In this document: positions 1 through 64,000 of the stretch, piece after piece
How the letters are laid out: every line of letters begins with the position of its first letter
Numbering within the stretch: the first letter of the stretch is position 1
Source: Minisyncoccota bacterium
Lineage (GTDB): Bacteria; Patescibacteriota; Minisyncoccia; Minisyncoccales; JAQTPW01
Assembly: GCA_028712565.1 (NCBI GenBank)
Contig: JAQTPW010000001.1
Location: 77,114 to 141,113 of the forward strand
DNA: 64,000 nt
Direction: 5' to 3'
Position numbers and translations under genes: made by a program
Notes under the pieces: model-generated
Told to the model about the DNA's origin: nothing
Databases searched by the model: none
What the model saw: the letters and a program-made list of their open reading frames with translations, nothing else

Positions 1-1137
1 TCTGCTTTTTATGGCGGATTTTTATTTGGAAAAGGAAAAGTAATTTGTCAGGTTTGTAAGCCTGAAGAAGTTAATTTTTCTTTATTCTGGGAAGCATGGG
101 ATAAGATTCAGGAAAATTTCGTAGACAAAACAAAATTAGACACGCAAAAAATGATTTACGGAGCAATTTCAGGCATGGTGAATTCTTTGGAGGACCCTTA
201 TACTGTCTTTTTTTCGCCGGAAGAATCAAAAATATTTCAAGAAGATGTAAGCGGATCTTTTGAGGGTTTGGGCATGGAGGTAGGGATTAAAGACGGCCAG
301 CTCCAAGTTTTGTCGCCCTTGGAAGGCTCTCCAGCCAAAGCAGCTGGTTTGCGGGCAGGCGACAAAATTATGCAAATTGGAGAAATAATTACTGCCGATT
401 TGACAATTGATGAAGCAGTAAGTTTGATGCGGGGGCCAAAAGGAACGCAGGTTACTTTGACAATTTTAAGAGACAAGTGGGATGCGCCAAAAGAAATTAC
501 TTTAACTCGGGCTGTGATTATTGTTCCGACTTTGAAGCTAGAATTTTTGGAAAATAATTCTATAGCTTATGTGACTATTTATCAGTTTTCGGAAAACGCC
601 GACTCTGAGTTTTATAATGTGGCGCTTCGCATTCTGGACAGTTCGGCGGAAAAAATAATTCTAGACCTTAGAGACAATCCCGGAGGATCTTTAGCCGCAG
701 TTGAAAATATCGCCGGGTGGTTTTTGGAAAAAGGCGAAATTATTGTTATTGAGGATTCTGGCGGAAATGCCGAAAAACTTTATGACAAATCTTATGGCCC
801 CTCATCTTTTGCCACTTATCCCACGGTTGTCCTGATAAATGGGGGATCGGCCTCTGCCTCTGAAATTTTGGCGGGAGCATTGCGAGATGATAGAAACATA
901 AAACTAATCGGAGAAAAATCTTTTGGCAAAGGATTAGTCCAGCAAGTAGTAGAACTGACTCAGGAAAAAGGCGCTTCTCTTAAAATAACAATTGCAAAAT
1001 GGCTGACTCCAAATGGCGAACTTATTAACGATATCGGATTGGTTCCCGACATTGAAGTCAAAAATACCGACGAAGACATTGAGGCCGGAAGAGACCCGCA
1101 GCTAGATAAGGCAATTGAAATTATCAAAGGAATATAG
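1..1137 (+). CDS. ctpA: Carboxyl-terminal processing protease (S41 family, PDZ domain); 5' end lies upstream of the window
   Basis: The frame is open from position 1. The PDZ segment (GLRAGDKIMQIGE) and S41 catalytic region (NPGGSL...GGSASASEILAGAL...KGLVQ) are visible in the translation. Confidence 0.85.
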   Translation, partial: SAFYGGFLFGKGKVICQVCKPEEVNFSLFWEAWDKIQENFVDKTKLDTQKMIYGAISGMVNSLEDPYTVFFSPEESKIFQEDVSGSFEGLGMEVGIKDGQLQVLSPLEGSPAKAAGLRAGDKIMQIGEIITADLTIDEAVSLMRGPKGTQVTLTILRDKWDAPKEITLTRAVIIVPTLKLEFLENNSIAYVTIYQFSENADSEFYNVALRILDSSAEKIILDLRDNPGGSLAAVENIAGWFLEKGEIIVIEDSGGNAEKLYDKSYGPSSFATYPTVVLINGGSASASEILAGALRDDRNIKLIGEKSFGKGLVQQVVELTQEKGASLKITIAKWLTPNGELINDIGLVPDIEVKNTDEDIEAGRDPQLDKAIEIIKGI

Positions 1138-1151
1138 TATAATTCTCTAAT

Positions 1152-1604
1152 ATGAAGGTAATCTTTTTAAAAGATGTAGAGAAGCTTGGCAAGAAATATG
1201 AGGTGAAGGAAATAAAGAATGGTTATGCCAGAAATTTTTTGATTCCTAAAGGTTTGGCAAAGCCAGCCACTACAGAGCTTTTGGCGTGGGCGCAGACCCA
1301 AAAAGAGATATTAGAAAAAGAATCAGAGGAAGAATTGAAGAAAATCCAAGATATTGCTTCAGCTATTGATGGCCAAGAGGTGGTCGTTCCGGTTAAAGTT
1401 GGAGAAGAAGAACAGCTTTTTGAATCAGTGAATCCCCAGAAAATCTGCGAAAAACTAAAAGAAATGGGTTTTGAGGTAAAAAAGAGCCAGATAGAATTAA
1501 AAGAGCCGATCAAGGAGCTTGGAGAATATCCAGTAAAAATTAAATTTGAACACAATTTAGAATCCGAAATAACTGTAATTGTAACCAAAGGAGAAGAAAA
1601 GTAA
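1152..1604 (+). CDS. rplI: 50S ribosomal protein L9
   Basis: N-terminus [36 protein letters not shown] is the L9 signature; 150 aa. Confidence 0.9.
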
Positions 1605-1695
1605 TATGCCCCGTTAGAAGTCGGCTCATTGTGTGATAGCGATTTTTATTGGGGCAAAATTTATTTTTTTATTTTTAAAGTAATTGTCCTGAGAA

Positions 1696-1730
1696 TTGCG
1701 AAAAAATTTTAATTTAAAATTTTTTCGCAA
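1696..1730. promoter_or_regulatory. Perfect 35-bp palindrome (17-bp arms, 1-nt centre) in the pyrG leader, ending 18 bp before the pyrG ATG
   Basis: ttgcgaaaaaattttaa-t-ttaaaattttttcgcaa; the left arm is the exact reverse complement of the right arm. Confidence 0.5.
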
Positions 1731-1747
1731 AGGACTTCTAACTGGGT

Positions 1748-3397
1748 ATGCCAAAATATATTTTTGTAGCCGGCGGGGTTATGTCTGGTATTGGAAAGGG
1801 AGTGACTACTGCTTCTATCGGAAAAATTCTGCAGTCAAAGGGGTTTGGAGTAACAGCAATAAAAATTGATCCTTATATAAATGTTGACGCCGGAACCATG
1901 AACCCAGTTGAGCATGGAGAGGTTTTTGTGACCGATGACGGAACTGAATGCGATCAAGATATCGGAAATTATGAGAGATTTTTAAACGAGGATCTCTCAA
2001 CTGACAATTATATGACCACCGGAAGGGTTTATGATGCGGTTATCCGTCGCGAAAGAAATTTAGAATACGGCGGAAAATGCGTAGAGGTTGTTCCGCATAT
2101 TCCAAACGAAGTGATTGATAGAATCCAAAAGGCGGCAAAAAAAACAAAAGCAGATTTCGTTTTAATTGAAATTGGCGGAACAGTGGGGGAGTACCAGAAT
2201 CTTTTATTTTTGGAAGCCGCCAGAATGCTAAAACTTCAACATCCAAAGGATGTTCTTTTTGTTTTAGTAAGCTATCTGCCGGTTCCAAAAATGATAGGCG
2301 AGATGAAAACAAAGCCAACCCAATATGCGGTAAGGACTTTGAACTCTTCGGGAATTCAGCCAGATATAATTGTGGCAAGGTCTGAAGTTCCCATTGACCA
2401 GCCGAGAAAGCGCAAAATTTCCATATTCTGCAATATTCAGGAAAAAGACGTGATTTCCGCCCCTGACATAGAATCAATTTATGAAATCCCGATTAATTTC
2501 GAAAAAGATAAAATCGGAACATTGATTTTGCAAAAATTCGGCATTGGGGCAAAAAAAGAAAATCTCAAAGATTGGGCAAATTTGGTAAAAACAATTAAAA
2601 CTGCCAGAAAAAAAGTAAAAATCGGCATTGTTGGAAAATATTTTGAAACAGGGGACTTTACCCTGTCTGATTCCTATATTTCAGTAATTGAGGCGGTAAA
2701 GCACGCGGCATTTTTTCATAAATTAAAACCGGAATTAACTTGGCTGTCTTCCGAGGTATATGAAAAAAATCCGGGAAAATTAAAAGAGTTGAAAAATTTT
2801 GACGGAATTATAGTTCCGGGCGGCTTTGGATCTCGAGGAGTGGAAGGAAAAATAAAAACTATTGAGTATTGCCGAAAAAATAAAATTCCTTATTTTGGCC
2901 TTTGTTTTGGGCTGCAGTTAGCCGTTGTTGAGTTTGCCAGAAATGTTTGCGGAATGAAAGATGCCAATACCACAGAAATTGTAAAACATTCAAAATATCC
3001 TGTAATTGATGTGATGCCCGAGCAAAAAGCTTTGATTGCGGAAAAGAGGTATGGAGCCACAATGCGGCTTGGAACCTACCCTTGTCAGGTGAAAAAAGGG
3101 ACGATTGCATATTCGTCGTATTCAAAAGCCAAATGGGGCAAAGAAAATAAAAAAGGAGATATTTTAATCCAGGAAAGGCATCGGCACAGATACGAATTAA
3201 ACAATGAATTTAAAAGCAATTTGGAGGAAAAGGGGCTGATAATGTCGGGCATAAATCCTGAAAGGGATCTGGTTGAAATAATTGAAATTAAAAATCACCC
3301 ATTTTTTGTGGGAACGCAATTCCATCCTGAATTAAAATCCAGGCCTTTAAACCCCCATCCTTTATTCAGAGAATTTATCAGGGCTTGCATAAGATAA
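1748..3397 (+). CDS. pyrG: CTP synthase
   Basis: MPKYIFVAGGVMSGIGKG P-loop N-terminus; glutamine amidotransferase C-terminal half (GLCFGLQ, HRHRYE); 549 aa. Confidence 0.95.
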   Translation: MPKYIFVAGGVMSGIGKGVTTASIGKILQSKGFGVTAIKIDPYINVDAGTMNPVEHGEVFVTDDGTECDQDIGNYERFLNEDLSTDNYMTTGRVYDAVIRRERNLEYGGKCVEVVPHIPNEVIDRIQKAAKKTKADFVLIEIGGTVGEYQNLLFLEAARMLKLQHPKDVLFVLVSYLPVPKMIGEMKTKPTQYAVRTLNSSGIQPDIIVARSEVPIDQPRKRKISIFCNIQEKDVISAPDIESIYEIPINFEKDKIGTLILQKFGIGAKKENLKDWANLVKTIKTARKKVKIGIVGKYFETGDFTLSDSYISVIEAVKHAAFFHKLKPELTWLSSEVYEKNPGKLKELKNFDGIIVPGGFGSRGVEGKIKTIEYCRKNKIPYFGLCFGLQLAVVEFARNVCGMKDANTTEIVKHSKYPVIDVMPEQKALIAEKRYGATMRLGTYPCQVKKGTIAYSSYSKAKWGKENKKGDILIQERHRHRYELNNEFKSNLEEKGLIMSGINPERDLVEIIEIKNHPFFVGTQFHPELKSRPLNPHPLFREFIRACIR

Positions 3398-3408
3398 AAT
3401 TTTAAAAC

Positions 3409-3440
3409 AAAAGCTGGCTTTCGCCAGCTAATTTGTTGAG
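3409..3440. terminator. Bidirectional rho-independent terminator between pyrG (+) and rpmA (-)
   Basis: Stem agctggc / gccagct with tttc loop, flanked by T/A runs on both strands. Confidence 0.6.
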
Positions 3441-3458
3441 ATTAAATTTTTGGAAATA

Positions 3459-3734
3459 TTACGGTTTCAAATTCACTATTTTGGCTACCTTTTTAGACCG
3501 GTCAAAATGAGTTATTCTTTTTGTAATAAAGTGGACAGTCCCAGCTTTTTTCGCGTACAAAGTATTATCATTTCCCATTGCCACATTTTCTCCAGCAATG
3601 AATCTTGTTCCTCTTTGACGAACTAAAATCTGGCCAGGTTTGGCTTTCTGGCCGTCAAAAAGTTTGATTCCAAGGTATTTAGGCAGAGAATCCCTGCCCA
3701 ACCCCGTTACTCCGCTAGCTTTAGTTTTTGCCAT
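3459..3734 (-). CDS. rpmA: 50S ribosomal protein L27
   Basis: MAKTKASGVTGLGRDSLPKYLGIKLFDGQ... is the canonical L27 sequence; 91 aa. Confidence 0.95.
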   Translation of the reverse strand: MAKTKASGVTGLGRDSLPKYLGIKLFDGQKAKPGQILVRQRGTRFIAGENVAMGNDNTLYAKKAGTVHFITKRITHFDRSKKVAKIVNLKP

Positions 3735-3760
3735 AAATTTTATATTAATTCAATAAAATT

Positions 3761-4000
3761 ATGCTATCAAATTTAAAGCAATTTGTCAAAGATCACCAAA
3801 ACGACATTATTCTGCTCCTTGGCGTCATTTTGATTTCCTTGCTTTCTTTCGCTATGGGCTATATTTTCGCAAAACAACAAGCAAAAGAGCAAATAAAATT
3901 TGAATATAATTCGAATCCGCAAAAAAATAATCCGAATATTATCCGAATCGCATCCGAATGCCCCGAATATCGTATTTGTAGATTCGAATTTTATTCGTAG
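3761..4000 (+). CDS. Small membrane protein (one TM helix); the C-terminal ~25 codons are encoded by a hexamer-repeat array, so the true stop is uncertain
   Basis: Hydrophobic segment IILLLGVILISLLSFAMGYIF; the 3' end overlaps the CCGAAT repeats. Confidence 0.35.
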   Translation: MLSNLKQFVKDHQNDIILLLGVILISLLSFAMGYIFAKQQAKEQIKFEYNSNPQKNNPNIIRIASECPEYRICRFEFYS

Positions 4001-4010
4001 ATTCGTATTG
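3912..4010. repeat. Phased array of CCGAAT / ATTCG hexamers at ~10-11 bp spacing, immediately upstream of the oxidoreductase-uppS operon
   Basis: ccgaat at 3932, 3943, 3954 and 3963, cgaat at 3912, then inverted attcg copies at 3982-4006. Confidence 0.5.
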
Positions 4011-4014
4011 TATT

Positions 4015-4938
4015 ATGAAAGTAGCAATTATTGGAGCTGGGATTTGTGGCTTATATTTAGCAAAGCATCTTTCTGAAAAAGGAAATGAAGTTTTTGTTTT
4101 TGAAAGAAGAAAGGAAATCGGAAAAGAATCATGTTCTGGCCTATTTTCAGAAAGAATTTTGGAATTTATTCCAGAAAGCAAAAATTTGATCCAAAATAAA
4201 ATAGATTTTGTTCTTATTCATTTTCCCAAGAAAACTTTAACGGTTAAATTTTCCAAAAAATTTTTTGTAATGAACCATTCTTCTTTAGATAAATTGGCGG
4301 CAGAGTTGGCGCAAAAGGCAGGAGCTAAAATTATGCTGGGGCAGCAGATTGAGTCCTCGGTTATAAATTTTGATAAGATTTTGGGCTGCGATGGGGCATT
4401 ATCCCATGTTAGGCGAATTTTAAAATTAAAAGACCCGGATTTTAGATTGGGAATCCAAGGATTTTCAGCCGAAGAAGATTTTTCAAATTTTGTAGAAACC
4501 TGGGCGACAAAATCCGGATTTATCTGGAAAATTCCACGAGGAAGGGAAACAGAATACGGGATAATTGAAGCGCCAAAAGAAGCGAAAAATATTTTTGATA
4601 ATTTTTTAAAAAGTAAAAATTTAAATTTAAAAAGGATGAATTCTGCGATTATTCCGCAGGGCTTAATGATACCCAAAAATAAAAAAATCACATTATGCGG
4701 AGATAGCGCAGGCCTCACAAAACCATGGTCGGGCGGGGGAGTTGTGTGGGGAATAATTTTGGCAAATCTGCTCTTGAAAAATTTCCCGAATTTCTTAAAA
4801 TATCAGGAAGAGGCAAAGAATTTCTTTTTGCCGAAAATATTTTTTTCAAAATTTTCGGCAAAAACACTTTATTTTTTAGGATTTAATTTTCCTTGGATTT
4901 TGCCAAAAAAATATAAAATTGATGGAGATTTCATTTAA
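4015..4938 (+). CDS. FAD-dependent oxidoreductase, geranylgeranyl reductase family
   Basis: GxGxxG N-terminus (IIGAGICGLYLA), GCDGALSHVRR and GDSAGLTKPWSGGGV motifs typical of GGR-type flavoproteins. Confidence 0.6.
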   Translation: MKVAIIGAGICGLYLAKHLSEKGNEVFVFERRKEIGKESCSGLFSERILEFIPESKNLIQNKIDFVLIHFPKKTLTVKFSKKFFVMNHSSLDKLAAELAQKAGAKIMLGQQIESSVINFDKILGCDGALSHVRRILKLKDPDFRLGIQGFSAEEDFSNFVETWATKSGFIWKIPRGRETEYGIIEAPKEAKNIFDNFLKSKNLNLKRMNSAIIPQGLMIPKNKKITLCGDSAGLTKPWSGGGVVWGIILANLLLKNFPNFLKYQEEAKNFFLPKIFFSKFSAKTLYFLGFNFPWILPKKYKIDGDFI

Positions 4939-4940
4939 AT

Positions 4941-5624
4941 ATGCCAAGTAAAAAAAATTTAAATCATTTGGGAATAATACTGGATGGGAATAGGAGGTGG
5001 GCGCGGGAAAAAGGAATGCCAAAATTTGTTGGCCACAAAATTGGCTTGGAAAAGATAAAAGATGTTGCTAATTGGTGCAACGAAAGAAAAATAAAAATTT
5101 TAACCTTATTTGTTTTTTCAACCGAAAACTGGAACAGGGAAAAGCAGGAAATCAATTATTTAATGAGATTGATCCAAAAAGCAATAGCTGATAACTTGGA
5201 GGAATTGCATAAAAAAGGCATTCGGATAAGGGTAATTGGCCAGAAAGACCGGCTTCCGAAATTTGTCCAAGAATCAATAAAAAAAGCTGAGGATCTGACG
5301 GAAAAGAATCTAGGAATGGTGCTGAATTTCGCCCTAAGCTACGGCGGCCGGGCCGAAATTGTCAGCGCTATTAAAAATATTGTTGAAAAGAAAATTCCTT
5401 TGGATAAAATAAACGAGGAAACAATAAAAGAAAATCTCTGGACTTCGGATGTTGATTTGGTTATCAGAACGGGGAAAGAAATGAGGATTTCCAATTTTTT
5501 GATCTGGCAAGCGGCGTATTCTGAGCTTTATTTCTTGCCAAAATACTGGCCGGATTTTTCAGAAAAAGATTTGGATAATGCGATTTCAGAATACAACTTG
5601 CGCCAAAGAAGATTCGGAAAATAA
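4941..5624 (+). CDS. uppS: Undecaprenyl-diphosphate synthase (cis-prenyltransferase)
   Basis: LGIILDGNRRWAREKG and downstream RTGKEMRISNFLIWQAAYSELYF motifs; start 2 nt after the upstream gene's stop. Confidence 0.9.
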   Translation: MPSKKNLNHLGIILDGNRRWAREKGMPKFVGHKIGLEKIKDVANWCNERKIKILTLFVFSTENWNREKQEINYLMRLIQKAIADNLEELHKKGIRIRVIGQKDRLPKFVQESIKKAEDLTEKNLGMVLNFALSYGGRAEIVSAIKNIVEKKIPLDKINEETIKENLWTSDVDLVIRTGKEMRISNFLIWQAAYSELYFLPKYWPDFSEKDLDNAISEYNLRQRRFGK

Positions 5625-5629
5625 GTTCG

Positions 5630-5675
5630 CAAAAACCCCCGCCCTTCGAAAATCTCAGGGCGGGGGTTTTGTATA
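5630..5675. terminator. Bidirectional rho-independent terminator
   Basis: cccccgccct ... agggcggggg GC-rich stem followed by tttt; it lies between convergent genes. Confidence 0.7.
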
Positions 5676-5688
5676 TATTTGAGTTCCT

Positions 5689-8595
5689 TTACCAGTTAAA
5701 GGGAGTAATTTCTCTCCACCAAGGATAAGGTCTTTTTACATTAATTTCTTTGGTTAATACGCATGAGTATCCTGAAGAATCGGATGCCTCTAGTTTAATT
5801 TCTTGATCTTCTCCGATTGGAAATTTAACCGTAATTGTGCAATCAGAATTTTTGTTCCCGGTAACCATATTTGTTCCATTGGGCAAAGTCCACTTGCAAT
5901 TTTCAATACTGTATCCGGGGGCGGCTTCAGAAGTGCTTCTTAAGGTGACTGGCGCATTCTCAACTATTCTTGTGCTTTCACAATCATTATCATCGCAGAG
6001 GAAATCCACAAATGGCGATGGATGGGATTGGGTTGAAATGGTGACTGATGGAGTTGACCAATTAGACCAAAGGCCGCCATAAGATATTCCAAACTCGTCA
6101 ACAACATCGTCTTTTACACGGACTCTCCAATAATAAGTTTGATTGTAGCCAATTTTTGGATTATTGCAGTCATTATCCGGCAAAGTGGAAACTTTTAAGG
6201 CCGAAGTTCCTTCTCCATTCGGCAGAACAAGTTCGTCATGCGTGCAGTCAATATCAATAGATGCAAAACTTGGGTCAGTGGAAACTTGGAATTGGTATTG
6301 CGTTTGATTATTGCCATCATCATCTTTATAAGTCCAGCCCAAATTAATTTGGCCTTGCCATGCAATTGGAAGACAGTATTTTTCGGCAGTTATTCCCGGA
6401 GCGCTGACTTTCGGTCGCTTATCAACAAAAATTCGCTTTCCGGCAGGTACCGATTCATTTCCAGCCAAATCTATGCAATGTGCATATGCGTAATGATTTC
6501 CCGCATCCATAAATGCATAAGCGATTTTCGCCACACCTTTTTTATTATCCGCGGGGTCGGAGAAGCTAATAGCCATTTCGCCATTAAAAGAATAATTTGT
6601 TGGTGAATCTTCGGCAGAAATTTGAAAATCACAAGAATGTTCTCCAAATCCAGATCCGGTTCCGGAAGTTAAATTTAAGTCAGAAATATCAGAAGAAAAT
6701 ACTTCGCTTTCACCACGTGGAGCAACAAAAGGGACAATACGAGTTACTGTGGGCGCAGTCCAGTCAATACTAAAACTTCTGCAGGCGTTTGGGGTCAAAG
6801 GATCAGAACAATCTGTGCTTACATTATTCCGCAGGTCAGTTGCCCGGACCGAGATTTTGCATTTATTATTTCCTTGGGAATGGCAACTTTTAGCAGCTCC
6901 AACTAAAATATTTTTATTTATTACAAAATTAGTTCCGTTGCAAGGTATATTAGTCCAAGAATCTACAGGCGGAGTAATTACAGCCCCAGAATCGTCAAAG
7001 CTTTGAACCAGATATTCACATTTTAGCAATCCGCCGTTATCAGTAAATTTAAATCCAGCGCTAAGACTTGGTGATTTTTGCCAGGAGCCAGCAGCCGGGG
7101 AAATAATTTCAGCTTTTGGTATTTCCGTATCCTCACCTATATTAAATTTTCTTGAAGCCGTTGGTCCTTGATTTCCGGCGCAATCTACAGACCACACTCT
7201 TATTTCGCAAGTTAATGCTTCGCCATTTGCGAAAACAGTTCTAGTGCAGTCTTTGGAAATATCGCCAGTTTCTCCGGTAGTAATCGCAAAATTAGAAGAA
7301 TTGCCGCTTTTCCCCCAAGGCCTTGTCAATTTATTATCACAGCCGCGTACACAACTTCCATGATCCAAAATTTTATAGTATGCGGTTCCTTGGCCGGAAG
7401 GAGGAGTTGGAGGCGGAGAATCATTATCAAGGATGTGGGCTGTAAAACTGGAATTAACCGGTATATATGCGCCTTCAGGAGGCGTATCGCCTTCAAAAAT
7501 TGAATCGGGTCCCTTTGTATCAAGGGTGGCATTATTGGGAGTTATAGTTTTCGAAAATGTTTCTGTATTCCCAGCCACATCTGTGCAGGTAATATATACT
7601 TTAGTTCCTACAGCGCAAAACGTATAAGATGTATAAATGGTGCGGTTCATTTTAGTGCCGCCAGCCTCTGTGTCTGCAGGCGCTTCGTATTCATATGAAC
7701 CATCATTATTCGTATCAATGTAGAAAAGGCAACTTTGTATTTCCATATTATCGGTGACGTCAGCGCGCAACAATGTCGGAGTATAAAAGAGAGCTGAGGT
7801 AGGCCGAAGGTTTGCAATAACAGGTTTTTCCCAATCAACAGCTATTTTCCACTCTGCAGTAGTGTAAGTATTTCCAGCTCTGTCTTTTGTAATACCTTTA
7901 ATTTTACACATATCAGCTCCTTGCTCGTGGCAATTTTTTCCAATACCTACTGTGACAGGCTGGTCTCTATCGGTTTCAAAAGCGCCCGAGCAAGCTGCGC
8001 CGGAAATAATAACTTCAGGATCACTTCCGCTGGTAACAGAATAGTCGCAGGAGCTTAATTTCGAAACTTTACTCGAAGTCAAGCCGCCGGGATTATCCGA
8101 ATATTTAATATGAACCGTAAAATCATTCTTTGCCCAGCGTTTTCCGACGCCATCCAAAGGAAGAACAGGATTCGTGCTCCCCGGGATCACAGCAGATACA
8201 TACCAGTCAGTATTATAAACTCTCGTATGGTTTGCGCTGGGAATTCCATCAGCATTTTTTGAGTAGACAATGACGGTGCAGGTATTTACGCCATTAGACG
8301 GGCAATTGTTCTTAACGACTTCAAAAGACCAATCACTATTACAAATTCGCGAAGCATTGGCTACGGTAAAACCGCCGCCATGCGATATTTTATAAAAACA
8401 TGTGCAAGGTGCAACATCGCATGTATCTTTGACATCAAACCAATTTCCATTCTCTTTGTTAGATAGCCAAGAGCCCGCAGCCGGATCCATTATTCTGGAA
8501 ATTGGTGCAGCCTCTGCGTTTGAAAGAATGACAAAGCTGAAAAATAAAAAGAAGGCGAAAAATAAAACTATTTTAAAGGAGAAATTTTTTTTCAT
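5689..8595 (-). CDS. Large secreted Cys-rich protein (signal peptide; many NxT/S sites and paired cysteines)
   Basis: 968 aa ORF; N-terminus MKKNFSFKIVLFFAFFLFFSFVILSNAEA is a signal peptide; no recognisable enzymatic motif. Confidence 0.7.
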   Translation of the reverse strand: MKKNFSFKIVLFFAFFLFFSFVILSNAEAAPISRIMDPAAGSWLSNKENGNWFDVKDTCDVAPCTCFYKISHGGGFTVANASRICNSDWSFEVVKNNCPSNGVNTCTVIVYSKNADGIPSANHTRVYNTDWYVSAVIPGSTNPVLPLDGVGKRWAKNDFTVHIKYSDNPGGLTSSKVSKLSSCDYSVTSGSDPEVIISGAACSGAFETDRDQPVTVGIGKNCHEQGADMCKIKGITKDRAGNTYTTAEWKIAVDWEKPVIANLRPTSALFYTPTLLRADVTDNMEIQSCLFYIDTNNDGSYEYEAPADTEAGGTKMNRTIYTSYTFCAVGTKVYITCTDVAGNTETFSKTITPNNATLDTKGPDSIFEGDTPPEGAYIPVNSSFTAHILDNDSPPPTPPSGQGTAYYKILDHGSCVRGCDNKLTRPWGKSGNSSNFAITTGETGDISKDCTRTVFANGEALTCEIRVWSVDCAGNQGPTASRKFNIGEDTEIPKAEIISPAAGSWQKSPSLSAGFKFTDNGGLLKCEYLVQSFDDSGAVITPPVDSWTNIPCNGTNFVINKNILVGAAKSCHSQGNNKCKISVRATDLRNNVSTDCSDPLTPNACRSFSIDWTAPTVTRIVPFVAPRGESEVFSSDISDLNLTSGTGSGFGEHSCDFQISAEDSPTNYSFNGEMAISFSDPADNKKGVAKIAYAFMDAGNHYAYAHCIDLAGNESVPAGKRIFVDKRPKVSAPGITAEKYCLPIAWQGQINLGWTYKDDDGNNQTQYQFQVSTDPSFASIDIDCTHDELVLPNGEGTSALKVSTLPDNDCNNPKIGYNQTYYWRVRVKDDVVDEFGISYGGLWSNWSTPSVTISTQSHPSPFVDFLCDDNDCESTRIVENAPVTLRSTSEAAPGYSIENCKWTLPNGTNMVTGNKNSDCTITVKFPIGEDQEIKLEASDSSGYSCVLTKEINVKRPYPWWREITPFNW

Positions 8596-8596
8596 T

Positions 8597-9037
8597 TTAT
8601 TGGGGCATCACCTCTATTGAAGTGACGCTGTTAATTTTTGTTTTATTGGCAATATTTTCTGAACTGGTAAGAAAAACCTGCTGGCCTTCTTTTAGTTCAG
8701 AAATTGTTATTGTCGTTTCTGTAGGAGTAAAAGTGATTTCTTGCGGAGGATTATTAATATCAAAAGGAAATTCTATCTTTGTAATTTTTGTTGCGGCGCT
8801 AATTACCGCAGTTACGGGTTTTGCATTTTCTTCAATAGGATTAATAACTATTGTATACTTTCTGGCATCAACCTTTGAAACAAAACCATTTAATTCAAAT
8901 ATTTTTTCGGTAGTTTCTGTAAAATTGGCTGGCTCGGCTGGATTGAATTTATAATAATACATAAAATAAGCTCCTGCCGCCAAAGCCGCGAAAAATAAGA
9001 TTAAAATGAGGAAAAAAATAGGTTTTGATTTTTTCAT
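8597..9037 (-). CDS. N-terminally membrane-anchored hypothetical protein, translationally coupled to the downstream large secreted protein
   Basis: 146 aa; TM segment IFFLILILFFAALAAGAYF; its stop overlaps the next gene's start. Confidence 0.6.
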   Translation of the reverse strand: MKKSKPIFFLILILFFAALAAGAYFMYYYKFNPAEPANFTETTEKIFELNGFVSKVDARKYTIVINPIEENAKPVTAVISAATKITKIEFPFDINNPPQEITFTPTETTITISELKEGQQVFLTSSENIANKTKINSVTSIEVMPQ

Positions 9038-9182
9038 AGTTGTTTTTTTATTTTACCACAAAACTACTTGTCAAGGAACAACTTGCAAAATAAGAAAAGG
9101 GGTTATATATTAGAGTAAGATAATAAAATATTTTTCATATTTTTGCCCTTTAAAATAAGCAACAGTTAGAAGGAGGTGCGTA

Positions 9183-9791
9183 ATGAAATGGCCTATCAGA
9201 TTTAAAAACGTTATCATTATTGATGCGACTTTCGGTTCTACTGTTGGCGGCAAGATAATTCTGAGGCGGCACGAAGCAGATAATTTTGGGTTGCAACAAC
9301 TTACAACTATTGAGAATGCTTCACAGCTAGAATCCGAATATAAGATGAGGCGCGTTGGGCTTAAGATAAAAAACAGTTCCCTGTATTATCGCGGCGAAGA
9401 TAGAATCGATTCTATTTATATTCATGATTACCGGGATAAAAACTTCTACGCGAAAGCTCTTTGTGTATCACCAAATGGAGTTACCGTAGGGATCGAATGC
9501 TTACTGACGGGTATTTTACATGCTTGGGCGGCGAGAGGCATTCCGATTTATTGTTCTGAAGAAATTTGGCAAGCATATCGAGTAAGAATTAATGAATATA
9601 CGAACGGTACGATAATAATACCGAAAAGCCATATTTCCAGCTATCCAAAAAAAGAAACCCCCGGAATAGAATTTAAAAAGGTTGTAAAAAGAGAAACTCA
9701 AAAAGACGCCGATCTTAATAATTTAAACCGGGGCCCATTTGCCAAATTTCTGCAAACTCTTGATTTAAACGACTTTAAAAAGCAATTTTAA
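9183..9791 (+). CDS. Hypothetical protein (stand-alone transcription unit)
   Basis: 202 aa; strong SD gaaggaggtgcgtaATG; followed by its own terminator; no recognisable motif. Confidence 0.55.
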   Translation: MKWPIRFKNVIIIDATFGSTVGGKIILRRHEADNFGLQQLTTIENASQLESEYKMRRVGLKIKNSSLYYRGEDRIDSIYIHDYRDKNFYAKALCVSPNGVTVGIECLLTGILHAWAARGIPIYCSEEIWQAYRVRINEYTNGTIIIPKSHISSYPKKETPGIEFKKVVKRETQKDADLNNLNRGPFAKFLQTLDLNDFKKQF

Positions 9792-9795
9792 ACAT

Positions 9796-9832
9796 ATACC
9801 GTTGGCTTTGCCAACGGTATTATTTTTTTTAA
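9796..9832 (+). terminator. Rho-independent terminator
   Basis: accgttggc tttg ccaacggt followed by attatttttttt. Confidence 0.65.
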
Positions 9833-9901
9833 AATAAGCTATAATATAAATAGTGGCTGTAAATTTAAATATTATAATTAAATAATAATTTATAAAAAAT
9901 T

Positions 9902-10708
9902 ATGAAAAAAACAATTTTCATCGCCGCCATATTATTATTGGCAGTTAGTTTTTTTGCATTTGCAGACGAAAATTCTACAACCTCTGCAGGAATGACACCC
10001 GACAGTCCGTTTTATTTCTTAAAAACTTGGAAAGAAGCAATTCAAACTTTCTTTACTTTTGGCGCAGAAAACAAAGCTAAACAATTCCTTCATTTGGCAG
10101 ATGTAAGATTGGCTGAGTACCAAAAAATGCTAGAGTTGGGCAAAGATGAGATCGCGCAAAAAACTCTTGAAAAATATGAAAAGCAGTTAAATAGAGCCAT
10201 TGAAAAAGTTGAAGAGTTGAAGAAAAAGGGGAAAGACGTAACAAGCATTTCGCAAAAAATTGAAGGAACTACATCAAAACATCTTGAGGTTTTGGAAAAA
10301 AATTTGAAAAAAGTTCCTGAAGCAGGACAAAAAGGGATAAAAAATGCAATACAAAATTCAATAAAAGCTGTGGAAAAATTCCAGGAAAGGATTTCGGAAA
10401 AAGCCAAAAGATGCGTAAATTCAGGCGGGAAAGTAATTACTTCAAATTGCTGCAATAGCACCGATGATTTTCCGAATATCTGCTTAATCGGCGCCTGCGG
10501 ATGTTCTCCCGAAAACAGCCATAAAGTAATGCTTTGCGACTGCGGAGTTGAAAAATGCTTTAACGGAAATAGGTGCGTATATTACGAGCTTGTTGAGCCG
10601 TGCACTAATCAATGCGGAAACGGAGAGTGCGAATCAACTACTTGTACCGCGCTTGGCTGCCCATGCTCCGAAACAGCTGAATCTTGCCCGCAGGATTGCG
10701 CAGAATAG
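9902..10708 (+). CDS. Secreted protein with a helical N-terminal half and a C-terminal Cys-rich module (~24 Cys in 100 aa)
   Basis: Signal peptide MKKTIFIAAILLLAVSFFAFA; C-terminus CCNS...CLIGACGCSP...CDCGVEKC...CGNGEC...CPCSE...CPQDC. Confidence 0.65.
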   Translation: MKKTIFIAAILLLAVSFFAFADENSTTSAGMTPDSPFYFLKTWKEAIQTFFTFGAENKAKQFLHLADVRLAEYQKMLELGKDEIAQKTLEKYEKQLNRAIEKVEELKKKGKDVTSISQKIEGTTSKHLEVLEKNLKKVPEAGQKGIKNAIQNSIKAVEKFQERISEKAKRCVNSGGKVITSNCCNSTDDFPNICLIGACGCSPENSHKVMLCDCGVEKCFNGNRCVYYELVEPCTNQCGNGECESTTCTALGCPCSETAESCPQDCAE

Positions 10709-10779
10709 GGATAAAATAAAATATCTGAAAAAAACCAAGGATTATTTCTTGGTTTTTTGTTTCATGGTAAAATTAAAAA

Positions 10780-13203
10780 ATGGCAAAGCATAAAGGATTA
10801 AGCGAAAATGAAGTTTTAATTTTGAGGAAAAAATTTGGGGAAAATTTGCTTCCGAGCAAGGGAGAGCCGTCCCCATTTTTTATTTTTTATTCGCAGTTTA
10901 AAAGCCCTTTGGTTTATATCTTGATTTTTGTCGCTTTAATCTCTCTTTGTTTTAAAGAATTTGTCAACGCAATTCTAATCGGGACGGTTATTTTTATAAA
11001 TGTGCTGATGGGATTTTTTCAGGAATTTTCGGCCCAAAAAACCTTGTCAGCTTTGCGGAAAATCTTAAAGCCACGGGCCCTCGTTATAAGAGACGGGAAA
11101 AGAACTGAAATAGAAACAAAGGATTTGGTTCCGGGCGATCTTGTTTTATTGTCGGCGGGAAATCGCGTGCCAGCTGATGGAAAATTAGTAGAAGGCGTGA
11201 GTTTGCTGGTAAACGAAGCGATTTTAACCGGCGAGGAAGAAGCAGTTGGCAAAAATATAAATGAAGGGCAGAATATTTTATTTATGGGAACTACCGTTGT
11301 AGCAGGCAAAGGGATTTTTAAAGCAGAAAGAATCGGAGAATTAACCGAAATGGGAAAAATCGGCCACAGTTTGGCAGAAATAAAAAAAGAAGAAACTCCT
11401 CTGCAGATAAAGTTAGAAAATTTCAGCAAAAGATTGGCATTCATTGTTATTGGAATTTGCGTCCTCATCTTTTTAATCGGCATTTTTTATCGGCAAGATC
11501 CTTTTAACATGCTGAAGGTTTCAGTGATTTTGGCTGTTGCCGCAATACCCGAGGGCTTGCCCATTGTAATTACTGTGATTTTGGCGCTGGGAATGCGGAG
11601 AATTTTAAAAAGGAACGGATTGGTAAAAAAGCTTCTTTCAATAGAAACCTTGGGCTCCACTTCTGTAATCTGCACGGATAAAACCGGCACTTTAACAGAA
11701 GGAATAATGAAAGTGGCAAAAACAGATTTTAGAGATAAATTAAAAGCCCTTTTTGCCTTAACCGTAACTAACGACCAGAGGAGCAATTTAGAAGTTGCGA
11801 TTTGGGAATACATAAAAAAAGAGGAAACATTTAATCCGCAAGAGGTTTTTGATTTGACAAGGCGAATTTATGAAGAGCCGTTTGACAGCGAAAAAAAATA
11901 CACGTTTGCGATTGTAAATATTGAGGGGAAAGATACGGCTTTTATTGCTGGAGCGCCGGAAATAATTTTAGCATTTTGCGACATTACGGAGGAAGAAAAA
12001 ACAAAAATTTTGTCAAAAATCGAGGAATGGGCGGGGGAAGGATTAAGGGTATTGGGAATAATTTATAAAGAAGGCGGAATTCTCAAGGAAAAAAAAGGAT
12101 TTTCTTATTTAGGGGCGGTTGGTATTCGAGATCCAATAAGGGAAGGGGCAAAGGAAGCGATTGAAGCCGCAAAAAAAGCGGGGATTAAGGTAAAAATTGT
12201 GACAGGCGATTATAGGAAAACGGCAGAAAAAATAGCGGATTTGCTGGGATTCAATTTAAAACCGGAAAATATTTTGGAAGGTTCTGAATTGGAAAAAATT
12301 TCCGACGAGGAATTAAAAAATAAAATAGAAAATATCTCCTTATTTACCAGAGTCACTCCGCATCAAAAAATGAAAATAATAAAGGCGCTTCAGGAAAGGG
12401 GAGAGACGGTGGCAATGACCGGAGACGGAGTTAATGACGCGCCGGCTCTCAAAAAAGCAGATATTGGGGTTGTTGTGGGTTCGGCTTCCGATGTTGCAAA
12501 AGAAGCCGGGGACTTGGTCTTGCTCGATAACAATTTCAAAACCATAGTTGCAGCTTGCGAAGAGGGCCGGCTGATTTTTGCAAATATAAAAAAAGTCGTG
12601 GGATACATACTTTCAAATTCTTTTGCCGAGATATTTTTGATTTTCGGGGCAATGGTTTTAAATTTCCCAGCGCCTCTTACGATTGTTCAGATTTTATGGA
12701 TTCATTTGGTTTGCGACGGGCCCCCGGACATTATGCTGGGTTTTGAGCCAAAAGAAAAAGGGATTATGCAAGAGAACCCAAAAGATATTAAAAAAGAAAG
12801 CATCTTGCCAAGATCTATGATGTTTTTAATTTTTGCCATAAGTTGCGCAGTTGGATTTACATCTTTGTTTTATTTCTGGTATTTTAATAATAAAACCGGA
12901 GATTTAAAATTGGCGAGGACTTTGGTTTTCGCGTCAATCGGGACCGTGAGCCTGGTTTATATTTTTGCATTCAAAAATTTGAAAAAATTAATTATCCACA
13001 CTGAAAATTTTTTCCATAATTTGCCATTATTTTTAAGCGTGGGTTACGGATTTTTGCTGATTTTTTCTGCAGTTTATATTCCCGGTTTGAATAAATTTTT
13101 GGGGACAGTCCCGCTTGAATTTTTCCATTGGGTTTTAGTTTTTGCCGTGGCTTTGATCTCCACGCTTTTGGTGGAAATGGTAAAAATTGCAACAAATAAA
13201 TAA
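10780..13203 (+). CDS. P-type cation-transporting ATPase (P2-type, Ca2+/Mg2+-like)
   Basis: DKTGTLT phosphorylation motif, TGDGVNDAPALKKADIG hinge motif, N-terminal GLSENEV..R..FGEN, 807 aa with multiple TM segments. Confidence 0.9.
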   Translation: MAKHKGLSENEVLILRKKFGENLLPSKGEPSPFFIFYSQFKSPLVYILIFVALISLCFKEFVNAILIGTVIFINVLMGFFQEFSAQKTLSALRKILKPRALVIRDGKRTEIETKDLVPGDLVLLSAGNRVPADGKLVEGVSLLVNEAILTGEEEAVGKNINEGQNILFMGTTVVAGKGIFKAERIGELTEMGKIGHSLAEIKKEETPLQIKLENFSKRLAFIVIGICVLIFLIGIFYRQDPFNMLKVSVILAVAAIPEGLPIVITVILALGMRRILKRNGLVKKLLSIETLGSTSVICTDKTGTLTEGIMKVAKTDFRDKLKALFALTVTNDQRSNLEVAIWEYIKKEETFNPQEVFDLTRRIYEEPFDSEKKYTFAIVNIEGKDTAFIAGAPEIILAFCDITEEEKTKILSKIEEWAGEGLRVLGIIYKEGGILKEKKGFSYLGAVGIRDPIREGAKEAIEAAKKAGIKVKIVTGDYRKTAEKIADLLGFNLKPENILEGSELEKISDEELKNKIENISLFTRVTPHQKMKIIKALQERGETVAMTGDGVNDAPALKKADIGVVVGSASDVAKEAGDLVLLDNNFKTIVAACEEGRLIFANIKKVVGYILSNSFAEIFLIFGAMVLNFPAPLTIVQILWIHLVCDGPPDIMLGFEPKEKGIMQENPKDIKKESILPRSMMFLIFAISCAVGFTSLFYFWYFNNKTGDLKLARTLVFASIGTVSLVYIFAFKNLKKLIIHTENFFHNLPLFLSVGYGFLLIFSAVYIPGLNKFLGTVPLEFFHWVLVFAVALISTLLVEMVKIATNK

Positions 13204-13313
13204 GAGAAAATTTTTCTGGGTGCTTTCGGACGATTTTTATGAGATATTGCTTTCTGGAAAAAAAGATGCATAATATACCTTAGAAATTTAACATGGTTAT
13301 AACGGAGGGGAAA

Positions 13314-13592
13314 ATGAAAAAGATAAGAATTCTTCTTTTTCTTTTTGGCAATGTTCAAGGAGTGGGGTTGCGCAAGAAAATACTGGAAAAGCGTAATAAG
13401 GATTTTAAAACAATAGCCGGCTTTGCTAAAAATCTGCCACCGCCGGATCGCAACGTAGAAATTGCACTTGAAGGGGACTATGGTAATATCATTTGCTTTG
13501 AGAAGTGGATTGGAGAATTAGAGGGGGTGAAACAAACAAAAGTTATCCGGGAAAATTACACAGGCGAGTTTACAGATTTTGAAATCAGGTAG
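13314..13592 (+). CDS. acyP: Acylphosphatase-like protein
   Basis: GNVQGVGLR matches the VxGxVQGVxFR signature; about 92 aa; RBS GGAGGGG precedes the ATG at 13314 (the track's upstream Met at 13293 is less likely). Confidence 0.6.
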   Translation: MKKIRILLFLFGNVQGVGLRKKILEKRNKDFKTIAGFAKNLPPPDRNVEIALEGDYGNIICFEKWIGELEGVKQTKVIRENYTGEFTDFEIR

Positions 13593-13719
13593 GTTATTGC
13601 ACCTTTAAAAATTGCGAAATTGCGAAATCATTGAAAAGGAGGCGAGGTTATCAGTAAAAATTAAAAAGATTGGTTTTTCTGGCAGGCGTTCTGGTAAATA
13701 AAAAAGGAGGAAATTTTTA

Positions 13720-14406
13720 GTGAAGAAAATATTGCCAATTTTGGCGGTTGTGTGTTCGTTGATTTTGCTTTTGCCAGCTGCAGCACTTGCAGCAAAGTCG
13801 GCCGACTGCGTCACCATTCAAGACGGCGTACTTACGTACAGCGCCGGGCATTACTTAGCCGGCCACCCCCTGACCGTGGGTTATGATATCTTCGGATACA
13901 ACTATCAAGCCCACATGTTCAGAGGTTCCTATGCCAATGCGTATCTTGGCAAAGATGGCCTTCCGCCATACGAGGGCGACGATGTCGCATATCTTGCACA
14001 AAATCCTTCTGCGGCCAATAAATGGTATTGGCCATACAGAAATGATATGATCGAGATGAAATGGAACGACGCGTGGCTTTCCAATATGGATTGCAATGGA
14101 GATGGCTTACTCGATCGTCCCAGCGATAACGGCGGAACCTATATTGGTTCTGGTGCTTGGGAAACGAACCACCAGTGGGGCGTAAATCCTGATGGCAGTA
14201 ATTGGAATTATTTCGTCAAGATTGTTGCCGCACCTGATGATGCCACAAAATTAAGCGGCATCTGGTATACCGCTGATGGGAAAGAAATCGGCCCCGATAT
14301 TTGGGGGGAATTCGCAACGATAGAGGAGATCTACAACGATCAAAGCACTGGAGATCATGGCGTTCTCTATAGATCGCCAGCTGGTCCCGGCTTTGGCAAG
14401 TGGTAA
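13720..14406 (+). CDS. Secreted hypothetical protein (GTG start); markedly GC-richer than its surroundings
   Basis: RBS aaaaggagga 8 nt before GTG; signal peptide MKKILPILAVVCSLILLLPAAALA; 228 aa; composition shift visible in the sequence. Confidence 0.6.
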   Translation: MKKILPILAVVCSLILLLPAAALAAKSADCVTIQDGVLTYSAGHYLAGHPLTVGYDIFGYNYQAHMFRGSYANAYLGKDGLPPYEGDDVAYLAQNPSAANKWYWPYRNDMIEMKWNDAWLSNMDCNGDGLLDRPSDNGGTYIGSGAWETNHQWGVNPDGSNWNYFVKIVAAPDDATKLSGIWYTADGKEIGPDIWGEFATIEEIYNDQSTGDHGVLYRSPAGPGFGKW

Positions 14407-14430
14407 AGATATCCTCAAGGTAACAACTAT

Positions 14431-14468
14431 GGGGTTGTGACATTTTGCCACAACCCCTTTAATTTTGG
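14431..14468 (+). terminator. Rho-independent terminator
   Basis: ggggttgtg ... cacaacccc followed by tttaatttt. Confidence 0.6.
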
Positions 14469-14590
14469 CAAGTTTGCCTGTTTTGTGAAATTTTAATCTT
14501 ATATTAATGAAGAAATTACATACTAAAGAATAACTAATTTAACAAAAAAATATAAAGGTCGAATATTTAAAACTTAACAATATTAAAAAA

Positions 14591-14797
14591 ATGAAAACTC
14601 TCGGTTGGATCACTTTTATTTTGGTTATAATCGGGGGGCTGAATTGGGGGTTGGTTGGTTTTTTCAAGTATGATTTGATTTCGGCGATTTTTGGCAACAT
14701 GTCCGCAATGTCTCGTTTGATTTATGATCTAGTCGGTCTGTCCGCACTTTATATGCTTATTTTCGGGAGTCAAATGATGGCGAAAAAGCCGATGTAG
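14591..14797 (+). CDS. DUF378-family small membrane protein
   Basis: MKTLGWITFILVIIGGLNWGLVGFFKYDLISAIFG matches the DUF378 core; 68 aa. Confidence 0.7.
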   Translation: MKTLGWITFILVIIGGLNWGLVGFFKYDLISAIFGNMSAMSRLIYDLVGLSALYMLIFGSQMMAKKPM

Positions 14798-14811
14798 ATT
14801 TTTGTAATTAC

Positions 14812-14850
14812 AAATGCGCAGGGAATGATGCCTGCGCATTTGTTTTTTTT
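14812..14850 (+). terminator. Rho-independent terminator
   Basis: aaatgcgcagg ... cctgcgcattt followed by gtttttttt. Confidence 0.7.
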
Positions 14851-14879
14851 AACGCGGCTTTTTGCTAAAATGAACCAAC

Positions 14880-15338
14880 ATGAAAATTAATAATCCATTT
14901 TCAAAAAATAATATTTTAATTTTAAGCCCGGTAATTTTGGTTATGCTTTTTGATTTAGTTTTTACTTTGGTAGGCCAGCCCAAAATGTATTGGAAATTCA
15001 GTTACGAATTTTTCAATGAAGGAAGCCCGCTGGGGGAAATATTATTGGGGCATCACCCCGTTATTTTTATTTTATTTTTCGCCGCCTATATGTTTTTTGT
15101 CTTATTTTTGACAACTAACTTAAAACGGCCTTTTAATATTATATTTGCAATGGGTTTCTTTTTAGGCCACGCATGGGGAAGCTCTTCGTGGGTTCCCGGA
15201 ATAGCCGGAAAATTATTCCAAATCAAAAATCCAGCATATATAAACGATTGGTATTTTATTATCGGTTATTTTATTTTCATTTCCATAATTTCCGGAATTT
15301 GCATAAATATATGGTTTAAAAATAAAGCCAATTCCTAA
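14880..15338 (+). CDS. Integral membrane protein, hypothetical
   Basis: 152 aa with four or more hydrophobic helices. Confidence 0.55.
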   Translation: MKINNPFSKNNILILSPVILVMLFDLVFTLVGQPKMYWKFSYEFFNEGSPLGEILLGHHPVIFILFFAAYMFFVLFLTTNLKRPFNIIFAMGFFLGHAWGSSSWVPGIAGKLFQIKNPAYINDWYFIIGYFIFISIISGICINIWFKNKANS

Positions 15339-15376
15339 ACTAACAATTAAAAATAACTAAAATTTAATTCAAAATT

Positions 15377-15523
15377 ATGGAAGAAAAAGAAGAGGAAAAA
15401 AGTAAAAAAGAATTGGCAAGGGCCATAAAAAAAGAGGAGAGGAAAGATGAAAGAAGGGGTAGGATGAGACAAGAAGATTTGGAAAGAAAACCAGACGATG
15501 ACCACAACTACTCAGGGAGGTAA
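15377..15523 (+). CDS. Possible small highly charged protein (48 aa; not in the ORF track because it is under 60 aa)
   Basis: ATG at 15377, open to TAA at 15521, followed by a terminator hairpin; translation MEEKEEEKSKKELARAIKKEERKDERRGRMRQEDLERKPDDDHNYSGR. Confidence 0.25.
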   Translation: MEEKEEEKSKKELARAIKKEERKDERRGRMRQEDLERKPDDDHNYSGR

Positions 15524-15552
15524 TTAATATTGTGCGACATTTATTTGAGAAA

Positions 15553-15596
15553 AACAAAAACAGCGGAATTTTTAAAAACCGCTGTTTTTTATTTTT
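15553..15596. terminator. Bidirectional rho-independent terminator
   Basis: aaaacagcgg ... ccgctgtttt with T runs on both sides. Confidence 0.65.
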
Positions 15597-15631
15597 TTCA
15601 CCCGAGACGGATTCGTTTTAAACGGAAATTT

Positions 15632-15880
15632 TTATTTTTCCCGGTAAATTTTCCAGACTGCGAATGTAATTGATAGGCTGGCGATAAAAAATGCAATATA
15701 TAAAATATCTGCAGATAAATCAAAAGATAAAAATCGCGCTAAGTCATAAAAAACATATATGCCAAAGGTCAGAGAAATGAGCCAGCCATAGTTTTTCTTT
15801 TTCGAGACGGCCAATATTGCCCCTAAAACGGTAACAATCGCCTCAAAACCGATTGAAAGTTCATGCAAAATTTTTATCAT
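15632..15880 (-). CDS. Small membrane protein, hypothetical
   Basis: 82 aa, two hydrophobic helices. Confidence 0.5.
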   Translation of the reverse strand: MIKILHELSIGFEAIVTVLGAILAVSKKKNYGWLISLTFGIYVFYDLARFLSFDLSADILYIAFFIASLSITFAVWKIYREK

Positions 15881-15900
15881 ACTTTTGTTTATATGTTTTA

Positions 15901-16857
15901 TTATTTTTTATCTTTTCCAAGCGAATGAAATTGGCGATGAATATCCCGCAATCTTTTATTTGTGACGTGGGTGTAGATTTGGGTTGTAACAATATTTCTG
16001 TGGCCCAGAAATTCCTGGATAGTCCTTAAATCAACTCCTTGGTTTAATAAATCGGTTGCCATTGAGTGCCTAAGGGTGTGAGGAGTTGTGAAAAATGGCA
16101 CGCCGGAAAGCAAGGCATATTTTTTAACGATTCTTTCAATGGAGCGGGCAGATAACCGCGCATCGGCGCCTGTTCTTGATCGATAGTGTATAAACAAAGC
16201 TTTGTCTTTGTCGCTTCTGGTTGCCAGATATTTTTTTATCCAGCCCAAAGCTCTTTCTGAAAAATAAACGGTTCTGGGATGCTTGCCTTTGCCGATAATG
16301 CCAAGTTCCAAATCTTTTTTATCCTTGGTGTTGGCGAATTGCTCGCGGTTTAGGGCGACTAGTTCGGCAATTCTTAACCCGGTTGAGAATAATGCCTCTA
16401 AAATAGCCCTGTCTCGGATGCCTTCGGGGTTATTCTGGTCTGCGGCTGATAAAAGCTTCTCAATTTGCTCTAAGCTAAGGAATTTTAGGGTTTTTTCGGC
16501 TTCAGCTGCCTTTTGGAGCTGTATTTTATCGGCAGGCAGTGATTCTATATCTTTTGCGGTAAAATAGCCCAGAAGGGCTCTTAAAGCGATAAGATAGTAG
16601 CTTTGAGTGTTCTTTTGCAATGGCTGGCCATTTGCAGACGAAAAACGGCTTAAATATAGGCGATAATCCCAGATATCGTCGGCAGTAAGCTGGTGGGGCA
16701 GTAATGCCTCTTTTTTTGCCTTTTTAAGCCATAAAACGAACTTTTGGAGGTATCTCTGGTAGTTTTCCTGGGTTTTATTAGAAAGGCCTTTTTCAACTTC
16801 GCAATAATCCAAAAAATCGGGGATATGGTTGATAATATTTTTTTCAGATTTTTTCAT
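15901..16857 (-). CDS. Tyrosine site-specific recombinase, XerC/XerD family
   Basis: C-terminal catalytic region HTLRHSMATDLLNQGVDLRTIQEFLGHRNIVTTQIYTHV (R..HxxR...Y); N-terminal core-binding domain; 318 aa. Confidence 0.85.
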   Translation of the reverse strand: MKKSEKNIINHIPDFLDYCEVEKGLSNKTQENYQRYLQKFVLWLKKAKKEALLPHQLTADDIWDYRLYLSRFSSANGQPLQKNTQSYYLIALRALLGYFTAKDIESLPADKIQLQKAAEAEKTLKFLSLEQIEKLLSAADQNNPEGIRDRAILEALFSTGLRIAELVALNREQFANTKDKKDLELGIIGKGKHPRTVYFSERALGWIKKYLATRSDKDKALFIHYRSRTGADARLSARSIERIVKKYALLSGVPFFTTPHTLRHSMATDLLNQGVDLRTIQEFLGHRNIVTTQIYTHVTNKRLRDIHRQFHSLGKDKK

Positions 16858-17066
16858 AAATTATTTTTTGCTAAATTCTAAATCCTATATTCTATATTCA
16901 ATTTCTTATATTTAATGTATTGTTTGGTAGGTGTATTTTAGGAAGGGTTTGAGAGTAGCTCAAATATCGCTACTCTAGAATGTCGCTTAACCTACAATGT
17001 GCGAACCTTTCTATATTCATAATATCAGGCCAAAAGGGGGTGTCAAGGCATCCCCTAGGGCGCTAG

Positions 17067-17101
17067 CCAATAGCCAATAGCCAATAGCAACTAGTCGATA
17101 G
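17067..17101. repeat. Tandem heptamer repeat (CCAATAG x3 plus two degenerate copies) upstream of the recombinase gene
   Basis: ccaatagccaatagccaatagcaactagtcgatag. Confidence 0.5.
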
Positions 17102-17173
17102 TGTTTAGAAATAAAAGAGGGCAAGCTGATGAATAAATACATCTGCTTGCCCACCAGTTTTGGTGAGAGAAAT

Positions 17174-17326
17174 TTATCGTAGGTAGGATGCAGGAAGCGT
17201 GCTTCGGATCACTGGCACGGTTCGGCTGATGGCATTGTTATTGCCATTGCCAGTGCCAGCAATTCTTTTTGCACGCGCTTCTGAACGGTCACTGTCTCGC
17301 CACTTGCGATCTTTCCCTCGTTTCAT
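17174..17326 (-). CDS. Small basic protein (50 aa) with a very strong Shine-Dalgarno sequence; missed by the ORF track; GC-rich
   Basis: The minus strand reads gaaaggaggtgatgatatcgtATGaaacgagggaaagatcgc... and stays open to TAA at 17174-17176. Translation MKRGKDRKWRDSDRSEARAKRIAGTGNGNNNAISRTVPVIRSTLPASYLR. Confidence 0.4.
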   Translation of the reverse strand: MKRGKDRKWRDSDRSEARAKRIAGTGNGNNNAISRTVPVIRSTLPASYLR

Positions 17327-17460
17327 ACGATATCATCACCTCCTTTCTTTCGGGCCCTATTTTTAACTTAAGGTCCTATTTTTTATATAATTTTTACAAA
17401 AAATTCCCTCAAAATCAATTCCCTAAAAACAAAACCCGCCCAAATAAATGTCGCACAATG

Positions 17461-17949
17461 TTAGGAGAGCGTATAGCTGCCAACTTGGGTTATGCAAAGA
17501 TTTTTCTTTTTTGCCAATGAAAATAATTTTCTGATATAAATGTGAGAATTTTTGGGAGGATTTTTATAAAACGCAAAATCTGAATGCTGGTAGTCCATTT
17601 TTATTTTAAAATCCCCTACTGGTTTTACGAGGTAGGCAAAGGAAATGTAATAAATGTCTTTTTGCCCGAATTTTCCGGGTTTGCAAAAAAATTCGGATAC
17701 GGCCAAGAATTTTTCAATTTTTATTTTATTTATTCCTAATTCTTCTTTGGCAACCCTGTGCACAGCATCAACTAGCTTTTCATTTTTATAAATTCTGCTG
17801 CCGGGGGTATACCAAAGTCCGCGCGCGGGATCTCCGGTTCTCTTTAATAAAAGGTATTTCCCTTTGAACTCAACTAAGACATCGTTGCTAGCAATTGGAG
17901 AAAATTTTGTAAGTATTTTATAAATTTTTTTTGGGACAAATCCTTTCAT
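17461..17949 (-). CDS. Nudix hydrolase
   Basis: Nudix box GSRIYKNEKLVDAVHRVAKEELGI; 162 aa. Confidence 0.65.
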   Translation of the reverse strand: MKGFVPKKIYKILTKFSPIASNDVLVEFKGKYLLLKRTGDPARGLWYTPGSRIYKNEKLVDAVHRVAKEELGINKIKIEKFLAVSEFFCKPGKFGQKDIYYISFAYLVKPVGDFKIKMDYQHSDFAFYKNPPKNSHIYIRKLFSLAKKKNLCITQVGSYTLS

Positions 17950-17960
17950 ATGATTTCAAA

Positions 17961-19520
17961 CTAAAATTTTTCCGACGCTTCTTTTAATCTTTTTAAAACT
18001 TTTTCCTTTCCTAAAATTTCTGCGACTTCAAAAGGCCCGGCAGATGCCTGTTTTCCGGTAAGGGCTGCCCTAAGAGGCCAAAGAGTTTTTCCCCTATCCC
18101 CTGCCCTTTCAGCTTCGGGCAATATTTTAGTTTCCAAATTTTCCCGCGACCATTCTTCTTGAGGAATTTCAGAAATTATTTTTTCCAAATTTTCCAAAGA
18201 AATTTTTATTTCAGAATCTGACATTTCTTTCCATTTCAGCAAATTTTTGTCATAATCTAATTTTTCTTTGAAGAAAAAATCAGTGAGTTCGGAAATTTCC
18301 GACAGCTTTTTTAATCTTTCTTTGTAAATGGAAATAATTTTTTGCAGAGTTTCCAAGGTTATTTCTTCTCCAGTTTCAATAGCTTTATAGCGCAATAAAA
18401 TTTCTTTTGCCCCATAAGCTGGCGGATATTGTTCGGTTTTGAAAATCGGTTGGATAAAATTAGCATCGATAAAATATGGGATTGAGAGTTCGGTAATTTT
18501 TTCCAAAGATCTTTCCCGGATATAAAACCCATTTAGAAAATCTAATCTTTTTGTATTAAAAATAGCTCCTGCTTTTTGGACTTTTTCCAGAGAAAATTCT
18601 TTGATTAAAGAATTCATCGAATAAATTTCCCTTTCGGTTCCCGGATTCCAGCCCAAAAAAACCATAAAATTAACCAGAGCTTCGGGCAAATATCCTTGTT
18701 TCTTGTATTCAGAAACCGCAGTGGCGCCGTGGCGCTTTGAGAGTTTTGACCGGTCTTGCCCTAGAATCATCGGCAAATGGGCGTATTGCACTTTTGGAAA
18801 TTCCAGGGCCTCTTGGATTAAAATTTGCTTTGGCGTATTCGGGATATGGTCATCGCCTCTTATTACATGAGAAATTTTCATTTCGTAATCATCAATAACT
18901 CCGGCCAAAATAAACAAAGGATATCTTAAATTTTTAGCAATGACTATATCGCCGGAAAGCGACATGTCAAATTCCAGATCTCCCTTGATAATATCTTTAA
19001 AATCAACTTTTTTAGGATTTACCTTAAAGCGAATAACGCAGGGTTTTTTATTTATTAAATTTTCCTCTACTTCTTCTTTTGATAAATTTTTGCATTTTCC
19101 TGAATATTTTGGCGCTTCTCCCCGGCTTAGCTGGTATTGCCTTTGGGCTTCCAGGTCTTCTTCGGTGCAAAAACAGTAATACGCATTTCCGTCCGCTAAA
19201 AGTTTTTTTATGTATTTTTCATAAATATCCAATCTTTCTCTTTGCCTGTAGGGTCCAAAATTTCCGCCGACATCCGGGCCCTCGTCATGATGAATGCCCA
19301 GCCATTTCAAGCTTTCTAAAATATCTTTATCATATTCTGATTTTGATCTTTCAATGTCGGTATCTTCAATCCTTAAAATATATTTGCCATTATTTTGTTT
19401 TGCAAAAAGATAATTAAAGAGTGCGACTCTGCTTCCACCAATATGCAAAAATCCCGTTGGAGAGGGCGCGTAGCGGACCCGGATTTCATTTTGAGTTGAA
19501 AGTTTAAAATCTTCAGCCAT
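17961..19520 (-). CDS. gltX: Glutamate--tRNA ligase
   Basis: Class I HIGH motif (PSPTGFLHIGGSR) and KMSKS-like KLSKR; 519 aa. Confidence 0.95.
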   Translation of the reverse strand: MAEDFKLSTQNEIRVRYAPSPTGFLHIGGSRVALFNYLFAKQNNGKYILRIEDTDIERSKSEYDKDILESLKWLGIHHDEGPDVGGNFGPYRQRERLDIYEKYIKKLLADGNAYYCFCTEEDLEAQRQYQLSRGEAPKYSGKCKNLSKEEVEENLINKKPCVIRFKVNPKKVDFKDIIKGDLEFDMSLSGDIVIAKNLRYPLFILAGVIDDYEMKISHVIRGDDHIPNTPKQILIQEALEFPKVQYAHLPMILGQDRSKLSKRHGATAVSEYKKQGYLPEALVNFMVFLGWNPGTEREIYSMNSLIKEFSLEKVQKAGAIFNTKRLDFLNGFYIRERSLEKITELSIPYFIDANFIQPIFKTEQYPPAYGAKEILLRYKAIETGEEITLETLQKIISIYKERLKKLSEISELTDFFFKEKLDYDKNLLKWKEMSDSEIKISLENLEKIISEIPQEEWSRENLETKILPEAERAGDRGKTLWPLRAALTGKQASAGPFEVAEILGKEKVLKRLKEASEKF

Positions 19521-19521
19521 G

Positions 19522-20649
19522 CTATTTTAAATATTCTAATAAATATCCGGCAATTGTTTTGCTTGCCTGGGGTTTGGCAAATTCCAAAGCCGCCTTTTGC
19601 ATATTTTTCATTTCTTCAGGCCTCATTATCAGGAATTTTAATTTGTCTAAGAAAAAATGCGGGGCTAAATTCGATTCTTCAATTACCAAGCCGGCGCCGC
19701 TTTCGGCATAGATATACGCATTTTTTAGCTGGTGTTCTTGTGCGGATTCGGAAAGCGGAATTAAAATACAAGGTTTTCCAACGCTGGCAATTTCAAATAT
19801 GCTGCCAGATCCTGCCCGGCTGACAATAATTTCTGCCGCCGCATAAGCTGTTTTCATTTCGTCTTCATCCAGAAACGGAAAGATGTGATAGTATTTTCCC
19901 AAATCTTCGGTAACCATAATTGGGCTTTCGGTTTTAACTTGTAAAAAATTTTTTTCGCCGCATTGGTGGATAATTTCAAATTCTTTCAGAAGATATGGCA
20001 GAATTTCAATAACAGTATCATTTATTTTTTGCGCGCCCTGACTTCCTCCCAATATTAAAACCAGTGGTTTGTCGCCTGAGAGATTAAACATTTTTTGCGC
20101 ATTTTCCGGATTTCCGTCAAGAATTTCTTTTCTTATCGGGTTTCCAACCAAGATCACTCTTTTAAAAGGCTGTGGCTCCCCTTTTTTTATCGGAAAAGAA
20201 ATAAAAACTTCGGAAGCAAAAAAACTTAGAAACTTATTTGCAAGCCCCGGCGTTGCGTCAGATTCATGCAGGAAAATCGGAACTCTTAAAATCCAGCCGG
20301 AAATTACCGCAGGCAAAGATCCATACCCGCCTTTGCTAAAAATTACGTCGGGAGTCAAAACAAAAATATAAAGGAATGCCTGTAAAATTCCGATTGGGGC
20401 TTTGATAAAGATATCAATGATATTTTCAAAGAAACTTTTAAATCCCCAATACCTTCTGATTTTTCCCGCCAAAATAGTTTCTTTATGGATATTTTCTTTT
20501 AATAAAAAATCTGAACTGAATTTATCTTTTGGCCCAAGAAAATAAAACTTGATGTCATCTTTTGCATGCATTTTTTTAATTTCCCGGGTAATTGCGATTA
20601 TCGGAGCTATATGTCCGGCAGTGCCGCCGCCGGTAAATAAAATTTTCAT
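19522..20649 (-). CDS. murG: Undecaprenyldiphospho-muramoylpentapeptide beta-N-acetylglucosaminyltransferase
   Basis: MKILFTGGGTAGHIAPIIAI N-terminus; GT28 architecture; sits in a dcw cluster. Confidence 0.9.
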   Translation of the reverse strand: MKILFTGGGTAGHIAPIIAITREIKKMHAKDDIKFYFLGPKDKFSSDFLLKENIHKETILAGKIRRYWGFKSFFENIIDIFIKAPIGILQAFLYIFVLTPDVIFSKGGYGSLPAVISGWILRVPIFLHESDATPGLANKFLSFFASEVFISFPIKKGEPQPFKRVILVGNPIRKEILDGNPENAQKMFNLSGDKPLVLILGGSQGAQKINDTVIEILPYLLKEFEIIHQCGEKNFLQVKTESPIMVTEDLGKYYHIFPFLDEDEMKTAYAAAEIIVSRAGSGSIFEIASVGKPCILIPLSESAQEHQLKNAYIYAESGAGLVIEESNLAPHFFLDKLKFLIMRPEEMKNMQKAALEFAKPQASKTIAGYLLEYLK

Positions 20650-20656
20650 ATAAGGT

Positions 20657-21778
20657 TTATGATGATTTTGAAATATTAAGCAGTATTCCTACGCCGATTA
20701 ATTCCGAAACCAAGGCAGAGCCGCCATAACTTATAAACGGCAAAGGAACTCCGGCCAAGGGCAAAAGCCCAACCATAGATCCGATATTAATTACTGCCTG
20801 AATTAAAATCCAAGAAGTGATTCCAAAGGCCAACAGTTGGGAAAATTGATTTTGCCCGCTTTTTCCGATTTTAAATCCTTGGACCAAAAATGTCAAAAAA
20901 AGGAGAATGAAAATCGCAGCGCCTATGAATCCAGTTTCTTCGGCCAATATTGCAAAAATTGAATCGGACATGGGTTCGGGCAAAAAGCCAAATTGCTGGC
21001 GGGATATTCCCAAACCCAAACCAAAGATTCCTCCAGAGCCAATTGTAATTAATGCTTGTTTTGCCTGATAGCCCAAACCCATAGGGCTGGTTTCCGGTTT
21101 TAAAAATACTAAAAGCCGATTGGCGCGGTAAGGGGCGATTTTTATTGCCAAAAATAATATGCCAATGCCGAATAAAATCAGGAAAATTGTGTGCAATACC
21201 GGCGTTCCGGACAGAAAATACATAATAGCCGCAACCGTAGCAATGACTCCCAAAGTGCTGATGTCTGGCTGAAAAAATAGAAGTATGCCTATAACCCCAA
21301 CAACCGCCAGAAATGCAATTAAAGTTTTGCTGAAATCTTTTGGAGATTTTTTTTGGCTGATTTTTTCATGCTGGGCAGAAAGCCATGCCGCCAAATAAAT
21401 AATAAAGGTTAATTTTAAAAATTCCGAGGGCTGGAGGGAAAATATTCTAAAATTTAGCCAGCGGCTTGCTCCTCCTAAAGTGGTTCCAATTTTTGGCAAA
21501 AAAACCATTGCCAATAAAATTAGATTTATTAAAAGCGCAACCCAAACCCATTTTTTTATGAAATTCAAATCAATTCTATAAGCGACAAAACCCAGCAGGA
21601 CTCCCGGGATTATCCCATAAAAAATTTGGTGGTTTAAATAGTGGTAAGTATTTCCAAATTTGTCTAAAGAAATTGAAGCCGAAACACTGGATAATACTAA
21701 AATCCCAAAAGTTAATATCGCCAAAGTCACTCCCAATAAAATAAAGTCAGGTTTTTTGTAATTGGTATTTTTGGGCAT
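20657..21778 (-). CDS. ftsW: SEDS family cell-division / peptidoglycan polymerase FtsW/RodA
   Basis: Polytopic membrane protein with C-terminal GVPLPFISYGGSALV motif; sits between murD and murG. Confidence 0.9.
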   Translation of the reverse strand: MPKNTNYKKPDFILLGVTLAILTFGILVLSSVSASISLDKFGNTYHYLNHQIFYGIIPGVLLGFVAYRIDLNFIKKWVWVALLINLILLAMVFLPKIGTTLGGASRWLNFRIFSLQPSEFLKLTFIIYLAAWLSAQHEKISQKKSPKDFSKTLIAFLAVVGVIGILLFFQPDISTLGVIATVAAIMYFLSGTPVLHTIFLILFGIGILFLAIKIAPYRANRLLVFLKPETSPMGLGYQAKQALITIGSGGIFGLGLGISRQQFGFLPEPMSDSIFAILAEETGFIGAAIFILLFLTFLVQGFKIGKSGQNQFSQLLAFGITSWILIQAVINIGSMVGLLPLAGVPLPFISYGGSALVSELIGVGILLNISKSS

Positions 21779-21779
21779 C

Positions 21780-21933
21780 CCAGTATATCAACTTCCAGTG
21801 CCAGACGTCTGTTGGCATTGGTATTTATATTTAATTAATCTTAAACCCAGAGATCTCCTTATGTGCCTTTTGTTATTTTTCTGGCTTTCCAGAACATATA
21901 CATAGAAGAACACGCTGGAAGTTGTATTACTGG
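21780..21933. repeat. Imperfect ~21-bp inverted repeats bracketing the murD-ftsW intergenic spacer
   Basis: cccagtatatcaacttccagtg at 21779-21800 versus the reverse complement of cacgctggaagttgtattactggg at 21911-21934; the gggcat/atgccc motif is present at both ends. Confidence 0.4.
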
Positions 21934-23195
21934 GCATACTTTTTTACAAATTTTTTGAATAAGTCCCCTTTTTCTTGATAATCGCGGAAAATGCTAAAAC
22001 TAGTAGAGGCGCAGGATAATAAAGCGATTTTTCCTTTTTCTGTGACGCTGTAGGCAATTTTTACCGCATCTTCCATATTATCGACAAAAAAATGTTGCGG
22101 TACGTGTTCGCTATGGGATTGCCGGAGGATTTCGCGCCAAATTTTTTCGCCCGTTGTCGGAAATAAAATCAAATTTTTTATATTTTTATTTTTTAAAATT
22201 TCTTTTGCTAATTTTTTAAAATCTATATTTCGGTCAAAACCGCCCAAAAAAATCGTCTGGACATCTTTTCCAAGTTTTTCAATTGCAAAAATGGCAGTTT
22301 CAGGAATTGTTGATAAGGCATCGTTATAAAAAGTGATGCCTTTATAAGTTCCAACCAATTCCAACCTGTGAGGAAGGGATTTGAATCCATTAATCGCTTT
22401 TTCAATAATTTTTTCGGGAATTTCGAATATCTTTCCGACTTGCCGTGCCGCATTTTTATCTAAATCATAATACTCCCCTTTTATCGGAATTTTTTTTGCT
22501 TTCGATTTTTTGGCAAATTCTTTTATAAGCTTATCTTCTGAATTATAAACTAAATAATCGCCCTTTTTTTGATACAGGGTGATATTTGCTTTAGATCGGG
22601 CGTATTCTTGGAAATTTCTATAATAATCTAAATGTTCGTGAAAAATATTTAAAAAAACAGCAATATGGGGAGATTTTTTGAGATTACATAGCTGATGGCT
22701 GGAAAGTTCGTAAACATAAACTTCTTTTTTGGTGGCATTTTTAAGGAAATTTAAAACTGGCGTTCCGATATTCCCAACCAAATGCGCAGGAATTCCAGCT
22801 TCTTTTAGAATTGCGTAGATCAAAGACGTGGTTGTGCTTTTTCCTTTAGTTCCCGTAATGCCGACAATTTGTCCGGGACAATTTTCAAAAAAAATATCGG
22901 TTTGAGTTTTTATTTTTTTTAATGCAGATTTTGGCAAAATTTTAAAAGGAATTCCCGGAGATTTAATAACGATATCGTAATTTTTCAACGAACTAAGATA
23001 ATCTTTTCCAACGTGTAGTTGTACGTTTTTATCTTTTATCTTTAATCTTAAATCTTTAATCTGATCTGCGACGCCGATTATTTTCTTTGGAAACAACTTT
23101 CTCAAAAACAAAAAAGTATCCTGTCCTTCTCTGCCAAAACCGAGAATCGCAATTCTCGCCCCGTACCAATTTTGCCATAGCTTTTTTATATCCAT
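21927..23195 (-). CDS. murD: UDP-N-acetylmuramoylalanine--D-glutamate ligase
   Basis: Mur ligase P-loop GITGTKGKSTTTSLI; N-terminal Rossmann segment typical of MurD; 422 aa. Confidence 0.9.
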   Translation of the reverse strand: MDIKKLWQNWYGARIAILGFGREGQDTFLFLRKLFPKKIIGVADQIKDLRLKIKDKNVQLHVGKDYLSSLKNYDIVIKSPGIPFKILPKSALKKIKTQTDIFFENCPGQIVGITGTKGKSTTTSLIYAILKEAGIPAHLVGNIGTPVLNFLKNATKKEVYVYELSSHQLCNLKKSPHIAVFLNIFHEHLDYYRNFQEYARSKANITLYQKKGDYLVYNSEDKLIKEFAKKSKAKKIPIKGEYYDLDKNAARQVGKIFEIPEKIIEKAINGFKSLPHRLELVGTYKGITFYNDALSTIPETAIFAIEKLGKDVQTIFLGGFDRNIDFKKLAKEILKNKNIKNLILFPTTGEKIWREILRQSHSEHVPQHFFVDNMEDAVKIAYSVTEKGKIALLSCASTSFSIFRDYQEKGDLFKKFVKKYAQ

Positions 23196-23228
23196 ATATT
23201 TAAAAATAACATAAATTTTGACCTTTTT

Positions 23229-23264
23229 GAAATTAAAAACCCCCTCGAGCTACGAGAGGGTTAC
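23229..23264 (-). terminator. Rho-independent terminator for the minus-strand operon ending at 23288
   Basis: aaccccctcg agcta cgagagggtt; on the minus strand it is followed by tttttaatttc. Confidence 0.6.
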
Positions 23265-23287
23265 GAATTGTTTTACGGTATTTAATA

Positions 23288-24022
23288 TTAGATTTTCGTG
23301 GTAGGATAAAGTCCCAAGATTTTTGCTTCTTTTTCCATGGCTTCGATTAAGGTATTTAGCTGATACCTTCTTTTCTGGTACATTTCGAAGTCATCTTCAA
23401 CAGCCGTTTGTTCTGCGGGATGGATATAATTTACTTCCACCCCGATTACTTTTTTTCCATCTTTAATTGCTCGAAGGACTGGAATAAATATGGAGTCCCA
23501 TTGGTCTCCGTATTCTCCTTTGTAGTTCAAGAAGTAGGGCGCAATTTCCGGTCTGAAAATTCTGGGCCCTGACCAAGCATCCAGGACCCGGCCGGTAAGC
23601 AAACGGAATGCTTCATTTCCCAGCCATTCAAAGTGCTGCTGGATTAATGGATAAGAGCTTAAACTTCTTCTTTTCGGAATAACGAGATCGGCAATCCCGG
23701 CGGTTATTGGTTCGATAAGTTTAGCAAGATATGGGACGAGCGGTGCTTTTTCTGGTTCCATCCATATTATAACCCCATTAGTCCCAGTTAAGTCATTTGC
23801 GAGTTGAATTGCGATGCGTCTGCCTACACCCATTCCCGTTGCCGAATCTGCAACTTTTGCCCCATATTTGCGGAAAATATCTTTTATTTCCGGGGGCGAG
23901 TTGTCGACAACGATAATCTCGTAACCTAACTCGCTAGCTTGTTTTACGGTTTCTATCGCAAGTTTTGCGCGAACATCTTGCAGGGCTTTGTACATCGTGG
24001 TCGTAGCAATAACTGCGGCCAT
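23288..24022 (-). CDS. GT-A-fold nucleotide-sugar transferase-like protein (GpgS/DPM1-like resemblance); GC-richer than the flanking genes
   Basis: EIIVVDNSPPEIKDIF and GMGVGRRIAIQ...VIIWMEPE segments loosely resemble GT2/GT81 cores; 244 aa; assignment is weak. Confidence 0.35.
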   Translation of the reverse strand: MAAVIATTTMYKALQDVRAKLAIETVKQASELGYEIIVVDNSPPEIKDIFRKYGAKVADSATGMGVGRRIAIQLANDLTGTNGVIIWMEPEKAPLVPYLAKLIEPITAGIADLVIPKRRSLSSYPLIQQHFEWLGNEAFRLLTGRVLDAWSGPRIFRPEIAPYFLNYKGEYGDQWDSIFIPVLRAIKDGKKVIGVEVNYIHPAEQTAVEDDFEMYQKRRYQLNTLIEAMEKEAKILGLYPTTKI

Positions 24023-24078
24023 TTAATCCTCCTTCTTTCCCTATTTTGCTGATAAATTACCTCGTTAGTTATAACAGA

Positions 24079-25395
24079 TTATCTTAATTTTGTCAAAAGG
24101 AAGGGCACTTTTCCTAATTTTTTTGCTTTTTCAAGGCAAAATTGAAATGCTTTCTTGCTTTCTTTTTTTGTGCCGACGCATTCAAAGGGTTTTATACTCC
24201 CCTGCCCTAGCAGGCCTTTCATTGTCGGAAGCAAACTTTTATTTACAAAAATATCTTTCCCAAAAATTTTTATTAAATCCTTTTCTTTTAAATACGGATA
24301 TAAACTCATATAAACAAAAAGGCATTTCGGGCAATTCCCGCACCAACGCTCCTTTGCGCGTAAAGTTCCTTGAGAATTGATTCTCATTCCGGCGTTGCAG
24401 CTGGAAAAAACGGAAAAATATTGCTGATAATTTGTCAGCATTTTGGAAATTTCGAGTTCTGAATATTTTCTTAAATAACTGAAATAATTTATATTTTTTG
24501 CCAAAAATTTTTTACAATAAATTTTGAATTTTTTTTCAAAATACGAACTTTTTGCCCATTGATGGTTGATTATTTTCCCCAGATATTTTACATTGCCCTC
24601 GTTGGCGCTTTTTTCATTGGAAAATGCGATATTTTTATAGTCGAATATTACGGCGCAAATTACGGAAATAAAAGACAATAAGGCAGTAAAAGGCGTATGG
24701 CCGTTTAAATACCCTTTTTTATTTAACTCTAAAAGTTTTTTATCAATTATTCTCTGGACTATAATTTGTTTTTTAATCCCGGAAATCTTTACGGTTTTTT
24801 GGATTTTCTCAACGGAGTTAACGGTAAATAAAGAAATTTCTTTTTTTTGTTTTTTCAAACTTTCTAAAGTAACAATTGAATCCCGGCCGCCGGCAAACGG
24901 CACCAAATACCTGTTTTTTAATTGTTTTTCATAGTTGTCCCCTATTTTCTTGCTAACAGAAATAATTTGCAAAAAATCTTTTTTCTGCCAGTCAATTTTA
25001 TTTTCGTAAAAAAATTGCCCCATTCCATCAATTATTAAATTTTTCCACCATTTAATTTGTTCAGGGTATAAAAATCCGGCCGGAATTTCAATTTCCGGAG
25101 AACAGGTGGCTTTCCAATAACTGGGAATTTCCATTAGCCCTAAGTTAAAAATTAAATTATTCAATACGCTATCCCCTATTTTGTGCAAACGTTTTTTATC
25201 AATATTTTTTATTATTATTTTTGGTTTAAAATGTATATCGGAAATCCTTCCTCGTTCTGCGGAGCTTCCGAGGACAAAGTGAAAAAAAATTTCCAAATCA
25301 TTCTTTGAAAATTTATATTCAAAACTTTTATATACAAATCTTGGGTATTTTTTCCGTAATTCTTGTAATTTGTAATTTATAATTTGTAATTTCAT
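24079..25395 (-). CDS. PP-loop ATP pyrophosphatase superfamily protein (QueC/WbuX-like; candidate N-acetyl-sugar amidotransferase)
   Basis: PP-loop VPFAGGRDS (SGGxDS-type) plus C-terminal zinc-type CGNCPKC; 438 aa; start shares ATGA with the mraY stop. Confidence 0.5.
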   Translation of the reverse strand: MKLQIINYKLQELRKKYPRFVYKSFEYKFSKNDLEIFFHFVLGSSAERGRISDIHFKPKIIIKNIDKKRLHKIGDSVLNNLIFNLGLMEIPSYWKATCSPEIEIPAGFLYPEQIKWWKNLIIDGMGQFFYENKIDWQKKDFLQIISVSKKIGDNYEKQLKNRYLVPFAGGRDSIVTLESLKKQKKEISLFTVNSVEKIQKTVKISGIKKQIIVQRIIDKKLLELNKKGYLNGHTPFTALLSFISVICAVIFDYKNIAFSNEKSANEGNVKYLGKIINHQWAKSSYFEKKFKIYCKKFLAKNINYFSYLRKYSELEISKMLTNYQQYFSVFSSCNAGMRINSQGTLRAKERWCGNCPKCLFVYMSLYPYLKEKDLIKIFGKDIFVNKSLLPTMKGLLGQGSIKPFECVGTKKESKKAFQFCLEKAKKLGKVPFLLTKLR

Positions 25396-26543
25396 TATAA
25401 TAATCTTATTGCCACACCAATGACTGCCAAAATTACGCTAATTATCCAAAAGCGCATTGTAACCTTATAAGACGGCCAGCCCTTTGCCTCAAAATGGTGG
25501 TGAATCGGAGTGGAAAGCCAGATTTTTTTGTGGCGGAATTTTTTAGATAACAATTGCAATATAATAGATCCCACTTCCAATACTAAAATTCCGGCGATAA
25601 TCGGCAAGACAACAACCGAATCTGTTAAAAAGGCAACAACAGTCATAGTTGAGGTCAATCCCAGAATTCCGGTTTCTGACATAAAAAATCTGGCAGGAGG
25701 TATGTTAAACCATAAAAAGGTAAATAAGGCGCCGACAATTGCTAGGCAAAATGTGGCTAAATCAAATTTTCCGGTAGCTAACGCCATATTTCCTGAGGCC
25801 AAAGCCGACTGTCCTTGTGAAAAAGCAATAATTGAAAAAGCGCCAAAAATTGTGGCAAAAACTCCGCCGGCCAATCCATCCAAGCCATCGACAACTCCGC
25901 CTGACCAGGAAGCCAGCATTACCAAAATAAATAAAGGTATTATCCAAATGCCGATTGTAAAATCAACGCCTTGAGGGAAATTTCCTATCAAAGGGATATG
26001 AATTGTTTTCCAGCCCAGCAGAAAATAAAACCACAGCCCCCCAATTAAACCTATTAAAAAAACGAATGATAATCTGCGCTTGAAGCTCATTCCTCCGCCA
26101 ATATATTTTCCCTTTCCAAAAACAGTCAATGCGTCGTCAATCAAGCCCACAATAGAACCGGCGACCAAAGCAAAGAGCGGCAGCCAAGTTCCGCTTCGTG
26201 ATAAAAAGTTAATTTTTTTAAGCCACCAAGGATTTGGAAAAAATGAAAGGCCAAAAAATAAAAATATTACCAATAAAACCGAAATCCAAATTAACAAACC
26301 GCCGCCCCTTGGAGTCCCAACTTCTTTTTCTTTATGCAGAGAATAAAAAATATTTGCCTGCTCTCCGGTAATTGTTTTTGCCCTAGCTTCCTTTTTCCAA
26401 AACTTAAATTTGTATAAAAGCTTTATCAAAAAAGGAGCCAGCAGAAAAGACAAAGATGCGGTAATTGCCGCAATGGAAAAAAATTTTATTACGTTAAAAG
26501 TAAAAAGCGTCATGAAAATTATTTTGCTAAATTTGAATTCCAA
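25395..26543 (-). CDS. mraY: Phospho-N-acetylmuramoyl-pentapeptide transferase
   Basis: GLIDDALTV, VVDGLDGLAGG and TPIHHHFE motifs; polytopic; an alternative start at 26513 would remove the overlap with the upstream gene. Confidence 0.85.
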   Translation of the reverse strand: MEFKFSKIIFMTLFTFNVIKFFSIAAITASLSFLLAPFLIKLLYKFKFWKKEARAKTITGEQANIFYSLHKEKEVGTPRGGGLLIWISVLLVIFLFFGLSFFPNPWWLKKINFLSRSGTWLPLFALVAGSIVGLIDDALTVFGKGKYIGGGMSFKRRLSFVFLIGLIGGLWFYFLLGWKTIHIPLIGNFPQGVDFTIGIWIIPLFILVMLASWSGGVVDGLDGLAGGVFATIFGAFSIIAFSQGQSALASGNMALATGKFDLATFCLAIVGALFTFLWFNIPPARFFMSETGILGLTSTMTVVAFLTDSVVVLPIIAGILVLEVGSIILQLLSKKFRHKKIWLSTPIHHHFEAKGWPSYKVTMRFWIISVILAVIGVAIRLL

Positions 26544-27619
26544 ACTTCATTAACCCATTTCCAGCTTGCATCCATGCCGCCGAAAAACCAGATTTTATCT
26601 TGAAAAACCAATGCGGTTATATCTTCTCTGCCAAGCCATATGGGATCTTCTTTTGTTTTTTGCCAATTTATTCCATCGGCAGAATACCAAATATCATTTG
26701 CGCCTCCGTTTATAGCATCATTAAATCTTCCAATTACCCAGAGGTAATTTTTATATGCAACAGAACCAAATCCCTGCCGCGTCTGCCAAGGAGCACTTTC
26801 AGAAACCTGCGTCCAGCTTATTCCGTCTTCAGAATTCCAAACGTCATTATATATTTTATTATTCAAATCCATTCCGCCCAATAACCAAAGTTTTCCGGAA
26901 AATTCCACAACTTCATGATCCCAGCGGCCTTCCCAAGCCGCATTGGAAGTTGCTTGGATCCAATTGATTCCGTCTTCAGAATACCAGACATCGTTTTTTG
27001 TAATTCCTAAATCATATCTTACGCCGCCCAATATCCAGAGCTTGTCTTTAAAAACTACCAATTGATGTCCTTCTCTGCCCTGCCATGCGGCATTGGAAGC
27101 TTCCATTCGCCAATTTATTCCATCCGTACTTGACCAAATGTCGTTTGCACAGCCAATTGCCGGCCCCCAGCCGCCTATTAACCAAAGCTTGTCTTTAAAA
27201 ACCGCGAGCTGAATAGATCTTCTTTTTCCCCAAGGGGCGTCTTGAGTAATTAGCTGCCAATCTTTTCCATTTTCAGAAGCCCATACGTCGCTAAAATGCG
27301 GCGCTCTCCAATATTGAACCATATTAGGGGCCAAAATACTGTCATTTCCATCCAGACCGCCCATTAGCCAAAGTTTGTCTTTAAAAACTATAGCCGAATA
27401 TGAATCGCGGGCTTCCCAAGCCGCATTTGACGTTGCCATTTCCCAAGTTAGCAAGCCCGGGTCAAAAATATTTTCCTTTTCATTGTTTTTTTTCTCGGAT
27501 TTTTGCCCGGGAAAAATTTGGATTTCGTTTGTTTTTTTAATTAAAAAAACTCCTGCGGAGATTAGTATTAGAAACAAAGCTGAAATTGCCAGTTTTTGCA
27601 AAAAACTTTTTGAACTCAT
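26519..27619 (-). CDS. Membrane-anchored Kelch-repeat beta-propeller protein
   Basis: Six repeats of DKLW(L/I)xGG with conserved W/Y spacing; N-terminal TM/signal anchor. Confidence 0.7.
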   Translation of the reverse strand: MSSKSFLQKLAISALFLILISAGVFLIKKTNEIQIFPGQKSEKKNNEKENIFDPGLLTWEMATSNAAWEARDSYSAIVFKDKLWLMGGLDGNDSILAPNMVQYWRAPHFSDVWASENGKDWQLITQDAPWGKRRSIQLAVFKDKLWLIGGWGPAIGCANDIWSSTDGINWRMEASNAAWQGREGHQLVVFKDKLWILGGVRYDLGITKNDVWYSEDGINWIQATSNAAWEGRWDHEVVEFSGKLWLLGGMDLNNKIYNDVWNSEDGISWTQVSESAPWQTRQGFGSVAYKNYLWVIGRFNDAINGGANDIWYSADGINWQKTKEDPIWLGREDITALVFQDKIWFFGGMDASWKWVNEVWNSNLAK

Positions 27620-27626
27620 TTTAAAA

Positions 27627-28535
27627 TTACAAGTTAATCCAATTTATCAGATTTTGCATCTCTGAAATCCTGCTTTCTTCAGTTTTTGTCCTCAAAATTA
27701 CATTTATGTAGATGTTTTTATTTGCGTCCTGAAAAATATAGAGGATGCAGCCGCTGGCTTTTTGCGTAAAACCGGTTTTTCCGCCGACAAAATTTTGGCC
27801 GGGCTCCAGAACCAAATCAAAAAGCCCGTTTTCAACTGATTTGTTTTCGTGGCCCTTTGCAGTAATTTCAAAAATAGCCGGCTGGTTTTCTAAAATATAT
27901 TTTGCTAATTTTGATAAGTCGCTAGCGCTTGAAAAATTTAAGTCAGTGCCGCTTGTATCAAGGCCGGTTGGATTTATAAATTTTGTGTGGGTTTGACCCA
28001 AACTCAATGCCTTTTGATTCATTTCTGCTACAAACTCATCAGCCCCCATTACTTCAGAAAGAGCAAAAGCCGCATCGTTGCTGGAATAAATCAGCATCAG
28101 GTTTAAAAGCTCTTCCACTGTGTATTCATCACCAGCTTTTAAGTTTCCGAAATTTTGGGTATTTCCCTGATCGGCGGCAGTTTTTGAGACGATTATCGCA
28201 TAAGAAGGATTATAAATGTCAGGGTTATCGAAAACTATCAAAGCCGTCATTAATTTGGTTATTGAAGCAATTGGAAGTGGCAATTTGGCATTTTTTTGGA
28301 AAAGTATATTTTCTTCCTTTTTGCTAATTTGTAATGATAAAGCAGAAACCGCATCAATGTCCAACTCCGGTTTTTGAACCGTTTCAGGAATTTTGACAGG
28401 TGCTAAATTTTCAACAGGAAAGGAAATTTCTGCCAAAAGATAACCTTCAAGATTTTTTTGGAGAAAATTCAGCCCGCCGAAAAATGCCAAACTAATCAGA
28501 AAAGCGGAAAAAAAATATTTAAGATTTTTTGTCAT
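27627..28535 (-). CDS. dacA: D-alanyl-D-alanine carboxypeptidase (S11, PBP5-like)
   Basis: SITK (SxxK), YSSNDAA (SxN) and KTGFT (KTG) motifs; signal peptide MTKNLKYFFSAFLISLAFFG. The upstream in-frame Met at 28622 would overlap aspS by 68 nt, so the start at 28535 is preferred. Confidence 0.8.
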   Translation of the reverse strand: MTKNLKYFFSAFLISLAFFGGLNFLQKNLEGYLLAEISFPVENLAPVKIPETVQKPELDIDAVSALSLQISKKEENILFQKNAKLPLPIASITKLMTALIVFDNPDIYNPSYAIIVSKTAADQGNTQNFGNLKAGDEYTVEELLNLMLIYSSNDAAFALSEVMGADEFVAEMNQKALSLGQTHTKFINPTGLDTSGTDLNFSSASDLSKLAKYILENQPAIFEITAKGHENKSVENGLFDLVLEPGQNFVGGKTGFTQKASGCILYIFQDANKNIYINVILRTKTEESRISEMQNLINWINL

Positions 28536-28554
28536 TCGCTTAATAAACTTGGTT

Positions 28555-29913
28555 TTACTTAGTTTTCTTTTTTGCGTCTTTTGACTTTTCCTTTGGCTGC
28601 AAAACCGAAAGCCGTTCGTCAATTCTTTCCATGTCTCTCGGAAAAATGCTGGCTTCCCGGATATTTTCCAGCCCTAAAATTTGTTTTGTAATTCTTTCCA
28701 GTCCCAAAGCAAACCCTCCTTCGGGCGGCATTCCGTATTTAAATGCCTGCAAATAATATTGAAAGTCCCCTGGATTGTTTCCCCATTTTTTTATATTACT
28801 AACAAGCGTTTCATAATCATTAATTCTTTGCCCGCCGGTGACAATTTCCAGCCCCCGGCATAAAAGATCAAAACTTAACGTATAGTCTTTGTCTTCCGGG
28901 TCAGGATGCGTGTAAAATGGCCGTTTTTTTGTCGGGTAATGAGTAATGAAAATCAGGTCGGAATTATATTTTTCTTTTGCGAAGTCGCAGATTTCTTTTT
29001 CGTCGTCCGGTTCTAAATCAGGCTCTTTTCTATTATCTCTTTTTGTCCTTTCAAATATTTTTTCTTGAGCTTCTCTTATTTTTATTCGCGGGATTTTTTC
29101 GTTTATTTTTGGCAATTCGATTCCAAGTATTTTTAATTCGGCAGAATTTTCTTTTTGAATTTGTGAAAAAATATTTGTAATCACAATTTCGCAGGTATCC
29201 AGTAATTCTTCCCATGAAGAAATGAATCCCATTTCAGCATCCAAGCTTATGTATTCTGAAAGATGGCGGGTTGTGACGCTGGGCTCTGCTCGATAGACGC
29301 TAGTAATTGTAAATACTCTTTCAAAAACTCCCACCATAATCTGCTTATAAAGCTGGGGGCTTTGGGCAAGATACGCATCGTAATTGTAATAATCAATATG
29401 AAAAACTGCCGCTCCCCCTTCGGCATTTGCCGGAACTATTGTCGGGCTTTTAAATTCGGTAAATCCCAGATCTTTTAAAGTTTTTTGGAAAGTTTCCAGA
29501 ATTGTTTCTTGAATTTTAAAAATAGCTCGGATTTTTTCATTTCTTAAAGTCAAAGGCCTGAAGTCCAAAAGAGTTGGCAAAGTTAATTTTAGGTCTTTAA
29601 TTTCAAAAGGAAGAGTTTGCGCTTTTGCCAAAATTTTTACTTTCTCGGCGCTTACCTCCACTTTTCCAGTTTCAAGGTTGGGATTTACCATATTTGCCGG
29701 CCTTTCCTGAACATTTCCTTCAACTTCCAAAACATCTTCGTTATGAATTTCACGAACTAAATCGGGGCTGCAAACAATTTGCAAAATTCCAGACCGGTCT
29801 AATAAATCCAAAAAAACAATTTTCCCGTGGTCTCTCCGGGTATCCACCCAGCCGGAAACTTTTACTGGCTTTCCGATAAAATTTGGAGTTCTGTTGTTTA
29901 ATATTCTTTCCAT
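28555..29913 (-). CDS. aspS: Aspartate--tRNA ligase (class IIb, short archaeal/non-discriminating type) with a Lys-rich C-terminal tail
   Basis: N-terminal OB fold, motif 2 FRAE, C-terminal GGFALGLERI; 452 aa. Confidence 0.8.
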   Translation of the reverse strand: MERILNNRTPNFIGKPVKVSGWVDTRRDHGKIVFLDLLDRSGILQIVCSPDLVREIHNEDVLEVEGNVQERPANMVNPNLETGKVEVSAEKVKILAKAQTLPFEIKDLKLTLPTLLDFRPLTLRNEKIRAIFKIQETILETFQKTLKDLGFTEFKSPTIVPANAEGGAAVFHIDYYNYDAYLAQSPQLYKQIMVGVFERVFTITSVYRAEPSVTTRHLSEYISLDAEMGFISSWEELLDTCEIVITNIFSQIQKENSAELKILGIELPKINEKIPRIKIREAQEKIFERTKRDNRKEPDLEPDDEKEICDFAKEKYNSDLIFITHYPTKKRPFYTHPDPEDKDYTLSFDLLCRGLEIVTGGQRINDYETLVSNIKKWGNNPGDFQYYLQAFKYGMPPEGGFALGLERITKQILGLENIREASIFPRDMERIDERLSVLQPKEKSKDAKKKTK

Positions 29914-29942
29914 AGAATTAATTTAATTATACACAAATTCAC

Positions 29943-30164
29943 CTATTTTAAAAGCTCAATTACCTTGAGTTTTGCGGTAGCTCCGGAAACAATTTTGATA
30001 TTTGCTTGGCTTATGCCAAAATAATCGGCCAAAGTTTTTATAACTGCCCTATTCGCCTTTCCTTTTTCTGGAATTTCATGAACCCAAACATTAAAATTCG
30101 TATCGCTAACTTTCTCAATTTTTTCTTTGCTTGATTTTGTTTTAACTTTTACAAAAATTTTCAT
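29943..30164 (-). CDS. DUF167 (YggU-like) family protein
   Basis: IPEKGKANRAVIKTLADYFGI...IKIVSGATAKLKVIEL pattern; 73 aa. Confidence 0.7.
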   Translation of the reverse strand: MKIFVKVKTKSSKEKIEKVSDTNFNVWVHEIPEKGKANRAVIKTLADYFGISQANIKIVSGATAKLKVIELLK

Positions 30165-30318
30165 AATTTCACTTTACCGTCATTTTTGTTCCTCGGCAAG
30201 TTTTGCAGAAATTTTCCATTTGCCAATTTGTATGCGGAAATATAAAATTAAGTAAATATAAGATTTGCTTTTTCACAAAAAAATACCCGGAAATTCGGAT
30301 AAAAATGGAGGAAAAGAG

Positions 30319-32043
30319 GTGCGAGTAAGGAGATTTGCAAAAATAGGTTCTTATGTATTAATTTCTATCCTAATTATGTTCTTGTTTTCATGTTGCGGAG
30401 GCAAAAAATCATCTTCTGGTCCGAAATTGCCAGTAGGCTTTACTGATTTTAAAATTCCGAAATTGTCTACGGACAGTTTTCTTTATTTTAACCAAGGAAC
30501 AATGGTTCGAATTGAAAGAGATCCCATCTTTTCTTACGAAGGAAATATTGACCAAGTAGCTTTTTGCTTAACTGCCGAAAAAGGCAACGAAAATCTTTTT
30601 GTAAAAACTAATGGCGGTATTTGGCAAGATCTTCAAAATCCAAATGATCCATCTGGTGTAAGCGGTGAAGTTTCAGTACAAGAAGGATGTCCCGAAGCTT
30701 GGAAATTAATAAACAATCTTCCGGCAATTCCGCCCGAAAAAATGCTTGGCATAGGATATTTTAACTTCAGCGATAATTTGATGAATTGGTATGCGAAAAT
30801 TACCCAAGGCGATCAAACTCTGGCAGAGCTTAAAACTCAGCTCGGGAGATTAACCATAAATCAAGTTGCGATAGGTTTGTATTCGCAAGACAATTTAAGA
30901 GCTATTGATTTAAAAGTTATGAGCGGTGCTGGTTTTTCAGTTTTGGCAGTAGGAAAACCATCGTCTTTTCTTGGCCAAGTTGCTTCAAAATTTCTTTCTT
31001 CTGCTGGCTTTGAAAAAGATTATATCGGAGGAACCGAGATTTATTTGACGACAACGGGCGACTTTAAAATCGCGATAACCAATACAGATGGCTTAGTCTA
31101 TGCTTCGGCTGCCGTAGATGTAAATGTTGCAAAAAATCTTCTTGGAAGCGTAATAAATCAACCAGAATTGACTTCGGCAATTTCTGCATCGGGCAGCATA
31201 TCGCAGCAAATCGCTGAAAAATTCGCCCCGATAATTTACCTACATCCTGATGAAAATTATGAGCCAAAAAGCGTCAATATTATTATCGATAACGCCGTGT
31301 TGAAAGATAAAAAAACTAAGACTTTAATTCTGCTAAACCACAGGCTGACTGCCAGCGATCTATACGACTTGCCAAATTCTAGCAATCTTTATTTGGACAT
31401 ACCGGATTTTGACATTGCTAATTCGCAAAGCGCTTCATACTTACAGAAATATGCAGGCATTAAAAATAATTATCCCACAACTGTTTACGCTCGCGTCTTT
31501 GTATATCAGGGCAAAACAGTTATCCAATACTGGCTTTTCTATTTTTTCAATGATGGATCACTTAATAAGCACGAAGGCGATTGGGAATACGTTCAACTGG
31601 TTTTTAACGGAAGCGATTTAAATCGAATATTAAATTCCACATTCCCTGAATTTGCCGTTTACTCACAACATTTTTCTTGGGAGGCAAAATACTGGAGAGA
31701 AGTAGCTGCGGTGAGTGCTCATCCGCTCGTATATGTTGCAAGGGGTTCACATGCAAATTATTTCTCTGCCGGCGAAAATACGAATGTTGCTTTTATCGAT
31801 TATACTAGTTTTGGCGGTGAAATAATTTTTCCGCAGATGAAAACAAGAAAAGAAGGCCTGAAAAATTACGAATTGATTCTTCTTCCCGACCTTAATGATC
31901 CGCAAAAGGTTCAAAAGGAACAACCCTGGATAAGTTTCCAAGGCAATTGGGGCGAATGGGTAAGCAATGCAAATTTTGACATCAATGGGCCGGATAGTCC
32001 AAGTAAACGAGACCTATGGACTATTCCAAAAATTAACAAATAA
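30319..32043 (+). CDS. Secreted lipoprotein with a C-terminal Vps62-like (DUF946) domain
   Basis: GTG start 8 nt after GGAGG; lipobox-like LFSCCGG; HEGDWEYVQLVF motif typical of Vps62/DUF946 near the C-terminus. The track's upstream Met at 30265 lacks an RBS. Confidence 0.55.
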   Translation: MRVRRFAKIGSYVLISILIMFLFSCCGGKKSSSGPKLPVGFTDFKIPKLSTDSFLYFNQGTMVRIERDPIFSYEGNIDQVAFCLTAEKGNENLFVKTNGGIWQDLQNPNDPSGVSGEVSVQEGCPEAWKLINNLPAIPPEKMLGIGYFNFSDNLMNWYAKITQGDQTLAELKTQLGRLTINQVAIGLYSQDNLRAIDLKVMSGAGFSVLAVGKPSSFLGQVASKFLSSAGFEKDYIGGTEIYLTTTGDFKIAITNTDGLVYASAAVDVNVAKNLLGSVINQPELTSAISASGSISQQIAEKFAPIIYLHPDENYEPKSVNIIIDNAVLKDKKTKTLILLNHRLTASDLYDLPNSSNLYLDIPDFDIANSQSASYLQKYAGIKNNYPTTVYARVFVYQGKTVIQYWLFYFFNDGSLNKHEGDWEYVQLVFNGSDLNRILNSTFPEFAVYSQHFSWEAKYWREVAAVSAHPLVYVARGSHANYFSAGENTNVAFIDYTSFGGEIIFPQMKTRKEGLKNYELILLPDLNDPQKVQKEQPWISFQGNWGEWVSNANFDINGPDSPSKRDLWTIPKINK

Positions 32044-32045
32044 TT

Positions 32046-32080
32046 TAAAGGGACGCTTTTTTGCGTCCCTTTATTATAAT
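32046..32080. terminator. Bidirectional rho-independent terminator
   Basis: aagggacgc tttttt gcgtccctt followed by tattataatttttttaa. Confidence 0.7.
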
Positions 32081-32098
32081 TTTTTTAAATAATTTTCA

Positions 32099-32425
32099 TT
32101 AGGTTAATAAAAATGGAAGAATAATAAAAAAATAGATAATAGCGAAATAAATGGAAAAAAGAAAAATGAAAATAAAAATTAGAAGTATTCTTAAGGGTTG
32201 ATCGGAAATAGATTTATGAAATTTTGTCAATGATAATGAAAAAAGTTTACTAATCAATGCAAAAGGAATGAAAGGTATAAATGCAAGATATATTGGATAT
32301 GGCCAAAACTCACAGCCATGCGAGCTAAAAAAACAAAAGTAAATGCCGAAGAGTTCGATTATGGCAATTCCGATTAAGGCGCCCCATAGCCAAGGTTTTC
32401 CTTTTAACCAATTTAAAAATTTCAT
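32099..32425 (-). CDS. Small integral membrane protein, co-transcribed with the response regulator
   Basis: 108 aa, three hydrophobic helices; start 2 nt after the regulator's stop. Confidence 0.5.
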   Translation of the reverse strand: MKFLNWLKGKPWLWGALIGIAIIELFGIYFCFFSSHGCEFWPYPIYLAFIPFIPFALISKLFSLSLTKFHKSISDQPLRILLIFIFIFLFSIYFAIIYFFIILPFLLT

Positions 32426-32426
32426 T

Positions 32427-32792
32427 TTACTTTAGACATTTTTTTACTTTTTCTACCATTTCGTTTGGAGTATAATTGGTTTTAATCAGATAATCTATAA
32501 TCCCTAAACTAAATGCTTGTTTCTTTGTTGTGGGGTCGTCATAATTTGAAAACGCCAGAACCGGAATTGAGGCAATTTTCGGATCTTCGCGCAATTTTTG
32601 CAAAAAGAAAATCCCATTTTCTTTTGGGAGCAGAATATCTAGAATTATCAAATCCGGCCTTTCCCTTTTTGCCAATTCCAAACCCAATTCAGCCTCAATG
32701 GCGGTTATTATTTTTAATCCGGCTTGCGATAATTTTTCGGTATACATTCTTGCCAGCAATCCTTCATCTTCAACAAGTAAAACTTTTTTCAT
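32427..32792 (-). CDS. Stand-alone response-regulator receiver domain (CheY-like)
   Basis: MKKVLLVEDEGLLARMY...DLIILDILLP with conserved Asp positions; 121 aa; no output domain. Confidence 0.85.
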   Translation of the reverse strand: MKKVLLVEDEGLLARMYTEKLSQAGLKIITAIEAELGLELAKRERPDLIILDILLPKENGIFFLQKLREDPKIASIPVLAFSNYDDPTTKKQAFSLGIIDYLIKTNYTPNEMVEKVKKCLK

Positions 32793-32858
32793 AAAATTAT
32801 AAATGCTTTCACTATGTTATATATTAAGCCATATTTTAGAACTCATCAACTTTTTAAA

Positions 32859-33302
32859 TTACTCTCCCAATATATGAATTTGAACTTTGCGGGGCCTTGG
32901 ATGGTCAAGCTCAATAAAAAGGATTCTTTGCCAGATTCCCAGCTGAACCTCGTTATTTATAAGGTTTATTGTTACATTTGGAGTTAAATAAATCGCTTGG
33001 CAATGAGAATGTCCGTTTGCGCATTCCCCCTCGCACATATTAACAGTCCTAATCTTAAAATCATTATGCTTGTAATAACTTTCTTTTGGGGCAATTTTTT
33101 TTAAATTTTCTTTCATATCCTCTATCAATAAGGGCTCATTTTCATTAAGTATTACGGCGGCAGTTGTATGCAAACTTTGGACATTGATTATGCCGTTTTT
33201 AATCCCAGTATTTTTAGCAAAATCTTTAACCGCATCGGTTATATCATTAAATTCAAGCTCGGATTTAGTTTGGTATTCAAGTATTTTGTGGAATGATTTC
33301 AT
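32859..33302 (-). CDS. YjbQ/UPF0047 family protein
   Basis: HTTAAVILNENEP and GHSHCQA...GIWQRILFIELDHPRPRKV motifs. Confidence 0.8.
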   Translation of the reverse strand: MKSFHKILEYQTKSELEFNDITDAVKDFAKNTGIKNGIINVQSLHTTAAVILNENEPLLIEDMKENLKKIAPKESYYKHNDFKIRTVNMCEGECANGHSHCQAIYLTPNVTINLINNEVQLGIWQRILFIELDHPRPRKVQIHILGE

Positions 33303-33307
33303 TTTAT

Positions 33308-33742
33308 TTATTTTTCAATTTGGCTTACCCAAAACAATTTTCCGTCATTTAACCATTTTAAAACAGCTTTTTTCAAAGATAAAGGGCGAACATCCGTTTT
33401 CGCCAGATCGTTTTTGCCAAAAAAGAAAAATTGAAGATGTTTTTCTTTGCTTTTTGCCGCAATATTTCCATTTATAAGCTGGAAAACTAAATTTATTTCG
33501 TGATGCCATTTATTAAAACTTTTGAAAATTTGTTCAGAGGTGCCGATAAAACTGCAATTTTTAACCGAAACCCCTAATTCTTCTTTGATTTCCCGGATTA
33601 AAGCTTCTTTTGCGCATTCCCCAAAATCAACATGTCCTCCCGGAAAAAAATAATTTTGATTTCCGATTTTTTTGCAAACCAAAATCTTTTCTTTGTGCAA
33701 GATAACTGCCCTGGCTAAAATTTCTATTTCATTTTTAGACAT
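33308..33742 (-). CDS. Nudix hydrolase
   Basis: GGHVDFGECAKEALIREIKEELGV Nudix box; 144 aa. Confidence 0.75.
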   Translation of the reverse strand: MSKNEIEILARAVILHKEKILVCKKIGNQNYFFPGGHVDFGECAKEALIREIKEELGVSVKNCSFIGTSEQIFKSFNKWHHEINLVFQLINGNIAAKSKEKHLQFFFFGKNDLAKTDVRPLSLKKAVLKWLNDGKLFWVSQIEK

Positions 33743-33774
33743 TATTTTATAGATACAACAACATTACAATTTCA

Positions 33775-35193
33775 TCAAGGTTTTTCTTTAAGCCTTGCGC
33801 TTAAATTGTAGATGTTTCCGGCGCCCATTAAGATTACCACTTCTTTGCCTTTTAGGTTAGTGTTTAAATAATCAATAATTTTATCTTTCGGCAAATATAT
33901 TGTATTTTTGCGTCCGATTGTTTTCACTAATTTTTCGGAAGAAACTTTTTTGCTGACTTCGGGCGTTTCCCGGCCGGCTACATCAAAAATATCGGTAATA
34001 ATAAGTTTATCCACCGGAGCGTCTTTGAAAACTTTCACAAAATCTTTGAATAAATAATATGTTCTTTGATATTGGTGCGGCTGGTAAATGCACCAGATTT
34101 TTCCCTTTGGATATTTTTCCCGCGCCGCTTTTAAAGTGACTCTTACTTTTGTCGGGTGATGCGCATAATCATTTATAAGCGTTATCTGTTTTTTGTTTAC
34201 TGTTATCTTACTTATATCAAACCTTCGCCACGCGCCCTTGTATTCAGAAAGCGCTTTGAAAGAAATTTTATCAGGGATTTTCAGAATTCTCGCCACCGCC
34301 AAGGCCGACAGCGCATCCATAATATTGTGATCCCCGGGAATTTTCATTATTTTTCGCAATCTCTTTACGTCTTTTGCCTGCGAAAATCCGTATTTATTAA
34401 TTCTTGATTTGTTAATTGTTAATTGGTCATTGTTAATTATTCGTTTTATGTTTTTATCGTCGCCATTAATTACCAAATATCCATCTTTTGGCAAATGGCT
34501 AATGTATTTTTTAAAAGTTTTGAGTATATTATTTAAATTTTTGTAATAGTCCAGATGGTCAGCTTCAATGTTTGTCAAAACTAAAATTTTCGGCCAATAA
34601 TTCAAAAAGGACGCAAAGTGCTCGTCGGCCTCGATGACGAGGTAGCTGGTATCTGGTATCTGGTTGCTGGTTGCTGGTTGCGAGTTGCTGGTAACGACTT
34701 TTCCGCCCATACGGAAGTTGCTGTCGCCGAATTCTCTGATTTTCGTGCCGACAATGACAGTTGGATCAAGGCCGGCTTTTTCTAACAGAATTCCAAGCAT
34801 TGCAGTTGTGGTGCTTTTTCCATGAGTGCCAGAAACCGCAATCGTAAAATATTGTTTTGTTAATTCCCCTAGCGCCTGAGGATAACTACAAATTTTCAAT
34901 TTACAATTTTCAATTTTCAATTTTTTAGCTCTGACATATTCAGGATTCGTTGGCCGAACTGCTGGACTATAAATAACTAAATCCACAATATTTGGGACAT
35001 TTTTTGCAGAATGTGGCCCAATATGAATTTTAGCACCAAGCTTTTCTAAATCTTTTGTGATTTCTGAAGATGCCAAATCTGAACCACTGACCGTGTCGCC
35101 TCTTTTTAAGTAATATCTAGCTAATGCCGACACTCCAATTCCGCCAATACCAATAAAATGAACCCCGTTAGAAATTTTCGATAATTTTTTCAT
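33775..35193 (-). CDS. murC: UDP-N-acetylmuramate--L-alanine ligase
   Basis: HFIGIGGIGVSALA N-terminus, AVSGTHGKSTTTAML P-loop; 472 aa; contains an internal low-complexity insert. Confidence 0.9.
   Translation of the reverse strand: MKKLSKISNGVHFIGIGGIGVSALARYYLKRGDTVSGSDLASSEITKDLEKLGAKIHIGPHSAKNVPNIVDLVIYSPAVRPTNPEYVRAKKLKIENCKLKICSYPQALGELTKQYFTIAVSGTHGKSTTTAMLGILLEKAGLDPTVIVGTKIREFGDSNFRMGGKVVTSNSQPATSNQIPDTSYLVIEADEHFASFLNYWPKILVLTNIEADHLDYYKNLNNILKTFKKYISHLPKDGYLVINGDDKNIKRIINNDQLTINKSRINKYGFSQAKDVKRLRKIMKIPGDHNIMDALSALAVARILKIPDKISFKALSEYKGAWRRFDISKITVNKKQITLINDYAHHPTKVRVTLKAAREKYPKGKIWCIYQPHQYQRTYYLFKDFVKVFKDAPVDKLIITDIFDVAGRETPEVSKKVSSEKLVKTIGRKNTIYLPKDKIIDYLNTNLKGKEVVILMGAGNIYNLSARLKEKP
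34645..34694. repeat. Heptanucleotide tandem repeat (ctggtat/ctggttg) inside murC, encoding TSNSQPATSNQIPDTS
   Basis: ctggtatctggtatctggttgctggttgctggttgcgagttgctggtaacg on the + strand. Confidence 0.6.
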
Positions 35194-35275
35194 AAGAATA
35201 ACCCCAAAGAAAAACCCCTTGATTGTGGGAATTTCTAACGGGATGAATTTTCATATCTTTAATTTTACCAATTTA

Positions 35276-35304
35276 TTGACGGTTTTTCAATTATTTGCTA
35301 TTCT
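35276..35304 (+). promoter_or_regulatory. Sigma-70-type promoter candidate for the first region-4 paralog
   Basis: TTGACG, 17 bp spacer, TATTCT; followed by GAAAGGAGG and ATG at 35340. Confidence 0.45.
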
Positions 35305-35339
35305 AGAAGCGGCAAAAATAGAAAGGAGGCACATTGACA

Positions 35340-35882
35340 ATGGCAATTGGAACATCAAAGAAAAAGTCTGATTTTGTAAGCATACGAGAAATGCCACTTT
35401 CAGAGATAATCCGAATTTCCAGTGCAGCCAATTTAGGTCCTAACGCCACTATTTATGATATTGCCAGAGCTATTGGTTTTTCCTCCAAATCCATTGCTGT
35501 TATGAAAGCTGCAGGTGAATCAAGGTATGTTGATCCCCTTATTGATGAAAAGCAAACTTCTTCGGATGATCGTTTGAACGAAACTTTTGGAAAGATTGAA
35601 GAACGCATAATAGATCCCAATCCTGTAGATATTCAAAAAACAGTTGAAGATAACTTCTTAAAAGAAGATGCAATTTCTGCCTTAAGCATTCTAAGCAAAA
35701 GGGACCAAAATATATTGAAGCTGCGTTTCGGATTAGAAGAAGGAAATTGTCCTCATACCTTGGAAGAAATTGGAAATATATTAGGTTTGTCCAGAGAACG
35801 AATTCGTCAACTTCAAGATCGAGCGCTTGAACGGCTTAGAAACAATCCGGACGTAAATAGTAAATTACGCCCGTATTATTAA
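35340..35882 (+). CDS. Sigma-70 region-4 (HTH) domain protein lacking regions 2/3; paralog A
   Basis: C-terminus LEEIGNILGLSRERIRQLQDRALERLR is a sigma-70 region 4 helix-turn-helix. ATG at 35340 follows GGAGG; the track's TTG at 35334 is less likely. Confidence 0.6.
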   Translation: MAIGTSKKKSDFVSIREMPLSEIIRISSAANLGPNATIYDIARAIGFSSKSIAVMKAAGESRYVDPLIDEKQTSSDDRLNETFGKIEERIIDPNPVDIQKTVEDNFLKEDAISALSILSKRDQNILKLRFGLEEGNCPHTLEEIGNILGLSRERIRQLQDRALERLRNNPDVNSKLRPYY

Positions 35883-35889
35883 AATCATA

Positions 35890-35925
35890 GCGCCACGCAG
35901 TTTTATGCGATGGCGCCTTTATTTT
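35890..35925 (+). terminator. Rho-independent terminator
   Basis: gcgccacgca gtttta tgcgatggcgc followed by ctttattttg. Confidence 0.55.
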
Positions 35926-35998
35926 GTTGACTGCCCAATAGTTTTATTCTACGATATTTTAAATGCCAAAAATATTAAAGAAAGGAGGTACTTTAACA

Positions 35999-36715
35999 AT
36001 GAAACAGCGCCGATTAACCCCGAAACGAGATAGAATTTCGCCCGATATAAGCAACTTCGAATATATCAACTCTACGCCAGTTCCGGAGTTAGCTCGAAAA
36101 GCCTTTGCTGCCGGCGTGAAGCCCAATGCACGAGTTGACGAAATTGCTAAAGCAATAGGTCTACCTCCAAGGCTAGTATTTGAAATTAAGCAGGCGTACA
36201 AAACCAGGTATCCGTATTCGCTTGAAACATTAGGTTCGGCGGAAGATTATAAAAACCGTCCTGATGCACATAGTGTTATAGAAGAAATTGAATTGGTCGA
36301 TTTAAATATAGATATTGAAAGTTCAGTTGAAAATAGGTTTTGCGCGAGAGAGATTGATAAGGTTTTAAACATATTGGATCCAAAAGAAAAGAAAATTCTA
36401 CAAATGAGGAAAGGGCTGGGAGATTATCCGTATGCTCAGACATTGGAAGAAGTTGGCGACGTTTTTGGGCAGACCAAAGAGCGGATTCGTCAACTCGAAA
36501 TGAAAGCGCTAGGAAAACTTCGAGCACCGCAGGCAGCGGAAAAACTCGAACCGTATTATTGTCAAATTGATCCGGTTCTTGCTTCTAAAATATTAAAAAT
36601 ATTGAATATTGACAGCTTAAACTCCGAAGGAATTAATACTGATCCTAAAGAAATTGATACAGAAATTAACCAGATTGCAGAGGTAATTGTACGAAGAATT
36701 GTAAACCATACTTAA
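35999..36715 (+). CDS. Sigma-70 region-4 (HTH) domain protein; paralog B of the upstream gene
   Basis: LEEVGDVFGQTKERIRQLEMKALGKLR; shares PNA(T/R)..(D/E)IA(R/K)AIG and L(R/E)PYY with paralog A. ATG at 35999 follows AGGAGGT; the track's upstream start at 35963 has no RBS. Confidence 0.6.
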   Translation: MKQRRLTPKRDRISPDISNFEYINSTPVPELARKAFAAGVKPNARVDEIAKAIGLPPRLVFEIKQAYKTRYPYSLETLGSAEDYKNRPDAHSVIEEIELVDLNIDIESSVENRFCAREIDKVLNILDPKEKKILQMRKGLGDYPYAQTLEEVGDVFGQTKERIRQLEMKALGKLRAPQAAEKLEPYYCQIDPVLASKILKILNIDSLNSEGINTDPKEIDTEINQIAEVIVRRIVNHT

Positions 36716-36758
36716 TTAAGGCGGAGAGAGAAAATCGCAAGTTATCGTGACACAAAAT

Positions 36759-36805
36759 AACGCCATTGTCATTTAAAATTTGTACGATGGCGTTTTATAT
36801 TTTAT
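36759..36805. terminator. Bidirectional terminator between the sigma-like gene (+) and thpR (-)
   Basis: aacgccat ... atggcgtt stem with T-rich flanks on both strands. Confidence 0.55.
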
Positions 36806-37370
36806 CCGATCCCAAAGGCAATGATTCCAAAATTGCGTATTCTGGCCCTTTTTTCTTTAATTCGCTCTCCATAACCTCAAGTGATTTTACTTGAAAATTT
36901 AAAGAGATATCTTCGTTTACTTCGGGCCGTTCTTCTAATTCTAATTTTTGGAATTCCCATTGCTTTAGCCGGCCTAAAGTAATATGAGGCGAATATGGCT
37001 GCCCTTTTTTATTTTCTGATTCCGCTGATAATTTATTTATTGAATTTTCCAGATCCGTCTGCAATTTCCCCAGATCTTCACTTTCCTTGCCTTCCACCCA
37101 AATCATTCTTGGCGGCTTCCCGGGAGGCCCATATAAAATTTTATTAAGTTCAATAATAAATGGCGCGTGTTTTGCCGCCACTTCCTTTGCAATGTTGCAA
37201 ACTTCCAATACGTCTTCATCCGTCAAAGAACCCAAAAAAGCCAGAGTAATGTGCAAATTTTCTCTTTTCGTCCATCTACAAGGCATATCATACCATTCTT
37301 TTTCGTAATCTGATATTTTATTTTTTATATTTTCGGGCAAATTTATTGCAATAAAAACTCGGTGGTTCAT
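36795..37370 (-). CDS. thpR: RNA 2',3'-cyclic phosphodiesterase (2H phosphoesterase, LigT/ThpR)
   Basis: Two HxTL motifs (HITLAFLG, HITLGRL); 191 aa. Confidence 0.8.
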   Translation of the reverse strand: MNHRVFIAINLPENIKNKISDYEKEWYDMPCRWTKRENLHITLAFLGSLTDEDVLEVCNIAKEVAAKHAPFIIELNKILYGPPGKPPRMIWVEGKESEDLGKLQTDLENSINKLSAESENKKGQPYSPHITLGRLKQWEFQKLELEERPEVNEDISLNFQVKSLEVMESELKKKGPEYAILESLPLGSDKI

Positions 37371-37374
37371 TTTT

Positions 37375-37520
37375 TTATTCTACCCTTCGACGCGGCTCAG
37401 GGCAAGCCCCTTCGACGCGGCTCCCGCCTTCGCCAATGCTTCCACCTTCGCCCCTCGGGCTTCGGTGGACGAGTCGGCGGGCAAGCAGGGCAAGCCCTTC
37501 GAACTTGATTTTTAAAAATT
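37375..37520. repeat. GC-rich intergenic repeat island (direct 16-mer cccttcgacgcggctc x2 plus degenerate gcaagcccttcg units)
   Basis: Exact 16-mer copies at 37383 and 37418; about 65% GC within an AT-rich intergenic region. Confidence 0.5.
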
Positions 37521-37597
37521 TATCATTAAGATAAAAGCAGAAATTCGATCTGCTCATTAACACTGTAGTTTTGGATTATTTATGAAGGAGGAATACG

Positions 37598-38656
37598 ATG
37601 TTTGAGTTGGAAAAAATAGTAGGTTGTCTTTCTAATAAAAAGACACTTGATAGTGCCGCAAGAAGACGACAGCCAATAGAATCAGACGAAGATTTATGGA
37701 TGATGCATTTTGGAAATGATTTTTCAATAGATGCTTTTGGAAAAATTATCGTAAGTAAAGCTTTCAGAAGACTTGATTCAAAAACTCAAGTATTAACGGC
37801 CAATGTTAACCCGCATGTACGCAAAAGAAATTCCCACACCTCCGAAGTGGTAAACGCCGCCACGACGATTGCCAGAATCTTGGGACTGAATGAAAAATTG
37901 TGTCTTGCGATTGCTTTAGGACATGATATCGGCCATGCGCCATTTGGCCATCTTGGCGAAACGTTTATTTCTAAAATTACCGGCAAGGATTTTCATCACG
38001 AAACTTTTGGGGTTGTTATTGCCCAATATATTGAACGTCAAGGCAAGGGCCTGAATTTAACCTATCAGGTGCTAGAAGGCATTGAAAATCATTCAAGGGG
38101 GCTCAATGCGCTTTCAAGAAAAGAAAGTATTTCCGAAGAAGCAAATGTAGTGATGTGCGCAGACAAAATTGCTTATATCCTAGCTGACATCAATGATATC
38201 TTTGATAGAACGAGAATTTTGGACTATAAAAAATTCCCTAAGATTTACAAGCTTGCCCATACGTGCGGCAACAATCAGCGAGAAAGAATGGCTTTTTTCA
38301 TAAAAAATTTGTGTCAGGAATCGGCGGAAAACGGATGTGTTTCTTTTGTGAATTCTGAAGCTGCAAAAATTTTTGCTGAGCTCAAAGATAATATGTATGA
38401 AGCTTACAATTTGGTTAATTTGCAGAACAGCGTGGAAATCTTAGGAAAAATTTATTCATTCCTTTCCGAAACTAAATTGATCGGAAATGTTAATCCGGCA
38501 TTAGTTCTCGCCCTTATGACCGATATCGAGGTTCTCTACCTTTATAGGAAGGACTATATTAATGGTAGAGATTTTTATGACTGTTCGGTGGCGGAAATCG
38601 TTGAACATTTAAACGGCAAAAACATAAATTTTACCAATCCAGACTTAGATTGGTAG
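37598..38656 (+). CDS. HD-domain dGTP triphosphohydrolase-like protein
   Basis: FRRLDSKTQV...HTSEVVNAATTIARILGL...LGHDIGHAPFGHLGE matches the Dgt-type HD domain; 352 aa. Confidence 0.75.
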   Translation: MFELEKIVGCLSNKKTLDSAARRRQPIESDEDLWMMHFGNDFSIDAFGKIIVSKAFRRLDSKTQVLTANVNPHVRKRNSHTSEVVNAATTIARILGLNEKLCLAIALGHDIGHAPFGHLGETFISKITGKDFHHETFGVVIAQYIERQGKGLNLTYQVLEGIENHSRGLNALSRKESISEEANVVMCADKIAYILADINDIFDRTRILDYKKFPKIYKLAHTCGNNQRERMAFFIKNLCQESAENGCVSFVNSEAAKIFAELKDNMYEAYNLVNLQNSVEILGKIYSFLSETKLIGNVNPALVLALMTDIEVLYLYRKDYINGRDFYDCSVAEIVEHLNGKNINFTNPDLDW

Positions 38657-38677
38657 GAATAAATTATACAATTATCT

Positions 38678-38705
38678 AGGGCTCTATCAAGAGCCCGTTT
38701 TTATT
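38678..38705 (+). terminator. Rho-independent terminator
   Basis: agggctc tatcaa gagccc followed by gtttttattc. Confidence 0.55.
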
Positions 38706-38725
38706 CTTATGAATTTAGAATGAAA

Positions 38726-38757
38726 TAAAAAGCTCCCGAGAATATTCGAGAGCTTAT
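38726..38757 (-). terminator. Rho-independent terminator for the minus-strand gene ending at 38754
   Basis: aagctcccgag aatatt ctcgagagctt-type stem; T run on the minus strand. Confidence 0.45.
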
Positions 38758-39113
38758 TCTGGTTCCAACATAACGTCTTCCATTTTTCCCATAGACGCTA
38801 TGGAAAAAAGTTTCTCTAGCTTGACAACGCCATCTGAAAAAATCTTTTCTGCCTCTCTCGGATTAGTGTAAAATTGGACATTATCCTTAAAAAGAAGAGT
38901 TAATATTTTTTCTGTCGAAGGTTGATAATCAAAAGCCCGACCAGAAATCGCTTTCACTAAAAACTTAATTTTGTATATCTCATCATCTCCTTTCTCTATA
39001 CTTAGTAAGATACCCAGATAATTGAAAATCGCCATCGGCGCGACAGTCCACCAAACAAATCCTTTTATTTCATTTAAAGAACTTGGAGTGTTCCATACTT
39101 TTTCTGCTTTCAT
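38754..39113 (-). CDS. Hypothetical protein; its RBS region is tandemly duplicated
   Basis: 119 aa; upstream 14-mer aaaaaggagcagat occurs twice in tandem (39113-39150). Confidence 0.5.
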   Translation of the reverse strand: MKAEKVWNTPSSLNEIKGFVWWTVAPMAIFNYLGILLSIEKGDDEIYKIKFLVKAISGRAFDYQPSTEKILTLLFKDNVQFYTNPREAEKIFSDGVVKLEKLFSIASMGKMEDVMLEPE

Positions 39114-39215
39114 TTTTATCTGCTCCTTTTTATCTGCTCCTTTTTGTGTACTATACGCAAACTATCAAGTTCTACAAAAAATTCAAGCCCGAGGAATCTT
39201 TTAATTTATTATTGC

Positions 39216-39410
39216 TTAGTCCTTAAAATCAAACAATTCATCAATTGTCGTTTTAAGGGCCTTGGCCACTTCGTGCGCAAGGCAAAGCGAAGGATTGTAT
39301 TTGTTCTGCTCCAAATAAATGATTGTTTCTCGCCGGACGCCGACTTTTTTTGCCAGTTCTTCTTGGGTCAGATCGTATTTTGCCCTGAATTCTTTTATCC
39401 TGTTTTTCAT
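39216..39410 (-). CDS. XRE-family helix-turn-helix transcriptional regulator
   Basis: [29 protein letters not shown] is a Cro/C1 HTH; 64 aa. Confidence 0.85.
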
Positions 39411-39414
39411 AGAA

Positions 39415-39852
39415 TTAAATCAACTTCCCTTTTTTATCGTAGTAAAGCCAGAAAATAAAAAAGAAAATGGCCATGCCGGCGATAGCGCCACCTACTGTTT
39501 GGCTGGCGTCCAATTTTTCCGCGCCGAATAACACTTTGGCAAAAAATGGCTCAAACCAAGATATGGCGAGCAGCCAATATAATGAAAACTGAAAACTTGC
39601 GGCGGATGCCTGTATTGTAACTTTTTTAGATCTTTCATCTTCAATGGGCATACCTTCCTTTACGTCTTTATATCGTCTTTTGATAAAGAAGAGCATAAAC
39701 AAAACCACTATAACCGGGATTAAAAAAGAAATTATGGTTCCACGACTTGTTTCTTTTTTGGCGATCACTTCAAAGGCGTACAAAGCAACGGTGGATAAAA
39801 CCGTGATGCTAAGTATTGTCATAATAATTAAACGAACTTTGTCTTTTTTCAT
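39415..39852 (-). CDS. Membrane protein encoded immediately upstream of, and co-transcribed with, the XRE regulator
   Basis: 145 aa, four hydrophobic helices; 4-nt gap to the downstream gene. Confidence 0.6.
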
Positions 39853-39970
39853 ATTTTTTATAGTTAATTATATTTAACATTTTGTTATATTCAACTAACT
39901 TAATGTTATATTATTCTAACATCTTGTCAAGGTCATTTATCCACAACTGTAAAAATCACGCCCTAAACAA

Positions 39971-40006
39971 AAAGGACGTCGGTTTTTGGGTTGACGTCCT
40001 TTAGAA
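39971..40006 (-). terminator. Rho-independent terminator for the minus-strand small Zn-ribbon gene
   Basis: aaaggacgtc ... gacgtccttt; the T run (tttttgttt) is present only on the minus strand. Confidence 0.6.
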
Positions 40007-40024
40007 GACGAAAATAAAAACAAA

Positions 40025-40192
40025 TCATTTCATCATTATTTTCAAGGGCCGGCGCAGGTAGCTTTTACCCGGTTCGTGTCCGTTTGCGCACATGCAATCT
40101 CCGTCAGGCACGAATCCGCCGCAGATATTGCACTTACTTTCTTTTGGCTTGCAAACCACATATCGTTTTGGTATTACTGCTTGTGTTGTCAT
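40025..40192 (-). CDS. Small Cys-rich zinc-ribbon protein (55 aa; absent from the ORF track)
   Basis: Minus strand reads agaggtgaagacATG; translation MTTQAVIPKRYVVCKPKESKCNICGGFVPDGDCMCANGHEPGKSYLRRPLKIMMK; followed by its own terminator. Confidence 0.45.
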   Translation of the reverse strand: MTTQAVIPKRYVVCKPKESKCNICGGFVPDGDCMCANGHEPGKSYLRRPLKIMMK

Positions 40193-40414
40193 GTCTTCAC
40201 CTCTTATTATATTAGAAAAGTGCTATCACTTTTCTTTTTTCATACTATATCGTTAGATAAAAAAATCAAGCCACGATGGTGTGCTTAAAACTAGCAACCA
40301 ATTACGGAAATGCTTCTTCTTAAAGTCCATAAATAATGATAAAATTAAATTGAAAATGTAGCCCCGTTAGAGATATGAATAATTACGATATTTATGTAAT
40401 CCAAAGCATTAAGG

Positions 40415-41431
40415 ATGGTAAAAGAAGTTAATTTATACAAAAAACTTAATGAAAAGAATGTGCAATGCCAGAATTGCGCGCATTATTGCGTGATTGTTCC
40501 CGGAAACCGAGGGATTTGCGGAGTAAGAGAAAACATTGATGGAAAATTATTTGCCAAAAACTATGGGAAAATAATTGCCTGTAATATCGACCCTATCGAA
40601 AAAAAGCCATTTTACCATTTTTTACCCGGCACTAATACCTTATCTATCGCGACTGTCGGCTGCAATTTTAAATGTTCGAATTGCCAAAACTGGGATATTT
40701 CCCAAGGATTTAAGGGCGAGGCGAAAATTCCCGGGGAATTTATTCCTCCAGAAGATATTGTAAAAATTGCGGAAAATCAAAAACTGCCAAGTATTTCCTA
40801 CACCTATACTGAACCTACTATTTTTTCAGAATATGCCCTGGATGTAATGAAGTGCGCAAAAGCAAAAGGTCTGAAAAATGCTTGGGTTTCAAACGGTTTT
40901 ATGAGTAAAGAATCTGCAAAAATGGTAATCCCCTATCTTGATGCAAACCGAATTGATATTAAAAGTTTTTCCGATGATTTTTACAAAAAGAATTGTGGCT
41001 CGAGATTACAGCCGGTTTTAGATACCTGCAAAATAATGAAAAAATCCGGAGTTTGGGTGGAAATAATAACTTTGGCGATTCCAACTTTAAGCGATTCCGA
41101 AAAAAACTTTAAAGATATTGCAAAATTTATTTATAAAGAACTGGGCGCAGAAACTCCTTGGCATATTACCCAGTTTTCCGGAGAAATTTCTTGGAAATTA
41201 AAGCACTTGCCAGAAACTCCAGTTGAAACCCTAAAAATGGCTTGGAAAATCGGAAAAGAAGCTGGTCTAAAATATGTTTATACCGGTAATATGCCGGGTT
41301 TGGACTCTGAAGACACTCTGTGCCCAAAATGCGGGACGATAGCTATCAGTCGAACAGGTTACAGCATTTCCAGAAAAGATAAGTCAGGAAAATGTCCGCA
41401 GTGTGGCACAGATTTGAATATTATTAACTAA
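40415..41431 (+). CDS. AmmeMemoRadiSam system radical SAM enzyme (PFL-activase-like)
   Basis: N-terminal VQCQNCAHYC then DPIEKKPFYHFLPG...SIATVGCNFKCSNCQNWDIS (CxxxCxxC) matches the family signature; 338 aa. Confidence 0.8.
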   Translation: MVKEVNLYKKLNEKNVQCQNCAHYCVIVPGNRGICGVRENIDGKLFAKNYGKIIACNIDPIEKKPFYHFLPGTNTLSIATVGCNFKCSNCQNWDISQGFKGEAKIPGEFIPPEDIVKIAENQKLPSISYTYTEPTIFSEYALDVMKCAKAKGLKNAWVSNGFMSKESAKMVIPYLDANRIDIKSFSDDFYKKNCGSRLQPVLDTCKIMKKSGVWVEIITLAIPTLSDSEKNFKDIAKFIYKELGAETPWHITQFSGEISWKLKHLPETPVETLKMAWKIGKEAGLKYVYTGNMPGLDSEDTLCPKCGTIAISRTGYSISRKDKSGKCPQCGTDLNIIN

Positions 41432-41446
41432 TGTTAAATAGTTAAA

Positions 41447-42070
41447 ATGCTAAATAGCCAAATAATCTTCGCTTGCATATCCCCTCACCCGCCGATTATC
41501 TTGCCATCGATCGGGTCAGAGGAAGACCGAAAGCAAGTAATAAAAACGGTTGAAAGTTTAGAATTATTGGGACAGAAATTCGCCGAAGCAAAACCCGATT
41601 CAATAATAATTTCCTCTCCCCACCCCGATTGGGGCTTTAATGTGCCATTATTTTTCCTTGCCCCCAATTTTAAAGGAGAGTTTAAACAATATATGATGGG
41701 TTTGGAAACGCCTGAATTTTATTTTAATGACGGGAAAAAAGTTTATGAAACGCTGGATAAAAATAAAAAATATGCTTTAATTGCGTCAGGAGATCTGTCT
41801 CACTGTTTAAAAGAAGATGGCCCTTACGGGTTTTCTCCGGAAGGTCCAAAATTTGACAAGGATTTAATTGACGCATTAAAAAAGAAAAATATTGAGAAAA
41901 TCTTAAACTTGGAAGATGATTATCCTCAAGCCGGAGAATGCGGATTAAGATCTTTTTGTTTTATGCTTGGAATTTTAGAAGCGGCAAAAATTAACTGGCA
42001 TGCCGAAATTTTATCTTATGAGGGCCCATTCGGCGTAGGTTATTTAGTAGCTAACTTTAAATTGCATTAA
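41447..42070 (+). CDS. Memo/LigB-superfamily protein (candidate AmmeMemoRadiSam system protein B)
   Basis: His motifs ISPHPP, SSPHPD and SGDLSHC typical of the class-III extradiol dioxygenase/MEMO1 fold; 207 aa; 16 nt after the radical SAM gene. Confidence 0.5.
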   Translation: MLNSQIIFACISPHPPIILPSIGSEEDRKQVIKTVESLELLGQKFAEAKPDSIIISSPHPDWGFNVPLFFLAPNFKGEFKQYMMGLETPEFYFNDGKKVYETLDKNKKYALIASGDLSHCLKEDGPYGFSPEGPKFDKDLIDALKKKNIEKILNLEDDYPQAGECGLRSFCFMLGILEAAKINWHAEILSYEGPFGVGYLVANFKLH

Positions 42071-42074
42071 AAAT

Positions 42075-42464
42075 ATGAAAGACCTTATAAAAAAATACTT
42101 AGCATATTTAATCAGGTGGCAGCTTAGCACGCCGATATTGGCTCCGGTAATCGCTTATTTTAAGCATTCTCCCTCGCTTTTCGGGACAAAGGAAGATTGG
42201 ATAGGATCTGCGGTTGCAAACTTAATTGGCGGCCTCATATTTTTTTGGGTTGATAAATGGATATTCAAAAGCACAATTTTAGCTCCTCTTTGGGAAATAA
42301 AAGAAAATATAAAGTGCGCTGACTGCGGAAAATTATGCCGCGGTTATAGGGTTGTAAAAGCCGGAAACTATGACAGAATGCAGGATGTTGCCCCCCAGTT
42401 TCGATGCGAGGATTGCTCAAAAAGAAAATTAGAGGAATTAAAACAACGCGGAATAAAAATTTAA
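42075..42464 (+). CDS. Membrane protein with a C-terminal CxxC...CxxC zinc ribbon
   Basis: Two TM helices, then CADCGKLC...CEDCSKR; 129 aa. Confidence 0.5.
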   Translation: MKDLIKKYLAYLIRWQLSTPILAPVIAYFKHSPSLFGTKEDWIGSAVANLIGGLIFFWVDKWIFKSTILAPLWEIKENIKCADCGKLCRGYRVVKAGNYDRMQDVAPQFRCEDCSKRKLEELKQRGIKI

Positions 42465-42465
42465 T

Positions 42466-42948
42466 ATGAAAATTGCCATCATCTCCGACAGTCACGATAA
42501 TCTGCCAAATCTAAAAAAAGCCGTAGACTGGATTAAAAAAGAAAAAATAAAAATAATTATCCACTGCGGAGATGTTTCAAATCAAGAAATTTTTAAAGAA
42601 GCCCTCGGAGATTACAAAGGGAAAATTTATTTATCTCGTGGCAACTGCGACTTGGGAGATTTTGACATAATCCCCCGCTTGAAAATTTATGACGAATTTG
42701 GAGAAGTATCAGTTAGAAATAAAAAAGTTGCTTTTACGCATTTTCCAAAAATTGCTGGAGAGTTGGCAATGAAAGAAAAATATGATTTAGTATTTTACGG
42801 TCATAATCACAAACCCTGGGTAAAAACGGTTGGAAAAACTCAGCTGGTAAATCCCGGAAATTTATCCGGAGTTTTCTATAAAGCCACTTTTGCAACTTAC
42901 GACAATAGGGCTGACAAGCTTGAATTAAAAATATTAGAAAGGTTGTAA
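42466..42948 (+). CDS. Metallophosphoesterase, YfcE/MJ0936 family
   Basis: MKIAIISDSHDN...IIHCGDV...GHNH motifs; 160 aa. Confidence 0.8.
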   Translation: MKIAIISDSHDNLPNLKKAVDWIKKEKIKIIIHCGDVSNQEIFKEALGDYKGKIYLSRGNCDLGDFDIIPRLKIYDEFGEVSVRNKKVAFTHFPKIAGELAMKEKYDLVFYGHNHKPWVKTVGKTQLVNPGNLSGVFYKATFATYDNRADKLELKILERL

Positions 42949-42959
42949 AATGATATAGT

Positions 42960-44039
42960 ATGAAAAATTTGGAAGAAATTTTAACAGGAGAGCCGAAATT
43001 CAGGTTAAAACAAATAAAAAAAGCTGTTTTTGTTGATTTAATTGATGATTGGGAAAAAGTTACGACTTTGCCCAAAGAATTGCGCCAAAAATTAGCGGAA
43101 AATTACCCGATTTTGGAATTAAAAGAAGAAAAGATCTTAGCATCAAAAAACAACCAAACTACAAAAGCCCTTTTTGTGTTAAATGATGGGTTGCAGATAG
43201 AAACAGTTTTAATGAAACATGAAGTGGATTTGACAAACTCACCGCAAGCTGGCCGCAGAACAGTTTGCGTTTCCTCTCAAGCCGGCTGCGCAATGAATTG
43301 TCAGTTTTGCGCAACTGGGCAGCAGGGTTTTAACCGAAATTTATCTGCCGAAGAAATTATTGATCAGGTTTTATTTTTTGCAAGATTTTTGAAAAAATCC
43401 AATGAAAAAGTGACAAATGTAGTTTTTATGGGAATGGGAGAGCCATTTTTAAATTATGATAACGTTTTGGCAGCTACTAAAATTTTAAACGATAAAGATG
43501 GTTTTAATTTAGGAGCGCGTCATATTTCCATTTCCACTTGCGGTATTATTGAAGGAATTGAAAGATTGGCAAATGAAAAAATGCAGATAAATTTGGCAAT
43601 TTCCCTGCATGCGCCGAATAATGAAATCCGCTCGAGATTAATGCCGATTAATGAAAAATATCCGATTGAGAAAATTTTGGCGTCAGTTGATGATTATATA
43701 AAAAAAACGGGAAGGAGGGTTATGTTTGAATACCTGATGATAGACGGGGTGAACGATTCCGAAGCCCAAGCCGAAGAATTAGCTAAACTTTTAATTTATA
43801 ACCTGCATTTCGGAAACCAAAAAAATTTTTCCCGGGAAGATCGTGGATTTTATTTTGTGAATTTAATATCGTTTAATCCAATCGGGCATTCCGAATTCAA
43901 GCCCTCTCCCGGCTGGAAAATTAAAAAATTCAAAGAAATTTTGGAAAAAATGGGGGTTGTTGTTACCCAGAGATATCGTTTCGGAAAAGAAATTAAAGCC
44001 GCCTGCGGGCAATTGGCAGGAAAAGAAAATGAGATTTGA
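42960..44039 (+). CDS. rlmN: 23S rRNA (adenine2503-C2)-methyltransferase, radical SAM (RlmN/Cfr family)
   Basis: CVSSQAGCAMNCQFCATG radical SAM cluster; 359 aa. Confidence 0.85.
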   Translation: MKNLEEILTGEPKFRLKQIKKAVFVDLIDDWEKVTTLPKELRQKLAENYPILELKEEKILASKNNQTTKALFVLNDGLQIETVLMKHEVDLTNSPQAGRRTVCVSSQAGCAMNCQFCATGQQGFNRNLSAEEIIDQVLFFARFLKKSNEKVTNVVFMGMGEPFLNYDNVLAATKILNDKDGFNLGARHISISTCGIIEGIERLANEKMQINLAISLHAPNNEIRSRLMPINEKYPIEKILASVDDYIKKTGRRVMFEYLMIDGVNDSEAQAEELAKLLIYNLHFGNQKNFSREDRGFYFVNLISFNPIGHSEFKPSPGWKIKKFKEILEKMGVVVTQRYRFGKEIKAACGQLAGKENEI

Positions 44040-44328
44040 AATAAAAGGACCATTAAAAGAAAATATTTACAATTTAATGCGAAACATTAACTATCACTTT
44101 TTAGGTACGGACGAAAGAACTGGAGAATTAAATTTTATTCATCCAATCGCCGGCGCTTATCCAAGATTTCACGTTTATTTAAAAATTGACGGCCAAAATG
44201 TTATTTTCAATCTTCATTTGGATCAAAAAAGGCCGGTTTATGATGGCGCTACCGCCCACAGTGGCGAGTATGAGGGAGAATTAGTCGAAAAAGAGGCCGA
44301 AAGAATTAAAAATTCATTTTTTCACTAA
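44029..44328 (+). CDS. Hypothetical protein (start overlaps the rlmN stop)
   Basis: 99 aa from MRFEIKG; the track's longer start at 43957 lies inside rlmN. Confidence 0.45.
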   Translation: MRFEIKGPLKENIYNLMRNINYHFLGTDERTGELNFIHPIAGAYPRFHVYLKIDGQNVIFNLHLDQKRPVYDGATAHSGEYEGELVEKEAERIKNSFFH

Positions 44329-44329
44329 T

Positions 44330-44839
44330 ATGCATCCCTTTGCGGTATTGGCAAAAAAGGCGGTAGAAACTTACATAAACGAGGGGAAAATAATTTCCTT
44401 GCCCTCTGATTTATCAAAAGAATTTTTGGAGAAAAAAGCTGGAGCTTTTGTAACGCTTGAAAAAAATGGTAAATTACGAGGATGTATCGGAACTTATTTG
44501 CCAACTCGTAATAATGTTGCTGAGGAAATCATTTATAATGCAATTTCTGCGGCGACTGAAGATTATAGATTTGATACGGTTCAGGCCGATGAACTGCCCC
44601 AACTTTCTTACACCGTTTACATTTTAAATGAACCTGGACTAATTTCAGATATAAAGGAGTTAAATCCTAAAAAATTTGGTATAATTGTAAGGTCGGGTAG
44701 AAAATGCGGGCTCTTGCTTCCAGATTTGGAGGGCGTGGATACAGTTGAGGAACAAATTTCAATTTGTTGCCAGAAAGGAGGCATTGACCCCAAAGAAAAA
44801 ATTTCAATTTATAAATTTACAGTTGAGAAATACCAATAA
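44330..44839 (+). CDS. AMMECR1-domain protein (AmmeMemoRadiSam system protein A)
   Basis: GAFVTLEKNGKLRGCIG signature; 169 aa. Confidence 0.8.
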   Translation: MHPFAVLAKKAVETYINEGKIISLPSDLSKEFLEKKAGAFVTLEKNGKLRGCIGTYLPTRNNVAEEIIYNAISAATEDYRFDTVQADELPQLSYTVYILNEPGLISDIKELNPKKFGIIVRSGRKCGLLLPDLEGVDTVEEQISICCQKGGIDPKEKISIYKFTVEKYQ

Positions 44840-44849
44840 TTTCCAAAAT

Positions 44850-45521
44850 ATGGAAAATAATCAAGAATTGGCAAAAATATTCAATGAAATCGCAAATCTT
44901 TTGGAAATAAAGGGAGTGGCTTTCAAGCCCGCAGCTTACCGGAAAGCCGCAAAAGCTCTGGAAAATTTAGATTGTGATATTTCTGTAATTTATAAAGAAA
45001 AGGGGCAAAAAGGTATAAAATCAATACCAGGCGTTGGAGAAAGTATTTCAAAAAAAATTGAAGAATATTTAAAAAAGGAAAAAATTAAATATTTTAATGA
45101 ATTAGAGGAAGAGACCGCACTTCAGCAAATTATCACTTATTATTTCCAAACAAAAGGATTGTCGCTAAGCACATTAAAAGAAAATGCTAGAAAAAAGAAA
45201 ATAATTTATTCAAGGTTTACAAAACCGGCAAAACAGTTATTAATTCTGGCGGGCTCAATAGAAAAAGCAAAAGAAGCTATTGACAAGGTTGCCAAATGGG
45301 CAAGATCCAGAAATTTAGATTATGCGATTGAAACGGTTTTTAAAAAATGGCTGGAATTGGATATGCTAAAGCCAAAAGAAGTGGTAAAAAAACCTTTTTT
45401 CCGAAACATGCCAATGATTTGGTCCGAAACTAAAAAGAAATGGTATGTTATTGATTCAGCTGGCAGCTGGCTTGAATTTGCCGGAAAAGAAGCAGAAATC
45501 GAATGGAGAATAATTAAATAG
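44850..45521 (+). CDS. DNA polymerase X family N-terminal (8-kDa/HhH) domain protein; polymerase palm absent
   Basis: NQELAKIFNEIANLLEIKGVAFKPAAYRKAAKALENL and GVGESISKKIEEYL match the PolX N-terminal region; only 224 aa. The track's start at 44745 overlaps the AMMECR1 gene. Confidence 0.55.
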   Translation: MENNQELAKIFNEIANLLEIKGVAFKPAAYRKAAKALENLDCDISVIYKEKGQKGIKSIPGVGESISKKIEEYLKKEKIKYFNELEEETALQQIITYYFQTKGLSLSTLKENARKKKIIYSRFTKPAKQLLILAGSIEKAKEAIDKVAKWARSRNLDYAIETVFKKWLELDMLKPKEVVKKPFFRNMPMIWSETKKKWYVIDSAGSWLEFAGKEAEIEWRIIK

Positions 45522-45566
45522 TAAAATTGGTATAATTAGTATAAATTAGTATATTTGCATCGAGTT

Positions 45567-46511
45567 ATGAAAATTGTTTTTATCGGAACCCCGGAATTCG
45601 GAGCAGTTATTTTAGAAGAGCTTGCAAAAACAGATTACAGGCCGGCTTTGGTCATAACCGAAACCGATAAACCCAAAGGCAGAAAGCAGATTATCACTCC
45701 CCCGCCGGTTAAAATTGTAGCGGAAAAATACGGCATTTCTGTTTTGCAGCCAGAAAAAATTATAAATTGCAAAAATGAAATTGAAAAACTAAGGCCAGAT
45801 TTAATAATCGTTGCGGCTTACGGACAAATTTTACCAAAAGAAATTTTGGAAATTCCAAAATATAGGTCCATAAACGTTCATCCATCTCTTTTGCCAAAAT
45901 ATCGCGGTCCTTCCCCTGTTCAAAATGCTATTCTAAACGGAGACAAAGAAACGGGAGCAACAATTATGTTAATGGATGAAAAAATGGATCACGGTCCGAT
46001 TTTAACGCAAAAAAAAGTTCCAATTGAAATAAATGAAAACGCGATACAGCTCCATGAAAAGTTGGCAAAAATTGGGGCAAAACTTCTTATAAATACAATC
46101 CCCTCTTGGGTAACTGGCGCAATTAAACAAATAATTCAAGATGAAAAAATGGCAACCTATACAAAAATTATCAAAAAAGAAGATGGAAAAATTGACTGGA
46201 AAAAACCAGCAAAAGAAATAGATAGGCAAATCCGGGCATTTGACGATTGGCCGGGAAGCTATACGTTTTTTAAAAACGGCGACAATTTAATAAGGCTAAA
46301 AATTATAAAAGCTGGAGTTTTGGCACAAACACAGCATGGCCCTTTTGGTGTGCCGGGAAAAACATTCATGGCAACCAACGAAGAAATTGCCGTTCAAACC
46401 GGAAAAGATTATTTAATAATCAAGGAATTGCAACCGGAAGGTAAACGAAAAAAGGCCGCAAAAGAATTTTTAAAAGGCCATACTAAATTTATTGGAATAA
46501 TTTTTGAGTAA
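45567..46511 (+). CDS. fmt: Methionyl-tRNA formyltransferase
   Basis: MKIVFIGTPEFGAVILEEL...SINVHPSLLPKYRGPSP motifs. Confidence 0.9.
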   Translation: MKIVFIGTPEFGAVILEELAKTDYRPALVITETDKPKGRKQIITPPPVKIVAEKYGISVLQPEKIINCKNEIEKLRPDLIIVAAYGQILPKEILEIPKYRSINVHPSLLPKYRGPSPVQNAILNGDKETGATIMLMDEKMDHGPILTQKKVPIEINENAIQLHEKLAKIGAKLLINTIPSWVTGAIKQIIQDEKMATYTKIIKKEDGKIDWKKPAKEIDRQIRAFDDWPGSYTFFKNGDNLIRLKIIKAGVLAQTQHGPFGVPGKTFMATNEEIAVQTGKDYLIIKELQPEGKRKKAAKEFLKGHTKFIGIIFE

Positions 46512-46536
46512 AATTATTTCTTTGTTTTATAAAAAA

Positions 46537-46578
46537 TAAGCTGGTGGAAATTACCCACCAGCTCTTTGTTTTTGTTTG
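46537..46578. terminator. Bidirectional rho-independent terminator
   Basis: agctggtgg aaatta cccaccagct with T runs on both strands. Confidence 0.7.
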
Positions 46579-46585
46579 GAAAAAA

Positions 46586-47134
46586 TTACTTTAGAATTTC
46601 GCCGCCAAAGTATCCAGTAATGCTAGCTTTGGCTTTGATATGGCCGGAAATTGCGGCTTTAAATGCGGTATAATCTGCATTTTCCGCCAATCCCAGCGTT
46701 TCTGTATCCAGCGCATACAAAGTAAATTCATACCGATGCGCCGGGACATTAGCCGGCGTTCCCGGGCCCCCGTAGCTATTTGTCGGCAGTCCGGGCATAG
46801 GCAGCATATTGAAATTATTTTTCAATTCTTTCACTCGAGGCACGAAATTATTTGGACTCGCGCCCTCGGGTATAGCGCGGACAACCGCAGGGATATCCAC
46901 TATTATCCAGTGGATAAACAGATTGTCTGGCAATGTGCCTTTAGGTGGCAGCATGCCTATCCCGGGGAATTCCGTTCCCCATGGAATATCTAGGTCCGCC
47001 ATTATAATGGCGAAACTTTTTGTTCCCTCGGGAACGGCGCTCCAAATTAATCTTGGAGACTTATTTCCTCCGGCAAGCCCGCATTTTTCGGGTATTCTGC
47101 CCATATCACTAAAATTTCCAGACCTCAGCTCCAT
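46586..47134 (-). CDS. YbhB/YbcL family PEBP (Raf-kinase-inhibitor-like) protein; GC-rich relative to its neighbours
   Basis: SPRLIWSAVPEGTKSFAIIMADLD...HRYEFTLYAL pattern; 182 aa. Confidence 0.8.
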   Translation of the reverse strand: MELRSGNFSDMGRIPEKCGLAGGNKSPRLIWSAVPEGTKSFAIIMADLDIPWGTEFPGIGMLPPKGTLPDNLFIHWIIVDIPAVVRAIPEGASPNNFVPRVKELKNNFNMLPMPGLPTNSYGGPGTPANVPAHRYEFTLYALDTETLGLAENADYTAFKAAISGHIKAKASITGYFGGEILK

Positions 47135-47253
47135 AGCAGCCCTCCTTTTTTTAAAACTAATGCTTCTATTTTTAGAAGCATCTCTTGCTAACTATAAAAA
47201 AAGTGGATGATTTTGTCAATCACGTTCCAAAAAGAAGTTGCATAAAATCCATC

Positions 47254-48939
47254 TTATTTTAACTCTTTTTCAATGTCTTCTATTTCTTTTCTGATCGCAT
47301 CTTCAGAACTCTTTAGGAAATAAAACAATCTGTCTCTTAACTTCTTTTCATCAGGACTTAAACCCGGCTTTGAGTCAAAATATTCAATTCTTAATTCCAA
47401 ATCTTTTCTTAATTTTTCAAAATTTTTCTTCAAACTTTCCGCGGCTTCCCGTGTTTCTTTTATCAAACGGTCTTTTTCTTTTCTATTTTTCCGAAGAATA
47501 AGAAGAATTAGGAATATCGCCATTAAAATCAAAAGGACAATTAAAGCCGAGAAAAAAGTGGAATAAGTGAATATGAAGGGGCCAATCGCAATCCCAGACA
47601 AAATCACTTTAACAGAATAAGATGGTGAAGGATTGCTTATGGCTCCTTTTGCGTTTCTTGTTCTGGCATATAACGCATAGTTTCCGGATTTTAAAAACTC
47701 TTCGGTTGTAAAAGACCAGTTTCCATCTTTATCGCTTTTGGCTTCCCAATTTTTAGCTTTATTTTCCTTGCTTTCTAAAAATATTAAAATTGTGGAATTA
47801 GGCAAAGCAGTGCCTTCTATGTAAAAAGTATCTTTTCCAGAAATGTAAGTTTTTGGATAAATTAATATTTTTGGCGGTTCAATTGATTCAACTTCCAAGA
47901 TTGTTTCAGATTTTACGGTATTGCCGGCTTTATCAAGGGCTTTTATTGTAATTTCATAAGTTCCGGGCGACTGAAAGGGCACATGATAAGGATTTGTGTC
48001 AGCCGGCACTACCGAAAAAGTGTCTTTGTCATCAATCTTTATTTCGTAATGGCTAATTCCCGACAATTCGTCTTTTGCTTCAAAATATAAATCAGGGTTT
48101 GGGTTTGCCAGATCCCCTTCGTTGTCAATTCTAATATCAAATGACCCGGGAGATTTTGTATCAATCTGAACCCGGTAATGCGCAGTTTCGCTCCAGCCAA
48201 CATTGTTTTGCACCTTTAAATGGAAATACCAGATTCCATCTTCAGTTTTTTCAAACTTCTCTGAATTAAAAATGCCTTCTGATTTTTGTTTTGGCTGGGT
48301 TTGCGACTTTTGGTCAAATTCAGTTGAAACTCCGATAATTTCTGAAGAGATATTCCATAGAAATTCCGGATTTGAATTATTATACCAGCTATTTTCTTTT
48401 GGATGCGTGTTCGAACTAATTTTTGGTTTTTCTGGCAACCCCGGCGTTACTGGTACGCCTTTTTCTATTTTATAATTTCCATCAGAAACGCTAGTCAAAA
48501 TGTCTGTTCCTCGGCCGTCCGCGGCCAAAACTAACGCATCAGAAATTGAAACCTTGGCAGTTCCTGAAACTTTCCCGCGGAAATTAACAACCAAAATGGT
48601 TCCAACTCCGGTAAATCCGGGAGCCGGCACTCCGCCGCCATAAGTAATTTTTCCTTGTGAATTTGAAAAAACCGGCTCTTCTGGCCAAAGCTGGAATATA
48701 GAGCCGGACTTTGACACGCTGACTACTTCCAATATATTTGCCGGAAATGAAATTGTGGCTTTCGACGCGTTTATTGGGGCACCATCGCTGTCTACTTTAA
48801 TTTTTACCGAAAACTGGCTGTAAACCTCATAGTTTCCCGCCGCAGGTTCAAAAAACAGCGATGCATTGGCAGCTTTTATTTCAGTTGCTGAAAAAAGGAA
48901 AATTATTAAAAATGACAGAACAAAAGCTAATTTTTTCAT
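47254..48939 (-). CDS. Surface protein: signal peptide, cohesin-like N-terminal module, Ig-like domains, C-terminal TM anchor and a charged coiled-coil tail (paralog 3 of 3)
   Basis: 561 aa; the N-terminal ~140 aa module is shared with the two upstream genes; the start overlaps the upstream stop. Confidence 0.6.
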   Translation of the reverse strand: MKKLAFVLSFLIIFLFSATEIKAANASLFFEPAAGNYEVYSQFSVKIKVDSDGAPINASKATISFPANILEVVSVSKSGSIFQLWPEEPVFSNSQGKITYGGGVPAPGFTGVGTILVVNFRGKVSGTAKVSISDALVLAADGRGTDILTSVSDGNYKIEKGVPVTPGLPEKPKISSNTHPKENSWYNNSNPEFLWNISSEIIGVSTEFDQKSQTQPKQKSEGIFNSEKFEKTEDGIWYFHLKVQNNVGWSETAHYRVQIDTKSPGSFDIRIDNEGDLANPNPDLYFEAKDELSGISHYEIKIDDKDTFSVVPADTNPYHVPFQSPGTYEITIKALDKAGNTVKSETILEVESIEPPKILIYPKTYISGKDTFYIEGTALPNSTILIFLESKENKAKNWEAKSDKDGNWSFTTEEFLKSGNYALYARTRNAKGAISNPSPSYSVKVILSGIAIGPFIFTYSTFFSALIVLLILMAIFLILLILRKNRKEKDRLIKETREAAESLKKNFEKLRKDLELRIEYFDSKPGLSPDEKKLRDRLFYFLKSSEDAIRKEIEDIEKELK

Positions 48940-50258
48940 TTTAACCCCTTTAATTCTTCTTCTTGTTTTTGAATTTCTTCCTGTTTTTTAATTAATCTTA
49001 TTTTTAATTCGTTTTGTTTTTTCTTTTTCTTTCGGTTTATTCCCAATAAAATCCAGATGACCGACACCAAAATCAGGAAAATTATTAGAGAAATCAGCCA
49101 CCAAGGCAAAAAGAATCCCCAAAAAAATATGCCTTCTCTTGTAATATATATGCCGGCGGGAATGATTTGAATTTGCAAAGTTTCGTCTTGCCAGTTGCCC
49201 GCCGCATCAAAAGCGCGGACGACAATTAAATACTTTCCAACCGATAGCTCGGGCAACTTATAGGGGCTTGCGGTTTCCATAAAAAACGCTGTTTCTTTTT
49301 CTTGCCTGCCCGGAGTTATATCAATTATTTTTGTTTCAAAATGGTCAAAGCCAGACAAAGCATCGGTTGTAATAAATGAAATAATTGGATTTTTTGTTGT
49401 TGTTTTTTCTGCCGGGCTGGCATTTGGTAAAAACGACGCCGGCGGAGTTGCATCTATTTGCACTAAATAGTGGGAAATTCCTCCCCAAACATTGGCTTTT
49501 TTCGCTTTAATGTGGAAATAAAAGATCCCGTCCGCTAAATTTGAATAAGAAACTGAATCAATATCTCCCTCTGAATTGTTATCGGGAATCCCCTGGGGAT
49601 CATTGTCTATGCTGTAGCTGAATTCGGCAACGCCTTCGCCTTTTACCCACGCAAAAGTTGGATTGTTGTTTTTATACCATTTGTTTTGGTCAGAATGAGT
49701 TGGAGAAAAAACTTCCGGGCCTTCTGGCGGAGGTATAGTTAAGCTGTAAACCCCTCTGCCCATAGACGATAAAACGTTTGTGCCTTTTCCGTCATCCAAA
49801 AGAATTTTTGAAGTGTCTTGAAAATAAATTGTAGTATTTCCCGGAGAAACGGCGCGAAAAGTGATTGTAGAAACCAATCCAGCAGAAGTATTGATTCCGG
49901 GAGAAGGCATTCCTCCCTGAAAAGAAGCGGTCCCTTCGGAATTTGAATAGGCGGGCTGGGCAACCCAGACAGAAATAAAAGATTTTCCGGCTGTCGGACT
50001 GGCAATCTGCAGCTTCTTGGGATCAAATTTTAAATCCGCCTGAATTGCGTTAATGTTATTGCTGCCGGTATTTACAAAAATCGAAACATCAAACGTATTT
50101 CCCACATAAAATGTCCCGGAATTCGGAGAAAGATAAAAGGAAGCGCCAGTAGCATAAACATTATTCGCAGATATTAAAAAGCAAAAATTAAAAATCAAAA
50201 ATAACACCGCTAGAAAAGTGAAAAATATCTTTGATTTTATTTTAGGAAAAAACTTCAT
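48936..50258 (-). CDS. Surface protein with cohesin-like N-terminal module, TM anchor and KKKKKQNELK...coiled-coil tail (paralog 2 of 3)
   Basis: 440 aa; LKFDPKKLQIASPTAGKSFISVWVAQPAYSNSEGTASFQGGMPSPG aligns with the other two paralogs. Confidence 0.6.
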   Translation of the reverse strand: MKFFPKIKSKIFFTFLAVLFLIFNFCFLISANNVYATGASFYLSPNSGTFYVGNTFDVSIFVNTGSNNINAIQADLKFDPKKLQIASPTAGKSFISVWVAQPAYSNSEGTASFQGGMPSPGINTSAGLVSTITFRAVSPGNTTIYFQDTSKILLDDGKGTNVLSSMGRGVYSLTIPPPEGPEVFSPTHSDQNKWYKNNNPTFAWVKGEGVAEFSYSIDNDPQGIPDNNSEGDIDSVSYSNLADGIFYFHIKAKKANVWGGISHYLVQIDATPPASFLPNASPAEKTTTKNPIISFITTDALSGFDHFETKIIDITPGRQEKETAFFMETASPYKLPELSVGKYLIVVRAFDAAGNWQDETLQIQIIPAGIYITREGIFFWGFFLPWWLISLIIFLILVSVIWILLGINRKKKKKQNELKIRLIKKQEEIQKQEEELKGLK

Positions 50259-51172
50259 TTAATTATTTTTTTGCGTTCTTTTTTTCTATATACTAACCAG
50301 TAAATCGCAAATACGCCAAAGATTAGTAAAGTGATTATTAAATAGAAACTTAATCTTTTGGACGGGACTAATTCGGAAATTCTTTCGTTTCCGGCCTTAT
50401 CAATAGCTTTCACAAATATCCTGCTTTTTAGTTTTTGATCTTCCAGAAGATAGGGGCTCTGCCCTATTTTCCAATCGCCATTCCCCTCTTTTATTTCGTA
50501 ATGGTCAATTCCAGTTTGCGCATCAGTTGTAAAGAACGCGATGAAATATTTTCCCGAAAATGCGACTTTGTCTTTCCCTAATTTTATTTCAAAATTTTCT
50601 GGGGGCGCTTTATCTTCGGAAATTTTTTCTTCCCATTCATTTTTTACGGTATCGGATGTTTTTAATAAAATTGTAAAATTTGCCGCCGAAAAATTCAGTT
50701 TATCGGGAGTTCCCGAACCATCATTTAATAAAACTTGCGAATCGCTGTTGAAATTTATTTGGGCAATAGCGGAATTTACGGCGCGGAAAGCTAATGAAAC
50801 CAATTTTCCATCGCCGGAAAATCCTCCGGGCACCCCGCCAATAAATGAAATTTCACCTTCGGTATTTGAAAATGCCGGACTTTTTGGCCAAAGCGTTAAA
50901 ATCGATTCTCCGGTGCTTATATCTACAATTTGCAAATAATCTTTTGGGAAACCTATGTTAATCCCGCACGTGTTAATATTTTCGCCTTCTGCATCTAGTC
51001 TTACGTCAACAATAAAAGTATCCTCGTTTTGATAAGTCCCGCTATCGGAAGAAAAATATAATGTGGAGGCTTTCAAAAACGAAGGATTTAGAATATAGAA
51101 TCCAGCAAATAAAACAAATGAAAGCAAGGTGCAGAATCGCCAGTTTATAATTTTTAATTTTTTATTTTTCAT
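50255..51172 (-). CDS. Surface protein with cohesin-like N-terminal module and C-terminal TM anchor (paralog 1 of 3)
   Basis: 305 aa; INIGFPKDYLQIVDISTGESILTLWPKSPAFSNTEGEISFIGGVPGG. Confidence 0.6.
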   Translation of the reverse strand: MKNKKLKIINWRFCTLLSFVLFAGFYILNPSFLKASTLYFSSDSGTYQNEDTFIVDVRLDAEGENINTCGINIGFPKDYLQIVDISTGESILTLWPKSPAFSNTEGEISFIGGVPGGFSGDGKLVSLAFRAVNSAIAQINFNSDSQVLLNDGSGTPDKLNFSAANFTILLKTSDTVKNEWEEKISEDKAPPENFEIKLGKDKVAFSGKYFIAFFTTDAQTGIDHYEIKEGNGDWKIGQSPYLLEDQKLKSRIFVKAIDKAGNERISELVPSKRLSFYLIITLLIFGVFAIYWLVYRKKERKKIIK

Positions 51173-51179
51173 TTTTAAT

Positions 51180-52142
51180 TTATTTCGTCCAATAATACAT
51201 CATTATTGAGAAGTCTATTAAATCTACTATACCATCATGATTGATATCCGCACAGATGTTTGCCGGTTTTTTCTGATGCCAATAATATAAAAGTATAGAA
51301 AAATCAACTAAATTTACCTTTCCGTCAAAGTTCAAATCAGCCCCTTTGCAGACCATGGCCCCCTTTTTTACAACCAAAAAAGACATTGTTTGCGAAAACG
51401 AGCTTTGTTCGCCAGCGCCAAAAGCCGCTTTGGCTCTTGCTTCATGTCCGCTTTCTTCCAACGGAGTTGTGTCTAATTTATAAGACCATTTGCCATTTGC
51501 AGAAGTTGATGCATTTTTTACGATTTCATTTGAAGCGACAAAAATACTTACTTGGCTTGCCGGGAAGGATTGGCCATAAATATCAACTGGATTTCCTTTT
51601 TCCACTTGGGTGGGACCCAAATCAATTGTAGGTGCTAAAAAAATTCCCGAAACCGTTGTGGTTCTGTCAGCCAAAACGCCAACGCTAAAACCTATGGTTA
51701 CAGACCTTCTTCCATCAGTATCCTCGGCAAAAATTGAAAAATTATAATTTCCTGCGGCAATGCTTTGAATTGTTCTTTCAAATAAACCGGAGTTTTCTGC
51801 GCGAAAAGTGGCAGCAATTGCTCCATTCTTCATTAAAGTTAAAACAGCTTGCGGATATGCTCTTCCTTTGAAAATAACTTTAGTTTCCGGCGACACATAC
51901 GAAGTTCCGCCGCCGCCGCCTCCCCCGCCTCCGCAATTTCCGCAATCTACCGGGCAGGTTGCACAAGTTTCTCCGCCGTTGCAGGACGTATCTCCGCAAT
52001 AAGGCGAGGGAGTTGTTGTTGAGCTTTGCACAACTGCGCTTACAGTAATATCAACTTCCTGTGCAAAAACAAAAACTGGAAAAAGCATTAAAATAATTCC
52101 AAAAAGAAAAACAGTTATTTTTCTAAAACCAATCCCGTGCAT
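51180..52142 (-). CDS. Secreted Cys/Gly-rich protein ending in a tandem dockerin type-I module
   Basis: C-terminus ADLNFDGKVNLVDFSILLYYW ... ADINHDGIVDLIDFSIMMYYW gives two DxNxDGxV(N/D)xxD calcium-binding repeats; signal peptide; G9 run. Confidence 0.7.
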   Translation of the reverse strand: MHGIGFRKITVFLFGIILMLFPVFVFAQEVDITVSAVVQSSTTTPSPYCGDTSCNGGETCATCPVDCGNCGGGGGGGGGTSYVSPETKVIFKGRAYPQAVLTLMKNGAIAATFRAENSGLFERTIQSIAAGNYNFSIFAEDTDGRRSVTIGFSVGVLADRTTTVSGIFLAPTIDLGPTQVEKGNPVDIYGQSFPASQVSIFVASNEIVKNASTSANGKWSYKLDTTPLEESGHEARAKAAFGAGEQSSFSQTMSFLVVKKGAMVCKGADLNFDGKVNLVDFSILLYYWHQKKPANICADINHDGIVDLIDFSIMMYYWTK

Positions 52143-52253
52143 TTACGTATTTTAACATCCTCTTTTAAAATTTACGAGTGGAAAATGCGAACGAAAACAA
52201 AAACCGTCCCCAAATTTATTAAAGGGCGGTTTCATTGCAAAGAAAAAAAATAG

Positions 52254-53195
52254 TTAATATCTCTCCCCCCGAACTAAAATTTTTATTGCCGAAATCAGCC
52301 TGTTTCTCATTAAAATCAAAATTATAATACTCGCCAATATTATTAATCCGAATTTCCAAGGGAAAGCCCAAAATGTAATCACGACCGGAACCAAAGAATT
52401 TTCAGAACCATAGGTACCTGTAATTGTTGCGGTATATTTTCCAGCCCAAAACCATTTTTTATCCAAGACAGCATCGAATTTTCGCACTGCGCGAGGCAAA
52501 ACATTTTGTTGTTTTATCGTCGCAACGCCAACTTTTTGTCCAAGCCAATTCGTAACCGTAACCATGGCCAATGGCCGCACGTGAACATTTCCTAAATTTT
52601 CGAATTTAGCATTAAAATAAACCGGCCCGTATTCAAAATAAGGAATAGTGCTGGAAACATAAAAATCTTTAACAGCCAAAAATTCTTTCATTTTGCCGGG
52701 CGTGGTCAATAAAACCAGTGTTCCAATTCTTGTAACAAGCGCGGTGCCTGTAATATTAGACCCTGCAATTGATGCGCTGGCAGCCAAGACAGTTCCATAA
52801 TGGCCGCCGGGCTCAGCATTATTAGGAATTGTAATCGAAAAACTTACCCATTGGGATTGCCCGGGCTCCAAGACAAATTCATTTGGAGTGCATTTTATCC
52901 AGTTTGCCAACGAATAGGTTTCTGTTTCGGCCGGTTCAGGAATTACATAACCTGCTTCGCCAGTGGGCGCTATATCTTCAACAGCCATTTTAATACCGAC
53001 CTGGCTATCGCTGGGGTTTGAAATTTTTACCTGATTTTCAATTACTTCACCAGGGTTTCCGGTCAATTCAAAAACTGTCGGAGATACAGCGATAGTAGTT
53101 GCAGCATTGATAACCTGCCTATTGCAAAATCCGAATAAACACACACCCATCAAACAAATGATGAGCCATCTTCTCATAATAAAAAAATATACCAC
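52254..53195 (-). CDS. Membrane-anchored surface protein, DUF916-like (paralog of the C-terminal part of 54384..55931)
   Basis: Signal peptide; SPTVFELTGNPGE...AEPGGHYGTVL...FWAFPWKFGLIILASIIILILMRNR C-terminal TM; family assignment is from memory and uncertain. Confidence 0.45.
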   Translation of the reverse strand: MVYFFIMRRWLIICLMGVCLFGFCNRQVINAATTIAVSPTVFELTGNPGEVIENQVKISNPSDSQVGIKMAVEDIAPTGEAGYVIPEPAETETYSLANWIKCTPNEFVLEPGQSQWVSFSITIPNNAEPGGHYGTVLAASASIAGSNITGTALVTRIGTLVLLTTPGKMKEFLAVKDFYVSSTIPYFEYGPVYFNAKFENLGNVHVRPLAMVTVTNWLGQKVGVATIKQQNVLPRAVRKFDAVLDKKWFWAGKYTATITGTYGSENSLVPVVITFWAFPWKFGLIILASIIILILMRNRLISAIKILVRGERY

Positions 53196-53214
53196 GAAAA
53201 TAAGTGGTTGTAAA

Positions 53215-53847
53215 CTAGGATGCTGGAAGCAGGGTAAAGTCTATTGTATCAGTGTAGGTTCCTGCTGTTTTCTGATTAGACGTAGTTGCTTTAAATCTTA
53301 CATCAATTATCTGACCAGACTCTGGCACTCCATTCGTTGCCAAGGTTTGTGCGGTTGTCGAAGCAGTTCCAACTATTTGAAGAGGTTCATTATCCCAATA
53401 ATTATATATCGGGTCAATAGTTGCGTCGCTGGAACTTGCCTGGACCCCATAGCCGTCAGTTCCGATTTCAATAGTAGTGCTTCCCGAAGCGTGACTTGCA
53501 ATAGATGTTGCATTATAGATTAATGCGGCATTATCGCTCTTAACAGTCAGACTAAATCCATCATCGTGGTTTGTTCCGCATGTTAGAGTCACGATTTGGC
53601 TGGTACCTGTTGCAAGATTTCCCGATGTATCAACTAGGGCGGGCAAAATTGCAACGCTTGTTGTAGAGCCAGTAATTGAAAGCCATTCAGAAACTGTAGC
53701 TGTAACAGTTACGGAAGTAGCGGCAGCTAAAGCATTATTTGTTGACGGCTTCATTCCGAATAAACTAACAACGCCCACGATTGCCAAAACCAACCCAATA
53801 AATAAAACTAGATTTATTTCCCAATTCTTCTTAATTCTTTCTGCCAT
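53215..53847 (-). CDS. Secreted WxL-domain-like protein
   Basis: N-terminal TM/signal; SEWLSITG near the N-terminus and C-terminal GTYTDTIDFTLLPAS resembling the Y.GTLTWTL.D.P WxL motif; 210 aa. Confidence 0.4.
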   Translation of the reverse strand: MAERIKKNWEINLVLFIGLVLAIVGVVSLFGMKPSTNNALAAATSVTVTATVSEWLSITGSTTSVAILPALVDTSGNLATGTSQIVTLTCGTNHDDGFSLTVKSDNAALIYNATSIASHASGSTTIEIGTDGYGVQASSSDATIDPIYNYWDNEPLQIVGTASTTAQTLATNGVPESGQIIDVRFKATTSNQKTAGTYTDTIDFTLLPAS

Positions 53848-54006
53848 TCTTATTAATTTTTAGATTGATTTTTAATTTCTACCCCTCGACCTGTCAGGTA
53901 GTTTTTATACTTTGTTTATTATAGCATAAAAATTCATGTCAAGCTGTGGAAAAGTCAAAAGGATATCAAATATCAAAAATAAAATATCAAATAGGCATTA
54001 ATGGCT

Positions 54007-54402
54007 TCAAGCAGAATTTCTTTTTCCTTTCAATGTAAGAATACTTGAAGCAAAGATGCGGGAAATTTCTGTAAGTTCATTTAGCAACCATTCTGTTTCC
54101 ATAGTTTTATCATAATTCAAATCTTTTAAAATTGCCAGCCAAACTTTGCTTTCATTTGCGGATTTTAAAGAATGATTAAAAAAATTCGTATAATCTTTTC
54201 GTGAACTGGCCGCTTTTCCCTCGATATAATTGGCGAGAATGCTTGTCCCGCTTCTCACTAATTGGTCTCCTAAAATTCGTGTTGTTCTATTTTCAGGTAA
54301 TTTATCAACAAAACGAATGAGTCGCAGAACAAATTGATAAAGTCTTCGTTTAAAATCTTCGCTTTTTGAAAAATCCCGTTTGATCATATTTTTCCAGCCC
54401 AA
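54007..54402 (-). CDS. Four-helix-bundle protein (TIGR02436 / intervening-sequence-type protein)
   Basis: RTTRILGDQLVRSGTSILANYIEGKAASSRKDYTNFFNHSLKSANESKVWL is the hallmark of this family; 131 aa. Confidence 0.75.
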   Translation of the reverse strand: MGWKNMIKRDFSKSEDFKRRLYQFVLRLIRFVDKLPENRTTRILGDQLVRSGTSILANYIEGKAASSRKDYTNFFNHSLKSANESKVWLAILKDLNYDKTMETEWLLNELTEISRIFASSILTLKGKRNSA

Positions 54403-55931
54403 GGTTGGTCCGCCTTGGGCGGAGATTTTTGATTTTTAAGATTTGATTTAAATATCATTCGTACTGCTGCAAAAATCCGTTTCCGCAATAAAATCAAAAT
54501 GCCCAAAGCAAATGTGATTATTAAGATTATTTTCCACGGGAAAATCCAAAAGCCTAATGTTTGATTTAATTCTATTTGGTTTTTTTCTTCTTCTAATTCC
54601 AATACTATTTTATATTTACCAAAAGAATTATTTTGGTAAATAAAATTAGAAAGGAAAGCAGGCAGCCATTTTATTTTATTCGCTGGAATCTCAGAAAAAC
54701 TGACTGGGAATTTGCGGATTTTCCCGGGCAAAATTGTTGTTTTTTTAACTTCTGACTCCCCTACTTTTTTCCCAAAGGAATTATAAACTAAAATTTTGCC
54801 GTTTAGTTTGTGATGATAAATATCATTATTTTTAATCCGCAAAATTACAGAATCCGGAGTTTTTTCAACGATGCTTACTTCAGCTGCTTGGACTCCGGGA
54901 ACCACATCAACTAAACTTGCCATAACTTTTCCCAAATTTTGCAAAGTTTTTTCTTTTGGGATTTTGAATTCAACAATCTCAACTAAATTTTTAGATTCTA
55001 AAGGTTCAAGCGAAAAAACTCTAACCGATATTAAAAATAAAACTCCGACAATAGGAACGGTTTTTGGCTGGCCTTCTTTAAAATAAAACGAAGGAAGTTG
55101 GGGTTCAAAAAGAATTACCGAATAATGGCCGCCGGGCTCGGCTTCTTTTGGGATTGAAATTTCGAAATTTATAACTTCGGTTTCGTTTACGTCTAAAATA
55201 AAATCTGCTTTTTCAAAATTAAACCATTTTCTTGAGGCAATTGAAATGTCTTGTGAAGCATCATCAAATTCCATTTCTCCAGAATCGTCTTTTGCGGTAA
55301 AATCCGTAGTTCTTATAGAAATAGGAAGCGGGACATCGCTTAGATTTTTGACATTTATTCTCCTGATAATTTTTTCTCCGGGGAAAACTTCCAATTCAAA
55401 AACTTGAGGAGAGACAGACAAACCAAGTTTAGCTACACCTTCTGCTTTTGCTGTAATGGGGAAAAATAAATTAGCCATTATATAGAAGCTGATGAACGCA
55501 GATAGCAACGCTGATTTACGCTGAAACGTTTTTTCTCTTGCCTTATCATAAATTCTTCTTTTTATTTCCAATTTCTTTGGTCCGAAGTTTATTAATAACC
55601 CCAGCTTATATTTTGAACCTTTGAGGTATAACCAAAATTGTCTCTCATCTTCTCGAGTTAAAAACGGCTTGCATTTAATTTCTAACAAAACAGCATTATT
55701 GATAATTTTATCGGGAACATATGAGGCAATTTTCTTGTCCCGAAAATAAACGTCTATTATTTTTTGACTTTCTACATTTAAGCCGAGATTTTTTAGTTCT
55801 ACATTTAAAGCCCTATCAACAACCTTTTCTTTAAATGCTCCGCCAAATTCTTTCCATACTTCAAAACACGCTCCTCTAATTAAGTAGGTTTCTTTTTCAT
55901 AAAGAAAATCTTTTACAATTTTTTTATCCAT
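54384..55931 (-). CDS. In-frame fusion ORF: N-terminal GxxExxY-family module (~140 aa) followed by a DUF916-like membrane-anchored surface protein
   Basis: N-terminus LIRGACFEVWKEFG...KYKLGLLINFGPKKLEIKRRIY (GLLINFG hallmark); remainder is paralogous to 52254..53195. The GxxExxY part lies inside a TIR-bounded element. Confidence 0.5.
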   Translation of the reverse strand: MDKKIVKDFLYEKETYLIRGACFEVWKEFGGAFKEKVVDRALNVELKNLGLNVESQKIIDVYFRDKKIASYVPDKIINNAVLLEIKCKPFLTREDERQFWLYLKGSKYKLGLLINFGPKKLEIKRRIYDKAREKTFQRKSALLSAFISFYIMANLFFPITAKAEGVAKLGLSVSPQVFELEVFPGEKIIRRINVKNLSDVPLPISIRTTDFTAKDDSGEMEFDDASQDISIASRKWFNFEKADFILDVNETEVINFEISIPKEAEPGGHYSVILFEPQLPSFYFKEGQPKTVPIVGVLFLISVRVFSLEPLESKNLVEIVEFKIPKEKTLQNLGKVMASLVDVVPGVQAAEVSIVEKTPDSVILRIKNNDIYHHKLNGKILVYNSFGKKVGESEVKKTTILPGKIRKFPVSFSEIPANKIKWLPAFLSNFIYQNNSFGKYKIVLELEEEKNQIELNQTLGFWIFPWKIILIITFALGILILLRKRIFAAVRMIFKSNLKNQKSPPKADQPWAGKI

Positions 55932-55993
55932 ATTTTTTATCAGCGTTTTTCTTATCAGCGTTTTTCAGCGTTGGTATCAGCGTTCATCAGCTT
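55486..55993. mobile_element. About 508-bp MITE-like element carrying the GxxExxY ORF, bounded by terminal inverted repeats
   Basis: aagctgatgaacgcagata (55486-55504) versus the reverse complement of tatcagcgttcatcagctt (55975-55993), 18/19 identical, with extended imperfect similarity to ~40 bp; atcagcg(tt) is iterated at the right end. Confidence 0.5.
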
Positions 55994-55999
55994 ATATTT

Positions 56000-58900
56000 T
56001 TAGTAGTTTGCCGTACATGTTAAATATATTGTTCCTTCGTAAACGTCGGCTTGCTGGGTTGAAGCCACTGATGCCTTTAATATAATTGTGTTATTTTGCC
56101 CGCCGCCAGAAGAAGTGTCGGCAACAGTATCTACTGCTTCGATTGTCGTGGCAAAACCTGACCAGCAAAGATCCGAGCCGCAAAAAGTAGTGCTGGCATA
56201 CCGGTCATAATTTGTGTCAGAGCCGGCAAGAGAAAGATCGTCCGTGTTGTATCCGAATCCGCATCGAGTGGAACTCGCATTGCAATTTTCATCCCAAGCA
56301 ACTGGACTAATATTGTTATAAGCAAATCTTTGAATATAAACGCTTTCAGTTGTTGATGATAATTTTCCTTCAGTATCCCGCATATCAGCTGTGATTGTAA
56401 ATCCGGTAGGATAAGATGTTGTGGCAAGTAATGTTATAAATGAAGTCGCGGTAAAATCATTGCCCTGGTTTAAAGTTAGATCAATTTGATCTGTGCTGAT
56501 TTCAAACTGTAAATCAGATGTCAAACCGACATACCAAGATCCCATTTCGGGCGGCGCATCCAGGCCGCTATATGGCGGGGAGCCATTCATTGAGGAGTTT
56601 GTTTGCCTGTGCCACCCAACATATATCGTATTATCTTGCGCTTCCAAGCTTGAAGTTGAAGTCAAATATTTATTACCTTGATCTAAGTAGTAATCATAGT
56701 CGCTAAATCCAAGAACCGCAACGGTTAAATTATAGTTGTATGTAGTTGTTGCCGAAGACGTTCTTTTGTATTCCCTTATTCTTATTGCGCCGGCAGAAGT
56801 TGGCTGCGGAGTTTTACCGCCGCTACTTGTTGTTGCAACTGCGCTATCTGTCGCATCTCCCCAACTTCCTGCATTGTAACTCCAAATAGTGCTAGAGCCC
56901 GAAACTTCAGAAACAGTACAGGTTGCATTTTCAATATTTACATCCGTATCATTTGCATCAACAGCGTGAATTCCTAAATACCAATCAACATATAAGGTTC
57001 CTCCAGTTACCGAAACGCCGCCGGTTTTTGCATTAAGAAAAGTAGGAGTGCCAGCTTGAACAGTGGTCGTTGAAGGGGCGGTAGAAGTGCCGTCAGAATA
57101 TAACCATTCGCCGCCCGTTCCGTTAAAATTAATTTTATAAAATGGAGAACCGCCATCTGAAATTGTATGGCCTGAATTTGTGGCAATAAATATTATTTCT
57201 CCGCTGTTGTGTGTGAAAGCGCCGGGTAAAGTTACGCTCCAATTACCGCCAACTGATAAAATTGTGGGTGCGGTAACTGCGCCATTTGTAATTGTAAAAT
57301 TATTTGATGTCGAAGCATCATCTTGGAAAGCCCAAGCCCCTCCCGAACCATTAAAGGTTAGATTATAGAAAGCAGAACCACCGCTTGTAATTTTTTGTCC
57401 GGCTGCAGTACCATCAAAGGTTACAGTAGAAGAAGCTGCGGTAAATGTGCCGGAGTTTTCCCAATTGCCAGCTACGGTTATTGCGGAGGTTGAGGCGACA
57501 AAAACTGCTGAAGCAGTAATAGTTGTGCTTCCATTTACATCAATTATTGGATTATATAAATTTGCCGAAGCCGTAAATGGATTTACAGAGTCGCCAATAA
57601 CAAATTCATTATTAACAACAATAGTCTGGCCAGTAGTAGTCCCTAAATTATAAGTTAAATTTAGATCTCCGACGCCTAATTCCAAATTATAATATGTTGT
57701 TGCAGTAATATTTGTGTCTCCCCAACTTGTATATTTGAAGGTTGATGAAGAGGCATTAAATGAACCGCTGATAGGAAAAGGCGTGTATGGCGCAGTTCCA
57801 GCACAGGCGCCGGCAATAATCCAATCTCTAAAACCTGCATCTAGCCCTTGATTTGCGGCAATTGTCAGATAATTGGATATTGTAGTGGTAGCCGTATTAA
57901 TTGCAGTAGTGGTGGCTTGGGGACCAGAACCATCTCCAAAGGTTAAATCATAAAATGTCCAATCTGTTGCCCCGCCAAACTCGCCGGTACCATCTACCAT
58001 AAATGTTCCGTCTAACCAAGTTAGCGTTCCATCTCCAGTAACATCGCCACCCAAAACATTCATGTCATAGTGGCTGATCACGACGGCTCCTTGAGTAACT
58101 GTCAAATCATTAGTTGTGGTTGCATCATCTTGGAAAGTCCACCAACCACCTCCTGAACCATTAAAATATAAGTTATAGAAAGGTGAACCGCCAGTTGTAA
58201 TTGTTCTAGGTACTGTTGCGTCAAAAGTTGTAGTTCCCGAATTTGCATCAAAATTTCCGGAGTTTGTCCAATTGCCGGCAACAGAAAGAGTGCGAAGGTT
58301 CGATGCAACCGTGGTGGCATTGGCAGACAATGTAAAATTTCCATTTATATCTAAACTCGGATCGTTAGTATCAATATTTACAATAACCTCATTTGTACCA
58401 TCTCCAATTGTTAAATTATTATTGCAGGTAAGAGATATGATGCTTAAAGTATATGTGGGAGTTCCGGCGCCAGACGGTGAAAGATTTAAATTATAATAAA
58501 GAGTAGATTTTATATTGGTATTTGCCGTTGCCGTGTAATAAAACGTCGAAGTCGCCGGGCCAAAGCCGCCATCCAAAACAAAAGGAGTTCCAGAACCCGA
58601 TAACACCCATGATTTTTCTCCGGCGTTCAAGGTTTGACTTGTAGAAACAGTTAAAACATCGGTAATAGTTGTGGTCCCAGTGCTTGTTGCAGTAATTGCA
58701 GTTGAAATACTTCCATCTCCAAAAGTTAAATCATAAAAAGTCCATTCTGATGTCCCGCCAAAATATCCTGAACCATCTACCATAAATGTTCCGCCCAACC
58801 AATTCAACGTCCCATTTCCTAACACATCTCCTCCATAAACATACATATTATATGTACTGGATGCAGTTCCTGCGGTAACGGTTAAATCATTTGTTGTGGT

Positions 58901-61900
58901 CGCATCATCTTGGAATGTCCAGACGCCATTTGAACCATTAAAGGTTAAATTATAGAACGAAGAGCCTCCGGTTTTGATTGTGGTAGTGGCTAAAGTAGAA
59001 GTAAAAGTTACAGTTGAACTTGCCGCATTAAATATTCCGTCATTGTCCCAAATGCCTGATACCGATATATCTTTTGTTGTAGAAGCAGTTATAGTTCCAT
59101 TATTATCAAAATCATGAAGGTTTATTGTGCCAGCAGTAGATGTGGAATAAAACAGAAACGTGCTTCCTGACCTCACAAAAAATTCAGAAGTATCAGAAGC
59201 AGTCAAAGTGCCGGCAGTTGAAGATGCTAAAAATAGAATATCTGCATCTTGTCCAGAATCATAATAATCCAAATCTGAAATATTAAGAGGCGTTGAATCT
59301 TCATGCCGGACAATAATCCTGTTTTGATACAAATCTAAATCAGAAATATTATAATCTGTTGAACTGGCGCGAGTAATTGCATTTGCTTTTTCAGTTTCGC
59401 CATCTAGATATACGGTTAATACGTCACCTACTGCGCCAACCAATACTTCACTTATATTATAACTTCCATCTGCATCCTCACAGGTTCCTGAATAAATTGT
59501 TTCTCCCCCATTTACTTTTAAGTTAACTGTTAAATTATTTCCTGAACAATCATAGGCTCCCGTTCCTTCTTCAGTATATATTACCCCAGAAACAGTAATT
59601 CCGGCGGAGGGAGGGGCAGGAAAAGCATCATATTGTATGCCCCAATAATCAGTTTTTAAATTTTCCGCGCCACCGTCCTGATAAACTCTCCAGAATGTCC
59701 AGAACTCTGCAGTTGTCGTGCCGGCTGAGTCGTTAAATTTATATTCTGGAAAATAATAATCGGAAAGATTAGCGGTGACGGTTCCGTCAATTGTGCAGTC
59801 AGTATTTGCAGTGCAGGCGCTTGAGCTGGCGACAGTTTCCCACAAAGTTGTAGAACTTGAATTTCCAAAACGGAAAATTTGAAGATAAATTTTATTGGAA
59901 GAAGCTCCAACGTTCGATTGCCCGATCCAACGGCTGTAAAGAGAATTTGTATTTGCTGCGTGGTTATCGGTAAAAACAAAAATTGGCGATGATGTGGCAG
60001 TGCTTCCACCCGCGGAAGTTATGCTTGAGGAAGCCGAGCTGTCAGTGGTGGTAGAAATATTTGTATAGTCAGAATTATCAAACCAATAAGTTAGGCCGTC
60101 TTCCGCCGCCGGATTAGCTTCCAAAAACATAGCGCTCGTTGTTGCCGGAGACGCCCACTGGGTTCTTGTTAATTTTATTTGGTTATCGGTTTTTAAATAA
60201 TTGTTAAAATAAGAAATTGCGGTTTGCGGGAGACCTAAACCTTTTGCAATCCTAAGATAAGCATTAGTGTAATCGTAATAAGCAATTATGGGATTGCCGT
60301 CAGCGCCTATAGCAATTGGACAATTTGAATTATTATTTTCATCTGACAGCGAATCGATGGTACCGCAAGAAGCTACGGTACAGGTAGCGTTGGTGCAATT
60401 ACAAATTCTCAGATTATTAATAGAATCACTGCAACTAGAAATTACAGGATTATTATCGTAACCTATTGCGATTGAATTGTAATGACTGCTGCTGATTACA
60501 GAACATGTAGCAGCTGTACAAGTTTGCGTTTTACATTTGCAGACCCCGCCCTGAAAAGAAATAACGGGAAGGCCTTCTGCGCTTATTGCCATTGATGTTT
60601 CAGTATCTCCGCCAGTATAAACCGAACCGCAAATAGCAGAAGTACAGCTTGTGTTTGCGCATTTGCAAACCTTAATTGAATTCTCAAAATCAATATTAGC
60701 TGAATAAGAAATCATTGGAATGCCATTAGTTCCAATCTTAATTGAGCTTCCAGAACCTGCGCTATCGTTATTTGCATCTTTGACTGTATTATCAAGCGTC
60801 GTACAGGTTTTTGTTCCACTGCAAGACGTGTCACTGCAAGAACAAACCGCTAAAGTTGTAGTATTGGTGGGGAAATCGTTTTGATTGCCATCTCGAAAAG
60901 AAATAATCGGATTGCCATCCTGTCTGATAGCAATTGATGTATCATCTGCTTGGCCCCTTGTAGTGGAAATGCTACTACAGGTTTCATCGCCCCCTGTACA
61001 GGCCGGGTCGTTGCATTTGCATACATATAATGTATACGTTCTCACAAAGGATATTACAGGAAATCCGTCGCTGCCAATTGCAATAGATGGATCCCAGTCA
61101 GTACCCGTATCAACTACGCTGCAAAGTTCATCTCCTCCCGTGCAACCCGGGTCATTGCATTTGCAAACTATAAGATCTCCATTAGCATCATTCGTTGAAG
61201 CAATTACAGGTAAGCCATCAAAACCAATAGCAATTGCTGGATACTGTCCATTATATGTTTGAGCTGTGGTTGTGTTGACAGTATTGCAATCAAAAGAACT
61301 CGTAGCGGAACAGCTTGCCGCTAAAGTTAAAACCGCGTCTTTTGAATATCTTTTTGTGTTTGAAGTTTCAGGAACAACAGTTAAGGTTGGATATTGCGAA
61401 TAGCCATCCAAGGCAGTGCCATCGCTGGAAACTAATCTTAATCTATATGTTGTAGAAGCTGTGGCTTCGGAAGTGTCAATCGCAAAAGCAAGTTCTGTGC
61501 ATTTACTGACAGAAAGTGTAATACTGGACGACGTGGCTGTACCTTCATACCACTCGCCATCTTGCCAAGACGTATTTTCAGTACACGCTCCAGTTGAGCT
61601 GGAAGTCAAAGCAGTTGTGCTGGTTCCGGATAATCCCCAAGATGGCTGAAGTTCGTAATTGGGCAGCATTTTGGCAACCCGAAGGTCTTGATTGGTAGAA
61701 TCAAAGTACGAAACGATTGGCCAACCATCCGGTGAAATAGCAATTGAAGTATTTAATCCAACTTCATTAGATGAATTATCTACAACGTACAAAGTATTGC
61801 CAAAAGTGCAAGATGAATTTCCGCACTTTGCAATTTTAAGAACACCCTTTCCTTCGCTTGTGCTGGCATTATAAGAAATTATCGGCAAGCCATCTGTTCC

Positions 61901-64000
61901 AATGGCAAGCGAATTATAAGCACCAATAGTATATGTCGACTCTATGGTCGTCGTAGTCCAATTACTGGAAGAAGTGCAATTTTGAGTTGTGCATTTGGCA
62001 AAAAGAAGATCCATTGCGGCTCCAGCCAAATTATAACTAATTGCCGGGTAGCCATCCGCGCCAATCGCAAGAGAATTGTAACCTCCAGCAGAACCCGCAG
62101 TCTGAACCGTAGCAGTATCCCAATTGCTAGACGAAGTGCAATTATTGGTATCGCATCTGGCAAAAAGAAGATCGTAATTTGTCGTATCATAATAACTAAT
62201 AACCGGATATCCGTCGTTTCCAACCGCAATGGAGTTAGATGAGCCGACGTCCCCGACGGCATGAACCGTAGTGGTGTCCCACGCGCTAGACGAGGTGCAA
62301 TTTCCAGTGTCGCATTTTGCAAAAATAAGATCGTAACTACCAGGAACAGTTGTATCAACGTAGCTGATTACGGGGTAACCGTCGTTTCCAATAGCTATTG
62401 AAGAATTCCAACCTACGCTGCCTGCTGTTTGCACAGTAGTGGTAGTCCAGCTATCAGAAGAAGTGCAATTTTGAGTTGTGCATTTGGCAAAGAGGAGGTC
62501 GGCAGAGCCGCCATCATAATAACTAATAACCGGATATCCGTCGTTTCCAACCGCAATGGAGTTAGATGAGCCAATGGTTCCAGCGGTTGCAACTGTAGTA
62601 GTCGTCCAGTCACTGGCTTGAGTGCAATTCCCGCCGGTACATCGCGCAAATAAAAGATCGTCATTTGTATCGTCAAAATAACTGATCATTGGATATCCGT
62701 CTTTCCCAATTGCAATGGAGGTGCCTGCGCCAACATTGCCGCCAGAGGCCACAGTCGTTGCATTCCATTCTTTTAGATTAGCACCCGAATTTAAACTTGG
62801 CGGGCCGCCAAAAGCCAAATCCGTCCAGTCATTATTTCCATGATCGTATTGGACTTTATAGGTTTTAGTTCCTGCAAGGTCTCCGGTATTATCAACTTGA
62901 AACCGAGCGATTAACCTTTCGCCTTTTTTTACAGCAAAACTAGTGTTTGGCGCAGTTGATGTTGAGTCAGAACTAATAGTAGTCCCGTCATCGTTTTGGA
63001 AAACGTACGCGCGTTGGGTAATTGTTGCAACTGGAATATGAACGGTTACCTGCGGATAAATTGTATATGCCATTCCGGTCGTGGTGCCGTTGTTAGTCAA
63101 TCGGAAGCAAAAAGTTTTTTGGCTTGTTATAGTAGAAGTTGGAACTAACGCGTATTCAAACTCGGTATATTTTAAATTTCCTAATGTAAAAGGCGATGTC
63201 GTGCTGTTTGGAATGGCAAGAGCTGACCCCGTTCCGGTTGCAAATGTTCTGCCATCTGAAGTAAGTAAAGATGTTTGCACCGTAGAACGGCTAGCATATT
63301 TTGTGGAAGTCGCCAATTCAAAATACTGTGCAGTTGCAGTTTTTGGAACTTCAGTATATGTTTCAGTGGTACAATCGCCTGTTTTTTCCGCATATTCAAT
63401 CTTATAAATATTCTCAGTTCCAGTCCCATTGCTGGTATTGGCAATTTCTATTCTTAAGCGCAGGGTAGTCCCAACCAAAGTTGTAGTAGAATTATCTTCT
63501 TCTGCGGCAAATCCGCCGGAGGTATCCAAGGCCGCCGAATCATCTCTCCATCTGTAATGTTTCAGATCTAGAATTACAGGCGTGTATGAAACAACAATTA
63601 CGCCTTGAGCTCCGGAGCCGCCAGTACTGCCGCCACCGCCGCCTCCACCGTAACCTCCTCCAAAACCACCAACATCACTAGTGGGGTCCCCGGCGCCTCC
63701 GCCTCCACCACCTGAACCAGCTATTTTTGAGTCAGACGTTTGTGTCCATTCTGTCCCATAACCACCAGTGCCTCCGCCATAGTTATCAACACCTCCTCCT
63801 CCACCACCTCCATCGCTTCCCGGATTTCCAATACCCGTACTTGTGGCAGCCCCGCCCGAACCTGCCCAGTTGTTGCCCCCGCGCGCCCCCCAAGGAGTAT
63901 CTACTGTTCCTGATATACCATCGCTGCCTCCACCGCCACCACCGCCACCACCACCTGAACCATATGTACCGCTAGTATGGCCAGCTCCTCCTGCCGCTCC
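56000..64000 (-). CDS. Giant repeat-rich cell-surface protein (>2,660 aa; 5' end beyond the window) with a Gly-rich N-terminal region and ~45-aa tandem blade-like repeats
   Basis: Frame open with no stop from 56003 to 64000. Repeats of SIA(I/V)G.DGYP.ISY...DL.FAKC...NCT; upstream of the track's TTG lies GGGGGGGGGSDG...GGGYGGGGGGG; Ser/Thr-rich. Confidence 0.8.
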   Translation of the reverse strand, partial: GAAGGAGHTSGTYGSGGGGGGGGGGSDGISGTVDTPWGARGGNNWAGSGGAATSTGIGNPGSDGGGGGGGVDNYGGGTGGYGTEWTQTSDSKIAGSGGGGGGAGDPTSDVGGFGGGYGGGGGGGSTGGSGAQGVIVVSYTPVILDLKHYRWRDDSAALDTSGGFAAEEDNSTTTLVGTTLRLRIEIANTSNGTGTENIYKIEYAEKTGDCTTETYTEVPKTATAQYFELATSTKYASRSTVQTSLLTSDGRTFATGTGSALAIPNSTTSPFTLGNLKYTEFEYALVPTSTITSQKTFCFRLTNNGTTTGMAYTIYPQVTVHIPVATITQRAYVFQNDDGTTISSDSTSTAPNTSFAVKKGERLIARFQVDNTGDLAGTKTYKVQYDHGNNDWTDLAFGGPPSLNSGANLKEWNATTVASGGNVGAGTSIAIGKDGYPMISYFDDTNDDLLFARCTGGNCTQASDWTTTTVATAGTIGSSNSIAVGNDGYPVISYYDGGSADLLFAKCTTQNCTSSDSWTTTTVQTAGSVGWNSSIAIGNDGYPVISYVDTTVPGSYDLIFAKCDTGNCTSSSAWDTTTVHAVGDVGSSNSIAVGNDGYPVISYYDTTNYDLLFARCDTNNCTSSSNWDTATVQTAGSAGGYNSLAIGADGYPAISYNLAGAAMDLLFAKCTTQNCTSSSNWTTTTIESTYTIGAYNSLAIGTDGLPIISYNASTSEGKGVLKIAKCGNSSCTFGNTLYVVDNSSNEVGLNTSIAISPDGWPIVSYFDSTNQDLRVAKMLPNYELQPSWGLSGTSTTALTSSSTGACTENTSWQDGEWYEGTATSSSITLSVSKCTELAFAIDTSEATASTTYRLRLVSSDGTALDGYSQYPTLTVVPETSNTKRYSKDAVLTLAASCSATSSFDCNTVNTTTAQTYNGQYPAIAIGFDGLPVIASTNDANGDLIVCKCNDPGCTGGDELCSVVDTGTDWDPSIAIGSDGFPVISFVRTYTLYVCKCNDPACTGGDETCSSISTTRGQADDTSIAIRQDGNPIISFRDGNQNDFPTNTTTLAVCSCSDTSCSGTKTCTTLDNTVKDANNDSAGSGSSIKIGTNGIPMISYSANIDFENSIKVCKCANTSCTSAICGSVYTGGDTETSMAISAEGLPVISFQGGVCKCKTQTCTAATCSVISSSHYNSIAIGYDNNPVISSCSDSINNLRICNCTNATCTVASCGTIDSLSDENNNSNCPIAIGADGNPIIAYYDYTNAYLRIAKGLGLPQTAISYFNNYLKTDNQIKLTRTQWASPATTSAMFLEANPAAEDGLTYWFDNSDYTNISTTTDSSASSSITSAGGSTATSSPIFVFTDNHAANTNSLYSRWIGQSNVGASSNKIYLQIFRFGNSSSTTLWETVASSSACTANTDCTIDGTVTANLSDYYFPEYKFNDSAGTTTAEFWTFWRVYQDGGAENLKTDYWGIQYDAFPAPPSAGITVSGVIYTEEGTGAYDCSGNNLTVNLKVNGGETIYSGTCEDADGSYNISEVLVGAVGDVLTVYLDGETEKANAITRASSTDYNISDLDLYQNRIIVRHEDSTPLNISDLDYYDSGQDADILFLASSTAGTLTASDTSEFFVRSGSTFLFYSTSTAGTINLHDFDNNGTITASTTKDISVSGIWDNDGIFNAASSTVTFTSTLATTTIKTGGSSFYNLTFNGSNGVWTFQDDATTTNDLTVTAGTASSTYNMYVYGGDVLGNGTLNWLGGTFMVDGSGYFGGTSEWTFYDLTFGDGSISTAITATSTGTTTITDVLTVSTSQTLNAGEKSWVLSGSGTPFVLDGGFGPATSTFYYTATANTNIKSTLYYNLNLSPSGAGTPTYTLSIISLTCNNNLTIGDGTNEVIVNIDTNDPSLDINGNFTLSANATTVASNLRTLSVAGNWTNSGNFDANSGTTTFDATVPRTITTGGSPFYNLYFNGSGGGWWTFQDDATTTNDLTVTQGAVVISHYDMNVLGGDVTGDGTLTWLDGTFMVDGTGEFGGATDWTFYDLTFGDGSGPQATTTAINTATTTISNYLTIAANQGLDAGFRDWIIAGACAGTAPYTPFPISGSFNASSSTFKYTSWGDTNITATTYYNLELGVGDLNLTYNLGTTTGQTIVVNNEFVIGDSVNPFTASANLYNPIIDVNGSTTITASAVFVASTSAITVAGNWENSGTFTAASSTVTFDGTAAGQKITSGGSAFYNLTFNGSGGAWAFQDDASTSNNFTITNGAVTAPTILSVGGNWSVTLPGAFTHNSGEIIFIATNSGHTISDGGSPFYKINFNGTGGEWLYSDGTSTAPSTTTVQAGTPTFLNAKTGGVSVTGGTLYVDWYLGIHAVDANDTDVNIENATCTVSEVSGSSTIWSYNAGSWGDATDSAVATTSSGGKTPQPTSAGAIRIREYKRTSSATTTYNYNLTVAVLGFSDYDYYLDQGNKYLTSTSSLEAQDNTIYVGWHRQTNSSMNGSPPYSGLDAPPEMGSWYVGLTSDLQFEISTDQIDLTLNQGNDFTATSFITLLATTSYPTGFTITADMRDTEGKLSSTTESVYIQRFAYNNISPVAWDENCNASSTRCGFGYNTDDLSLAGSDTNYDRYASTTFCGSDLCWSGFATTIEAVDTVADTSSGGGQNNTIILKASVASTQQADVYEGTIYLTCTANY

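What the first reader, a model, noticed from the sequence alone, without database searches (positions are those of the whole stretch)
23288..26543. Two extra genes inserted between mraY and murD in the dcw cluster
mraY is translationally coupled (ATGA overlap) to a 438-aa PP-loop ATP pyrophosphatase with a zinc-type CxxCxxC. That protein resembles QueC-like N-acetyl-sugar amidotransferases. It is followed by a GC-rich GT-A-like gene and then a terminator before murD. A PP-loop amidotransferase coupled to the lipid I synthase suggests ATP-dependent amidation or modification of a lipid-linked cell wall precursor by a route different from the MurT/GatD system of Gram-positives. A Kelch propeller gene and a dacA-like gene lie just upstream.
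Basis: partly seen in the sequence, partly recalled or inferred. Interest (0 to 1): 0.6.

Follow-up and report, generated by a model that had tools for sequence, protein, structure and literature searches.

The report
MurL epimerase gene in cell-wall cluster
The "extra" PP-loop gene after mraY is a homologue of MurL, the known ATP-dependent enzyme that flips L-glutamate to D-glutamate on the cell-wall precursor and works with the neighbouring MurD2-type ligase, so it is not a new amidation system, and the second extra gene is a rare sugar transferase found here in only this genome.

Summary
On the minus strand lie dacA-like, Kelch, mraY, a 438-aa gene, a 244-aa gene, a terminator hairpin, then murD-ftsW-murG. 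The overlap is TAATG (1 nt), not ATGA.

The interpretation does not hold. [quoted passage not shown] It does have a QueC-like PP-loop fold and four invariant Cys that mirror the QueC zinc site. This fits MurL's published ATP-to-AMP chemistry.

The downstream "murD" carries the published MurD2 (L-Glu-adding) residues Glu187 and Arg322, plus Phe400. So do 69-71 of 72 MurL-adjacent MurDs from many phyla; E. coli, Thermotoga and Streptococcus MurD do not. MurL fusions with MurD, MurE and MurB exist. All are cytoplasmic steps, so a lipid-linked substrate is unlikely.

The order aspS-dacA-mraY-murL-murD-ftsW-murG-gltX is conserved in Paceibacteria-type genomes.

The 244-aa gene has a GT-A fold and belongs to a rare family (46 homologues). 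It is compositionally foreign and absent from all 83 related loci. It sits in a variable murL-murD spacer.

Verdict: a new member of a known kind, of low to moderate interest.

The parts
24079..25395 (-). [quoted passage not shown]
   Evidence: NCBIfam NF041275 E=2e-80, 270 bits. Precomputed Pfam PF26299 plus PF26298 on this protein and its relatives. AlphaFold2 pLDDT 94. Best solved-structure match is QueC 3bl5, E=5e-6, target TM 0.70.
24877..24894 (-). PP-loop-type ATP-binding motif AGGRDS (residues 168-173)
   Evidence: G170 and D172 are invariant and G169 is at least 95% conserved in 84 sequences. S173 is at least 90% conserved in the 28-sequence alignment. hhalign aligns the motif to SGGQDS of E. 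coli QueC.
24322..24399 (-). Four-Cys cluster C333...C352-x2-C355-x2-C358 (SCN...WCGNCPKC), a putative structural zinc site
   Evidence: All four Cys are invariant in 84 sequences. The pattern mirrors E. coli QueC C188...C197-x2-C200-x2-C203. That these four are the QueC zinc ligands is from memory.
21927..23195 (-). [quoted passage not shown]
   Evidence: TIGR01087 298 bits. Residues at E. coli positions 182/319/348/414/416 are E187, L294, R322, T398, F400. The published MurD2 signature is E197, R358, P433, F435 (PMC8788868). The same signature occurs in 69-71 of 72 MurL-adjacent MurDs.
25395..26543 (-). mraY (longest ORF 382 aa, likely start at 26513). Its TAA stop overlaps the murL ATG by 1 nt.
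   Evidence: Pfam PF00953 and TIGR00445 E=5e-51. Junction sequence. N-termini of relatives.
23288..24022 (-). 244-aa soluble GT-A-fold glycosyltransferase-like gene, an accessory insertion in the murL-murD spacer. It has a strong AGGAGG ribosome-binding site 5 nt before the ATG. Its conserved motifs are VVVDxS and WxEPEK.
   Evidence: AlphaFold2 pLDDT 96.5. Foldseek hits to mannosylglycerate synthase, GpgS, ArnC and GtrB, query TM 0.5-0.65. Only 46 homologues, from CPR and DPANN. Absent from 83 MurL loci. GC 0.44. Sequence, alignment.
23238..23262 (-). Intrinsic-terminator-like hairpin (10 pairs, 6 G-C, followed by a T-run) between the GT gene and murD
   Evidence: sequence.
26519..27619 (-). 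Kelch beta-propeller protein with an N-terminal hydrophobic segment, a lineage-specific insertion between dacA and mraY
   Evidence: Pfam Kelch families, E=6e-27. Present at the same position only in L013, L016 and L019.
27627..28622 (-). dacA-like S11 D-Ala-D-Ala carboxypeptidase (the longest ORF overlaps aspS, so the true start is probably downstream)
   Evidence: Pfam Peptidase_S11 E=9e-40. Its position is conserved in relatives.
19522..21778 (-). ftsW (20657-21778) and murG (19522-20649), the rest of the conserved cluster
   Evidence: Pfam FTSW_RODA_SPOVE E=1e-93; Glyco_transf_28 plus Glyco_tran_28_C.
33775..35193 (-). murC, which supplies UDP-MurNAc-L-Ala, the substrate of MurD2
   Evidence: TIGR01082 398 bits, above its cutoff of 335.

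Best explanation
The 438-aa gene encodes a MurL-family enzyme, and the murD downstream of it encodes a MurD2-type ligase. Together they form the known alternative route that puts D-glutamate into the peptidoglycan stem peptide.

The proposed sequence of steps is:
1. MurC makes UDP-MurNAc-L-Ala.
2. MurD2 ligates L-Glu instead of D-Glu.
3. MurL uses one ATP to activate the alpha-carboxylate of that terminal L-Glu. The PP-loop would form an acyl-adenylate and release PPi.
4. MurL inverts the now acidic C-alpha.
5. [quoted passage not shown]
6. MurE, MurF and MraY then proceed as usual.

What is shown here is homology, fold, the conserved motifs, the gene linkage and fusions, and the MurD2 residue signature. 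What comes from the literature on the Xanthomonas, Micromonospora and Salinispora enzymes is the reaction itself and the ATP-to-AMP stoichiometry. What is inferred is adenylation on the PP-loop, a structural zinc held by C333, C352, C355 and C358, and a catalytic base among the conserved H233, H278, K282, E287 or C406.

The murL-murD2 pair simply occupies the murD slot of the dcw cluster. The tight mraY-murL junction is operon packing, not a functional link to lipid I.

The 244-aa GT-A gene is an unrelated accessory gene, probably acquired horizontally. It landed in the variable murL-murD spacer and is read through from the operon up to its own terminator. Elsewhere its family sits in amino-sugar and surface-polysaccharide clusters, so it most likely glycosylates a non-peptidoglycan acceptor.
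For: Family assignment:
- NF041275 MurL E=2e-80 over model positions 65-395.
- Pfam MurL_N plus MurL_epimerase_C on this exact protein and its relatives, and JGI names the relatives as this epimerase.

Fold and motifs:
- High-confidence model. Its best solved matches are all PP-loop adenylating enzymes: QueC, QatC, Cap9, TtuA, argininosuccinate synthase and MnmA.
- The PP-loop aligns to QueC.
- The four invariant Cys mirror the QueC zinc motif.
- This matches the published ATP-to-AMP requirement of MurL (PMC8788868, PMC5808125).

Linkage to MurD:
- A MurD homologue lies directly downstream of MurL in 74 of 83 loci from Patescibacteria, Bacteroidota, Firmicutes, Proteobacteria, Acidobacteria and others.
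- Fusions MurL-MurD, MurD-MurL, MurE-MurL and MurB-MurL exist.

MurD2 signature:
- Window MurD has E187 and R322, the two residues whose reversal converts MurD2 into MurD (PMC8788868). It also has F400 and L294.
- MurL-linked MurDs have E at position 182 in 69 of 72, R at 348 in 71 of 71, L or I at 319 in 68 of 71, and F or Y at 416 in 68 of 71.
- Canonical MurDs differ: E. coli D/K/K/L, T. maritima D/K/K/F, S. agalactiae T/K/R/W.

Other points:
- No glutamate racemase or class-IV aminotransferase domain was found in any window ORF of 150 aa or more.
- GT gene: fold, rarity, sugar-cluster contexts next to DegT and epimerase genes, absence from 83 loci, deviant GC, and unrelated cargo in the same spacer in relatives.
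Against: - The score against the Xanthomonadales equivalog model is 270 bits against a cutoff of 700. The protein is therefore a distant family member, not a certified equivalog, and no CPR MurL has been assayed.
- This clade lacks the roughly 40-residue C-terminal tail present in most other MurLs.
- Absence of murI from the whole genome could not be checked. Only 64 kb of it is visible.
- MurD position 414 is Thr, not the Pro of Xanthomonas MurD2.
- Public databases call these MurDs D-glutamate ligases.
- The GT gene is co-oriented with mraY-murL, has a strong ribosome-binding site and lies before the terminator. It is therefore co-expressed with wall-synthesis genes, and a wall-related role cannot be excluded.
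Confidence: 0.84

Rival explanations
1. The PP-loop protein is an ATP-dependent amidotransferase that amidates a lipid-linked wall precursor (lipid I or II), as a non-MurT/GatD route to isoglutamine or a similar amide.
For: - QueC-like fold. QueC and some relatives do pass an adenylated carboxylate to ammonia.
- The carboxylate MurL is thought to activate (Glu alpha-COOH) is the same one that MurT/GatD amidates (my own knowledge).
- 1-nt overlap with mraY.
Against: - Clear membership of the MurL family, whose assayed members epimerise and release AMP without amidation (PMC8788868).
- No glutaminase or ammonia-donor gene in the cluster.
- No hit to WbuX, QueC or MurT models.
- Fusion partners are soluble UDP-precursor enzymes, not membrane-step enzymes.
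- The partner MurD has L-Glu-type residues, which calls for an epimerase.
Confidence: 0.03
2. The protein is a tRNA- or nucleobase-modifying PP-loop enzyme (TilS, QueC, TtuA or MnmA type) that merely sits in the dcw cluster.
For: Structural neighbours are QueC, TtuA and MnmA. One JGI record names a 70%-identical relative 'TilS/MesJ' (P0017).
Against: - No NCBIfam or Pfam hit to TilS, QueC, TtuA or MnmA at E<=0.01, while MurL scores E=2e-80.
- Sequence similarity to QueC is limited to the 33-residue PP-loop stretch.
- Strict linkage and fusion to Mur enzymes across phyla.
Confidence: 0.01
3. It is a MurL-family enzyme with a diverged job in this lineage. It would adenylate the stem-peptide glutamate of a UDP-MurNAc peptide for something other than, or in addition to, epimerisation. 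Examples are transfer to another nucleophile or proofreading of mis-incorporated L-Glu by a MurD that mainly uses D-Glu.
For: - Only 270 bits against the equivalog cutoff of 700.
- Missing C-terminal tail.
- No biochemical data exist for any CPR member.
- QueC-like relatives (QatC, Cap9) use the same fold for conjugation chemistry.
Against: - The catalytic-looking residues are invariant from CPR to Proteobacteria and Bacteroidota.
- The partner MurD carries both specificity-switching MurD2 residues.
- The gene pair sits in the housekeeping murD slot, so it must deliver the normal D-Glu precursor for MurE.
Confidence: 0.08
4. The 244-aa GT-A protein is a functional part of the wall pathway here. 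It would glycosylate or otherwise decorate a UDP- or lipid-linked peptidoglycan precursor, rather than being a passenger gene.
For: - Same strand, 56-nt spacer after murL, strong AGGAGG site, and the terminator comes only after it.
- Structural neighbours include the polyprenyl-phosphate glycosyltransferases ArnC and GtrB.
Against: - Absent from all 83 related murL loci, including the closest ones.
- In other genomes it lies in sugar-nucleotide and polysaccharide clusters beside DegT aminotransferase and epimerase genes.
- It lacks the transmembrane helices of ArnC and GtrB (244 aa).
- Foreign base composition.
- The same spacer carries unrelated cargo in relatives.
Confidence: 0.1

Closest known systems
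MurL (XOO_1319) of Xanthomonas oryzae: UDP-N-acetyl-alpha-D-muramoyl-L-alanyl-L-glutamate epimerase (Feng et al. 2017; reviews PMC8788868, PMC5808125; NCBIfam NF041275; Pfam PF26298 and PF26299)
   Same: Homologous over about 330 residues (E=2e-80). Same two-domain Pfam architecture. Encoded immediately upstream of a MurD2-type ligase. The PP-loop fits the reported ATP-to-AMP co-substrate use.
   Different: Distant: 270 bits against the 700-bit equivalog cutoff. Shorter, because it lacks the C-terminal tail. Sits inside the dcw cluster right after mraY. Comes from a Patescibacteria (Paceibacteria-type) genome, a group not listed in the published distribution. Not assayed.
[quoted passage not shown]
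   Same: Window MurD has Glu and Arg at the two positions (E. coli D182 and K348) whose reversal switches MurD2 to MurD. It has Phe at the L416 position and lies next to murL.
   Different: Thr instead of Pro at the A414 position. Leu at the K319 position; the Xanthomonas residue there is not known to me. Scores above the canonical murD model cutoff and is annotated as a D-Glu ligase in databases.
QueC (7-cyano-7-deazaguanine synthase) and QueC-like enzymes QatC and Cap9
   Same: Best structural matches (3bl5: E=5e-6, target TM 0.70). Shared PP-loop xGGxDS and a C...CxxCxxC four-Cys site. All activate a carboxylate with ATP.
   Different: No QueC HMM hit. Sequence similarity is confined to the PP-loop. 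MurL has an extra N-terminal domain of about 150 residues and a different substrate. The outcome is epimerisation and hydrolysis, not amidation, nitrile formation or conjugation.
MurT/GatD lipid II isoglutaminyl synthase of Gram-positives
   Same: Acts on the alpha-carboxylate of the stem-peptide glutamate and uses ATP.
   Different: MurT is a Mur-ligase-fold enzyme that forms an acyl-phosphate on lipid II and works with the glutaminase GatD. Here the fold is a PP-loop, no glutaminase is present, and the substrate is the soluble UDP precursor.
GT-A glycosyltransferases: mannosylglycerate synthase (GT78), glucosyl-3-phosphoglycerate synthase (GT81), ArnC and GtrB (GT2)
   Same: The 244-aa protein shares the GT-A Rossmann-like fold (query TM 0.5-0.65) and the VVVDxS nucleotide-binding strand.
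   Different: 12-18% identity. Pfam GT2 score is below its cutoff (20 against 23.3 bits). An invariant E-P-E-K replaces the canonical DxD. No membrane helices. Acceptor unknown.

Membership tests
[quoted passage not shown] | Significant sequence homology to the characterised Xanthomonadales MurL model | tested here: met
   NF041275 E=2e-80, 270 bits, protein residues 86-422 against model positions 65-395 of 447.
[quoted passage not shown] | Score above NCBIfam's equivalog cutoff (700 bits), i.e. a certified same-function orthologue | tested here: not met
   270 bits against 700. The model is restricted to Xanthomonadales, so distant phyla are expected to fall below it.
[quoted passage not shown] | Pfam two-domain architecture MurL_N plus MurL_epimerase_C | tested here: met
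   Precomputed PF26299 and PF26298 on the identical protein P0001 and on all 120 listed relatives. The local Pfam copy lacks these models.
[quoted passage not shown] | Encoded next to, or fused with, a MurD2-type ligase | tested here: met
   murD lies downstream, separated only by the inserted GT gene. The genes are directly adjacent in 74 of 83 related loci and fused in several.
[quoted passage not shown] | Genome lacks glutamate racemase (MurI) and D-amino-acid aminotransferase | tested here: inconclusive
   Neither is present among window ORFs of 150 aa or more. The window is only 64 kb of the genome.
[quoted passage not shown] | ATP/Mg2+-dependent, unidirectional L-to-D epimerisation with AMP release | not testable with these tools
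   Needs an enzyme assay. The PP-loop fold is consistent with it.
MurD2 (L-Glu-adding MurD) | Glu at E. coli MurD D182 and Arg at K348 (the specificity-switching pair) | tested here: met
   E187 and R322. The criterion is from PMC8788868. Controls: E. coli D/K, T. maritima D/K, S. agalactiae T/R.
MurD2 (L-Glu-adding MurD) | Pro at A414 and Phe at L416 | tested here: inconclusive
   T398 and F400. Among 72 MurL-linked MurDs, position 414 is A, P, S or T and position 416 is F or Y in 68 of 71. The published mutants at these two sites did not change specificity.
MurD2 (L-Glu-adding MurD) | Uses L-Glu, not D-Glu, as substrate | not testable with these tools
   Needs an enzyme assay.
PP-loop ATP pyrophosphatase superfamily (QueC-like branch) | Rossmann-like alpha/beta fold with an N-terminal SGGxDS-type PP-loop | tested here: met
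   AGGRDS at 168-173. Foldseek probability 1.0 to QueC, QatC, TtuA, ArgG and MnmA. hhalign matches the PP-loop.
QueC family proper | Match to QueC family models | tested here: not met
   No QueC model hit at E<=0.01 in NCBIfam or Pfam. hhalign similarity covers only 33 residues.
WbuX / TIGR03573 N-acetyl-sugar amidotransferase | Match to TIGR03573 | tested here: not met
   MurL is the only NCBIfam hit at E<=0.01.
TilS (tRNA-Ile lysidine synthase) | Match to TilS models | tested here: not met
   No hit. The JGI 'TilS/MesJ' label on one relative is a PP-loop-level misnomer.
MurT/GatD | Mur-ligase-fold MurT plus an adjacent GatD glutaminase | tested here: not met
   The 438-aa protein has no Mur-ligase domain. 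No GATase lies in the cluster.
GT-A glycosyltransferase (GT2-like), for the 244-aa protein | GT-A fold | tested here: met
   pLDDT 96.5. 139 PDB matches at E<=1e-3, the top ones all GT-A enzymes.
GT-A glycosyltransferase (GT2-like), for the 244-aa protein | Pfam GT2 score above its cutoff, and a DxD metal-binding motif | tested here: not met
   PF00535 scores 20 bits against a cutoff of 23.3. At the expected place there is an invariant E89-P-E91-K92.

The most novel reading that the evidence does not exclude
The rare 244-aa GT-A protein has an E-P-E-K motif in place of DxD and is otherwise found only in about 45 CPR and DPANN sequences, beside amino-sugar genes. In this genome it has been wired into the mraY-murL transcript. 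The novel reading is that it decorates a peptidoglycan precursor or another undecaprenyl-linked wall intermediate, giving this lineage a wall modification that is co-regulated with lipid I synthesis.

A second, less likely, novel reading is that CPR MurLs pass the Glu adenylate to ammonia as well as epimerising it.
Probability: 0.08. Interest if true: 0.55.

Novelty: new member of a known kind. Interest (0 to 1): 0.27.

Why it matters
The main value is corrective. What looked like a new cell-wall amidation system is the MurD2/MurL D-glutamate route, described in 2017.

Three side results are worth keeping:
1. The route is far more widespread than the reviews say ("relatively few genera"). At least 598 species-level genomes matched, spanning Patescibacteria, Bacteroidota, Firmicutes, Acidobacteria and others. 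In Paceibacteria-type genomes the pair sits in the housekeeping murD slot.
2. The partner MurDs are annotated in public databases as D-glutamate ligases. A simple residue rule flags them as L-Glu ligases: Glu at position 182, Leu or Ile at 319, Arg at 348 (E. coli numbering).
3. The reviews describe MurL as lacking known domains. Here it models confidently as a QueC-like PP-loop enzyme with a four-Cys site. This gives a concrete frame for its unresolved adenylation-epimerisation mechanism and for inhibitor design.

Tried and rejected
- The local Pfam scan of the 438-aa protein gave only a spurious sub-threshold WHD_ROQ1 hit. The MurL Pfam models are newer than the local copy, and the assignment came from NCBIfam and the precomputed Pfam hits.
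- A sequence search of the PDB with MurL found nothing at E<=1, so no solved MurL is detectable by sequence.
- The listing of cluster members on distant and fused representatives returned no organism names. I therefore could not pull a characterised Xanthomonas or Micromonospora sequence for a direct pairwise comparison.
- Literature searches found nothing in the open library linking MurL to CPR or Patescibacteria, to PP-loop or QueC, or linking murI absence to CPR.
- I looked for repeats flanking the GT gene as insertion scars and found only short, chance-level matches.
- Promoter-like hits in the region are no more frequent than in shuffled sequence (22 against 20.2 +/- 4.7), so I assign no promoter to murD.
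- I considered whether the MurD2 signature is just CPR phylogeny. I rejected this because the signature tracks MurL adjacency in Bacteroidota, Firmicutes and Proteobacteria as well, while canonical Firmicute and Proteobacterial MurDs lack it.

Full report
**Observation**

All genes of the region lie on the minus strand. In order they are:
- aspS (28555-29913)
- an S11 D-Ala-D-Ala carboxypeptidase-like gene (27627-28622)
- a Kelch propeller gene (26519-27619)
- mraY (25395-26543)
- a 438-aa ORF (24079-25395)
- a 244-aa ORF (23288-24022)
- murD (21927-23195)
- ftsW, murG and gltX

Pfam and NCBIfam confirm the named genes. murC lies further upstream at 33775-35193.

The mraY stop and the 438-aa start share one base as TAATG, not ATGA. 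After the 244-aa gene comes a hairpin with a 10-pair stem and a T-run, at 23262-23238. The 244-aa gene has GC 0.44 and GC3 0.42, against 0.31 and 0.33 for its neighbours murL and murD and 0.38 for the whole window.

**What the 438-aa protein is**

NCBIfam gives a single hit: NF041275, MurL of Xanthomonadales, the UDP-N-acetyl-alpha-D-muramoyl-L-alanyl-L-glutamate epimerase. The hit has E=2e-80 and 270 bits over residues 86-422. It is below the 700-bit equivalog cutoff but is unambiguous homology.

The identical protein is in the public collection as a 'hypothetical protein' of a Candidatus Pacebacteria MAG. It carries precomputed Pfam PF26299 (MurL_N) and PF26298 (MurL_epimerase_C). JGI names many relatives of 65-74% identity as this epimerase. 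No model of WbuX/TIGR03573, QueC, TilS or MurT matched.

MurL was discovered in Xanthomonas oryzae (XOO_1319). [quoted passage not shown] The reaction is unidirectional and consumes one ATP, which ends up as AMP. [quoted passage not shown]

**Fold and motifs**

An AlphaFold2 model built on 28 diverse homologues is confident (pLDDT 94.1, pTM 0.93). Its best solved-structure matches are:
- QueC (3bl5: E=5e-6, target TM 0.70; also 2pg3)
- the QueC-like QatC and Cap9
- TtuA, argininosuccinate synthase and MnmA

All of these are PP-loop ATP pyrophosphatases that adenylate a substrate. hhalign aligns LVPFAGGRDS of the window protein with VVVFSGGQDS of E. coli QueC.

In 84 MurL sequences from many phyla, the invariant residues include G170, D172, G232-H233-x-P235, H278-Q279, K282, E287, S306, S332-C333-N334, W351-C352, C355 and K357-C358. 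C406 is at least 95% conserved.

The pattern C333...C352-x2-C355-x2-C358 parallels C188...C197-x2-C200-x2-C203 of E. coli QueC. To my knowledge those four are the QueC zinc ligands.

It also gives the published ATP-to-AMP chemistry a structural basis: adenylation of the Glu alpha-carboxylate on the PP-loop, proton exchange at the acidified C-alpha, then hydrolysis. The last three steps are inference.

**The partner ligase**

The review gives four residues that distinguish MurD2 from E. coli MurD: D182 becomes E197, K348 becomes R358, A414 becomes P433, and L416 becomes F435. The double reversal E197D/R358K switches MurD2 to D-Glu use. Separately, K319T lets E. coli MurD accept L-Glu (PMC8788868).

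After fixing the E. coli numbering on known catalytic residues, the window MurD reads E187, L294, R322, T398 and F400 at positions 182, 319, 348, 414 and 416.

I extracted the MurD encoded downstream of MurL in 72 loci from Patescibacteria, Bacteroidota, Firmicutes, Proteobacteria, Acidobacteria, Rokubacteria and others:

| E. coli position | Residue in MurL-linked MurDs |
|---|---|
| 182 | Glu in 69 of 72 |
| 348 | Arg in 71 of 71 |
| 319 | Leu or Ile in 68 of 71 |
| 416 | Phe or Tyr in 68 of 71 |

Canonical MurDs with solved structures differ at positions 182/319/348/416. E. coli has D/K/K/L, Thermotoga maritima 4buc has D/K/K/F, and Streptococcus agalactiae 3lk7 has T/K/R/W.

The signature therefore follows MurL linkage, not taxonomy. 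The window murD is best read as a MurD2. Public sources nevertheless name these proteins 'D-glutamate ligase' or 'Mur ligase family protein'.

**Linkage and distribution**

A full scan of 1.84 billion representative proteins found 2449 MurL-like clusters at E<=1e-3. Roughly a quarter of the best 150 are 740-1040 residues long. The seven I checked are fusions: MurL-MurD, MurD-MurL, MurE-MurL and MurB-MurL. All partners are cytoplasmic UDP-precursor enzymes, which argues against a lipid-linked substrate.

In the 80 best loci plus three from metagenomes, a MurD homologue follows MurL directly in 74 of 83. Several of the exceptions are cut off by contig ends.

In Paceibacteria-type genomes the order aspS-dacA-mraY-murL-murD-ftsW-murG-gltX is conserved. 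mraY and murL are usually 0-45 nt apart. But the coupling reflects murL-murD2 occupying the murD slot, not a functional tie to lipid I.

No glutamate racemase or class-IV aminotransferase domain occurs in any window ORF of 150 aa or more. The rest of the genome is unseen.

**The 244-aa gene**

Its model is confident (pLDDT 96.5) and has a GT-A fold. The nearest structures are mannosylglycerate synthase, glucosyl-3-phosphoglycerate synthase, mannosyl-3-phosphoglycerate synthase, ArnC and GtrB, with query TM 0.5-0.65 and 11-18% identity.

Pfam GT2 is just below its threshold. The family has invariant D40 (VVVDxS) and W-x-E89-P-E91-K92 where GT-A enzymes usually have DxD.

Only 46 homologues were found among 5.8 billion clusters, from CPR bacteria and DPANN archaea. 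In three other genomes the gene sits alone on its strand inside sugar-nucleotide or surface-polysaccharide clusters. There it lies next to a DegT-type aminotransferase and NAD-dependent epimerase/dehydratase genes.

None of the 83 murL loci contains it. In relatives the murL-murD spacer ranges from an overlap to 3.6 kb. It holds unrelated cargo: pilin-like, transposase-like, lipase-like, toxin-antitoxin-like and orphan ORFs.

With its deviant composition, the gene is best explained as a horizontally acquired passenger. It is nevertheless co-oriented with murL, has a strong AGGAGG site, and precedes the only good terminator. It is therefore probably transcribed with mraY-murL. No flanking repeats mark the insertion.

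**Comparison with the known, and verdict**

The system works like, and by homology belongs to, the MurD2/MurL alternative D-glutamate pathway. It is not an analogue of MurT/GatD, a WbuX-type amidotransferase or a tRNA modifier.

It is a new, unassayed and distant member of a known kind. It comes from a phylum not listed in the published distribution.

The points of modest interest are:
- the breadth of the pathway;
- the systematic mis-annotation of MurD2;
- the 182/319/348 residue rule;
- the QueC-like PP-loop and four-Cys architecture of MurL, which I could not find described in the searchable literature.

The remaining uncertainty is biochemical and is set out under the decisive next steps.

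Noticed in passing
window 26519-27619 (-); L013 1534-2622, L016 ~2547-3542, L019 ~2870-3874: A Kelch beta-propeller protein with an N-terminal hydrophobic segment is inserted between dacA and mraY. It is found at this position in only three of 83 related loci, so it is a second lineage-specific insertion in the cluster. Its function is unknown.
   Followed up: partly
loci L011, L012, L013, L020-L025, L032, L033, L046, L048, L050, L056 (murL-murD spacer): The spacer between murL and murD is a hot spot for unrelated cargo in Paceibacteria-type genomes. It runs from an overlap up to 3.6 kb and holds pilin-like, transposase-like, lipase-like, toxin-antitoxin-like and orphan ORFs.
   Followed up: partly
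proteins P0170, P0174, P0177, P0190, P0203, P0227, P0235: Natural fusions of MurL with MurD (in both orders), MurE and MurB. These are Rosetta-stone evidence that MurL acts among the cytoplasmic UDP-MurNAc-peptide steps.
   Followed up: yes
P0326, P0351, P0365, P0412 and others; window 21927-23195: MurDs encoded next to MurL are named 'UDP-N-acetylmuramoylalanine--D-glutamate ligase' by NCBI and JGI, although they carry the MurD2 (L-Glu) residues. This is probably a systematic mis-annotation.
   Followed up: partly
L005 5001-5720, L006 5001-5741, L008 5001-5732: The rare 244-aa GT-A family (E-P-E-K motif) recurs in CPR and DPANN genomes as a lone gene. It is transcribed divergently from a DegT aminotransferase plus epimerase pair inside sugar clusters. 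That conserved micro-context hints at an amino-sugar substrate.
   Followed up: partly
window 25354-25395 (-): The 5' end of murL contains an AAATTACAA-type short repeat. It encodes KLQIINYKLQ, an extension of about 7 residues not seen in relatives.
   Followed up: no
window 40415-44839 (+): Radical SAM (40415-41431), a LigB/Memo-like protein (41447-42070), a second radical SAM (42960-44039) and AMMECR1 (44330-44839). This is an AmmeMemoRadiSam-type gene set.
   Followed up: no
window 47254-53847 (-): A run of surface-protein genes with Big_13, cohesin, dockerin and WxL-interacting peptidoglycan-binding domains. This is cellulosome-like adhesion modules in a CPR genome.
   Followed up: no
window 56000-63529 (-) and 5689-8595 (-): A giant 2509-aa ORF and a 968-aa ORF, neither with any Pfam hit at E<=1e-5.
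   Followed up: no
window 13720-14406 (+), 46586-47134 (-), 15901-16857 (-): Two ORFs with much higher GC than the window: 0.49 (no Pfam hit) and 0.48 (a PEBP-family protein). There is also a tyrosine recombinase/integrase gene. These may be further horizontally acquired pieces.
   Followed up: no

Follow-up and report, generated by a model that had tools for sequence, protein, structure and literature searches.

Gene string and flanking features

The window, meaning the whole 64-kb stretch of DNA that was analysed, belongs to a Paceibacteria/Nealsonbacteria-like CPR bacterium with a tiny genome. In agreement with the earlier note, an ORF check found nine genes running from AmrS to fmt, all on the plus strand. 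The features considered in this work are the following.

36795 to 37370, minus strand: LigT/ThpR-type 2',3'-cyclic phosphodiesterase, left edge of a conserved CPR backbone
40186 to 40213, plus strand: sigma-70-like promoter candidate upstream of AmrS (TTGTCA-16-TATATT, 10/12 matches; a consensus match only)
40415 to 41431, plus strand: AmrS, AmmeMemoRadiSam radical SAM enzyme, PflA-activase-like (TIGR04337, 328.6 bits; cutoff 220)
41447 to 42070, plus strand: short LigB-type / Memo-superfamily protein of 207 aa in the AmrB slot (LigB, 93.8 bits)
42075 to 42464, plus strand: 129-aa protein with two TM segments and a zinc ribbon (CxxC...CxxC), regarded as variable filler
42466 to 42948, plus strand: YfcE/MJ0936-type metallophosphodiesterase (TIGR00040, 93.2 bits; cutoff 56.25), regarded as variable filler
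42960 to 44039, plus strand: RlmN, 23S rRNA A2503 / tRNA A37 C2-methyltransferase (TIGR00048, 365.9 bits; cutoff 290), sporadic occupant of its slot
44029 to 44328, plus strand: p99, a 99-aa ORF, conserved orphan and candidate accessory component
44330 to 44839, plus strand: AMMECR1 (AmrA) (TIGR04335, 132.4 bits, cutoff 99; Pfam AMMECR1, 151 bits)
44850 to 45521, plus strand: HHH8, a stand-alone 223-aa protein (HHH_8, PF14716, 62.2 bits; cutoff 30)
45567 (or, from a TTG, 45555) to 46511, plus strand: fmt, methionyl-tRNA formyltransferase (TIGR00460, 304.3 bits; cutoff 201.5), a backbone gene
46539 to 46563, plus strand: bidirectional intrinsic-terminator-like hairpin at the end of the gene string (GC-rich stem of 9-11 bp and T-run, both strands)

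Read from AmrS to fmt, the gaps between the genes are 15, 4, 1, 11, -11, 1 and 10 nt, followed by 33-45 nt before fmt; the negative value is the overlap of RlmN with p99. The claim of the earlier note that all gaps are 12 nt or less was therefore nearly right, the exceptions being those after AmrS and before fmt. The string is bracketed by the promoter-like and terminator-like sites, and a Rfam scan of positions 36000-48000 found nothing above chance and no leader riboswitch upstream of AmrS. The nine genes apparently form one transcription unit, within which the trio of AmrS, the 207-aa protein and AMMECR1 is split by other genes. All three are encoded inside 4.4 kb on one strand, with AMMECR1 2.3 kb beyond the 207-aa protein, and the coordinates confirm that the trio members are non-adjacent and interleaved with other genes. 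The identities proposed from the sequence alone for the MJ0936-type phosphodiesterase, for RlmN and for the fmt gene following the HhH gene were upheld by the profile scores listed above. The TIGR00460 match of fmt begins at residue 5 of the TTG-started ORF. Profile searches with the 129-aa two-TM protein gave no family match.

AmrS, AMMECR1 and the LigB-type protein

The locus resembles the AmmeMemoRadiSam system (TIGR04335 for AmrA, TIGR04336 for AmrB and TIGR04337 for AmrS) in having a radical SAM gene, AMMECR1 and a LigB/Memo-superfamily gene right after AmrS. It differs from it in the B component, in the splitting of the trio by 2.3 kb of unrelated genes, and in the CPR-only 99-aa orphan, which is often embedded in the CPR cassettes. 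The TIGR04337 match of AmrS is full-length (residues 8-334), and the second-best family model, PFLA, scored 61 bits. The translation contains the cluster motif C83-x3-C87-x2-C90 (CX3CX2C), an N-terminal four-Cys motif (C18, C21, C25 and C35) and a C-terminal zinc ribbon (CxxC...CxxC). In AMMECR1, R50-G-C52-I-G and D78-Y-R80-F81 match the two signatures described for the family, RGChG and DxRa (PMC2034487). Judged by these scores and motifs, both proteins can be classified as canonical members of their families.

The 207-aa protein, compared with about 270 aa for AmrB, passed Pfam LigB (PF02900, cutoff 26.3 bits) in two stretches, the better one covering model positions 117-268, and remained below both the TIGR04336 cutoff (17.0 vs 26 bits) and the Pfam Memo gathering score (PF01875, 23.8 vs 27 bits). 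The earlier note had announced all three components of the system, including a Memo/LigB-fold protein just downstream of AmrS. For AmrS, for AMMECR1, and for the position (15 nt downstream) and LigB character of the 207-aa protein this holds, whereas the AmrB and Memo models were not passed. In the HMM search that it proposed, TIGR04335 and TIGR04337 were passed and TIGR04336 was not, so that the failure which it had named as speaking against its reading was half observed.

Structural comparison gave a similar picture. The AlphaFold2 model of the 207-aa protein has a pLDDT of 90.3, and the top 31 Foldseek matches were all LigB-type enzymes, the best being TK2203 of Thermococcus kodakarensis (PDB 5hee, E 8e-12); Memo was found at only 1e-5. 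TK2203 and the class III extradiol dioxygenases compared (aminophenol dioxygenase, DHPAO/HpaD, DesB, DODA and LigAB) are the best matches in both sequence and fold. The profile of the 207-aa family matched 5hee with an E-value of 2.4e-27 and did not detect MEMO1 at E<=1; hhalign of a close-homologue profile with MEMO1 gave nothing usable. Human MEMO1 (PDB 3bcz, 7kq8) nevertheless has the same superfamily fold.

Close homologues of the 207-aa protein number 2883, at 70-80% identity. H14, H59, D116, H119 and G166 are invariant in the family, E164 is nearly so, and residue 165 is Cys in 139 of the 140 representatives. The alignment keeps the positions of the two His, the Glu and the catalytic His of the dioxygenases, in which Cys165 is replaced by Gly or Val (Asp in TK2203). 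The D189/H192 motif of MEMO1 aligns with D116/H119. MEMO1 has the metal triad H49, H81 and C244. In the 207-aa protein the candidate metal ligands are H14, H59 and, as the third, C165 or E164, depending on the alignment used: a MAFFT alignment of 142 sequences sets C165 against the iron ligand C244, and in HMMER profile alignments it is E164 that falls on the position of the Glu ligand of the dioxygenases. Between SPH59 and DWGF the protein is some 55-60 residues shorter than its full-length relatives, and it is without the lid segment of the dioxygenases.

Outside the short CPR form the nearest relatives, at 40-47% identity, are LigB-AMMECR1 fusions (about 440-520 aa) and stand-alone proteins of about 265 aa, which have the SPH, SGDLSH and (E)CG motifs in common with it. 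These full-length relatives straddle the TIGR04336 cutoff (22-38 vs 26 bits). In contrast to the fusions, the two domains here are separate genes and the LigB part is shortened; one protein, P0132, joins a short-form LigB to AMMECR1. On this evidence the 207-aa protein belongs to a LigB-type clade in which fusion of full-length members to AMMECR1 is common; it is the CPR form of this clade, shortened and highly conserved.

These data also bear on a rival reading, in which the 207-aa protein would be a generic dioxygenase of the class III extradiol (LigB) type, serving aromatic catabolism and lying beside AmrS by chance, and the system would be incomplete for want of AmrB. The profile results and the closest structures agree with it, as does the NCBI name ('class III extradiol dioxygenase subunit B-like domain-containing protein'). 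However, the protein follows AmrS in 68 of the 72 related loci with room for it, the median gap being about 16 nt, and the relatives nearest to it outside CPR are AMMECR1-fused with scores around the TIGR04336 cutoff. Its invariant Cys165 is missing from the aligned dioxygenases, and it has the deletion of about 55-60 aa. Moreover, the examined neighbourhoods contain no other aromatic-catabolism genes, and the 64-kb window holds no second Memo-like gene. We therefore regard a generic dioxygenase as very improbable. Further differences from the dioxygenases are the anaerobic CPR host and a radical SAM enzyme as partner. The constant position after AmrS and the AMMECR1-fused relatives, together with locus L164, where a full-length 263-aa LigB/Memo protein holds the same slot, place the 207-aa protein in the system.

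The cassette and its neighbours in related loci

The comparison set consisted of about 160 related CPR loci. AMMECR1 lies downstream of LigB on the same strand in 45 of the 47 loci with at least 6 kb, a count that includes five loci in which the start of AMMECR1 and the end of LigB share 1 nt. LigB and AMMECR1 occur together in 65 loci: in 21 they are adjacent, in 9 p99 alone separates them and in 35 there are other inserts; AmrS is also found in 61 of the 65, and in 30 the cassette is contiguous, with or without p99. Exceptions include L091, where AmrS and AMMECR1 are kept and an unrelated ORF replaces LigB, and L108, which has AmrS alone. Across the same 15 loci the median identity was 65.5% for AmrS, 67.0% for LigB and 54.8% for fmt. 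Taken together, the loci compared show that the order AmrS-LigB-(p99)-AMMECR1 is conserved as a cassette. All co-location data come from a single CPR lineage in which synteny is strongly conserved, so that linkage by itself says little about function.

The genes lying between the cassette members behave differently. In the LigB-AMMECR1 interval rlmN occurs in 3/65 LigB-anchored loci, and the phosphodiesterase (also found in L163) and the zinc-ribbon protein in 1/65 each. Inserts at other loci are heterogeneous and consist of unrelated housekeeping genes, among them methyltransferase, HD, glutamine synthetase, shikimate kinase, Maf and Ham1 genes. Thus, where the earlier note proposed to look for recurrence of the gene order, the trio recurred and the intervening genes varied; this distribution shows zinc-ribbon protein, phosphodiesterase and rlmN to be lineage-specific variable filler. 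A 326-aa gene of L001, considered as a degenerate RlmN, had no similarity to it.

The p99 family comprises 745 clusters; among the 120 matches listed the lengths are 83-124 aa, mostly about 100, and all source-named members come from CPR/Patescibacteria or unclassified 'bacterium' MAGs, so that p99 appears to be a CPR-restricted orphan. It has the invariant motifs PRFH, NLHLDQ, H77, G79 and E80, and a predicted structure with a pLDDT of 86. No Pfam match or other recognisable family was found for it, and its predicted structure gave no significant fold match. Because the LigB-AMMECR1 interval contains p99 in 21 of the 65 loci (immediately ahead of AMMECR1 in 15 and next to LigB in 13), and the placement is the same in L161 and L163-L166, p99 may be an accessory component of the cassette. 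A stronger version, a four-component CPR-specific system with p99 as obligatory partner, could draw on this placement, on the invariant polar and His motifs and on the apparent restriction to CPR. We consider it doubtful, as p99 is missing from two thirds of the trio-bearing loci, is found in L162, and probably also in L156, where the trio is lacking, and resembles no recognisable fold or family. The idea that p99 is the split-off lid segment of the short LigB was rejected, because p99 also accompanies the full-length LigB/Memo protein of L164. A 238-aa gene of L002 was likewise rejected as containing p99, having no similarity to it.

The flanks of the cassette belong to a conserved backbone. 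LigT (Pfam LigT_PEase in the neighbours) lies divergently upstream of AmrS in 56 of 80 LigB-anchored loci, and of the 35 loci with sufficient sequence 30 have HHH8-fmt-efp after AMMECR1, in many cases with stop and start codons that overlap. In loci lacking the cassette, LigT is found upstream of HHH8: in 14 of 20 HHH8-anchored loci the arrangement was LigT, then HHH8-(fmt)-efp, without the trio, which refers to absence at this one site, as the trio may sit elsewhere in those genomes. These loci indicate that the trio is a present/absent cassette in a variable island between the minus-strand LigT and HHH8-fmt-efp, and that its link to the translation genes is positional. The same survey rejected HHH8 as a dedicated partner of AMMECR1, and HHH8 is best assigned to the backbone and not to the trio.

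HHH8 had been described as a PolX-N-terminal fragment. In bacterial PolX, a protein of about 570 aa, the 8-kDa HhH domain precedes the polymerase-beta palm/thumb and the PHP domains. The N-terminal part of HHH8 is indeed a PolX 8-kDa-like HhH domain (residues 3-88 match residues 2-87 of PolX 3b0x, E 1.4e-10), with the C-terminal 130 or so residues outside the match and a score far below the full PolX model NF006375 (37 vs 426 bits). The family has 3565 clusters of uniformly about 222 aa; HHH8 is a conserved protein that stands alone, and no fragment of PolX.

The earlier note saw in the tight coupling to ribosome and translation-initiation enzymes a possible hint at the substrate class. In its full form this would mean that the trio is functionally coupled to RlmN, fmt, EF-P, LigT and the HhH protein, and that the substrate is ribosomal or transfer RNA. 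The rlmN gene is inside the cassette in the present window and in L014, L054, L057, L155, L161, L163 and L165 (beyond the LigB-anchored loci, rlmN was seen in L155, L156, L161-L163 and L165), the downstream junction with HHH8-fmt-efp is tight, very small genomes keep the trio and conserve it strongly, and a role in RNA base modification has been predicted for AMMECR1 (PMC2034487). On the other hand, rlmN is rare in the LigB-AMMECR1 interval, the other inserts are metabolically unrelated, the backbone persists without the trio, and so does the string RlmN-p99-HHH8 in L162. The hint was thus not borne out. Functional coupling is unlikely, and shared synteny in one lineage accounts for the association. 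We consider it probable that the locus encodes a variant AMMECR1 / radical-SAM / LigB-superfamily module in a variable island, with the interleaved genes as filler and a positional link to translation.

Possible chemistry and implications

For this variant module the following steps can be envisaged. AmrS would cleave SAM reductively at a [4Fe-4S] cluster bound by C83, C87 and C90 and, by analogy with its nearest relatives, the glycyl-radical activases, might abstract hydrogen from a substrate that is bound to a macromolecule or to AMMECR1. AMMECR1 would hold the substrate in its cleft, using Cys52 of the RGCIG motif. The LigB-type protein could carry out a second step at a putative mononuclear iron site (H14, H59, E164 and/or C165, with H119 as base), which in an anaerobic CPR cell is probably not O2-dependent ring cleavage.

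A joint pathway for the components was predicted earlier (PMC2034487). Among the published substrate predictions, the leading one is an RNA nucleobase or nucleotide; the locus adds no specific support for it. Searches of the literature (PMC open-access, bioRxiv) found no report of a biochemical function for AMMECR1, Memo or another component. It is quite unlikely that AmrS, the mini-LigB with its invariant Cys, p99 and AMMECR1 form a four-part system modifying rRNA or tRNA, with a meaningful placement beside RlmN and between LigT and fmt-efp. If true, AMMECR1 and Memo would have their first concrete lead to a substrate. Both proteins have been conserved all the way from archaea to humans, in whom they are linked to disease.

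The locus is a variant of the already known, uncharacterised AmmeMemoRadiSam system. The system is kept under strong constraint in very small CPR genomes, where a LigB-like core of 207 aa can be all that is left of the Memo-type partner; as the curated models miss this core, CPR copies of the system will be under-counted by automated annotation. In genomes of such high synteny, neighbouring genes say little about the substrate. The compact proteins, possibly including p99, could be handy for reconstitution.

The trio and its shortened LigB-type member

The window, which comes from a CPR (Patescibacteria) bacterium, holds a genuine copy of an already known, though uncharacterised, system made up of AmrS (radical SAM), a LigB-type protein in the AmrB slot and AMMECR1. 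What differs here is that the LigB-type partner is shortened and missed by curated models, that an orphan gene apparently confined to CPR is embedded, and that unrelated genes are inserted into the cassette. In the ORF reading of the window, nine genes follow each other on the plus strand from 40415 to 46511, with intergenic gaps of 15, 4, 1, 11, -11, 1 and 10 nt in order and 33-45 nt ahead of fmt. The features, with family-model scores where obtained, are:

40186-40213: promoter-like site
40415-41431, plus strand: AmrS; TIGR04337, 328.6 bits (cutoff 220, pass)
plus strand: 207-aa LigB-type protein; TIGR04336 (AmrB), 17.0 bits (cutoff 26, fail); Pfam Memo, 23.8 bits (cutoff 27, fail); Pfam LigB, 93.8 bits (cutoff 26.3, pass)
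plus strand: zinc-ribbon protein, 129 aa
plus strand: phosphodiesterase; TIGR00040 (YfcE/MJ0936), 93.2 bits (cutoff 56.25, pass)
plus strand: RlmN; TIGR00048, 365.9 bits (cutoff 290, pass)
44029-44328, plus strand: p99, a 99-aa orphan ORF
44330-44839, plus strand: AMMECR1; TIGR04335, 132.4 bits (cutoff 99, pass)
44850-45521, plus strand: HHH8, an HhH protein of about 222 aa
plus strand: fmt; TIGR00460, 304.3 bits (cutoff 201.5, pass)
46539-46563: GC-rich bidirectional hairpin with a T-run, directly past fmt

AmrS has the C83-x3-C87-x2-C90 motif, a four-Cys motif at the N-terminus and a zinc ribbon at the C-terminus. The AMMECR1 protein carries RGCIG and DYRF, and motifs of this type were proposed to form the AMMECR1 active site (PMC2034487).

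The 207-aa ORF is a real gene under strong constraint. It is 100% identical to a protein from a 'Candidatus Pacebacteria' MAG and has 2883 homologous clusters, the best 120 of which show 70-80% identity at 202-224 aa; among close homologues H14, H59, D116, S118, H119, E164, C165 and G166 are all invariant. The AlphaFold2 model was confident (pLDDT 90.3, pTM 0.90), and its top structural matches were LigB-type class III extradiol dioxygenases, with TK2203 (5hee) first at 8e-12, followed by aminophenol dioxygenases, DesB, DOPA dioxygenases, YgiD and LigAB; Memo first appeared at rank 32 (~1e-5). A profile built from 38 diverse family members detected TK2203 at 2.4e-27 along with other LigB enzymes, and did not find MEMO1 at E<=1.

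When 1.84 billion representatives were searched exhaustively, 1839 relatives emerged. The nearest outside CPR (40-47% identity) were LigB-type proteins of ~265 aa and proteins of ~440-520 aa, and those of the latter that were scanned were LigB-AMMECR1 fusions whose AMMECR1 half passes TIGR04335; in another relative, P0132, AMMECR1 is fused to a short-form LigB. These relatives lie on either side of the TIGR04336 cutoff (22-38 bits). Taken together, the comparisons make the 207-aa protein a member of a LigB-type clade partnering AMMECR1. A 'ring-opening dioxygenase' was already described as neighbour and fusion partner of AMMECR1 by Balaji and Aravind (PMC2034487). The protein falls below the AmrB cutoff mainly because the alignment shows a deletion of ~55-60 residues between SPH59 and DWGF. 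Failure with the Memo-type models is, taken literally, an outcome that the earlier note had named as refuting its reading; the partnership with AMMECR1 stood.

The third metal ligand would be E164 or C165, depending on the alignment method. In a 142-sequence alignment, position 165 is Cys in 139/140 representatives and position 164 is Glu in 119/140. MAFFT sets C165 opposite C244 of MEMO1 (sequence matched to 7kq8), which is an iron ligand (PMC11081632). The HMMER profile alignments set E164 opposite the Glu ligand of DHPAO and aminophenol dioxygenase, and C165 opposite Gly or Val; unlike the 207-aa family, for which the invariant Cys is a signature, these dioxygenases lack it.

Gene order in related loci

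Window proteins were mapped by tblastn onto 80 loci from GTDB species representatives with the LigB family as anchor; all were CPR by contig context, a few of the records standing under other taxon labels. AmrS lay upstream of LigB on the same strand in 68 of the 72 loci with room (median gap ~16 nt), and AMMECR1 downstream in 45/47 loci with at least 6 kb, five of which overlapped the LigB end by 1 nt. When both LigB and AMMECR1 were present (65 loci), they were adjacent in 21, separated by p99 only in 9 and by other inserts, reaching 4.8 kb, in 35. This interval held rlmN in 3/65, the phosphodiesterase in 1/65 and the zinc-ribbon protein in 1/65. The inserted ORFs formed mutually unrelated clusters (another metallophosphoesterase, a methyltransferase, a TIM-barrel protein, an HD protein, GAF/ANTAR), with glutamine synthetase, shikimate kinase, threonine synthase, Ham1 and Maf as further families. 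The core order AmrS-LigB-AMMECR1 is thus conserved and the genes in between are variable filler; of the gene order set out in the earlier note, only the core is kept. L163 and L165 came close to the window's order; the arrangement is therefore common to a small sublineage rather than typical of the system at large.

Among the 35 LigB-anchored loci with room, HHH8 came after AMMECR1 in 30, in many cases with its start codon overlapping the AMMECR1 stop, and fmt and/or efp came next. In the reverse test 77 metagenome loci were anchored on HHH8, and the 20 with at least 4.5 kb upstream were evaluated. In 14 of these, HHH8-(fmt)-efp stood next to the divergent 2',3'-cyclic phosphodiesterase gene LigT without AmrS, LigB or AMMECR1, which shows that this backbone is independent of the trio. 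AmrS and AMMECR1 were present in the remaining six, four of which had the full trio and two (L091 and L092) an unrelated ORF in the LigB slot. The trio behaves like a present/absent cassette in a variable island extending from LigT to HHH8. With the backbone so often free of the trio and rlmN so seldom between LigB and AMMECR1, the proposal that translation-related neighbours hint at the trio's substrate was not upheld.

Individual loci showed further variation. The ORF replacing LigB in L091 (5706-6365) is on the minus strand and encodes 219 aa, with AmrS and AMMECR1 kept; in L108 (1751-3448) AmrS stands alone with HHH8 directly after. In the CPR locus L164 (3260-4996) AmrS and a full-length 263-aa LigB/Memo are separated by an AIRS/PurM-superfamily ATP-binding gene (312 aa), possibly encoding a further accessory enzyme, and p99 and AMMECR1 come after the LigB/Memo gene. 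A PadR-like regulator (18 ORFs) recurs as an insert between AMMECR1 and HHH8 together with a myo-inositol-1-phosphate synthase-like gene on the minus strand (12 ORFs), as seen in L006, L008-L010, L023, L033, L038, L040, L042, L061, L064, L068 and L166. The LigT-AmrS interval, 36 nt to 4.5 kb long across related loci, is a second variable spot; in the window (3 kb, 37598-40192) it holds an HD-domain protein (352 aa, plus strand) and, on the minus strand, a small XRE-type HTH protein (64 aa), a membrane protein (145 aa) and a Cys-rich 55-aa ORF.

The p99 and HHH8 families

The start codon of p99, an ATG at 44029, gives the ORF an 11-nt overlap with the rlmN stop. Its family comprises 745 clusters; the 120 listed measure 83-124 aa (mostly ~100) and include no Pfam match. 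Every listed match with a source name came from CPR/Patescibacteria or an unclassified 'bacterium' MAG, and the family appears to be restricted to CPR. R18, Y22, P45-R-F-H48, N61-L-H-L-D-Q66, P69, Y71, H77, G79 and E80 are invariant, and an AHSGEY-type motif accompanies PRFH and NLHLDQ. The confident predicted model (pLDDT 86), a beta-sheet with a C-terminal helix, had no significant fold or sequence match in the PDB.

The p99 gene lay between LigB and AMMECR1 in 21/65 loci, directly before AMMECR1 in 15, and was likewise placed in L161 and L163-L166. The order in L162 was LigT, then RlmN-p99-HHH8-fmt-efp, without the trio. Because p99 is missing from most trio loci and occurs in L162 without the trio, we consider it a rather doubtful candidate for an accessory component. 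When the block contains rlmN, p99 usually follows it directly (the window, L014, L057, L156, L161-L163, L165).

The match of HHH8 to the 8-kDa HhH domain of Thermus PolX (E 1.4e-10) covers residues 3-88; for the other ~130 residues no match was obtained. Of the 3565 clusters in its family, nearly all measure 221-226 aa, at 72-82% identity. With a median identity of 72% vs 55% for fmt, HHH8 is better conserved than any other protein of the block. It is a stand-alone CPR protein with a PolX 8-kDa-like HhH domain and a C-terminal part of its own rather than the remnant of a gene, and the former label 'PolX fragment' does not fit it. Its conservation is also above that of efp, and its position is almost always LigT(-)|HHH8-(fmt)-efp (window 44850-45521; L084-L160).

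Possible chemistry of the system, and flanking observations

After TIGR04337, the next matches of AmrS were glycyl-radical-enzyme activases (PflA at 61 bits, the YjjW activase, NrdG), which suggests that AmrS may abstract hydrogen from a macromolecular or protein-held substrate. AMMECR1 would contribute the substrate cleft and a conserved Cys, and the LigB-type protein a mononuclear iron centre. Such a centre, working beside a radical SAM enzyme in an anaerobic CPR cell, is unlikely to be that of a dioxygenase cleaving rings with O2. For the system as a whole, an uncharacterised RNA base modification has been predicted (PMC2034487). No experimental study of the system was found in the literature searched (open-access PMC, bioRxiv). 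Nucleotide base or isoprenoid modification has reportedly also been proposed, by Burroughs et al. in 2019. The window locus adds no specific evidence on the substrate.

Beyond the block, 47254-50258 (minus strand) holds two overlapping tandem genes whose apparently paralogous products (561 and 440 aa) have a signal or TM segment at the N-terminus, common internal motifs, and a C-terminal TM helix with a charged coiled tail; both are probably located at the cell surface. The GC content is 0.476 at 62001-64000 and ~0.37 in the remainder of the window.

Follow-up and report, generated by a model that had tools for sequence, protein, structure and literature searches.

Cellulosomal anchors use SLH domains or sortase. 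The anchoring scaffoldins that lend themselves to comparison with the locus described here are ScaC of Acetivibrio cellulolyticus (PDB 4UYP), SdbA, OlpB, OlpA and OlpC of Clostridium thermocellum, and ScaE of Ruminococcus flavefaciens. Non-cellulosomal cohesin-dockerin pairs occur in Archaeoglobus fulgidus (PDB 2XDH), in glycosidase/toxin complexes of Clostridium perfringens (PDB 2VO8, 2W1N) and in ANME archaea, as scattered genes with variable architectures. The TMEM132 family of metazoan adhesion molecules is described as combining a cohesin domain, Ig domains and a single TM helix (PMC6030884); TMEM132 is eukaryotic and without a dockerin partner, and its likeness to the proteins discussed below is one of described architecture only. 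A different kind of surface locus, the WxL cluster of Firmicutes, encodes a small single-domain protein, a large protein with that same domain at its C-terminus, and DUF916-type Ig-Ig-TM proteins; the description of these clusters in PMC10599100 does not mention a cohesin-dockerin operon. Unlike the non-cellulosomal pairs, the genes described here, from a 64-kb stretch of DNA (the window, i.e., the whole stretch that was analysed), form one fixed operon, which persists throughout a large radiation and is joined to a WxL-like cluster.

The Patescibacteria (candidate phyla radiation) account for much of bacterial diversity, and those few that have been cultured live attached to host cells. Little is known about the molecules that build their contact surface, the type IV pili of Saccharibacteria excepted. 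The locus provides a concrete and widely conserved candidate for such a surface, consisting of a membrane-anchoring module, a WxL-like module and a giant variable surface protein. We estimate a probability of roughly 60% that the first of these, formed by the products of the four genes Doc, CohA, CohB and CohC, is a non-cellulosomal cohesin-dockerin system for anchoring in the cell envelope; most likely, it would tether the adaptor Doc, and perhaps a giant-adhesin assembly as well, to the membrane. This reading draws on observed domain identities, membrane topology, paralogy, synteny and conservation. NCBI names these proteins by domain already; the context of the domains, rather than their names, is what is new.

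As the sequence-only reading had claimed, the four genes are co-directional: confirmed ORFs on the minus strand encode Doc (51180-52142, 320 aa), CohA (50255-51172, 305 aa), CohB (48936-50258, 440 aa) and CohC (47254-48939, 561 aa). The CohA/CohB (50255-50258) and CohB/CohC (48936-48939) junctions are 4-nt overlaps, each reading ATGA, and a gap of 7 nt (51173-51179) separates Doc from CohA. Translational coupling of Doc-CohA-CohB-CohC is plausible because of these two overlaps and the short gap. A terminator-like hairpin with a U-run (52186-52239, minus strand; RNA fold -16 kcal/mol, z -2.29) lies between Doc and the upstream gene DUF916b, which suggests that the Doc-Coh genes may be transcribed on their own; co-expression of the two halves of the locus would therefore not be required. 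Rfam families were not found in 46000-57000, and a promoter scan, whose sites were no more frequent than in shuffled sequence, was left out of the interpretation.

Doc, listed at NCBI as “dockerin type I repeat-containing protein”, starts with a signal peptide (aa 1-27) and contains a Cys-rich motif with a G9 linker (aa 49-79) and two Ig-like domains, Big_6 (aa 91-150) and Big_13 (aa 190-253). Both domains score above the Pfam cut-off, and neither is significantly similar to the Big_13 domain of CohC (BLASTP, E 0.6). The description of Doc as Cys/Gly-rich is true locally, for a six-Cys motif (aa 49-70) that is missing from most homologs and for the G9 tract, but not for the protein as a whole. 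The tandem dockerin proposed for the C-terminus is borne out: the module (aa 265-320; 51183-51350, minus strand) comprises two EF-hand-like Ca loops, each followed by a helix, and a conserved Cys pair, C265 and C297. Pfam Dockerin_1 (PF00404) matches aa 269-315 with 29.4 bits (cut-off 22.9), and both canonical loops are present, namely DLNFDGKVNLVD (aa 269-280), then FSILLYYW, and DINHDGIVDLID (aa 299-310), then FSIMMYYW, so that either motif runs into DFSI(L/M)(L/M)YYW. With 12 residues each, in tandem, and the pattern D1 N3 D5 N/D9 D12, the loops are those of a type I dockerin, while the NCBIfam model dockerin_GC stays below its cut-off (18.3 vs 29). The ligand positions are mostly invariant across 48 homologs, and the Doc dockerin is probably Ca2+-dependent. 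A profile of the Doc family, for which 934 homologs were found, matched dockerins in the PDB at E 0.015-0.1. The dockerin is the best-conserved region of Doc (mean majority fraction 0.82).

The three Coh proteins share an N-terminal signal and, as anticipated, a C-terminal TM anchor, both evident from hydropathy and AF2 helices. The predicted Ig-like middle regions are likewise present and increase in number from CohA to CohC. CohA is a type-I membrane protein with signal, cohesin, one Ig-like domain, TM segment (aa 272-296, hydropathy) and basic tail; CohB has a signal, a cohesin, two Ig-like domains, a TM segment (aa 386-410) and a Lys/Glu helical tail of ~30 aa; and CohC has a signal, a cohesin-like module, three to four Ig-like domains including Big_13 (Pfam E 3.7e-16), a TM segment (about aa 462-486) and a charged helical tail of ~75 aa. 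The Lys/Glu tail attributed to all three is thus confined to CohB and CohC, whereas CohA ends in a basic stub of ~10 residues. That the N-terminal modules are paralogous is well supported by a pairwise identity of 32-37%, and the shared module has a cohesin-type β-sandwich fold. Pfam Cohesin (PF00963; cut-off 24.1) matches CohA with 25.0 bits (about aa 36-170, nt 50663-51067, minus strand) and CohB with 38.4 bits (aa 36-176, nt 49731-50153, minus strand). For CohC (aa 22-165, nt 48445-48876, minus strand) it is not listed at E≤0.1, and the cohesin assignment, which had been put forward for all three proteins, is made there by paralogy only (BLASTP E 3e-24 to the CohB and 3e-30 to the CohA module). 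The Pfam searches that the sequence-only reading had recommended hence place Dockerin_1 on Doc and Cohesin on CohA and CohB, all above cut-off. Cohesins were also among the top matches of the Coh modules in PDB profile searches, and the cohesin is the best-conserved region of the Coh proteins (mean majority fraction 0.81).

The arrangement recurs widely. In 73 of 74 species-level Patescibacteria loci, i.e., those with enough downstream sequence, Doc is directly followed by cohesin genes, which range in number from one to five, two being the commonest case. They come in a fixed order, Doc-A-(B)n-C, with the CohA type first after Doc and the CohC type last in most loci. Such loci occur in Nealson-, Uhr-, Falkow-, Kerfeld-, Magasanik-, Jorgensen-, Lipton- and Portnoybacteria; the TPA MAG labels “uncultured Candidatus Saccharibacteria” and “Gammaproteobacteria” were not trusted as evidence for a distribution outside Patescibacteria. 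The Doc and Coh ectodomains retain 50-70% identity across lineages. A literature search found no published description of a fixed Doc-A-(B)n-C operon. The essential dockerin protein SEML1_0315 of Southlakia was considered as a Doc ortholog and rejected, being a lone 927-aa gene without cohesin neighbours.

Compared with cellulosomal scaffoldins, these proteins differ in several respects. The Coh anchor is a C-terminal TM helix with a cytoplasmic tail, unlike that of the anchoring scaffoldins named above. Each protein carries one cohesin, and several cohesin proteins face a single, enzyme-free dockerin client; three to five cohesin paralogs per dockerin are the reverse of the cellulosomal ratio. 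The organism, moreover, is an uncultured, ultra-small member of the Patescibacteria with no sign of cellulolysis. Cohesin-dockerin biology would thereby extend to anchoring by a TM helix and cytoplasmic tail, and to an inverted stoichiometry. The Doc-Coh pair is small and conserved in sequence, and could also yield an orthogonal plug-and-socket pair for protein engineering.

The functional unit is about twice the 47254-52142 interval, and the Doc-Coh operon is one half of a larger locus. Directly upstream lies DUF916b (52254-53195, minus strand; at NCBI “DUF916 domain-containing protein”), a membrane protein that resembles WxL-interacting proteins, contains Ig-like domains, carries a TM segment at its C-terminus (hydropathy) and matches Pfam WxLIP_PGBD with 29.0 bits (cut-off 27.3). 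Among 48 homologs, PF06030 matched 46 and PF11797 one. It is preceded by p210 (53215-53847, minus strand), a small secreted or anchored protein with a single, pilin-like β-sandwich domain (aa about 41-208), and by DUF916a (54384-55514, minus strand), a second WxLIP-like membrane protein that shares its reading frame with an inserted GxxExxY cassette (55542-55931). DUF916a resembles DUF916b over its full length (BLASTP E 1e-27; Pfam WxLIP_PGBD E 6.7e-4). Further upstream, a giant surface protein of at least 2666 aa (56000-64000, minus strand) has a frame open to base 64000, where the ORF leaves the window. No Pfam domain was found in it, but its C-terminal ~150 aa resemble the p210 domain (hhalign against the p210 family, probability 61%, E 8e-5).

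Three other loci, L002, L003 and L005, display the same order, i.e., a giant ORF at the equivalent position, one or more DUF916-sized genes, a gene of ~210 aa or longer, Doc and the cohesin genes, while their flanking genes differ. In 57/68 loci, the gene immediately upstream of Doc is DUF916-like; matches on Coh ORFs, onto which the iterated HMM had drifted in its third round (70/177), were excluded from the counts. A protein with the p210/WxL-like C-terminal domain is encoded ≤7 kb upstream of Doc in 41/50 loci, and the domain is C-terminal in all 64 ORFs that have it, small and giant alike. With Firmicutes WxL/WxLIP (Csc) clusters, the upstream half shares the small protein of essentially one β-sandwich domain, the large protein with that same domain at its C-terminus and the DUF916 Ig-Ig-TM proteins; its DUF916 genes have the features of WxLIP, namely DUF916 (PF06030), a second Ig-like domain and a C-terminal TM segment. 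By contrast, the WxL domain (PF13731) that defines the C-terminus of the small and large Firmicutes proteins matched neither p210, nor 49 relatives, nor six divergent W-G-L-motif proteins at E≤1, so that only partner, position and motif connect the locus with WxL and the architecture is analogous. The motif comes from divergent loci, whose proteins have the W-x-L-like ending ...YWG(L/I)x(V/I)P...GxYxGxN(T)F, and p210 may be regarded as the positional analogue of the small WxL protein. PDB searches gave chance-level matches only for the p210 profile and nothing useful for the DUF916 profile, and no LPXTG protein was seen. The locus further differs from Firmicutes clusters by two WxLIP-like genes, a giant protein of >2600 aa and the joined cohesin-dockerin operon. 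Clusters of WxL/WxLIP type would thus extend beyond Firmicutes, for which PMC10599100 describes them.

According to the preferred reading, CohA, CohB and CohC would leave the cytoplasm through Sec and stay anchored in the membrane via their C-terminal helix. Each would display its cohesin at a distance from the membrane, on a stalk that consists of one to four Ig-like domains. Secreted Doc would plug its C-terminal dockerin into one or more of these cohesins and would thereby be retained at wall or outer-surface level. Its conserved N-terminal strand, the flexible Gly/Pro/Cys linker and the two Ig domains would then face away from the cell. We infer that Doc binds the cohesins of its own operon, any of the three being a candidate partner. 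A cognate pair is supported by the cohesin gene that directly follows Doc in nearly all loci, and by sequence conservation, which is highest in the dockerin module of Doc and in the cohesin module of the Coh proteins. The Doc-Coh module would form the membrane-proximal half of the conserved surface locus; in the upstream half, the giant and the small protein share a C-terminal β-sandwich, and each is followed by a DUF916 membrane protein. Together, the two halves most likely build a large and variable adhesin complex at the surface and anchor it there, the connection between them being suggested by gene neighbourhood. Because the Doc-Coh set is conserved among Patescibacteria and neighbours the genes for a giant surface protein, it is a good candidate for building or anchoring their attachment surface; a role of the complex in cell-cell attachment is speculation.

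Both domain families are best known from cellulosomes, and the closest solved structures are cellulosomal, which might point to a small-scale cellulosome, with enzymes for polysaccharide degradation assembled at the cell surface. We consider this highly improbable and close to refuted: Doc has no catalytic or carbohydrate-binding module (Pfam) but Ig-like domains only, the two Doc motifs are the only matches to a Ca-loop regex in all six frames of the window, no polypeptide has more than one cohesin or any CBM, and no glycoside hydrolase was noted among the inspected genes of the cluster and related loci. The multiple dockerin-bearing glycoside hydrolases of a cellulosome thus have no counterpart in the 64-kb window, and the non-cellulolytic view of the sequence-only reading holds, because enzymes, CBMs and further dockerins are missing from the window. 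The search for further dockerins that it had advised, run on the window and the fetched loci, returned only Doc in each (~1.1 Mb of loci). That Doc is the sole dockerin-bearing ORF per locus also speaks against genuine but unpaired domains, i.e., cohesins whose dockerins or other ligands would come from other parts of the genome or from the host, and a Doc dockerin that acts as a Ca-stabilised structural module or non-cohesin binder, co-located merely through shared envelope regulation. In favour of unpaired domains, three or more cohesins to one dockerin are atypical, stand-alone dockerin proteins such as SEML1_0315 exist in other Patescibacteria outside such an operon, and the dockerin search of this genome covered 64 kb. 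The adjacency in 73/74 loci, in fixed order and across deep divergence, and the conservation of the dockerin while the N-terminal modules of Doc vary freely, nevertheless make such unpaired domains rather unlikely.

The same complex might instead have a housekeeping role, spacing or tethering the wall or an S-layer to the membrane, rather than attaching to a host. The very high ectodomain conservation is what one would expect of core envelope machinery and not of rapidly evolving adhesins, CohB and CohC may be linked to internal structures through their helical cytoplasmic tails, and DUF916 is described as peptidoglycan-binding (PMC10599100). However, the giant neighbour is poorly conserved and without known domains, its L002 counterpart has laminin-G/lectin-like domains, as adhesins typically do, Doc differs among loci in its N-terminal modules, and some genomes contain two divergent copies of the locus, which suggests specialisation; a housekeeping role thus appears doubtful to us. 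As a tentative idea of low probability, Doc could act as the basal or adaptor subunit in a surface fibre or complex built by strand complementation, and its dockerin would plug the assembly into the membrane cohesins. The conserved, isolated N-terminal β-strand of Doc would insert into the incomplete β-sandwich of the p210/WxL-like domain, in the small protein and at the C-terminus of the giant one, and the gene order giant, p210, Doc, Coh would then run from the tip to the anchor. If true, this would be a monoderm analogue of the tip-adhesin/shaft/terminator logic of chaperone-usher systems, with cohesin-dockerin binding as the anchoring step, and hence a hitherto undescribed route by which bacteria construct and anchor a surface appendage; the structure would be a candidate for the organelle with which Patescibacteria attach to their hosts. 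Compared with donor-strand-exchange pilins (Csu/CupE SCPU archaic chaperone-usher pilins, TasA-like fibres, the environmental TLP-1 fibril), the cluster lacks a dedicated chaperone and usher: usher-like or PapD-family matches were not found in it, and the Ig-like nature of the DUF916 proteins alone does not make them chaperones. The strand in question, QEVDITVSAVVQ (aa 28-39; 52026-52061, minus strand), is followed by a low-complexity linker and shows conservation of alternate columns in the homolog alignment. By eye, the Doc N-termini of other loci show a comparable strand after the signal peptide, whichever module comes next.

The interval 47254-52142 holds four minus-strand genes, found by ORF calling (320, 305, 440 and 561 aa), in agreement with the four co-directional genes of the sequence-only reading. 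They encode Doc, a secreted dockerin protein (51180-52142), and the three cohesin-type proteins CohA, CohB and CohC, and are already named “dockerin type I repeat-containing protein” and “cohesin domain-containing protein”, respectively, at NCBI. Several features make the four genes look like a single transcription unit: the CohA/CohB and CohB/CohC junctions are 4-nt ATGA overlaps (50255-50258 and 48936-48939), the gap between Doc and CohA is 7 nt, a terminator-like hairpin with a U-run lies just upstream of Doc (52186-52239; -16 kcal/mol, z -2.3), and a sigma-70-like site (11/12) is found downstream of CohC, before an unrelated PEBP gene. Convergent with this PEBP/YbhB-family gene (46586-47134, minus strand) is an fmt-like gene on the plus strand (45555-46511); the hairpin between them (46538-46564; 11 pairs), strong and terminator-like in both directions, forms the downstream edge of the neighbourhood.

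Pfam places a Big_6 domain (aa 91-150), a Big_13 domain (aa 190-253) and a Dockerin_1 domain (aa 269-315; 29.4 bits, cut-off 22.9) in Doc, which confirms the tandem dockerin proposed for its C-terminus: the two calcium loops, DLNFDGKVNLVD and DINHDGIVDLID, carry Asp/Asn at positions 1, 3, 5, 9, and 12, with DFSI(L/M)(L/M)YYW after each, and they are the sole matches to dockerin calcium-loop motifs in all frames of the 64-kb window. Within Doc, conservation among 48 homologs peaks in the dockerin, whose mean majority fraction is 0.82 compared to 0.70-0.74 for the Ig domains. C265 and C297 are near-invariant in this set; they lie four residues ahead of loop 1 and two ahead of loop 2, respectively (Doc aa 265-320, window 51183-51350), and may form a disulfide staple, a feature that classical dockerins are not known to have. 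The description of Doc as Cys/Gly-rich holds only in part. The poly-Gly tract recurs among the homolog sequences inspected, but the Cys-rich motif at aa 49-70, while present in Doc, is unconserved in the 48 homologs and replaced in others by Pro/Gly linkers, different Cys-rich repeats, FN3 domains or larger inserts. Also recurrent among the homolog sequences inspected is a short strand with a pattern of alternating hydrophobic residues, QEVDITVSAVVQ in Doc, that directly follows the signal peptide.

The N-terminal modules of about 140 aa in CohA, CohB and CohC share 32-37% identity (BLASTP E 3e-24 and 3e-30), and Pfam Cohesin passes its cut-off of 24.1 in CohB (38.4 bits) and CohA (25.0), whereas CohC was not reported by the same search. 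The proposal of a shared cohesin-like module is therefore upheld by paralogy for all three proteins and by a family match for two. An AF2 model of CohB built with 70 sequences (pLDDT 90.3) starts with a signal helix, continues with three beta domains, the first at 39-174, and ends in a helix from residue 386 to the C-terminus. A C-terminal TM segment is found in each of the three paralogs, as had been anticipated; the charged Lys/Glu cytoplasmic tail, claimed for all three, is limited to CohB and CohC, while CohA stops after about ten basic residues.

Relatives of Doc were collected from one genome per GTDB species: 270 of 278 pattern matches could be confirmed, 80 loci were retrieved, and HMMs from our own alignments were run against all ORFs of these loci. 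The retrieved loci cover many lineages of Patescibacteria, among them Nealson-, Portnoy-, Uhr-, Falkow-, Kerfeld-, Magasanik-, Jorgensen-, and Liptonbacteria. Of the 74 loci that extend 1.2 kb or more downstream, 73 have cohesin-module genes directly after Doc on the same strand, and there is just one dockerin-bearing ORF per locus. When each cohesin is assigned to the nearest of the window's paralogs, the gene order is Doc-A-C in 29 loci, Doc-A-B-C, the order of the window itself, in 11, Doc-A-B-B-C in 10, and Doc-A-B-B-B-C in three; most other patterns look like truncation at contig ends. By these order counts, CohA and CohC are universal partners, with CohB as an additional member that can be expanded. 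Two Doc-Coh loci each are present in four genomes (L010/L056, L021/L061, L070/L083, L012/L053), with divergent dockerins and differing Doc N-terminal modules, as would fit paralogous and perhaps orthogonal plug-socket pairs. The record titles of several loci with the same Patescibacteria-type cluster (L020, L043, L057, L058, L062, L071, and others) name Aminicenantia, Pirellulales, Gammaproteobacteria or “uncultured Candidatus Saccharibacteria”, which probably reflects binning or labelling artefacts and not the true distribution.

The conserved locus exceeds the interval 47254-52142. In three distant loci with unrelated flanks (L002, L003, L005), a matching series of genes is found: a giant ORF (2300-3800 aa), genes of about 350, 210-400, and 305 aa, then Doc and the cohesin genes. 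The giant ORF of the window (minus strand, from 56000 to the window end at 64000, its frame still open) comprises at least 2666 aa, in which a Pfam search matched no family; its upstream part is extremely Gly-rich, with GGGGGG runs ending ...GAQGVIVVSYTP, and its body contains many repeats of about 45 aa of the type SIAIGxDGYPxISYxDxxxxDLxFAKC...NC. Between the giant ORF and Doc lie, all on the minus strand, a DUF916-like protein, DUF916a, in frame with a GxxExxY cassette (54384-55931; 515-aa ORF), the small protein p210 (53215-53847), and a second DUF916 protein, DUF916b (52254-53195; 29.0 bits, cut-off 27.3; NCBI “DUF916 domain-containing protein”). With E 1e-27 between them, the two DUF916-like proteins are paralogs, and 46 of 48 relatives match PF06030. 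In hhalign, the p210 family profile matches the C-terminal ~150 residues of the giant protein over its entire length (E 8e-5, probability 61%), and after iteration, the p210-type domain was located at the extreme C-terminus in 64/64 ORFs of 173 to >2000 aa, ending in more divergent loci with ...YWG(L/I)x(V/I)P...GxYxGxNTF. In 57 of 68 loci, the gene immediately before Doc is DUF916-like, and in 41 of 50 a protein with a p210-type C-terminal domain is encoded no more than 7 kb upstream. On iteration, our DUF916 HMM also drifted onto Coh ORFs, and such hits do not enter these counts. By eye, a juxtamembrane (F)PW(K/W) motif just before the TM helix is common to the DUF916-like proteins (DUF916b aa ~275-281, DUF916a aa ~455-461) and CohB (aa ~383-387).

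This upstream half has the same architecture as the WxL clusters of Firmicutes, which encode a small protein with no domain other than WxL, a large one with a WxL domain at its C-terminus, and the membrane protein WxLIP (DUF916-DUF3324-TM), a hairpin of which is predicted to complete the beta-sandwich of WxL by donating a strand (PMC10599100). Since the Pfam WxL model does not detect the p210-type domain of Patescibacteria, we call the domain WxL-like, judging by partner, position, and motif, and place it outside the WxL family proper. Non-cellulosomal cohesin-dockerin pairs are known from archaea, C. perfringens, and ANME; our literature search returned no paper joining dockerin, cohesin and Parcubacteria, or DUF916 and dockerin. 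New here are the TM-anchored single cohesins, the lone non-enzymatic dockerin adaptor, the fusion with a WxL-like cluster, and the conservation across Patescibacteria. An essential dockerin-bearing protein of the saccharibacterium Southlakia was considered as a counterpart of Doc and rejected, as the two are not orthologs.

With domain identities, topology, paralogy, and synteny established, we infer that the Doc dockerin binds the co-encoded cohesins. The main argument is that their adjacency is fixed over deep divergence, while the two interaction modules are maximally conserved; the earlier view of a cohesin-dockerin surface assembly is to this extent supported, in domain identity (Pfam) and in functional coupling by synteny (73/74 loci). 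That the two domains do not pair with one another is, in light of this conservation, unlikely. A cellulosome is highly improbable, because the loci searched contain no enzyme, CBM or multi-cohesin scaffoldin, which also agrees with the original preference for a role other than polysaccharide degradation.

In the window, the gene of each secreted protein is followed by the gene of a membrane-anchored partner. Most likely, secreted Doc would be attached via its dockerin to one or more cohesins, which would be raised on Ig stalks above the membrane; the giant protein and p210 would be attached through their C-terminal domains to the two DUF916 membrane proteins, and the whole assembly is probably a surface adhesin complex. 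A role in envelope housekeeping instead of attachment seems rather unlikely. The conserved N-terminal strand of Doc is isolated and cannot fold by itself. It may fill a gap in the p210/WxL-like sandwich, and Doc would then link the adhesin assembly to the cohesin anchors, a suggestion that we regard as speculative.

Longer Doc variants (L015, L028) and the longer “B” protein of L005 (5553-6746) appear, by eye, to share a similar extra N-terminal segment with ...L(T/S)xxxxT(L/V/I)SDSR..., which, if real, would imply module exchange between the dockerin protein and the pilin-like proteins. The GxxExxY/PD-(D/E)XK gene (minus-strand ORF 55542-55931; Pfam PDDEXK_3 E 3e-27) is flanked by a 43-nt inverted repeat with 86% complementarity (arms 55482-55524 and 55955-55997), whose arms hold all four copies of ACGCTGAT in the window; gene and repeat together resemble a small cassette that was inserted and is now in frame with the DUF916-like gene. 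Small 23S-rRNA-IVP (four-helix-bundle) and PDDEXK_3 genes occupy intergenic positions in the surface cluster that differ by lineage (window 54007-54402; L002 7036-7422; L005 4019-4411), which suggests repeated, independent insertion into this surface-protein locus.
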